A stretch of DNA of 64,000 nucleotides, taken from positions 3,348,001-3,412,000 of the forward strand of contig CDRNST010000104.1 of NCBI GenBank assembly GCA_977016875.1, read 5' to 3'. This DNA is from Pavona decussata. Lineage: Eukaryota. The notes beneath the pieces were generated by a model, which made no database searches, had not been told where the DNA came from, and saw only the letters and a program-made list of their open reading frames with translations. Positions 1 through 64,000 of this stretch are shown here, piece by piece. The position numbers and the translations under genes were made by a program. Position 1 is the stretch's first letter; every line of letters starts with the position of its first letter.

Positions 1-2072
1 GTCCTGGTACAGCTTTATGACTAATACGGCTTTTAAAGCCTTCTAATTTACTTGGGGACGGGAGAAACGCGAAAAAGGGCGGGAGGCGGGAGGCAAAGGT
101 ACGGGAGGCGGGAGGTTCCGACCCCCCTGTCCCCCCCCCCCTACAGTGACGGCAAAGGGTCGAAAAGAAATGTACCACAAAGTGTGATGCAAGTGCAAAG
201 TTATTGTTTTGCTTACTACATCTGCTCTTTTTTTGATGTTCTCAACTTGCTTCCCCCCCCCCCTCCCAATCCCAGTTGTTTTAGCCTGACTACGGGCCTG
301 TTAAAACAATTCTTCCCGTCCCCCACCCCTTCCCTAGTGCCTGCTGCCATATCTCAGTGACAATCTAACTAATTTGCATATTTGCTGTCACGCAACATTG
401 TTAGACATGTCTGAATCTTTCCGATTTCTTCTCTTCCCGTCGATAATGGATAAAAGGAAGCGAGGGGAAAACAGAAATCTTTCTGATAAAGCAAGATAGG
501 AGCATTATTGAAGGCCTTGAAGCTGCAATTGGCAGTTTGCCCGTCGCATCGGGTTGTTTGCACGGGCAGTTTGATTCCGCCAAACGATGTCGTGGTCGAA
601 ATTAGCCAACTTTAACGACCTTTTGTGAAACTCTCAATGGAGAACCCAGCCTGATATTAAGGTATGAAGTACATCAAGGCAATTGTTACTGAAAGCCAAA
701 GTGTGAGAATATTTCGAGTTATACCACATACTAAAATGTGTGCTTGACCTTTGGCACCACATTACAGAGTTCGCCAGCTGTAAAAATATGTCGCAGGTTT
801 TAAATTGTTTAAATTTGCCAGATAACATTAGAACCACAAATTCATCGGTTATCATATCAGAAAGAGATTGTCTTTCGATATAAGGAATCCCGATTGTCGT
901 ACGCTTCTTCTAAAACAAACGCCGAGACAATTAAAAGTGGTGATTTTCCGGTTTTAAATTCAATCAATTTTCAGGTCACAAGGCTTCGATCGATTTTCCT
1001 GATTTTCTCAAAACGCAAATGTTTCTGGCCAATTTAAGCCACACCATGATTCTTACTTTAGTAAAACCTTATTATGGACAAAAGATGAAAGAAATCGACT
1101 CTGCTAAGTTTCGCCAGAAAATTCAGATTTTGCTTGATTTTTCCTGACCGCCGCTCTTAAATAACTTATGAGATAAGGCAATTAAATAACCCTCAACGTA
1201 AAGATGGATCAATAAACATCAAGCTTTCGTTCTACTGTCTTTTGCCCATCCCACTTGAGCTTACTCAGTGATGCGATATCGGAATTCACACAGCATGGTT
1301 AAATGTGTAAGAAGAAAGGAAATGTTTAGTTTTTAATGATTAAACCACTTCAACTATTCACGAAAAAAGAGAATCATACTAGGTAGTTCATCTAGTTAAG
1401 AAGCTAGCTGGTCCATCGAGGATTACTATCGTTGTATTTTGTTACTTTTGCAGGTACCCTTTTATTAAAGGCATATAATTTGAGAGAAGCACCTCGACAC
1501 TTACTGCTTTCTTAAAGCAGACAAAAAGGAAGCAAAGTATATCAATCGAATGACGATTAGTCTTAAGAACACTGCATCTTCACACAGTATGGTAGTTTTC
1601 CTTCTCAATCCAATCAATTTTAACGAAAACAAACAACCAGAACAATTAATTTACAACCAATAACTTTTGAAATAGATATTAGCACAGGCTCCATAACCAA
1701 GAAAAAAATAACAATTGTAGTAAAACTATAGAATTTGAAATAATCATCTAATATTTCTTCTTATCTGACTGTTTTAGGACATATTTCAAGTTTAAATTAA
1801 TGACGAAGTGATAGTACACTTGACGTGTATGATGTCAGGCAGTTCTTTAAAGAAAGTACCTGATCTGAGGCAACAGCTGCAGTTCTCTACTTTTCTTAAT
1901 TAATATAGTATCCTCTTCCTTTGAGCAGAGAAACAGGATTGGAGGAATTCACCGACGTATCGAGAGGTCACCAGCTTTGGGTGCATTGACTCGAGAGCAA
2001 TTACATCATCAGGGTTAGATCTTAATAGCCAGATTCATAGGTTTGTTTTCTTGGAGCTTAAATTGTGTCACC

Positions 2073-3512
2073 ATGAAGGCGACAAAGTTTCTTTGCCTCT
2101 TTGTTTTCTTAACCAGCGTTTCCTTACTGGTAGAAGCAAAGTCAATTCAATCACAGAAAGGTAAGTGTATCATTTTGAAATGAGCGGAAGTCTGTCACTT
2201 TTTATAGAGCGCAAGAGAGAGCGAGTTACTAGATTTCTGGATTTTCTCATGCTTGCTTTCGTTGAATAGGTTGCCTGTTTTCAATTACGAGTCAGTCTTA
2301 ACGAATATCTAATAACGCTTCTAAAATTTTTGTGTGTTTTCAATTGGCTCAAATATTAAACGAGTCTCCTTTATTACCATAAGAACGAGCTGGTATCCGC
2401 GTGTTGAACAACGTTCCAATTAATTGTTTTGTAGGCGATTAATATCTAATAACAAAGCGTGGTCAATGTTCTAAGTGTGTTGCAAAGTTATTACTCTCTA
2501 TGGTTGCAGTGATTTCTCATCTTACGTTCTTAGCAGTCCCTTTTTGGAAATACCTAAATTCGCAGGAAAAGGACGAATACGAAACTAGGTGGAAGGGGTA
2601 TTAGGCCTACCAACATAAATTGTTTTAGTGTCCAAGTGAGGGGCTAAAACACAAACAACTAGCAGCTTTTCTTTGAAAAAGATACCTTTCAGTTCTGGCT
2701 ATCTTTTAACTGCTGGTAAATTTACAGAAATTTGTGGTTATCAATACAGTATACTTCAATCTCTTGCAGATGGGTTAAAAAATCTGAAGTCAAAGGAAGA
2801 GGTGGACAAAGAGCAACATAACCAGTTAGTACAAGAAGAATCAGAATCGCCAAGCAAGGAACGCGAATCCGAAGATGGTTAGTACGTACTAACCTTAAGA
2901 ATGGTCGAAAAGTTACAAATCGTCCAACTAACCCAGCGCTAAGATAAAATATCACGGACGTACTTAGAATTACAGGGGTATTAAACTAGTTACACATGTC
3001 TCGCAAGGCGTCAATAAACCAAGATTTATTACACCTCAACAATAGCAACAGACGTATATTATATAACAATGATGCAACCAGAATTCCAACCTTTCCCACC
3101 AGAATAAAGGGCGGGAGGACCGCGGAGTGGGGTTGGTGAACGAAGAATTGAGTTGTAACATTTACTTGANNNNNNNNNNNNNNNNNNNNNNNNNNNNNNN
3201 NNNNNNNNNNNNNNNNNNNNNNNNNNNNNNNNNNNNNNNNNNNNNNNNNNNNNNNNNNNNNNNNNNNNNNNNNNNNNNNNNNNNNNNNNNNNNNNNNNNN
3301 NNNNNNNAAGCTATTTACAAGTTTAAAGTTCTATTTTAAAATATCTAACTCACAGAAAATTTGCTAAGAAAGGTTTGACGCATTAAAAAGATAATTAACA
3401 ACAAAGCTTAAATTATGCCAGAAAATCACCCAGCAAAAATTCAGAGCGTGACAGCATCTCGTTTCTTCCAAAATCAATGGACACACGCTTGGCCAGCGTT
3501 TAGGCGGCAGTC

Positions 3513-3595
<83 letters not shown>

Positions 3596-4969
3596 TTTAT
3601 TGAAGCGTCAAAGTATTTAGTCCTGTGGACTAATCGGGGAGAAAAAAAAAAAAAAAACAACTCAGATAATAGATAAAACTATGTACAATCATGCTAAAAC
3701 TACCTTAAAAATTCGAAAACAAATTCATACATCCTATGGTGCAAGTATAAATCTATGCAGTTCTAAATTTACAACTATAAAATGAATAAAATTCAAGTGG
3801 AACAAAGGTTACAACAGTTATCGTTTTTGTTCAGGATTGCATCAAGTATCCGCAGATTTCTTTTAAAACTTTGTAGACTTGGTGACTCTCTAATATATAA
3901 CATCAATTCAGTCCATACGTATGGTCCCAAGAATCGTATTGAGTGTTTTCCGTAACAAACCGTGTTGTACTGCGGGATAATAAAATCAAAGTTCCTACGG
4001 AAATTGGTCACAGAACGCAACGATAGTGCTCCGGATGCCCTTTAAGTAGGCCCCTATCTACCTCGTGAGATCGAGAATTATTGCATCACTATAGTCAAGC
4101 AAATACTGTTGCAATTAGTCGCACACGTAATTTAGCTCAATTCATCTTAAATTGCTCGCCGCTGTTTAATAGCATCATTTTTTGTCAATACTGGGTATCT
4201 TGACATAAGCCTATTGACCGATTAGCTCTTTCGTAATCTTAAAGTCTACTGGGCTTTGAGATATGCTCAATTTAAATAAGTAATATTTCATACTCCTTTT
4301 ACAGATACCAAAAAGACAGCAGATGCCAACAAATGCACTTGCGAAATAGTAGCAGAAGACAACCAGAAGAAATATAAATGTGCAGAAAGATGCGACTGTT
4401 CCAAACAAGATTCCACAAAGTGTCAGAGTGACAAAAAGAGTTGTAATTGCAATCCAAGGAGTAAGACGGGAAAAGCTACCAAGTCGAGGGATTGCCAGTG
4501 CAAGAAAGCCGGAGAAAGGTCATGTGAGGATGGTAATATCAGCAATGCCACTAAGAAAAGCAACTGTCGATGCAGCCAACGTTCCAATGCACAACAAGCA
4601 GCGCTTGCACAAATGTCAGATGATCCGGGTATCTTAGCAGTCGCGCCACTGTCTCCGCAAGCAGCGGGCTGCCAGGGGATGCGAAAAGGAAAGGGCTCCA
4701 AGAAATGTTGCTGCTGCGACTGCTGCCATGATTGCTGCTGCCACGATTGTTGCTGCCACGATTGCTGCTGCCCTTGCTGCTGCTGCCACTGCTGCGAACC
4801 GTGTTGCTGCTGCTGCCACGAGTGCTGCTGCCCATGTTGTTGCCACTGCTGCCATTGCTGCCCTTGCTGCTGCCATTGCTGCTGTAAGAAATCGAAAGAT
4901 GCCCCTCTAAATCCTCAAGCGATCAACCCACTGATAGCTCAAGCTCAGGCCAAACCCCAGCATCACTGA
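2073..4969 (+). CDS. Secreted Cys/His-rich preproprotein (~286 aa); exons 2073-2160, 2770-2877, 4305-4969
   Basis: Exon 1 is MKATKFLCLFVFLTSVSLLVEAKSIQSQK (signal-peptide-like) followed by G|GTAAGT. Exon 2 is an acidic/charged spacer (TTGCAG| ... G|GTTAGT). Exon 3 (TTTTACAG|) encodes a CxC-repeat region, then KK-CCCCDCCHDCCCHDCCC...CCC-KKSK and is in frame with ORF 4613-4969. Both introns are phase 1. An N gap in intron 2 could hide an extra exon. Confidence 0.8.
3170..3307. other. Assembly gap (N run)
   Basis: Run of n characters. Confidence 1.
3513..3594. repeat. (TAA)n microsatellite, probably the 3' tail of the adjacent LINE fragment
   Basis: Perfect ATA/TAA repeat, next to a minus-strand AATAAA. 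Confidence 0.9.
3595..4020 (-). mobile_element. 5'-truncated non-LTR retrotransposon 3' end (CR1/L2-group-like ORF2 C-terminus)
   Basis: ORF 3793-4020 reads YGKHSIRFLGPYVWTEL...IRESPSLQSFKRNL, typical of the end of an RT ORF2, followed by a 3' UTR and simple-repeat tail. Confidence 0.7.
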
Positions 4970-7527
4970 AGGCAATCATCCTATGCCGAAAGTCACCTTC
5001 TTGGTTGCATAACCTTGTCTTTTAACAAAATAATTCCAACAAAAACTCTGTCATTGCCACAATATTATGAAGAAAATAACATTGCTAATGTAAAGTGGAA
5101 TAGCAGTTGAAAATAAAAAAAATAATCATTGTTCTTCAAATTTTGTCGGATTGTACGTATACTAAGGCATATAAGAAGGCAGCTATTGAGAAATAATTCC
5201 TTGTTGGTTTTGAAAATGGTACCTGAACACAGGCATTTCATTGAAAATACCCACAAAACAAGTTTTGTTCACTACCACAAATAGTTTTAAGAATTTACAG
5301 CCCGATAATTTCACAGATTTTGTCCAATGAATAAAAATTGTGCCGACAATGAAAGTTTGTACAAAGTGCTCACGTTATTTTCCCTATCTGAGCGTGATGG
5401 CATTCAATATAATAATGCGGAAATACCTCAATTTAATTTAACCTTTTACCCCATTTTAAATGTGAATTAGGGAGAAACGAAGACTCGGAAAAAATCCGAG
5501 TCTGAACCCACGACCCTCCGTGATCTATATATATTATTACATTTCGCTATTTTCAACAAATAATCAGGAAAAGATTTAAAATGTGACATTGTCGTAGAAC
5601 TGCTGGAGTGCGGTACTCAGTTGAATTAGGCAATCTACGCAAAAAAATAAGACGTATACAAGGCCTTTAAAAATATCAAGCTAATGTTTTCCTGCAATTG
5701 AAGCAAACAGTTGGGTTGTTTTGATTGCAAGAAGAAATTCAGGAATTGCAAATACGAAAAAATAATTCAAAACAATTAAACAGAAATGGCCACTGGAATA
5801 ATATTAATTCTTGATCCAAAGTTTACTTTTTTCTTGTTTCTTGTTTTCGAATTGGTTGCATGTTCCTTGAAAAATTAAAATGACCAATTCTAAATTCTAA
5901 GTCACAGTTGCTAGTCCCGTCAAAAATGGACTTTAGTGATGGAAATTTTTCAGTGAACCTTGAACAAGTGTCGTCAAAAAGGTTTGCATCGATTGTTTGA
6001 CTGCTTGGGTAATAACAGGTGTGTGATACGGTAATTGGTCTTACTGGTGGCAGGTTTATGGGTCACTGTCTTCGTACGCGTCAATTTTACATGGTGAATT
6101 GTTCAACACTTGCTGAAATAAATGAAAATGAAAATACCGGAAACCAAATTTGTTGAAGAAATGAAACAATAGCCTGGATACATAAACAATAACAAAACGT
6201 CTCACAGTTCAACAACACTGATTTTAAATATTTCTCATTTCTTCTCATTGTTTGGGTGTAGAACAGCAAAACTTGATAATACTAGTGAGACTTGAGACAA
6301 ATCTAGCAAATCATTACCTGTACAAAGGTTTGCAGACACGTATTTCCAGAGAACCTTAGCAATTTAGTTAAATTAATGACTTAGATTATCTTGACAGATA
6401 ATTTAAAGAATTTTCAGTTGAAAGATTTACAATAAAGGTGAGGTTAAAAAAGAAGAAGGAAAAAAAAAAAAACGTATGAGAGACCGATTTTCCTCATGGT
6501 CCTTTTTTTTTTTTAATAAGCGGCCCACACTGTTTATTCACTACTTCAATCTTGCTGTTAGTTTGGCTTGATTGTCCACTTTTTCTTGACTTCGTAAACC
6601 AATAGTTTTAAATTCACCTCAACTTATTGATGATTTAAAGTTTAAAGTGCTATTTGTTTGCTATGAGAAGAACAAAAGATTATTTGTTTAGCGCATTGAA
6701 TAAGTTCAATATTGTTTCTCGCCGGAGGTGTGCATGCCTTTGCTGTGTCTTCTGGTAATTGCCATTTTCTTGTGATCAAGTGTTCGTATAACACACATCA
6801 ATCAAAACTTCTGACCTCTTAGGTTTTATTCCAAACGTGGCTTCTCGCAAATAAAACAATACATATTGTTCGATTTCATGGAAATTTTCTAATTTTCGCG
6901 TTAAGCAAACCTCCCCCCATTTAGCAAAGTTTATGAATATGTTGATCCCGTTTTGTGGTAAAATTGTCACACGCCGTTGATTTTAAAACAAAGAGATAAA
7001 TAGAATCCTCTTTCGAATACACGCAGGTGTTGGGTGGTGCATTCAGGTGTTCTGTTTAATGCTTGAATTGATAAGAAAAAAGACTTTTGAAAATTTAATG
7101 AGATATAACTCAAGTCATTATTTACATCGAAACAAAGCCACATTGATTGCTGTTTTTTCTTTTCCCAATGTTATTTTAAACGTAAGAACCTTCTGCTTCC
7201 ATTGTGAACAACGGGAAAAACAACAAAAAGCAGTTTGTCGAATAAAGAACTTTACTGAATCCAAATATGGTGATAATGAGGTTTCACCTTTTTACCAATG
7301 ACCAATCATCCAATAGAATGCACAGAAAAGTAATCACACAATAGAACACCTCAACCAACCAGATTTGAGATAGTAAATATTTTAAATCTTACCTAATTTC
7401 AAGTCATTTTATGGGAATCGCAGCCTATGAGACAATAGATCAGGGTGAGAAGAGCAAGGTACATTGTTGTTGTTTACGATACCTCAATTACTTGCACCTA
7501 AGGCTTAGTGGAAAACAGTAGCTGAAG

Positions 7528-8104
7528 ATGATGAGGACTACCGGTTTATTGGTAGTTTTCACGTTATTTGTCATCCTTCATCAAACGCCTGCAGTTCCTG
7601 TGGCATCCTCTTATAGATTAGAAAATGAAAATGTTATGGAAGTAACGGAAGCCAAGGACAAGAGCGACGAGGCCAGTGACGAGGAGAAGGAGGAAGATGA
7701 CAATGATAAGGAGGAGGAGAAAAACGAAGACACAGACGAAGAGAAAGAAGGAAAAGAGGATGAAGAGAAAAAGGACGATGAAGAATCTAAGGATGTTGAA
7801 GAAAATAAGGAGGATGAGGAGAGAAAAGACGACGAGGAGGCCAAGGATGACGAAGAGAAAAAGGACGATGAAGAAAGCAAGGACGATAAGGAGGAGGACG
7901 GGCAGGAACCTGACTTAAATGAGGAGCAAAATGATGAGTCTTCTGGCGAGGAAAGTGTTGATCTTGACTCTGATCACCTTGTACTTCAAGGAAGTGGTAG
8001 CGGCAAAATCAAAGGAGTCGTGATTGAAGACTCAGAGAAAGAGAAGGATAAGCCCGAGAAGCGATCAGTAGTTGATCAGAAGAAGCCTTCAAAGGCCACG
8101 CAAG
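7528..8104 (+). CDS. Leader exon: signal peptide plus Asp/Glu/Lys-rich prodomain (192 codons + 1 nt); candidate common 5' exon of the cassette array
   Basis: MMRTTGLLVVFTLFVILHQTPA is a hydrophobic signal, followed by DDEEKK-type acidic repeats. Ends CAA G|GTAATA (phase 1). Confidence 0.85.
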
Positions 8105-9115
8105 GTAATAATTCCCCTTGTTCTCAATAATAATTGCTTAAGCTTAGGTATAAAAATGGTTTCTCGGGCATCACAGGACGAGCACACATCTTAAGGCTTA
8201 CGAGCAATCAAAAGCTGTTTATATTATCAAGATATGTTGGATTCCTAACAAAGTTCACTTTAAAGGAAGTATATATAGTTGATTTTTATAATTTACTGTT
8301 TAAGAGGAAATATGCCATTATAAAGACTAAGTAATTAATATTTTAAAATAGCTGTCGGGCAATGTCTTGATTGTTATGGCTTCTCATCTTTAAGAGACAA
8401 AACAAAGTAAATCTCAATCCTACGCTTAAGCCTAAAATATCTAAATATGGTTATTAAAAAAATTACGAGCTTTAGTAAAAGTAAAAGGTGTGGAAATAAA
8501 TTTCCCCTTTGTTAATTGAAGCGTGAAAAGATTACAGGTTAACGGCCACCTGCTCCGATGAACAAGAGATGAACTTATCTATATTTTGTTCATCGTGCTC
8601 CAGTTTTCAGGTCAATCAAAAAAAATCTAACCTGATTACGGCAATCACACCTTTTCCCCGCTATGCAATCATATGGTTAATGTAACAGTACTTCGAACTT
8701 CTTCAGGTTTTTCCTCCAAGTGACTAAAAGGTGCAAATCAACAGCCCACTCGATGGGCAAAATTCTAAAAAGCACAGCACAAGTTCCTTAATTCCATGAC
8801 AGCTTAAATTGACGAACAAACAATTTAAGCTTTGAAAATAACAGTTAAATAAATAACAACTTGTCAAAATAATGTTTTCTTAGCCTGGTTATATAGTGAC
8901 TACACCGACAATTTATTAATATCAAAATTAAGTAAGATAGTAGGTTAACCTGGATAATATTCCCCAATAGTGAACAACCACACTGCCAATCCACCTTTTC
9001 CAAGAAAGGAAACTTTCCAAACAATAATTTTAAGGGATAAAGCCTTGCATGAACTAACGTTGTAAATTTGCATGTTATATTTTTGCATGCTGCATGATAC
9101 TACTTGCATGAACAG

Positions 9116-10716
9116 TCCGACAAAAACGTCAGTGTGGTTGTGGTTGCTGCTGCGGTGACCAGCCTGCGCCGGGGAACATCTGCGGTAATTGCTGTGGTGG
9201 CTTTGAGGCCCCCCAGGTTTGTGGAGGTTGTGGTTGCTGCCCATCGCTGAACTTCCCAGTCACGTTTGGAGCATGCGTACCAAATCCGTGCTGCTGTTGT
9301 TGCAAAGAAAAACCAGAAAAAGGCAAATGTCAGTGGCCTTGCATGTGGCCCTGTTGTTGTACATGCACCCCTCCTGTGTTTTCATTCAAGCCTATCGATC
9401 CTAAACCGATTGCCAAATGTCCTGCTTGTCATGGATGCTGCTGTGGATGTAAAAAGAAAAGCACAGGTTTGTAGATTATTTTGCTGTTATTGTTATTGCT
9501 ATGTCTTTGTCTGGTACTGTTGTATCGATTTGATGCGCAGCATAGGCGCATGCAGTATACCATCCTAAACTAACAATGATTATAGTCATTCGCTACAACG
9601 AGAGCTCAAACTTAAACCAAAAAAAATCAAAAATAATTTTGGTCAATACGGGAAAAAACCCACTTAATTGAGAGCGCAACGAACGACGGAGGTGTTTAAT
9701 ACAACCAAACTCCTGCGAATGTGGTGAAAACGTCTACCTTTCGCACTTTTGACCTAAAGAAAGCTGCGAAAACTAACGCGTCTAATTTAAACTTCGCAAA
9801 GTAACATAAGATGACGTAAATGGTTGAAATTAATCCGCTCACAGCACTCAAAATTTGTATAAGGTTTCGCCCTATGCACTGTGATGTGCACTGTGACGCT
9901 CTTTGAGCTATTTAAACTTTATACGATATAACAAAACAAATCTGTCAATTATATAACGGAGAGCAATGACAAAGATCCATATTAAAACCGAAATATATGT
10001 CCACCGCACGCAGTTATAAGAAAATTTAAGCTTTCTACTCATGACTAAATTCGTAAACGAAACGACTTTACTCACCAAGTTCTGATGTGCCTCGATTTAA
10101 ACTCTGGGAAGTCAACCGAAGTCTAGTTTAAAAGATTTGACAGTTTGTTTGTTTAGGGAATGACCAAGCTAGCGCAACGAAAAACGCGCGAAAAACGATA
10201 CGCATTCACCTTATTTAACGCATTACTTCTACAGCTGGTGAAAAAAACCGGATACTCGTAATTTGATTGGCTTACGCCACTTGATAACCTCTTTGAGGTT
10301 TAGATATCAATATCCCTAATTTGCAAGAGGAAGAAACAAACTGAAGATACCATCGTGAATTTGGCCAAACGGCAGACATTTTGACGTAGTCAAGGATTGT
10401 AAAGACATCAGAATGATCTCCTGATCAAATCACCTGTACATTTCGGTGTCTTCATTTATTTATGTACAAACACCATAGTTTACTGAATGTGATATAACTA
10501 ATCACAAGACTTATTCCTAACACCGCAGGTCCTTCCAAGAGAAATGCCATTGAAAAGCGTTGCGGATACGGCTGCGGTGACTGTGGTGGCTTTGGCTTTG
10601 GCTGTGGCTATGGCTTAGGCTATGGTTATGGACCTTATGGTGGATCCCCTTATGGTTATGGACCTTTTGGTGGATATGGAGGATACTTCCATGGTGGCCC
10701 TTTCCCATTTTACTAA
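9116..10716 (+). CDS. Cassette 1: Cys-rich WPCMWPCCC-domain exon 9116-9466 plus Gly/Tyr-rich terminal coding exon 10529-10716 (371 aa with leader)
   Basis: AACAG| (V)RQKR-QCGCGCCC...CGNCCGGF...FPVTFGACVPNPCCCCCKEKPEKGKCQWPCMWPCCCTCTPPVFSFKPIDPKP...KKKST G|GTTTGT, then CCGCAG| GPSKRNAIEKR-CGYGCGDCGGFGFG...GPFPFY*. Probable UTR exon from 11936 with AATAAA at 12239. Missed by the ORF track in this frame. Confidence 0.85.
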
Positions 10717-11426
10717 GTAAGTGCAAGACGAATATTCTTCTTACATTTCTGAACTTAGGCGGTAAATGTTTACTAAATGATAAAGACATAAGAATAGATA
10801 TGTTTTAGCTTCTTATTTCTGTCGCTCAAAACATAATTAAGGTAAAAAGAAACATTTTTTGAAAACATTTGAAATTCTACTACATTCTTGAAGATGATTC
10901 TCGTTTATAAATTACTTGCTCCAACACAGTATAAAACGCACGCCTGTTTTTGTGCGGCAAATGCCGAGAGCACTTACAAGTTTTCGGGCTTCAAAATCAG
11001 TTGCCTCTTATGAAGCGTGCTTAGCAGGAGTGCCAAAGAAGAAAAGAATTTCAGAGAATAATCACAAAGATCAGGCAAAAGTAGCGACTTTTAGTAAGCC
11101 TACAAATACAAAGGTGACTCAACAAGAAAAAGAGCAGAAGAAGACAGCGTAAAGAGATACAGTTTAAAGAAAATCGTTCTATTTCGTCTTTATCACTTTT
11201 CTTTTTTCTTTCATTCTTTTTTTTTTGTCAATTTGGCACCAGGTATTGCAAGCAGTCGTATTAAGGGGTTTAATTTATCACAAAAATTACGGTTCAGGAC
11301 TTTAAAAAAGGGGCGTTTCCTACATAAGCAAGATGGTTGGATAAGTTTTGGCGAAGATTTAGGTTAGAAAATAGGTTCTGTTTGGGTCACAGAAGAGTGG
11401 TGGCCATAACAAGGGTAGCTTTAATT

Positions 11427-11851
11427 CCGGGGGGGGGGGGTACTCCCTTATAAGAGGCTAATGGGGATGTGCCGATGGATGGGGTTGCACTTTCATGACT
11501 GGAATGACTAGAGTGGGGTTGCATTTTCAATAGAGTTACTAGAATGGGGTCGCACATTTTCGGATTTTTGGTGTAAGAAAATTCTATTAAGTAGGGATTC
11601 AAAATGGTCTCGGTTAAAAAGTTCAGAAAATTGTTGTTTATTAAATGTAACAATCACCTCTCATTACATTCCGTTCTTGAAAGGAGATGCATAAATAGAA
11701 AGTGACTTATTTGGGATCGCGAAAATTACATTTTCCCAAAAAGTGACTAAGATGGGGTCTACATCTGGCCACAAAATAGACTATAATGGGACAGGGGCTC
11801 TGAGAGGCCAGCGGCATATACCCAGCAAAACTGAACCCAAGTACCCCCCGG
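11427..11851. mobile_element. MITE with CCGGGG...GTAC / GTAC...CCCCGG termini and 9-bp TSD GCTTTAATT
   Basis: Short terminal inverted repeats; GCTTTAATT at 11418-11426 and again at 11852-11860. Confidence 0.8.
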
Positions 11852-13971
11852 GCTTTAATTGTAGCTCTTTCCAATTCCTAAACATTGCAGATCGATACAA
11901 CAGGTGTATTGACTTGTCTTTTGCTTTCCTTTCAGGTACCCGGTGACCCACTCAGTAGGTCAACTTGTGAAGAGTTGTTTGAGGCGCAAGCCTTGTTTCG
12001 CCGCTTTTGAGCACAAGACCTTGCATGGAAATGATTATGTTGTAAAAAAGATACAGATTGTAACAAAAAAATCGGTAAACATCGAAAAATATAAATAATC
12101 GTCCAAAGAAAAAGACAAAGACGTCTACATGAATCCGACGAAACTGCGCCTGCTAAAAAATCGTCTTCTTAAAAAGATTTTTCATCGCACAGAATTGCAA
12201 CTTTCGAACACTATAGATCTTCGGGCAACCTGTCAGTAAATAAAAGAAATCAACTTTGTGGTGTCTGTTATTCTCTTCCCATGAATTCAACTTCCTTATC
12301 TATCTAAATTAACTAATTAATGTCTTTTTCAGGAACGCTAAGCTGTTAGTTACTTTACCTTTTGTATGAACAATCCCCCAAGAATCCCACCCTTGATCCA
12401 ACTCTTTCATCAATGGTGACGATTTGTTCATTGCCGTCGGGTGATGAACCAGTGCGGTTCGCTGACAGAAAATCAATTAAGTTAAACGTTATAAGGAATA
12501 TTAAACGGGAAAAATGTACAAGGATATTCTTTTTTAAAGTTATTGTTTATCGGTGTCCATTTTTTTCTGCTGCCGTTTTTCGTTCACATTTACCATGATC
12601 ACGCACTTTCCCACTAAATATGAAATGGTGGTTTTGGCTTCTGGTTCTGGCTTCTGACATTATGAATTGAGGAAAAAAAAAAAAAGCATCGCCCAGAATG
12701 TCATTGTCTTTTGCGACATGCACTTACAGTGCTCGAGTTTTTGAGACACGGCATAATAATTTGCATAGTCAGAACTAGCTTACTGTGATTGGCCTGCAGA
12801 CTAAACAAGTTTTTCTACGACTTCGGTTAAAAACGCTTTTTAAAGCTAATCGGTTGTTAACGAGGTTCTTAGAAAGCAAGCATTACCTGCTAGTTTTGTT
12901 GCTGCTGTTGCAACGTTCTCTTTTTGCGAAGCGAAACTTACGACGAGCGCAAAGCGTTTATATAAGTACATTAAAACTGATGCTCACGCGTTGAAAATAA
13001 AATTATTGAACAGGTGTAATATTCGGTTTATTTTGTGTGTTGGCTTGGAATCAAAAACTCCAAAAAACTCCCTCTGACCACTGGACGGCAAAAAGATAGC
13101 TTAAAGATTTGACAGATCGTGGCAAACGAGAGCGAATGACAATTCAGTCGTGTTCCGATATTGGCAGAGGCGCTGTTGGTCAAGATTTTTCCCCTTCAAT
13201 TAACATTTCATTGTACAGTTAAGTGACAGGTCATTCACAAATCGGACAATGAAGACAGTAGGTGAAACTCAAAGCTAAAAGCTTTCAACTAACTTTTGGC
13301 TATGCTGTTTTCGCAAGAATCCAGTATTGAAAGTAAATTTAGTGGAAGATAATTGTATTTTGCTAAAAATGTACAAATATTGACTCAATTTACGAATTAC
13401 TGAATTTCGGATCCCATTCGGTAGTTTCAAATAAAATAAAAGCTGTTGAAAGCTGCCCTGCCTACGTTTAGTCAAAGCATATAGCGAGCAGTGTAAAATG
13501 TGCAAAATTTGTTGAATTACACTTACAAATTGTCGACGACGATCACCTGAAATATCACAGAAAGGTCGGTTATATTCCCATCTGAGACTGGTCACCTTTT
13601 TCTGCATAATAAGGGATCCAAGAATTGCAACCATTCCGTCCCAGCGAATGTCGGGGCACATCAAATACCGCTTACCCTGGTTTATGCTCGCTAGCTACTC
13701 TTCGTTTATGCTGGTGAGTATGTTGTTACGATCTGCCCTTTCACATTGCTTACAATTGATTTCACTTACTTTGGCAAAACCATAGACAGGGCAGCTTCGT
13801 CAACACCAACAATCCTATTTGCGCACTATATTCTAGCAAATCTGCCACACATTTGTAAGGCAGATAACGAAACTTTGGTAAAACGAAGCTGGCCTGTTTA
13901 TGTGACTCCGTTCTCCATTTCTTCCTTCCTACACGTTACATACAATAAGTCATTTATTCTTATGTTAACAG

Positions 13972-15477
13972 CCCGACGTTCTTGTTGTGGTTGCGGATGC
14001 TGTAACTGCTGCGGTGGCTTTGGATGCCCGGAATGTTGTCATCATTGCTGTGGAGGATGTTGTGGATGCGGTGGCTGCGACTCAATGACGTTTCCAGTCA
14101 CTTTTGGAGCATGCGTCGATAATCCATGTTGTCAGTGCTGTAAGAAGCCGCCAAAAAAAGGCTTTTGCCAGTGGCCCTGTATGTGGCCGTGCTGCTGCGA
14201 GTGCAAGGTTCCTCAGTTTAAATTGAAACCATTGAAGCCCAAAGCAGTCCCTAAGGAATGTCATGACTGTTGCCATGGCTGTGACTGTTGCCATGGCTGC
14301 GGCTGTTGCCATGGCTGCCACTGTTGCCATTGCTGCCACTGTTGCCCATGCTGCTGCCGAAAACGCACAGGTAGCAAATTAATACAGGACACGACATAAG
14401 TTGCCGCAGAAACTAGCAATTCTTCAAAAGTACCCTTGGTATAGCCAGAGTGGTTCAGCTATAGACTTTAAAAACCAAATATTAATTTTTACTTTGCAAA
14501 GTAACAAAGACAAGCAGCACATAAGATGAGCAGACTGCTTACTCATCAATATATCATCGATATCCGTGTACCGTTGTTTAGCAACCGATTAATGATGATC
14601 GATGATCTATCAGTAACATAGGTTTTATGAAAGTAACCGAATTTTAGTCGGTCACGGGTTCTAAAGAGATTTGACTGGAAATTTTAAGCCGCCATATGAA
14701 AGAAGAATGAAACCAAATTTCGAACTAAACATAACAAGAAATCATTTTGAAATAGATGCAAATAGTGGAAAAGATTAATCTTGCTTTGAACACTAAACCT
14801 TGTGCATACAATGATCCAGCTGTAACTTCATTGTAAAACTTTTCTTTTCTTAGGAAATTGCAAAAAGCGATGTCTTCTTCCACAAGCCATCGAAAGTATT
14901 CAGCCTTTTCCTTACGTGTACGGTCCTGTTGTACCCTTTTATTATGGAGTTCCATTCGTGCCGAACTACCCTTATTACTACGTCTGAAAAGAGTAAGTCA
15001 AGGGACCAAGCAGTAGGATTATAGGTTTAATTTTTACTTGGAATTTTAACAAACGAATTTCAATATCACAGAAAAGTTAACCTTTAACCACAATATGATG
15101 GCAACCTGTCTGGGAAAATGTATATGCAACTGTATGGCAATACAGTTGCAAATTTGATTGAATGGATGGTTGGCTTTTTTGTGGACTGATTGACTAGTCA
15201 ATAAATCGATTAACTGATTAATGGGTTGATTGATTGACTGATTAATGGCTAGAGTGCCGAGTGAGTGAGTGAGTGGGTGGGTGAGTTAGTGAGTGAGTGA
15301 GTGACTGACTGACTAATAAAATGATTGTTTGATCCTGGTAATACCTTTTCTGTAAAGGGTAATATCCAACTGTAATAACATAAAAACAACCAAAAATACT
15401 TTATTAACGTTAAGCAATTTAAAAGGTCATGATGATCGTTAATTTACTTTTTCCGTTTACTTGCAGGTCATCGTTGA
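13972..15477 (+). CDS. Cassette 2: Cys/His-rich WPCMWPCCC-domain exon 13972-14370 plus short terminal exon 15467-15477 (GHR*)
   Basis: TTAACAG| (A)RR-SCCGCGCCNCCGGF...FPVTFGACVDNPCCQCCKKPPKKGFCQWPCMWPCCCECKVPQFKLKPLKP...CHCCHCCHCCPCCC-RKRT G|GTAGCA, then TTGCAG|GT CAT CGT TGA; AATAAA at 15694. Confidence 0.75.
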
Positions 15478-16006
15478 AGACATATTGCTAATGTTGAAGT
15501 AGAACGCAGTTACAACAAATCATTTAGAGGAATACTGGACCCTTTAGAATAATGTTTAGATTGTTAAAATTGTAGATTTAAAATTAGTTAGGATAAAGAA
15601 ATTGATTATAGCATAGTTTTATTTGCCCCGAAGTAAAAGGTTTATTTTCGGTAAACATTTGCACCACTCGTACGAAAAGATATAAATTTCATGAATAAAA
15701 GAAATTTGAAAAGTATAATAAAGAAATATTTAGCGCTACAACTCATTGTTGTTTCACTTATTTAACATAAAGAGCAGCATTAAATGGCGTAATCTGCGTA
15801 ATCGTTTACGTTAAAAGCTTTCACCTAATTCCGTTCGTTTAAAATGTTCAGTTAATATAAGGCAAATGTTGCTGTGTAGTAAGCATTAAATGTCTGCCAA
15901 GTAAAAATGTGAGATTTCAAATATATTTCCATAAATTGTAACATATGTTTTATTGTTGTGCATCATTTTTGTACTATTTTGTTCTTTTTAACTTCTATTC
16001 TTATAG

Positions 16007-16903
16007 AGAAGCGATGCGGATGCGGCGGATGCGGTGGATGCGGAGATGCCTTCGACTCCGGCGGCTGTGACTACACGGGGGGCTGCGGTGGAGCATACGG
16101 AGGGGTTTACGGACCAGGAGGCGGATGCGGGGGATGTGGATGCGGAGGTGGATGTGGAGGAGGACCCAGCTGTTGTGGAACGAACGACTGGTGCGCTGCT
16201 GGTACGATGTGTTCCAACTGCAAGGGAGGATTCGGTCCCCCGATCACATGCTCCGGATGTAACACCGGCTGCTGCCCAAGTCTCACTTTCCCTTGCGCTT
16301 TTGGAGCCACTGTCAACAATCCCGGTTGTGAATGCTGCAAGGAGAAGACTCCCCCCGGGAAGTGCAAGTGGCCATGCATGTGGCCTTGCTGCTGCACCTG
16401 CACTCCACCCAAGTTTGAATTCAAACCTCTGAAGCCTGAGCCTGTTTGCCACTGCCCATCACCACACAGCCACCACACGGCCTGTGGACACCATTGTCTA
16501 AAAAGAACATGTATGTTATTGCTATTTTCCCGTTAAATTTATTCAAGTTAACAGAAAGAACTCACAGGTCTAGTATATATCTTTTACTGTATTCCAGGTT
16601 GAGATGTAAATTACTACGAAACTTACCTTAAGCTGGAACGAAAAGCGTAAAATAATCTAAGCACAGTATTACTGTTTAGATTTAATGAGGTCGAAACTTT
16701 GTTAGTGGGAAAAGTTCTCTTTTACTAATGGCTACCATTTCTTCTGTTTTTGTATATCAGCTAAGCAAGGCCCTGTGAAACGCAGTTTGATGGAGGAGCA
16801 GCTGTCTGTTTACATGCAAGCTCCCTACAGTTATGGCTATGCACAGGTCTACAACCCATTCTTTTATGGAGTTCCTATGATGCCTTTTCCAAGACGATTT
16901 TAA
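16007..16903 (+). CDS. Cassette 3: Gly/Cys-rich WPCMWPCCC-domain exon 16007-16510 plus Tyr/Pro-rich terminal coding exon 16761-16903
   Basis: TTATAG| (E)KR-CGCGGCGG...GTMCSNCKGGF...CKWPCMWPCCCTCTPPKFEFKPLKPEP...CLKRT T|GTATGT, then TATCAG| SKQGPVKRSLMEE...PYSYGYAQVYNPFFYGVPMMPFPRRF*. UTR intron 16918-17299; AATAAA at 17514. Confidence 0.85.
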
Positions 16904-18177
16904 ACGGATCAAAAAAGGTACTTCTTATGGCAAAGAATTCATTTGCGGTAAAATATCTAAATGTTGTTATTAATTTTCATCATAATTTCAGCTTGATTTG
17001 GCAAAAAAATTTCTCAGACTCAAACACAACGTAAATCCCTTTCTAGAATTAATCCACGTATTGGTAACTTCTACAGCTTGTCATGAAGGCCACATTTAAA
17101 AACTGAAATCAGTGAGAATATGTTCTATTGTTAAGAATCGTTTAGCGCTTTATGTAGCAATTGGGACTATTAAATTCAACTCACAATTATAATGGGCGTT
17201 TGATACCAATGTGGATGCCCATTGGAAATGTACTGGGGATACCTATACACATTGACTTTTCCTGTTCTGAAGGGCTTTTTTCTTTCATTATTCTTTCAGA
17301 TATCGCGGCTTCATAAAGTGGCATCAGTGTCCACAGATAACAAAAGCAACGCTTCAAATTAACCAGGAAATGTTCAACAAATGAAGAAAGAAGAAAGATT
17401 CATTGCTTTGCAAAACAGAACATTATATGCTTAGAAAGAAACAAAACCTTTTCAGAAACATCGCCATGTGTGGCGAATGATTGTTTACACAATTTTAATA
17501 ACAGAATTTGCTCAATAAATTGAACAGAGATTTAATACGATTTTTGTGTTCTTGTCATTTCCTAGATTTTCATCGCATCCGGTAAGGCAAACCAAGCCAC
17601 CCTTTTCTTCTTCTTTTCTTCTTCTTTTACTAAGTGGTATTGAGTTTTAATATTCTTACGTCAGGCTCCTTTAATGTTATGAGTAATTGACGTCCTGAAA
17701 TTTCTTTGTTAATTCTGTGACTCTTGTTCCTTTTACTGAACAAGTGATATCATTTCTATCCCTTGCATCTCTGTTTTTTTCTTTGTGTGTTTGCCAACTT
17801 GGCGGAAACACATAGCACTTCTAAACCACTCGATATAAATGCATGGAGTATTTCATTCAAAGACAGTGCGGCATTTGATGACAGCTACTAAGCAACATTT
17901 CTATTAAGGTATACTTACTTTTGGAGTTACTTTTACTTTTTTTTTCATCCTTTTATAACAAGTATTGGATGTTCACTTTTCAAATTTGTACTGTCTTTAT
18001 TTGATAAGAATTCACATGTTCACACTCACCTTTCTGTGGGGAAATTATTTACAACTCTCAGGATATCGCTAAAAGGCAAATATTACGGCTTTTTAGGTAC
18101 TTAACGTATTAGCGAGTTTGATTTTGGCTATCACTTAGAAGTCATTACCTATCTTATCATTTTTGCATTTTTTCCAG

Positions 18178-18781
18178 AGAAACGTCAATTCTGTGGAGGA
18201 TGTGACGGTGGATGTGGAGGGTGTTGCGGGCCGAATGACTGGTGTGCTGGCGGTACCATGTGCTCCAATTGCAAAGGAGGTTTCTACCCACCAGTGACCT
18301 GCGGAGGATGCAATACCGGATGCTGCCCTGGTATTACATTCCCTTGCGTCTTTGGTGCCAGTGTCAACAACCCCGCTTGCGAATGCTGCAAGGAGAAGAC
18401 TCCACCTGGACAATGCAAGTGGCCATGCATGTGGCCTTGCTGCTGCACCTGCACTCCACCCAAGTTTGAGTTCAAACCTCTGAAGCCTGAGCCTGTTTGC
18501 CACTGCCCATCACCACACAGCCACCACACGGCCTGTGGAAACCATTGTCTGAAAAGAACATGTAAGTCCTGGAAAACGTCTGTCCGTAAATTTTTGAAAA
18601 TGTTTTGCTCCATGAGGACGCCCTCTCGAGTTCCACACGAAACGACACTATACTTACAAGGGTCATATATACAGAATATGGTACGTTTTGGAACGCACTC
18701 CAATAGCCTTTCTGTTGTTTGGCATATAAACTGTTTGATCCAGTTAGAGAGAAGTGATCGAGTCTTCTTCCGTGAAATTAG

Positions 18782-18814
<33 letters not shown>

Positions 18815-19065
18815 CGATAACGAGACACGAAACGAAAAAAAGTTGTATGTTGGTGCATTTCTATTCACATCCCTGATTTCAAAGGTGGAAACATCAATAG
18901 ACTTCTTTCATTTGATCCACAGCTAGAAGCGGCCCAGTAAAGCGAAGCCTAATGAATGAAGGCCCTTCTACCTTTCTGCCGACGCCTTACAGTTATGGTT
19001 ACGCCCCAATTATCAGCCCATTCTACAATGGTGTCCCAAATGTGGTTTTCCCAAGACCGTATTAA
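18178..19065 (+). CDS. Cassette 4: WPCMWPCCC-domain exon 18178-18561 plus terminal coding exon 18923-19065
   Basis: TTCCAG| (E)KR-QFCGGCDGGCGGCCGPNDWCAGGTMCSNCKGGF...CLKRT T|GTAAGT, then CCACAG| SRSGPVKRSLMNE...PYSYGYAPIISPFYNGVPNVVFPRPY*. UTR intron 19086-19336; AATAAA at 19507. Confidence 0.85.
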
Positions 19066-20152
19066 GACGGAACTAATGTGTTGAGGTACTTAGAGTTACA
19101 AACCACTTAAAAAGTCTAAAACGTACGTTAGTCGGATATATACTCGTTAAATCACAGAGGTTTCGTTTAATTTTTTCGTAACGTAAGAACGATTTTGACA
19201 ATATTTATGCACGAGAAAAGTATCTTAATCATTTCATGTCATCATTTTGGAAGTGGAATAATCGTGTGTGAAATGAAATGAGATTGTATCAATGGAAAAT
19301 TGGTTTTGATTCCTTCTCTCTCGTTTTATTTTTCAGTTATATCTACCTCTAAAGAGTGAAACAAGAGTTATTTAGCGTACAAAAACTTCAGTAAGATCAT
19401 TCTACAAGACGCTAGGAGAGGATTTTCATTTCCAAGAAATGAAATTGCGTTTTCTTGTAACCTAAGAATATATATTTGTAATTTTAAAGTTTGATGACAA
19501 AAATTGAATAAATTGTTTAGAAATGATATTTGTTTGCGTCTCATTTTTATGATCGAGTAAATTATATTAAATTAATATGTACACCTATGGATTTGAATAA
19601 ATTGTTTAGAAATGATATTTGTTTGCGTCCCATTTTTATATCGGGTAAAACATAATTCATTAATATGCATATCCATGGATTTGACTTGCATTAGAGTCAT
19701 CAAGGACGAAGCAAACTCACCGGCACAATGTCATGGAACTACACACCATATTCACCAAGGTATCACGTGTCATTGTCATGTCATTGTTATCACTTCATTT
19801 AGCCACTAATCCACTTAGTCACTAATACATTAAACATTGTTCTGTGGAAACTGCAAGGCTAATCTCTTAGCATAACGTGGGTACTTTATCAAGCTAAATT
19901 GTAACTGGCTAAATATTCATGGTTACTTCAGTAATAACGTATGGTAAAATAACATAAATTTTGTCAAATCGAGTGGAATGATTTCTAAATAAAGTGATAA
20001 TTTACTTATTCGTACTTAAGCTGAGCAGTTTCAAATAATAACTTGTAAACTTAACGTTAAATAACCCACAAATTGTTGTTTTATATAAAATCATAGCAAA
20101 GCTTAAAAAGTTATACGTGCGTTGTTCACCTTTTTCGTTCTTATCTTCGCAG

Positions 20153-23100
20153 CTAAACGACATTGGGGTGTCGGACACGGCTACGGCCTTGGCGGATTTG
20201 GCGGCTTTGGTGGATGTGGTGGATTTGGCGGGTGTGGTTGTTGTGGCTGCGCAGAAGGTACCATGTGCTCAAACTGCTGTGGTGGTTTCGGTCCTCCAGT
20301 TGGCTGCGGATGCGGTGGTGGTTGCGGCCTTTCATTTCCGTGCACGTTTGGCGCTTGCGTGAACAATCCTTGCTGTGAATGCTGCAAAGAGAAGCCACCG
20401 AAAGGAATGTGCCAGTGGCCATGCATGTGGCCCTGCTGCTGCCAGTGTAAACCTCCCGAGTTTAAGTTCAAGCCCCTGGAACCCAAACCTGTATGTCATG
20501 GTCATCATCACTGTCATCGCAGATCACGCAGCCACAAGAAATCGAGTAGGTCATTTTTATTTTAGATGATTGATTACTGTAGTGTATGTTAAAGTTAACT
20601 CATGGACATCCTACTCAGAGTTAGTCCTGAAAAGGAAACGGGAGAACGCACGAGGCAGAAAAAACAATTTTCGACTTCGGCGAGAATGGAGCCAATGACC
20701 TCGGGATGAGAGCAAGTCGCGGGTGATAATGATAGTAACTGCGGCAAATGTAAAAGTGAAAGATGCAAATTATTTTTTGTATTTTAACGTACACTACTGA
20801 GTCAATTCTCTGATCCATCATTTGTGTCATTGATGCAATTTTGGGTCTAGTTAAATTGACTTAGTCCCTTATTGCAATAGCAATCAGCTGCCTAAGCTTC
20901 GAACAAATGCTGGACGTAAAATAAACACCGTCATTTCCAATAAGATCAGAAGGCGATTGTTCCGAATTACGCCTTTCTGTACTGTCATTTTATTTCCCGA
21001 TCTGGCCCAGCGTTTATCCGGGGTCCGGCGTTTGTTTGAGAGTAATCTACGCTGTGATGTTTTTGAAATTCCTTTCCTTCCAGTAACAGATTTGCAACAT
21101 GTTTAGCAAAAACCGACGGCTGTGATTTAACTCCAGTCTTACAATGCGCAACAAGTATATAATATCTTCTTAAGTATATGAATTATGACTACATTTTTTT
21201 TTACCTTGTGGTTTAACTAATTTTGTGGTATTATTTCGTCTTGTTACACAGAGCAAGAAGGTCCTGTCAAACGCACTATGATGAAAGCTTTCAAGGAAAG
21301 TTCGTTTCCAGCCGACTATCCTCAATTCACAACATTCCAAGGTGGCAACGTTCCATTCAATGGACCACAATATCCAGGTGGGCCTGTTCCATTCGGTGGA
21401 AGCTTTTTCCCCAGAGCTAACTCTCCATTCATTGGCCGTCCATTTCCAGTTGGCCCTTCTCTGTTTCCAGCCGGAATGCCTCCACTTGAAGCCCGCTCCT
21501 TACCAATGAGTGGCCCTATATTCAGTGAACGTTCGTTCCCAGGTGCCAAATTTAAATCTGATGACAGTTCGCTCCCAGGCGCTAATTCTCCGTTTGATAG
21601 CCGTTCGTTCCCAGCTGGACCACCCTCCCCTTTCCTTGGACCTTTGTTTCCGGGAAGCCCATCTCCATTCAGTGCAGCTTTATTTCCAGGTGGCAATTCT
21701 CCATTCCCGAGAGCAGCTTATCCTACATTTACCTTTCCTACTGTGAACAGTTTTCCCTTGAAGCCTCAAGCTATTCTTCACGTTCCTGCGAAGAAGTCAA
21801 TACCTTCGGGTGCTCAGGTATGTCAGCCAGGATGTTCTATTTTGTGTCAATCGACGTAAAACATAACATCTTATTACTCAACATAATTCGATGTTTGGCC
21901 TTTATTTCTACCATCATCACAAAACTGAATGAAACGAAAGTAAATGGAAATATTGTACATTCCACAAGCTTAAAAGAAAGCAGCGCAAAATCGGAACGTC
22001 GGTTATGAACAAGACCTATGAACAGAATTAATGGAGAAACGACGCTGAATTGAGAAGTTGCGCAAAATACCAATGCAATGTTATTGCTCTTTGTAAGGTA
22101 ATTCGAGAGCGACTTAGATTCAGGATTCCACGCTTTGGATACCAGATTCCAATGACTCGATACCGATTTCCACGTTGGTGGATTCCGGGTTCCAAAAGAG
22201 GCTGGATTTTAGATGTTAGGCTCTATCTTTAAGCGCTTTGTATTGCATTTTTCCAGATATTACAGGAAGAGACTTCAGTAGTGGTTCTTTGTATTAAGTA
22301 ACGCTTCGCGTAAGAACTATGGTGGAGAACAATAGGCCGCGGCAACGAGAGCCGTTTTTCTCCCGTGTTGAACTAAGGTGTTATAATCTCCAAATGAGCT
22401 TTCTCATTCGGTAAAACGCTATTTGGCGCGAAATTCAAATGATTTGAAGAAAATTTTTTATGTTGGAACCCGAGCAATTCGCTGAATTTCGCATATTGCA
22501 TTTACATTCTAATAATCTTTGCATAGCCGAAAAGGAATAGAAATCGTATGTGGGGAAATGCGTGTTTGGTTGATGACGGCCCGGAGAGTGGTATTTTTAC
22601 CTTTCTTTCGTCAAAATTTTGACAGATTTATAAATAATTTACAGTAAAGTTATGCAATCCAGTGTTTACTTGTTCAGGATACAATCACCAGATATGAAAT
22701 GTTTCATAGCATTTTTGTAATTTATTTTCTTCTCTATAGTTATTCCAAATGATTTTTGCTCGCCAGACGTTATTATTATTTTCTTTATTCATTGTCGACT
22801 GAATATCGCCGGCTAACGGAGATCAAAATAACTTCCAGAATGGCGTATTTACCGCCTCAACACTTTCTGAATATGAAGAAAGTTTTCGGCAAACAACCAT
22901 ATACGAGTGGTCTCGTAACGTCCAACATCTCTAAATATTACGACTATAACCGAAAATTTTCATATTTTGCGTCAATGAAATCAACAGCAACCCCGAGGGA
23001 TTCTCTAAGTCTAAGAAAGTGCTTGACGCGCACAGGCCGACGCAAGCGGCAATCACGGACTCTCAACAGCCAACGAAACCAAAAAAAAATTACAACATCC

Positions 23101-25058
23101 GTAAACAGGCAATATTGAATGAGTCAGTTAAAGCTGTAGCAACAACCGCGACTACAAAAGCAGATCCTCATACAGTTCCTCTTCAAAAGCTGACAACACG
23201 GACAGTGCGTTGCATTCATCTTCTGTTTACAAGTCTAGTGTACCACTTGAAACGGAGTGAACCGTCTTCGTAAAGGTGGATTTCCACTGTCGCGTAAATT
23301 TTACGTGCGTACAGACGTGAATTTAGCTGGCTTTACGTACGTAAATGGAATAAGAAGCGATATATGAGCCGCGTGCGTAAACGTAAAAAGTTGAACAGCA
23401 CTCAACTTTTTACGTTTACGCACGCGGCTCATACATCGCTTCTTATTTTATTTACGTACGTAAAGCCAGCTAAATTCACGCCTGTACGCACGCAAAATTT
23501 ACGCGACAGAGGAACAACAATTCGTCTGCAGAAAATCTATATCCATGTGCCACAATAGTTCGTACATTTTCATATGAGCACAAACAAGCTACCGCCAAAA
23601 TCGTAATCTTCTCGCAATTACCTGAAATGTTCGCATATTCCAGTCGACTGAGGGCGTTTTTTCCGTGAAAAATGGTGCTCTGATCAAGAAACGCACAATT
23701 GGAGATGTCTAAGTATTCCAAATCACTGGCTTTGTTGACGATTTGCAGACGATTTGCAGAAGCTGTTGTGGACCGCGCTTGCCGACTTCAATTCGATCGA
23801 CGACCCGCGTATATCGCCAAATCCCCACTCCGAATGAAAAGGACAGCAGCATACAGCCGCAAAAAGGCATAATACACTAAGAGATGATCAATTTCAGAAA
23901 AGATGGACAATTACAAGAAAATAATGACTCAGGAGAACTCTTCTTTTTCGCGTCACAGCAACAATCAAAGATGGCGGAAGATCACTGAACGTTCTTGACG
24001 GACCGTAACCATGGTTCCCCACATGCGATTCTCTTAAAATTTTCGTGACACATAGAACAATAGTTATATTCCATATATGGAACATTGAAAGGGAATTTTT
24101 GAATATTTTACTGCCATTTTTTAACATTTTTTTATTTCTAGCCAATCACAAGGCTAGATTTTAATTAGTTAATTGGAAACAGACAACCGGTTAATTCACG
24201 CTGTGTTGCCGATTTTTCTATAGTTCTTACGCGAAGCGTTACTTAAAAGGGAGTTGTGCCAAAAATTGAATGTGTTTCCATGGATGTGTGCAGGTTTTTG
24301 GTTTCTCCTATAATAAGAAATTCATTCAGGGATAAAATGAGACTTTGGCTTATCTTTGAGGTATAAAAGAGAGATGCGCTTTTTTAAGCTGCAAAAAGAA
24401 GGCAGTAGCTGACAGAACTGCACCACGAAAAGTCGTCAACAGATCAGCTATTGCGACTTAATAAAATTAATGATAATAAAAAAAGAGTTTAAAGAGTGGA
24501 AGAGAGCCTGGAAAATGGTCAGAAATGCGTGTAGTTTTTGTATACTAATTATCCTCGCGATGCGGTTGTGTCATCCAACACAATAGTTTTCACACCGGAT
24601 GTGTCGATATTTCCCAGGGCAGGTTGAACGAAAGAAACGTGTGTGAGGTCGCCAGCTCGGAACAGCGGCTTTCGGGAAGCTACGGAAAGGGTGAAGAACC
24701 ATTGTTACAAGAAGTGGATTACAGCAATGTTGACTCTGACTCCAATCGTTGGATTCTGGTTTCCAAGAGCTTGATACCTGATCCTATAACCCTGAATTCC
24801 GGAATGTAGATTACCCTACATAGTGGAATTATGAAATTAGACCCGACCGGACGTCTACTTATTACTTTATTTAATATTTTATTTTGCTTGATTGTATTTA
24901 AGGTTTCTATAAGAGTACAAACTGGTGCTGACTCGGAGAAAAGAACCCCAACTGATGAAATGGAGAAGCAAGAAGAAGAAAATGGAGATCAAGAACAAAA
25001 ACCAGAACAGGAACAAGAACAAGAAGCCGGAGAAGAAGAAGAGGAAAAGCAAGAATGA
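20153..25058 (+). CDS. Cassette 5: WPCMWPCCC-domain exon 20153-20545, Phe/Pro/Gly-rich exon 21252-21817, acidic terminal exon 24903-25058
   Basis: TCGCAG| (A)KR-HWGVGHGYGLGG...CQWPCMWPCCCQCKPPEFKFKPLEPKP...HKKS A|GTAGGT; ACACAG| KQEGPVKRTMMK...(FPGGxSPF repeats)...SGAQ|GTATGT; TTTAAG| VSIRVQTGADSEKRT...EEEEKQE*; AATAAA at 25253. An unspliced stop at 21859 is an alternative end. Confidence 0.8.
22298..24242. mobile_element. Non-autonomous DNA transposon with ~23-bp TIR (GTAACGCTTCGCGTAAGAACTAT), flanked by TTAA (or TA)
   Basis: TTAA-GTAACGCTTCGCGTAAGAACTAT at ~22294-22320 and ATAGTTCTTACGCGAAGCGTTAC-TTAA at ~24220-24246. The duplicated copy has the empty site GTATTGAAAGGGAG at 31682. Confidence 0.85.
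23282..23514. mobile_element. Near-perfect palindromic (fold-back) MITE nested in the TTAA element
   Basis: Arms of ~110 bp (TTCCACTGTCGCGTAAATTTT...AAAAGTTGA / TCAACTTTT...AAAATTTACGCGACAGAGGAA) around a ~7-nt loop. Confidence 0.85.
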
Positions 25059-25574
25059 AGATATATTTTGACGATTCTAGCTGGTGCCGCCTTTAACTGT
25101 AATCCTCCAATCTCTGTCGAAAGTGAAGGAGGAGAGATCAATGCTTACTTCCAGATCACGTTTCGTTAATGCAAGAGGGACATTTTTCTATGATACCCAC
25201 TCATGTATTTGTTCATTTTTGGAATTATTTACCTTCTGTAAGAAAAGAATGAAATAAACTTCTCTAGAGCCGTAGTGACAAGAAATTTGAAAAGCATAAT
25301 AAAGAAATATTTAGCGCTACAACTCATTGTTGTTTCACTTATTTAACATAAAGAGCATCATTAAATGGCGTAATCTACGTAATCTTTTACGTTAAAAGCT
25401 TTCACCTAATTCCGTTCATTTAATGTAAGACAACTGTTGCTGTGTAGTAAGCATTAAATGTCTGCAAAGTAAAAATGTCAGATTTTAAATATATTTTAAT
25501 AAATTGTAACATATGTTTTATTGTTGTGTATCATTTTTGTACTATTTTGTCCTTTTTAACTTCTATTCTTACAG

Positions 25575-49653: not shown

Positions 49654-50890
49654 CATCAGCAATACTTCTTTTTCTAAACACTACAAGTGTTAAGCTTTCG
49701 AAAGAGACCAAAATGAAACCATTTGGACAGGAATTCACAGATATATGAATTTTCGAGTGTGATAGTTCTGTTTGTTGTGAATAAATTTTGCGTTCGCGAG
49801 GTGCGGACACAAACAGCGCGCTTGGCGATTTCTTTTACAATTTCCATTCTACTTCGCTAACACTGTTTGATCTGTATACTAGAACATTTCAGTTAATTGC
49901 TGGATGCCTTAACTTTACTGTGCGAAACGAATGGAAGTCAAAATAATTTTTCGAAGTTATGAAGTATTAAGCTTCAGCGCTTGTCGAAAATTCGCCCGCA
50001 GCGACATTTCCTCTGATGTTTTGGAGCTTAAAAACGTTTTTTTTTTTTTTAATACAGCACATCAGCAATACATCCTTTTCTAAATACTGCAATTGTTAAG
50101 CTTTCGAAAGAGACCAAAATGAAACGATTTGGACACGAATTCGCAGATATGAATTTTCGAGTGTGATAGTTCTGTTTGTTGTGAATTAATTTTGCGTTCG
50201 CGAGGGACGGACACAAAAAGCGCGCTCTGCGATTTCTTTTACAATTTCGATTCTACTTCGCTAAGACTGTTTGATCTGTATACTAGAACAGTTAAGTTAT
50301 TTACCGGGTGATTTCTTTTTACTCGGCGAGAGGAATTGAAGTCAAAATAATACTTCAAAGTTACGAAGTCCCTAAGCGCTTTCAAAAAATTCGCCCGTTG
50401 TGACATTTCCTCTCGTGTTTACAAGGTTAAAAGCAGTTTTCTTTTATACATCACATCAGGAATGTTCCTTTTTCTATCCAGTGCATGTCTTAAGCTTTCG
50501 AAAGAGACCAAAATGAAACCATTTGAACACGAATTCGCAGAGATATGAATTTTCGCGTGTGATAATTATGTTTCTTCTGAATTAATTTTGCCTAAGCGAG
50601 GCGCGGACACAAACAACGCGCTCGGCGATTTCTGTTATAATTCCGATTGTACTTCGCTAACACTGTTTGATCTGAAGACTAGAACAATTTAATTAATTGC
50701 TGGATGCTTTCTTTTTACTCTGCCAAGCGAATTGAAGCCAAAATAATTTTTCAAAGTTATGAAGTCTTTAAGCGCTTTCGAAAAATTCGCCCGCAGCGAC
50801 ATTTCCTCTGTTGTTTTGAAGCTTAAAAACGTTTTTTTTAATATATAGCCCATCAGCAATACATCTTTTTCTAAACTCTATAAGTGTCTT
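49654..50890. repeat. ~400-bp tandem repeat, 3 copies plus a partial copy, inside the Kolobok-like element
   Basis: CATCAG(C/G)AAT...TAAGCTTTCGAAAGAGACCAAAATGAAAC recurs at ~49654, 50059 and 50453, with a partial copy at 50851. Confidence 0.9.
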
Positions 50891-51120
50891 AAGACCTATA
50901 GAAACGAAAGTAAGACGAAAGGATCGAATAAAGGGAAGAAATTGGTTTCACAACATTGGAAAATATACAAAGAATCGAAGATTTTCTCACCTTCCTATTG
51001 CTTCGGTCAGACTGAGGCACATCGACTGGGGCTCCAACGGCATGAATTGTTGGCCAGACAGTGAATCCCATCTCATCTTTTATTAAATGTGGCCAGGATG
51101 GTTTTACTTGGCCAGGTAAA

Positions 51121-51360
51121 TCACCCCCCAGTGCGGACCTGTCTTGTGAAACAGTCCTTCTCAAAATGAGCGGAGCAAATGTGAGAATATTCCGTCGGTT
51201 CCCACTTCGCACGCTTGAGTTTTGCAAAATCCACCCATCGTTTCTGTCTCTTCAAGGGAACGGGACGATCGTCACCATAATATGGTAGTAAATGGAGACC
51301 TTTCCCCTTTTCTAGATTTGGTTCGTTACCACAGCCTCCAACAACACATCGGGAAGGCAT
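51121..51360 (-). pseudogene. THAP zinc-finger domain (transposase N-terminus, truncated)
   Basis: MPSRCVVGGC...LP...RW...W.P...ICSAHFEKDCF matches the C2CH THAP signature. Confidence 0.85.
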
Positions 51361-53796
51361 ATTAAGTCATGTAATTGCAAAACATGAGTAGAAAGACTGG
51401 AAAGCGAACGATCCTTCGTCCCTGGCGTGACGTCACAGAGCAGCTCGATCCATTCCCCGCCAAAACACGGCCGCACAACAAAAATGGCGCGATTTTCAAA
51501 CCTTCGCTGAATCACCGAAAATCGAGGATTCAACCAAATCAAAAAATTTTTTCGCTGGAACACTTCAGAAAGAAAGTAGATTTATTTCGAACAAAAAAAA
51601 AATCTACCGTTAGGTGCACTTTAAGATGGCTCTATGCTAATCGTCGAACACTTTGGTGCATGGCCTTCAGAGAATCTTTGGCAGGTCATCACCACAACTC
51701 TTCAGTTATTTTATCACTTGCCTGTTTTATCAGACTTCAGGTTTATGTCACTGTGACATCCACATTAAAATATGAATACAAAGCTAACTATCAACTATTC
51801 GTGTCAGTTTTACAATAACAAGGACAGCTTATTTGTCAAAGTGTACTTATCTCGAACGTTTTATTTCGTAATTGAAGTTAAAAGGAGCAATTTCCTTCTT
51901 CCGTACAGATGAGAATGTGAAGTGAACCTTAATCAGTTTACCTACTGTTCTTTCAGTTTCCTACGATTACTTTTATTGAACGAAAATTGCAGTGTTCTAC
52001 TTCCTCTTTCGACTTGAATAACCTTATCGGATCTCTGAAGTCCTTAAGCTGCGCAAGTCCTTTAATCCACGAAATCATCCCAATTTCTGGTCCGAACGTT
52101 TGAGCTGTCCCTATGTCAAATCCTTGTCTATCAGAAAACTAGGAAAACGGCAAAAAAAAAAAATATACCCGACGTCCTTTGAATTGAATGCGTCTCAATT
52201 TCCCGCGAAAGCTGCTGGTTGGTGTCCCATGATTGCCAACCTCATTACATTGGCTATAAACAATATTTCTCGGCCAAAGAGTACGCTGTGAAATGTCACT
52301 GTTATGATAAAAAGTACTCGAAAGATGTACGCTTACAACGCAATAGTTCTTGATGAGTGATCTAATAAAGATCGTGAGAAATTAGTGTTAAGCATTAATT
52401 TAAACACGAATTATGAATTACAGTTAAGCTGATGTGGTCGTATAAATCGTAAAAAAGAGAAATCAAAATAACATTTAAAAATTGGTGTACAGTACAGTGG
52501 AACCCCGCTCTACGGAGACCCGCTTAACGGACACACGGATACTACGGACAGTTTCGTTTGTTCCAGCTCAGATATTCTCTCTAAAATTAACCCGCAACGG
52601 ACACTTTTCTGTGTCCCGAATGACCTACTCTCATACACCGTCAACCCCGCTTTGCGGACACAGTCACTGGTTATCTGCGCACTGTCTATTTTCATTGTCA
52701 CAATTTTGTGCTAATTGTAGATATTGTACCCTATTAAAAAAATAACAGATTTCTATGGGTTAACACGATTTTATTCCTAAAAATAATAGCAAAATTACAG
52801 GAAATGTGACATGTCTGCCTTTCTCCCTGTGTTCTGCCCTTGTACCGTAGTCCGTAAATAAAGTTTTCTGCCTACTATGCATGCACAAAAGTTTCTTTTC
52901 CTTGGCCTTTTGGTGTGAGTCATTGCTTGTAGTCTTCATCTTCCTCTTTAACGTCCTATGCTTGCCGTTATCAGCACCAGCCTTTGTTCGGAGGCTGATG
53001 CTGATAGAACTTCGACTCTGTTGTCGTGTTTCAAGAACAACAAAGTAGCTTTAGAACGAGACTGATTAATAGGTAAGGTTTCTTTGGTTTGAACTTGCTA
53101 CAGTTATGAAATTTAACAACTTCTTGTTGGCGTAAAAAACATCTGCTTTAATTTTTGTTCGATAAAACATGTGTCCGTCACGTTTCCCATGTTTTTCTGA
53201 GAGCTGGCTTAATACGGACACCCAGATAATACGTATACTGGTATAATTTTATACCAGTATACAGTATAAAATTAGCTTACAGCTAATTAGTACTGAGAAT
53301 TACGCGAACTTTCACCCTCATTCTCTTAGTATATTCTTGCTGTGTAACCTCTCTCCTAAATGCCCTAAACTAAATAAGTTGCGAGGGTTAGTGACCCCTG
53401 GGTAAAACGGAGTGGGAGGTAAACACATGTGCGTACAGAACACGTCATCTGGGGCCCCAAGGCCCCGCAAACGAACTCGAAAAAGAAGACTTTTATCTAT
53501 TTCTCCGTACCTTTCGAATGGATACACAAGGAGAAAAGCATGGTTTAAAAGAAAATATTTCTTTTTTCTTCCTAAATAGAGCAAAACAGTTTTAAACCCA
53601 AGAACAAGTCATCGCTTAATTCCTTGTAAATAATGTCTTTAATGTAGTTTATCAAGAAAATCCTTCAAGTCAGGATGTAGATCTCCTGCTCAGTTCAGAG
53701 GGGAGCACCTCCGCATCTCACTTATTTTCGCCTTCTGAAAGCCATATGTTTCATAGCAATTTTAGTTACTTTTTAGGTTTTAGTTATTCATAAGTA

Positions 53797-53799
53797 AAA

Positions 53800-53854
<55 letters not shown>

Positions 53855-53855
53855 A
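53797..53855. repeat. (AAAT)n microsatellite
   Basis: Tetranucleotide repeat. Confidence 0.95.
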
Positions 53856-53998
53856 AAGAATATTTGAGTTATATCTCTAAAATCGTTATTTCCCCGCAAA
53901 AATGTGTAAACTGCTACCGCGCGTGTTTCTCTGTTTCCCGCTTTCTTCGTGCTTTTAGAAGTCATCCTGTTTTAGTAAATTGCCTTTCATTTACAAAG

Positions 53999-54740
53999 AT
54001 GAAAACACGTGAGACAGCTTATACACGAGCACAAAACTCGATTTTGATGTCCTCCGGGATATCGATTCAGTAAACGTCAAAGATATTACAGAGAAGCGAG
54101 CGCTAGGGGAAAAAATGGTCAGGTCATGAAGGTTTTGAAGACAAACCAAGAACGGGAAGACCAGCTGTTCTAAACAGAACCAACAAAGCACTTATCGAGA
54201 AAGCGAAGTATAAACGAGGTAACACCACTAGAAAGATTACCACATAGCTATCGAGCAAATGCCTGGCTGGTTCTACAGTACCAGTGTGGCGATACCCGAA
54301 AGTATAAGAAACAGGATAGAAACCTTTCAGACGTCAAAAGAAACCACTTTTGATTGATGAACAACGAAAAGATCGTTTGTAATCAATCTTTTCACAGATG
54401 AATATCCTTAGTACGTTTTTCAGTTACATGTACCGAAGCCAAAGAACGATGTGGTCTGGGGTTCTCAAGAAATCCATGTACCACCAGCATACCCAGTGAA
54501 AGAAAGTGCAAAATGGATCATTTGGGGTTGAGTGACAGGCTGCGGCTTAACAAACCTTCACTTTGTTCCACATGGGTAAACTTTAACAGCTAACTATCAC
54601 ATTAACAAAGAATGATTTTATTAGAAGATGGAGCACCGACTAACACAGCTAAGGTTACTGATACATGGTGGTGTAGAACCTTGCCCAATTTTATAAAAAT
54701 AATGGAGGGGGGCTGCTAATCCACCGACCTTAGCTCTATC
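53999..54740 (+). pseudogene. Tc1/mariner transposase pseudogene
   Basis: Broken translation reads FEDKPRTGRP..L, KKPLL...QRKDRL, FFTDE, WIIWG, EDGAP.NTAK, W..NP, with multiple stops and frameshifts. Confidence 0.8.
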
Positions 54741-57700
54741 TCTATACCGGCAGCGGGTGAAGGGGGTGGGGGGCGGATTCAGTGCACGCAGCGATTTTGA
54801 ACCTGAATAACTTGTTTAACAGAGACCACGAGACTTCAGTTATTGTTCACTGCAATTGAAAATCTTTCAATACTTTTTTTAAAATTTTACTGTACATGTC
54901 TGTTACAGTTTGCGTTTCGGCCATGGACTCAAATTTGAAAGCAATAATTTTATAAGAACAACAACAACAATTTATCTGGGAAAAGTTTGATATGGTCATT
55001 TAATGTTAATTGTCTTTGATGTTACCGTGGCAACCAATTCTTAACAGGCAGTTTTTAGAGAAATTGAAAATCCCTTTTCTATAGTGAAGAAAAATTACTT
55101 TTGTTATTGTACATTTTGTGTGTTTAGCTCATATAGTGTTCTTTTATTGATTTTGATAACTTTTTGCTTAATTTCGTCGCTTTCGACCTGGCAGTTCAAT
55201 ATTTTTCCTCTGTTCAAAATGGAAAAACAACTTGAATGTATGTTCAACGCTTTTTAGTTCTTAAGAGCGTCTGTCTGTAAATATCAGACCACACGCAGCC
55301 CAAGCTCAATTTAAGAGAACCTTTGAATTATAAGGATTTGTATGAGAATACATCAGATTTGTGTAAAATAGTGGAAACTAAAATTGTTTTGCCAATAAAG
55401 TCAACTTCCCCTGCTGCTTCTTGTATTCTTTGTCATTTACCAGCTTTTGAAGGCGATTCGAAGCGATTTCGGCGAGTTAGCGTCATTCGGGTTTCCACTG
55501 CTTTGTGAAACTCAAGCCGGAACACTGTTTCAGCCATGCCCGAAGCGCGAAACGGAATAAATACGTTCAAATCATCCCTAGTGTGCCAATTCCTTCATAT
55601 AATCAAAGTAGAGATGTATACCTATCCTGCCAGCGCCATTCTGACTCAATTAAAGTCGTATCACGTTTGCTAGAAATATTTTCTTTCAAGTCAGCTCGCT
55701 TCTGACATTTCGAAAGAACCGCGGCAAGAACGCCATGGACACTTTGAACGTTTTAAGAGCACACTGGGTAACAAAGGTTCCCTGGCACGGATGGTCAGCG
55801 GCCAGTTGTCGACAGGCAAAAAGATTTGTTCCTGAGGTCCCCTCGTGTCCTTTTTGGCAAGACCAGAAGCTTAATCGATTTGAAGGTTTCGCGCATGGTG
55901 AAAGTTAATTTTATTCACGAAGTACTTTTACTACAATGAATTGTATGCCTTCGAAATTAAATTATTTTGCATACACAGAATAAAGCAATGTTTCCCCAAA
56001 TCATTCCAACAGATATTTAGAGATTGTAAAAAAAGATTTGAGTGTTTTAAAGGCAGTAGAATGATTTGTTTTCGCACGCGCGGCTCTCACACTAATGTAA
56101 TAATTTAGCGCCTCAAATGATGATTTTAACGGATTTTCGTTATTTGCATTTTTCTTTGAAATAAAAGGATATTTCACCGAAAAAACTATACGTGATTCTA
56201 GTTATATCCTAGCCTAGCTAACATTAAAATATGAAAGAGATCGAATTTTCCACCCTTGCCGCGATATGTTGAATTTGATTTTTACGGACAGGCCCTCCTA
56301 GAAAGCGGTTAAAATTCAAACCCGCTGTCAGCCATTTTGCTTTCATTCAATTTTGGCGCTTTTTCCGTTGTTTCCATGACAGCGTCAGTATTGCACTCAA
56401 TATAATAGAGGTGCACTTTATAAACTAATTGAGATTTGCATCCGCCTTTGACCAATTAGAAACTTCATATTTTGTTCAGAACAATATAATTGCTAATAAT
56501 AAACTAAATTATAGCGCTGATTAAATTGAGTGTTTTGGCCGAAATTATTTTTACAAACAATGTGAATGAAAAATTGACCATTAGGTTTAATCCCGCTCAT
56601 TCCCTTCTAGTCTTCGAGGGCCATTAAATGAGGATTTTACGCGTGCCAAGCAAGACCCAGTTTGTAAACTACAACTGTAAACGTTTTATTAAATTGGCCC
56701 CTGTATTCATTTGTTGCCTGGGTGCGAGGCAAATGAACGACCTTTGCTACAAGAAACACTGTATCGCAACCCAAGGTTTTGGACACTTTTCATGAAAGCA
56801 TGAAATCGTATACTAAAACTTATAAGTGGCAGATTTTTAAAAATGAAACAGCAATTCACGTCGGGCCTGCTGTACATGAAATAACTATAACGCATTCTTG
56901 GTTACTTACTGTTTGGTGTACGGAGCACCCAGGTCATGATCAATTTATTGCGTTACTAGGCGCTTAAATAAGTATTTTTTACTAAATATACCAGTGTGTT
57001 ACCAATAAAATGGCAAAACGTTGACAGAGTGAAGAACATACAACCCATTTAAATCAAAAATTTTACTTTATTTTCGATATGTTAAAATTAAAAATAACTG
57101 ATAAATACTTGTTGTTGTGCATGGATAGCGTCGATGAGTCATTTTGTAGATGATTAGAAAACATCAAATAACCTCCACAAAGCTTTGCTTCTTTTAACGA
57201 TACAAAATAAAAATAATCCATGTCTTCTTCCTACTTGATTTCTTATAGGATGGAACTTTTTTTCTTTATCTGCGATAACCTGCAACAATAAGATACGTTT
57301 GTTTGTTTATTTATTTATTATGTACTGATTTAATGAAAAATAAAGGTAGAAAATGGATTCCAAGCCCCCTAAAAGGCTTTCGGTGGCTCTTTGCCATTTC
57401 TTAAGTTTTCGCTGGTAGTGATAGATATTTTTCTTGATGTTATGGTTCTTTCAGCCCTGTGAAAATATCTGGTTTCAAACATAGTTTCGAGTACCTAGGT
57501 CCTTGTGCTTTCTAAAAAACACTGTTACAACTGTAAACCCCGTTTCCATGGCAACCAGAAGATGATACATCTTTTAATTCCTTCACTCCTAGCTAGTTTC
57601 AAAACGGGTTTGTCCGAATTTCGCGCGGTAAAATTTCGCTTTTTTGTGTGAAGAAGAGAGAAACTCCAAAGTATCTCCTCGTAAAGACAAAACAATTCTG

Positions 57701-58439
57701 TACATAGGTTTTGGCCAATTTCGGCAATTTTCGTTTTTGCCATTTATTGCAGTTGTCCTTGCATAATTGTCCCTAAGATTTTTTGGAGTACAAATACCAG
57801 CTAAATCATAACATTGAGCCAAGTTTCAGAAAAAATCACCGTGGAAAACACGTCAACACAGCCTTACTTTTCAGCCTAAAACAAACTTGATTTGTGCGCC
57901 AGTATAATTAACACTCCCATATCAGTTAAAAAACTGCGCGCGCTCGCGCCAATTTAGTACCCATCTGCCGCGCGCCAAATAACTGTATGGAGTCACCTTA
58001 AGTCCAAGAATACCCAACTCCCAGTTAAAAACATCCTCAGGAATTGAATATGTCCTTGTACGCACTTGTAAAACAAGGGCCCTAAGCTTGAATTGTCCCC
58101 AAAACCAAACTAACCACTCAGGCGATCACAACAGCCACAAGACAACCCAAGGGAACAAAAAAAAAAAAAGGGTCAACGTGGGACGTACGATGAATGCGCA
58201 ACTACGAAATTAAAATTTAAGGCTATTCTTCCTAGAATCTTCAGACATAGTGACGAAGCAAATCTTTTCGAGATTCCAAATGGCAAACAAGAAGTATAGA
58301 ACACGAGGGGCCCCATTCCTCGCATTTTATTTTGACATTTGCCGTCCCCACTATCTGAACAGAACTGAACAGTTATGACTTAGCTTATTTGTCTCCATTA
58401 AGCTGGTCGTTAGTCTTACCTGTAAAGGATTGATTTTGT

Positions 58440-59804
58440 TTATTTGTTTGGCATTTTTGATCTCTTGATGTTTCCAAAGGGGCCAAATGGCTGACCTTGC
58501 GGCATATTTGAGCGGCCAAGAGCCAGCGCCCCAATGGCTGGTCCTCCAACGTGTACTGAAATGGTGACAAAAGATCGTTTCAAAATCAGTTATGAAAAGA
58601 AAAGTAAGCTCTAGTGATTATATCTTTCAATAGCATCACGTCTAAAATTCAGTTTTTTCTTGCTTTTGTGTTTGTCTGTCGTGTGAGTTTGCACCATCTT
58701 TACGACCTGTAACCTATTAATTTGACACTTGGCTGTCTGGCTCCGCTAGCCCCCCTGATTATTCCAGGATGCCAGTACTTTAATTTAATTTCTTAAATAC
58801 TATTAATTATTGTTAGACAAGAGTTCAAATAATTCAGTTGCCGTTGTGGTTAGAAAATCGTTTATTAAGTACATTAAGCATTAGCACTAACAAATGGGCC
58901 ATAAATAAATCAAGTAGCTTGTTTTATTGAACATAAAGGGTTTTCTTATCAAACGTGTGTAGTCTTTGAATCAAGGTATACATGAGGTTGCAATGGACCC
59001 ATCTACTGCAGTTTTTATTTTGATCTAAATTGAGTGATGCCCAGAGGTAGTCGAAGTTTACTCACTTCGCAACTTATTCTCAAAATGTTTGATATTAAAC
59101 AAATTAGATGTTTAAGATCCTCAAGAAATTACAAAAGTTACGTAATGGTATTGTTTTCGTTTACAATTTAAAAGTTAAAATCGTCAGCCATTTAAGAAAC
59201 TTTAAGAAATTTTGATCTTTAAGTTAAGTTCAATCCACATTACACCCAACATCGAATTAACACCGCTAAATAAATACATCTTATAAACAGTTTCTACGTA
59301 CATCCGGGTAACACGGGAAGAGCAGCGGGCACAGCTGCTGGCAGAGAGGCGTATGATGGTATAGCAGCGACTGGATGAGAAACTGGTGCAAACAGTGGGG
59401 AATGGTACGAGGCAGGGAGAGAAAGCGGGGCGACAGCAGACGGTAATGCGGCCGGTATAGCGGCAGGAAGCGCTAATGGACCAGCTCCTAGTGCACCAAA
59501 CGGCGCCATCACTTGTCGCTTTTGTTTTCCTCGTTTCTGAGCAATGCTGTTTTTAACATCGAAGCTCGACACTGCGTGGCCAGGGAATCCGATGCTGGTG
59601 AATCCAGGATGTGTGATGGGGTGACCATAAGGTGCAGCATATCCCCAGCCACCGTGTCCATGACCATATCCATGGTATCCACCATGTCCCCATCCCCAGC
59701 GTTTAAAGCCCTTTTGGTTTACCTTTGGAATACTAGAGCGATAGACGGAGGTCCCGGTAACGCCACCTACTCCATGATACCCAGCTAGACCTAATCAAAC
59801 AAAT

Positions 59805-59857
<53 letters not shown>

Positions 59858-62800
59858 CTAGTCAGTCAGTCAGTCAGTCAGTCAGCCATTCAGTCAGCGC
59901 ACTGATTCAAAATATATTAACACTTTCCCTTTAAGACCAAAGACGGAAGTCTGTGAAAGATATATTGTTGGACAGGCTCCTTTCCTCTTCCTCTTCAGCA
60001 ACAAAACTTTACTTAAAACTTTGTACTAACTGCATCACGGCAATACCATTTTAATGTTAGGAGATTAATGTAATTATGTTTGCAATGCATTTTAATTAAT
60101 ACGTGAAAAGTTCAATTAAGTTTTATTTTTATCTTAAAGATGACCAAAGATGATAGTTCTATAACACTACCTCCCATTCCACCAAATCCGTATCCAAGAC
60201 GGTAGTTGTCTCCGCTAGCATATCCATATCCTAGATGAATAGTTTGCTTTTTGCTTTGCGCATTATCTTCTGCTCCAGGTATCTCTTCACGGGTGTTCGG
60301 CTTAACATCTTTACTTTTCCGTGGAACGCCTGTTCGGGCATACCAAAATGGGTATCCATAACCAAACCCATATCCCGGATATCCCAAACCTAAGCCGTAA
60401 CCCCCAAGTCCGAAGCCGCCATGACCCCAACCACCAAGGTATCCTCCATATCCGAATCCAGGGTAACCACCACCAAATCCGCAGCCACCACAACCCCCAC
60501 AACCCCCACAGCCCCCACAACCTCCACAACCTCCAAAGCCAATTCCGCATCGCTTGGATGTTTTTCCTGTGACCCCTGGTTGATCTTGAGATGCTGACGC
60601 TACTGGAGCTGACTGTCCAGGTTTCGCAACAGCAGGAGCATGAGGAGCAGCGGCAGCGACACTAACAGCTGGAGCAGGACCAGGCTTCACAGATAATGGT
60701 TCAGCCTCCTTTGCAGATTTCCCACCAGCAGCACTATCAGAAGAGCCAGGTTGTTGGGAGCCCACATTAGATTTACAACATCCTGCATTGAAGAAAGTCC
60801 ATGGACCATTGAAAGCTGGTCCTCCACCGTAGCCCAAACCACAACCTCCACAACCGCCACCATAACCTCCTAATGCCCCACAGCCTCCGCATCCACCATA
60901 GCCTCCCCAGCCTCCACCATAGCCTCCCCAAGGTAGGCCACATCCACCCCAGTTCCAGTCACCAATTCCACATCCTAGGTCTCCGAATCCTCCACATCCT
61001 CCAAATCCTCCACATCCCCCATATCCCCCACAACCATCCCAGAATCCGCAGCGTTTACTCGCCCTCTCTTCTTTCTTGCCAGCACCAGGAGTTGATTTGC
61101 CATCTTGAGCAGACTGAGGACTATCGTTAGGTTTATCTGATTGTTTTTGTTGACCTTTTTCATTTTTGGCCAACTTAGATCTGAACAAACAACAGCCACC
61201 CCCACATCCCCCACAACCACCTCCACATCCCCCACAACCACCTCCACATCCCCCACAGCCACCTCCACATCCTCCACAACCACCGCAGCCACAACCTCCA
61301 TAACCATGTCCCCCCCATGCTCCATGCCCGAATCCCAAACTAGCAATGCCGCAATCACCACAGCATCCTCCGTGACCACATCCGCCACCACACCCACAAC
61401 CGCCACATCCTCCACAACCACCAAACCAGTCGCAGTGTCCCAAATCACCATACCAGTCTCCATGACAACCACATCCACCGTGACCGTACCATCCCCCGCC
61501 ACAGCCGCAGCCACCGTAGCCACCGCAACCACCGCAACCACCGCAACCACCGCAACCACCACAACCACATCCACAGCCACCGCATCGTTTAGTTTGCTTC
61601 TTGCTTCCGTTTTGAGCACTCCTCTTAGCCTTATTTTCCTTAGAAATCTTTGACTTTCCACAGCCTGAGGCACAACCGCAACAGCCGCCCATTGAAGTGC
61701 ATCCACAGTCAGTTGGCGTAAGGAGCTGTTTTCAACAAAATAAAGGCAATATCAAGTCACGAGAATAAATGTAGGAAAGCCTTTAAGGGCACTTAACACA
61801 AAAAATGTTCAGACTCGTCAATACCTTTAACCCGATATGATTACTCTGTTCTTAACTTTACGCATGGTTTGATAACCATTCCTAATGTCAGAATTTACAA
61901 AACAAAAATCAAAAGTCAATTCTCACAGAATCCACTCGGGTCTTCTTAAAACCTCTCAACACGCTGCTAGATAAAGAAAAGTAACTATTCAGGATAAAAG
62001 ATATTATTGAGCAAAGAGAAACTGCTCTTTACGTAGTTTCGTGTTGCAAAAAAAATCTTCTATGCCATATATTTAAACGGATAGTAATACAGCAATCTAG
62101 AGATCCGTTCAAACCAGTTCAAGAAGCACAAAAGTAGCACCAAAACCAGTAAACATCGGGTTTTCGAATTTGTATTTAGGAAATGTTTCATAAAGTAAAC
62201 GATCTTTAGTTTTGTAACGAGCCGGATATCTCACCACCTGGACTTTTCACCCTCGTGACAACCTTTACTGTTATGCATATATATCTTTTTTGCAAATGTA
62301 TTCCACGAGTTGTCGTGGATATGGAATGATTCGGTGACAGAGGGATTGAAAAAAAAAAAAAAAAAAAGCAGACACGTGTATACATTGGCTTCCATACGCT
62401 CATCAACGATCGCTCAGTTTTCTTGAAAAAGGACTGGTTATCAGTGATAATATGGAGCAAAACTCATCCTCATCATCCTACATTTTGCTTATCTTCTCAG
62501 GCTAACAGTATAAAAACACCCAAGGAGGAAAAGCGCGAAACTTGAAATTTTGTGCGATATAAATTACCTAAATATATCTATAACAAAACATCTATAACAA
62601 AACAAAACAAAACAGCGCGAGAAAATAAAATACGTTTCGGCAGCTTTCATTTGAATTGTTAGATCAACACTCTAAAAGGGTTTAGAGTGGAATGGAAGAA
62701 AGGGCTAAAAGTGTATTACAAACAGAACGATTGGCTTTATTTCATCTCTTATTTTCAGGTTTTGCTGTCAGTTAGGCAGGTAGTACCCGCAACTTAAGCG

Positions 62801-64000
62801 AACTAAATTTACGAAGTGAATAAAGCCATCAAGGAGATACACAAACTAGTCAGTAACAGCAAACCTCCCTTAACTTTGCTAGTATTTATGTCTATAAAAT
62901 GCGTTTAGCAATTTTACTTCAGGTTTAGTGCATTCGATCCAAATAAGGTGCAATGTCCGTTTGAAATCTCCTGCTTTAAATCTCATCTTGTCAAATTTAT
63001 GAGCAAAATTTACACTCAGGTAAGACCTATCGAACTGATTTCCAAAGGAGTCGTAAAAACAGTTACAACGGTTATCAGTAAATCAGCTGGAAGATGTCTC
63101 TTACAAGTGAGTTGCAAGGCAACGTGCTTTTGAACTGTGAAATTCAAGTTCGGTAGCTTTTATTGCAAACCGCTATTAGGGATATTACTTCCTGATTGTT
63201 ACAAATAACCTGTTATTGCAGTTCAATGTGTGAGCGGTTACAACTGACAGAAAGGCTTCACAATTTATTTCGTATCTCTTGCAGCCATATTCTTACAACA
63301 TTTTTTTAATACCATGCTTTTTATTTCCTTTCTTGCACAACATCAATTTCAACTTGATTTCAACGGAAAGTAGTGTTGTTACAGCACTTAAAATTAGCTA
63401 AGGAATTCAACTTAATGTTATCAGTGTAAATTAATTTTGTTTTTTCGATTATTCCGGTTCTTAAAGTTTTGAACAAAATGTAACAAAGCATTTGTTATGG
63501 GGTTTCGTTAACTTGCTCTAACCTACACCGTTGAGCTATCTGGTTGTCAGTTTAGCCTCAGCTAATTCTCCTTTTGGCTAGTGTACCCAGTGCCCTAACT
63601 CTGGTAATCTGACTGTATGGGATGTTCTACTCTACATTTTGCAAGAGTACTCAGCCACTTGCCTTAACTGTTATTTATTGAGTGGTTTCTTACCTCTAGA
63701 GCGCATCCGCAGGGGTAACCACATCCTCCGTATCCCAAGCCGCATCCCCCGTATCCTCCGCATCCTCCATATCCTCCACATCCCCAGCCTCCGAGAAAGG
63801 GATACCCGTAGCCATAGGCTGATAATCCGTATCCTCCCAATCCGCTGTATCCGAGTCCTCCACAGCCAGGTAATCCCAGGAACGCAGGCCCTCCACAGCC
63901 GCATCTCTTTTCAGCCTGGTTGGCGTTGTCTGAGGATGGTGGTTTACAGCCACAGTCACCTTTGTCTTTCTTTTTGTTCTTTGCTTCGGTATTTTCATCT
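58440..64000 (-). CDS. Gly/Cys/Tyr/His-rich polyprotein, 5' end outside the window; exons >64000-63694, 61725-60171, 59790-59302, 58555-58440 (at least 821 aa)
   Basis: Junctions GAG|GTAAG...AAACAG|CTC (phase 0), G|GTAGTG...ATTAG|GT (phase 1) and T|GTACGT...TTTCAG|TA (phase 1) join into one open frame. Repeated KR sites each precede a CGG/GYG/GWG-rich block. The last exon is less certain; there is an unspliced stop at 59294. Confidence 0.8.
59806..59885. repeat. (CAAT)n/(CAGT)n compound microsatellite in an intron, next to the acceptor
   Basis: Tetranucleotide repeats. Confidence 0.9.

Follow-up and report, generated by a model that had tools for sequence, protein, structure and literature searches.

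What lies at the locus?

The window, by which we mean the whole stretch of 64,000 nucleotides of Pavona decussata DNA that was analysed, holds a single gene in which one 5' leader is followed by an array of 3'-terminal cassettes that exclude one another. Each cassette is built to the same plan, namely a phase 1-1 exon encoding a Gly/Cys-rich stretch and a core of about 80 aa with the motif WPCMWPCCC, and then a tail exon with a stop. The leader and cassettes 1 to 5 are laid out as follows.

7528..8104, +, leader exon; holds the ATG, with a GT donor at 8105 in phase 1; placed from the open reading frame and the DNA
9116..9466, +, C1, cassette 1 Cys exon; phase 1-1, xRQKR at its start and KKKST at its end
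10529..10716, +, T1, cassette 1 tail exon; tblastn with the P0060 tail, 60% identity, E 3e-26; acceptor and stop; peptide GPSKRNAIEKR, then a Gly/Tyr/Cys-rich stretch to PFPFY and the stop
13972..14370, +, C2, cassette 2 Cys exon; xRR at its start and RKRT at its end; 46 Cys in 132 aa, with a Cys/His-rich C-terminal run
14854..14987, +, T2, cassette 2 tail exon; tblastn with the P0016, P0018 and P0033 tails, 61-62% identity, E 1e-18 to 3e-20; peptide GNCKKR, then a Pro/Tyr-rich stretch to YPYYYV and the stop
16007..16510, +, C3, cassette 3 Cys exon; xKR at its start and LKRT at its end; RNA joints
16761..16915, +, T3, cassette 3 tail exon; xKQGPVKR, then SLMEEQ...PFPRRF; stop ends at 16903; RNA joints
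17298..17530 (3' end approximate), +, cassette 3 3'UTR exon; joint 16915->17298; AATAAA at 17514
18178..18561, +, C4, cassette 4 Cys exon; xKR at its start and LKRT at its end; RNA joints
18923..19083, +, T4, cassette 4 tail exon; xRSGPVKR, then SLMNEG...FPRPY; stop ends at 19065; RNA joints
19335..19600 (3' end approximate), +, cassette 4 3'UTR exon; joint 19083->19335; ATTAAA at 19566 and AATAAA at 19596; one RNA contig ends within it at 19589
20153..20545, +, C5, cassette 5 Cys exon; xKR at its start and HKKS at its end; splice sites; N-terminal part Gly/Phe/Tyr-rich
21252..21859, +, T5, cassette 5 tail exon; a 582-base X1 contig starts exactly at 21252; peptide xQEGPVKR, then about 195 aa of Pro/Phe/Gly/Ser-rich repeats and the stop

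Each of the five Cys exons lies between an AG acceptor and a GT donor, in phase 1-1, and after each comes a stop-bearing tail exon whose peptide is Pro/Tyr/Phe- or Gly/Tyr-rich. Exon limits were verified against splice sites and RNA joints, except that those of T1 and T2 come from tblastn together with splice and stop positions. Exon C1 does begin at position 9116, where the first-pass annotation started its array of domains.

Within the leader's translation, MMRTTGLLVVFTLFVILHQTPA was judged by eye to be a signal peptide; the leader also supplies a Glu/Asp/Lys-rich pro-region of about 165 aa with a net charge of -44, and its encoded end reads ...EKRSVVDQKKPSKATQ. There is a single real copy of it genome-wide (E 4e-104, with two other matches at E 0.048 and 0.58), and with the Acropora muricata isoform X3 leader it shares 63.5% identity. 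The neighbouring open reading frames likewise encode secreted Gly/Cys- or Gly/Ala-rich proteins.

How many copies are there, and how old are they?

A six-frame scan of the window finds eight WPC.WPCC sites, on the + strand only, with their W codons at 9334, 14172, 16369, 18420, 20416, 25925, 27927 and 29802. When the 602,225,754-base genome was searched with a profile built on the 79-80-aa core of the Cys domain, 8 core matches (E 1.7e-40 to 2.0e-30) stood out among 11 scored candidates, and all eight fall within the window, with no other copies in the 602-Mb genome. The five exons with the WPCMWPCCC domain that had been reported between 9116 and 20545 are therefore real, the same five being among the eight sites, but the array is larger than claimed. 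The full consensus given for these exons holds too, since as a regular expression it fits 6/6 intact Cys exons. The introns of C1-C5 are, as had been said, unalignable in self-BLASTN comparison, apart from a recent block duplication; the exons themselves can be aligned pairwise over 153-379 bp of exon alone, at 68-84% identity.

That duplication is a 6.6-kb block (15699-22295 vs 25280-31686, 91-95% identity by self-BLASTN), and copies 6-8 are the recent duplicate of copies 3-5.

25575..26066, +, C6, copy of C3; intact, without 12 bases of the Gly/Cys part
26325..26467, +, T6, duplicate tail exon; intact
27688..28068, +, C7, copy of C4; in-frame TGA at 27810-27812, acceptor CAG changed to GAG
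28409..28551, +, T7, duplicate tail exon; peptide identical to T4
29539..29931, +, C8, copy of C5; in-frame TGA at 29661-29663
30636..31249, +, T8, duplicate tail exon, copy of T5

Of the three added cassettes, one is intact and two are broken. C6 differs from C3 by 8 synonymous and 2 non-synonymous changes (dN/dS 0.06), and T6 from T3 by two residues, K to N in the linker and L to P in the tail. C7 is probably a dead exon, and C8 carries 1 synonymous and 6 non-synonymous differences from C5.

The five cassette types, by contrast with this recent duplicate, are old paralogues, each with an orthologue in other coral families. For example, the C3 core is 98% identical to its Pocillopora counterpart, the C4 core 96% identical to that of Montipora and the C2 core 95% identical to P0018, while C2 clusters with Pocillopora isoform X4 with support of 100/99. 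The tails behave similarly, T3 being 69% identical to the Pocillopora X2 tail and T4 79% identical to the Montipora tail, and the C-terminal part of T5 is similar to the Pocillopora P0009 and Desmophyllum P0059 tails. Pairs with unsaturated dS give dN/dS of 0.061-0.129, far from the value near 1 that had been set beforehand as telling against a selected domain; the claim of selection therefore stands, and these ratios point to strong purifying selection on the Cys domain.

How is the gene spliced?

Contigs from X1 and X2, which are classed as RNA by presumption and whose GT..AG joints speak for RNA, connect the parts. Such joints link C3 to T3 (16510->16761, in X1 and X2) and C4 to T4 (18561->18923, in X1), and take each of these tails to its 3'UTR exon, T3 in X2 and T4 in X1. 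In addition, the 3' end of the leader precedes an X1 contig that starts at C3, as well as X1 and X2 contigs for C4 that start at 18176; the 24-28 letters ahead of these contigs are those of window positions 8079-8102, just before the leader's terminal AG, and are unique in the window. Of C1 to C5, the stretch compared with the contigs took in C3 to C5; C5 is covered by an unspliced contig alone (20138-20593, X2), and leader joints were observed for C3 and C4. Stops are present in 8/8 tail exons, and cassettes 3 and 4 have 3'UTR exons with AATAAA or ATTAAA signals, although a contig does not establish where an RNA ends.

Relatives in Acropora, Montipora, Pocillopora and Nematostella are listed in RefSeq as isoforms. 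In Pocillopora verrucosa, isoforms X4 and X2 begin with the same 196 aa and then continue, at the same exon junction, with a C2-like or a C3-like cassette; in Nematostella, isoforms X5 and X3 have 246 aa in common before they diverge, so the layout of a leader plus alternative endings is also present in that anemone. The common 5' exon that marks an alternative 3'-terminal-cassette gene of the CALCA or lola type is thus found in the leader-C3 and leader-C4 contigs and in Pocillopora X2 and X4. Among database proteins, 20 of 21 profile matches, 130-344 aa long, carry exactly one domain (1.84 billion representatives searched), and Porites lobata P0060 consists of the leader, a C1-like exon and a Gly/Tyr tail.

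The first-pass annotation had implied that the Cys exons are successive parts of one protein, an idea that is not supported: the leader joins C3 and C4 separately, C3 runs on into T3 and C4 into T4, and the tails end in stops. In its fuller form, the idea is that the Cys exons are strung together to encode a multi-domain polyprotein, from which cutting at KR sites yields several modules. All Cys exons are phase 1-1, which would permit chaining, and are bracketed by basic sites, and one ab initio model, Desmophyllum P0059, does chain two cassettes and so has two domains. Nevertheless, the proposal is already largely refuted and we think it very improbable, since the leader skips the upstream cassettes to reach C3 and C4 directly, both of their tails carry stops, all but one of the 21 database matches have a single domain and the RefSeq models are isoforms. 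Moreover, a Cys-to-Cys joint is seen in 0 of the 5 joints listed across 4 runs, all four of which are contigs that show presence and not absence, so that rare chained transcripts could be missed.

Could each cassette instead be a small gene in its own right, with an unrecognised promoter and a first exon to itself, and the leader junctions be minor read-through? Every cassette does have its own stop, a 3'UTR exon and a poly(A) signal belong to each of C3 and C4, and Pocillopora P0009 has a C5-like cassette with a different 5' end. Even so, we give this explanation hardly any credence, because every Cys exon opens at an acceptor in phase 1 and lacks an in-frame ATG and signal peptide of its own, the genome has a single leader, and for C3 and C4 that leader is the sole upstream sequence found ahead of contigs starting at the acceptor.

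We are left with one gene and a choice of endings, for which there are known parallels. Genes of the CALCA type have common 5' exons for the signal and pro-region, and yield different mature peptides through a choice of 3'-terminal exons and poly(A) sites. The coral gene resembles them in its single signal and pro-region leader, its exclusive choice among 3' cassettes that each carry a stop (those of C3 and C4 a poly(A) signal besides) and its dibasic sites, but it offers five or more alternatives, or eight if the duplicates are counted, all of them paralogues from one domain family, and its products are Cys-rich modules of 110-165 aa and not short hormones. In Drosophila genes of the lola and mod(mdg4) type, constant 5' exons are followed by tandem alternative 3' exons encoding paralogous domains; the proteins are nuclear BTB proteins with zinc-finger or FLYWCH ends, made partly by trans-splicing. 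Here too we find tandem paralogous 3' cassettes joined singly to a common 5' part, in an array that grows by local duplication, whereas the coral products are secreted and trans-splicing is not needed, because all parts lie on one strand in order.

Is the Cys-rich domain a known one?

The core has about 20 Cys in some 80 aa, together with invariant W, F and P residues. None of the five exons matches a Pfam family at E<=10, and no PDB entry matches the domain at E<=1, in keeping with its description as uncharacterised; by these searches it appears previously undescribed. Its reading as a folded domain fared less well, for AlphaFold2 gave no confident fold (mean pLDDT 45.2, pTM 0.24).

Known Cys-rich families were considered one after another. 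The minicollagen/NOWA CRD had been set aside by eye, and the pattern CxxxCxxxCxxxCxxxCC indeed occurs in 0/6 intact window exons by regular-expression scan; it turns up in 5/62 WPCCC proteins, which we take to be chance occurrence in Cys-rich sequence. Moreover, the translated exons and full-length homologues have no Gly-X-Y run and no Pfam collagen match. Metallothionein had been dismissed in the same way, and rightly, with 0 Pfam families at E<=10 for 5/5 exons; metallothioneins are cytosolic proteins that lack a signal peptide and have few aromatic residues or none, whereas the Cys exons are spliced behind a signal-peptide leader, and all 27 sequences compared keep the same W, F and P residues. 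A KRTAP5-like identity was rejected for want of a match to the Pfam keratin high-sulfur families, and the best look-alike in the ESM Atlas, a 'keratin-associated protein 16-1-like' cluster, scored 0.76, below the 0.9 threshold for a lead. No Pfam toxin or defensin family was matched.

There are nonetheless family resemblances. Keratin-associated proteins and metallothioneins have similarly high Cys and Gly contents and CC or CxC runs, but they differ from the coral protein, which has no Pfam match at E<=10 and owes its secretion to a signal peptide followed by a pro-region. Other secreted, Cys-rich proteins of corals with a restricted taxonomic range are the SCRiPs, peptides of about 40-50 aa with 8 Cys, and the galaxins, with their di-Cys tandem repeats; the WPCMWPCCC core sets the present family apart from both, going by their descriptions alone.

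So far, the domain seems confined to stony corals and sea anemones. The named members come from Scleractinia and Actiniaria alone, the latter including Nematostella and Actinia, and none was seen from octocorals or medusozoans in one profile search, in which most matches have no taxon labels. As for automatic names, the Actinia member is called 'keratin-associated protein 5-5-like', and the RefSeq name of the relatives, 'sarcoplasmic reticulum histidine-rich calcium-binding protein-like', probably reflects the acidic leader.

What might the products do?

All ten full-length homologues have [KR]R no more than 13 residues ahead of the first Cys and, past the core, one dibasic site or more. Of the two marks of a convertase precursor, a signal peptide is judged by eye to be there, and conserved dibasic borders between parts occur in the homologues and the window exons alike. 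Since dibasic sites bracket every part, processing by a convertase is likely. We envisage that a protease of the furin or prohormone-convertase type would cut at x[KR]R before the Cys part, at K[RK][ST] after it and at GPVKR or KKR at the start of the tail, and that this would free an acidic pro-region, a basic Cys module of about 110-165 aa and an aromatic tail peptide of about 40 aa or more.

The module is 19-35% Cys (25-46 Cys in 116-167 aa, with odd counts in C3 and C5), has a net charge of +3 to +9 and a pI of 7.9-8.6, and shows CC, CCC and CxC runs, while C2 and, in their C-terminal parts, C3-C5 have Cys/His repeats. It is from such composition that the suggested disulfide cross-linking, polymerisation or metal binding would follow. 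One could therefore picture the cassettes as a repertoire of secreted antimicrobial or toxin-like peptides, in which an anionic pro-piece neutralises the cationic Cys-rich product freed at dibasic sites. A signal peptide, acidic pro-region, KR sites and basic product are what such peptides would have, as are several diversified cassettes in tandem. We consider this unlikely, however, because defence or venom peptides are fast-evolving and these cores are extremely conserved (95-98% identity between coral families, dN/dS 0.06-0.13), and also because of the sheer number and odd counts of Cys, the Gly-rich low-complexity parts, the missing compact fold in AlphaFold2, the lack of a Pfam toxin or defensin match and the unbalanced charges, -44 in the pro-region against +3 to +9 in the module.

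In PMC10212133, a co-expression module of 109 genes has the Acropora digitifera orthologue LOC107332322 as its hub; it correlates positively with disease-exposed corals, which would suit a bioactive peptide, and is enriched for 'collagen' and 'extracellular region', which, like the secreted Gly-rich products of the neighbouring open reading frames, would lean slightly towards a structural material. Wound healing is those authors' own reading of the collagen-enriched module (PMC10212133), and the module could reflect that and not cnidogenesis.

The Cys runs and Cys/His repeats might also suggest that the module chiefly binds extracellular metal or mineral, for hardening, storage or a biomineralisation matrix, with the acidic leader binding calcium, and the RefSeq calcium-binding name, itself probably owed to that leader, leans the same way. 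We regard this as decidedly improbable, given that Nematostella and Actinia, anemones that do not calcify, have the family too, and that the invariant Trp, Phe and Pro and the signal peptide are unlike metallothioneins, of which no Pfam family matched at E<=10; a slighter point is that no retrieved member has a skeletal-matrix name, judged by names alone.

With the known systems in mind, the closest functional analogy is with the minicollagen/NOWA CRDs, which are thought to polymerise via disulfides and which are likewise cnidarian-restricted, secreted and Cys-rich, with a pro-peptide ending in basic residues. The differences are plain enough: some 20 Cys and invariant W/F/P occur within the roughly 80 aa of the coral domain, a region of collagen triplets is missing, and the named members are from hexacorals only. 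We infer a structural, cross-linking role for the Cys module, and taken together, an alternative-ending gene, convertase cutting and structural cross-linking make up the explanation that we favour, at somewhat better than an even chance.

What this would mean for the coral is that, with the leader donor spliced to one cassette per transcript, one promoter gives at least five different secreted precursors. Judged from composition, the Cys module would most likely be a building unit, cross-linked through disulfides and perhaps metal as well, for some insoluble material that is peculiar to hexacorals and either secreted or kept inside vesicles, with the acidic pro-region keeping it soluble or sorted until delivery, and the leading candidate for that material, by analogy, may be the cnidocyst wall or tubule matrix.

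What does the gene look like?

The gene combines a single leader with a choice of 3' cassettes; its dibasic borders are conserved, in 10/10 full-length homologues, and its domain is strongly constrained. A six-frame scan places the motif WPC.WPCC at eight sites in the window, all on the forward strand, and we call the Cys-rich exons that carry it C1-C8. The five exons singled out by the first-pass annotation are the first five of these, and its consensus, turned into a regular expression, fits 6/6 intact exons. Against the 602-Mb assembly, a profile built from the 79-80-aa core alignment (11 candidates scored) finds exactly these eight places, at E 1.7e-40 to 2.0e-30, and the family is therefore confined to one locus. 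The leader is unique in the genome too, with one match at E 4e-104 and two others at E 0.048 and 0.58.

Exons were searched singly, and the codons across junctions were assigned by eye. Every Cys exon has a polypyrimidine-AG acceptor 2 bases ahead of a codon and a GT donor 1 base into one, so that all are phase 1-1; each opens x[KR]R and closes K[RK][ST]. The leader ends ...EKRSVVDQKKPSKATQ, then G|GTAAT, a phase 1 donor. At 250-1060 bp downstream of each Cys exon lies a tail exon (T1-T8) with a phase-1 acceptor, which opens GPVKR, GPSKR..EKR or CKKR and runs through a Pro/Tyr/Phe- or Gly/Tyr-rich peptide to a stop.

Exons of the gene (for Cys exons, the W codon of the WPC.WPCC site)
7528-8104, + strand, leader ORF: ATG, signal-peptide-like N-terminus, ~165-aa Glu/Asp/Lys-rich region
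9334, + strand, C1
10529-10716, + strand, tail exon T1
14172, + strand, C2
14854-14987, + strand, tail exon T2
16369, + strand, C3
from 16761, + strand, tail exon T3
18420, + strand, C4
from 18923, + strand, tail exon T4
20416, + strand, C5
21252-21859, + strand, tail exon T5
25925, + strand, C6
27927, + strand, C7
29802, + strand, C8
in the duplicate block, + strand, tail exons T6-T8, T8 at 30636-31249

How are the endings joined to the leader?

For RNA evidence, four sequencing runs, each in the form of Logan contigs, were compared with 15900-21899, a stretch that begins beyond C1 and C2; two of the runs, X9 and X11, are on record as RNA, the other two, X1 and X2, were guessed by software to be RNA, and contigs are evidence of presence, not of absence.

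GT..AG joints in the RNA contigs
16510->16761, C3 to T3, X1 and X2
16915->17298, intron 12 nt past the T3 stop, X2
18561->18923, C4 to T4, X1
19083->19335, intron 18 nt past the T4 stop, X1

X1 contigs that start at the C3 acceptor, and X1 and X2 contigs that start at the C4 acceptor, are preceded by 24-28 loose letters, which are window positions 8079-8102, the last leader bases ahead of its terminal AG, a string found once in the window; some transcripts thus have the leader spliced directly to C3, and others to C4. Two other arrangements can be weighed against this. A chained polyprotein, in which several Cys modules would follow one leader, is the layout of the Desmophyllum gene model P0059, which chains two cassettes. 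We reject it for the Pavona gene, since the leader is joined directly to C3 and to C4 and each then continues into its own stop-bearing tail; moreover, 0/5 joints listed from these contigs over 15900-21899 connect one Cys exon to another. A separate gene for each cassette would need more 5' ends, and the Pocillopora model P0009 does have a different one, but this too we reject, because the leader is single in the genome and is joined to both C3 and C4. The two contrary models are probably prediction artefacts.

Every cassette has its own stop, and C3 and C4 also have their own 3'UTR exon, with AATAAA/ATTAAA signals at 17514 and at 19566/19596. Both confirmed cassettes contain a 3'UTR intron (16916-17297 and 19084-19334), 12 and 18 nt after the stop. 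C5 is covered only by an unspliced contig, 20138-20593, and for T5 there is a contig whose first base is 21252, with no joint. Over 15900-16390, the 12 bases that C6 lacks are also missing from the X9 and X11 contigs, which continue across the acceptor; we read them as unspliced C6-type sequence. X1 and X2 contigs diverge from the reference at 16120, inside the Gly/Cys part of C3, with 78-111 unlike letters before, and an X1 contig diverges at 20515, inside C5, with 255 unlike letters behind and no GT there; allelic length variation, a mixture of paralogues or chimeric assembly may lie behind these divergences.

Is this a known domain?

The answer is no: the WPCMWPCCC domain is outside every described family. 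Nothing in Pfam scores above threshold for the five exons, the leader, T5, four full-length homologues or three neighbouring ORFs, and a profile search of the PDB gives 0 matches at E<=1, as expected of the uncharacterised domain that had been proposed. TMEM208, the sole listed Pfam match (E 0.08, 13.2 bits vs a cut-off of 22.9), was taken as chance. Likewise, the minicollagen Cys pattern, which the first-pass annotation had set apart from this domain, is missing from 6/6 exons. The best look-alike in the ESM Atlas reaches 0.76, below the lead threshold. For the suggested folded module no confident fold is predicted: AlphaFold2, given the C4 exon and a 27-row alignment, models just the WPCMWPCCC segment, as a hairpin at pLDDT ~70, and the mean pLDDT is 45.2 (pTM 0.24).

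That the domain is under selection was also proposed, and here the numbers agree, with dN/dS (Nei-Gojobori, on the core) far below 1 for the unsaturated pairs, at 0.061-0.129; in older pairs dS is saturated and dN is only 0.19-0.39.

dN/dS of four unsaturated pairs
C3-C4, 0.082
C3-C6, 0.061 (8 synonymous, 2 non-synonymous)
C4-C6, 0.078
C4-C5, 0.083

In an alignment of 27 sequences, 22 columns do not vary and a further 16 hardly do, among them W, F, P, G and most Cys, and core identity to other coral families is 98% for C3 and Pocillopora, 96% for C4 and Montipora and 95% for C2 and the homologue P0018.

How old are the cassettes, and is the array still changing?

The domain profile, run against 1.84 billion representatives, picks out 21 proteins at E<=0.001, and 20/21 have a single full-length domain in a chain of 130-344 aa; the other, P0021 (1617 aa, 14 partial stretches, E 5e-6), was rejected as a different Cys-repeat protein. 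Named members come from hexacorals only, namely Acropora (four species), Montipora, Porites, Pocillopora, Desmophyllum, Nematostella and Actinia, as RefSeq isoforms or hypothetical proteins; a cluster look-up gave no names for ten unnamed representatives. They are called 'uncharacterized', 'hypothetical' or 'unnamed protein product', or carry composition-driven names ('keratin-associated protein 5-5-like', 'sarcoplasmic reticulum histidine-rich calcium-binding protein-like'), which are misnomers.

Pocillopora isoforms X4 and X2 are identical over their first 196 residues; precisely at the ...STQ| junction X4 goes on into a C2-like cassette and X2 into a C3-like one, and both end in the tail of that cassette type. 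In Porites P0060 the leader is followed by a C1-like exon and a Gly/Tyr tail, in the Acropora and Montipora models by a C4-like exon and tail, and Nematostella isoforms X5 and X3 have 246 residues in common and then differ. In a tree of the core, cassette types cluster across species (support 100/99 for C2, 97/97 for C3+C4, 95/89 for C4 with Montipora, 88/82 for C1 with Porites), which makes them old paralogues whose orthologues occur in other coral families.

C1-C5 align with one another over 153-379 bp of exon only, at 68-84% identity (self-BLASTN), and their introns do not align, as had been noted from the sequence. This does not apply to C6-C8, which arose from C3-C5 in a young block duplication, 15699-22295 vs 25280-31686 at 91-95% identity. 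C7 and C8 have one in-frame TGA each, and the C7 acceptor CAG has changed to GAG. The differences between C5 and the broken C8, 1 synonymous and 6 non-synonymous, are consistent with decay.

A direct repeat of ~0.9 kb (24386-25280 and 32556-33405, 88% identical) has one copy adjoining the start of the duplicated block and the other ~0.9 kb past its end, each with a short ORF containing a Glu/Gln-rich stretch; the duplication may have involved this repeat as a mobile or recombination-prone element. There is also a 404-bp inverted repeat, 96% identical, at 35455-35858 vs 39682-39288, with arms ~3.4 kb apart, which could be transposon terminal repeats. T5 and T8 hold ~200 aa of FP..SPF-type repeats, against ~55 aa in the cassette-5-type tails of Pocillopora P0009 and Desmophyllum P0059, and the tail has therefore expanded in the Pavona lineage.

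What might the products do?

Convertase cleavage at the dibasic borders would release an acidic pro-region, a basic Cys module and an aromatic tail. The pro-region has a net charge of -44, and the Cys modules have a pI of 7.9-8.6 and 25-46 Cys, an odd number in C3 and C5; the module would most plausibly cross-link secreted or intravesicular material.

A bolder reading is that the gene is a choice of material, in which each cnidocyte type or other secretory cell would pick one 3' cassette, one promoter and leader would supply at least five distinct cross-linkable building blocks, the module would be a hexacoral-specific matrix component of spirocysts or particular nematocyst parts, and neighbouring secreted Gly/Cys- and Gly/Ala-rich genes would form a cnidocyst-material cluster. 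Spirocysts are, to our knowledge, cnidae restricted to Hexacorallia. Taken whole, we consider this reading improbable.

The ORFs near the gene encode other secreted Gly/Cys- and Gly/Ala-rich proteins.

Neighbouring ORFs
4613-4969, + strand, upstream of the leader: CCH/CCC repeat run (…CCCCDCCHDCCCHDCCCHDCCCPCCCCHCC…), like the Cys/His extension ending C2; no Pfam match
41819-42484, + strand, 221 aa: internal signal-like segment, Ser/Lys-rich spacer, short Cys patch ending ...CKVKYTPPKFKMKPLKSKTKC...GRRKR
43656-46304, + strand, 882 aa: signal-like N-terminus, acidic spacer, Cys patch (…MMPPCCPCCC…), ~550 aa of Gly/Ala repeats; no Pfam match
60112-61692, minus strand, 526 aa: Gly/Cys/Tyr/Trp blocks, Lys/Ser-rich spacers, KR sites

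In the 221-aa ORF, TPPKFxxKPLK resembles the C-terminal part of the domain, and this ORF may, to judge from its sequence, be a degenerate relative; hhalign against the domain profile gives it and the 882-aa ORF 33% probability each over only 18-22 columns, 18 in the case of the 221-aa ORF. The product of the 882-aa ORF could be secreted and resemble silk or an elastomer, and the Gly/Ala repeats of this ORF account for the peak in GC (0.595) and GC-skew (0.57) at 44-46 kb. The blocks of the 526-aa ORF are similar to the Gly/Tyr tail T1 (tblastn, 55% identity).

In Acropora digitifera, the orthologue is the hub gene of a co-expression module of 109 genes in which collagen and extracellular region are enriched, and the authors of that study interpret the module as wound healing (PMC10212133); that the module carries a cnidogenesis signal through minicollagens is our speculation. 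The portions available to us of the literature, including cnidocyte and spirocyte work (PMC12549020; 10.1101/2025.10.06.680633; 10.64898/2026.06.23.733813; 10.64898/2026.06.16.732747), tie no cell-type or proteome datum to this gene.

Why does it matter?

Genes of the CALCA and lola/mod(mdg4) types keep their 5' part constant and vary the 3' end, and the coral gene resembles them in this respect. Its isoforms are already in RefSeq, so the gene models are public; a literature search found no published description of the domain or of the architecture. An undescribed protein domain is hereby defined, together with an unusual and ancient layout for a secreted protein, one leader with many alternative endings, and growth and decay of the array can be seen in progress in the Pavona decussata genome. 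Near-invariance across stony-coral families and presence in sea anemones imply an important hexacoral-specific function. If an own 3'UTR exon holds for all cassettes, 3'-end single-cell RNA data could assign cassettes to cell types, and the question of function would become directly testable.
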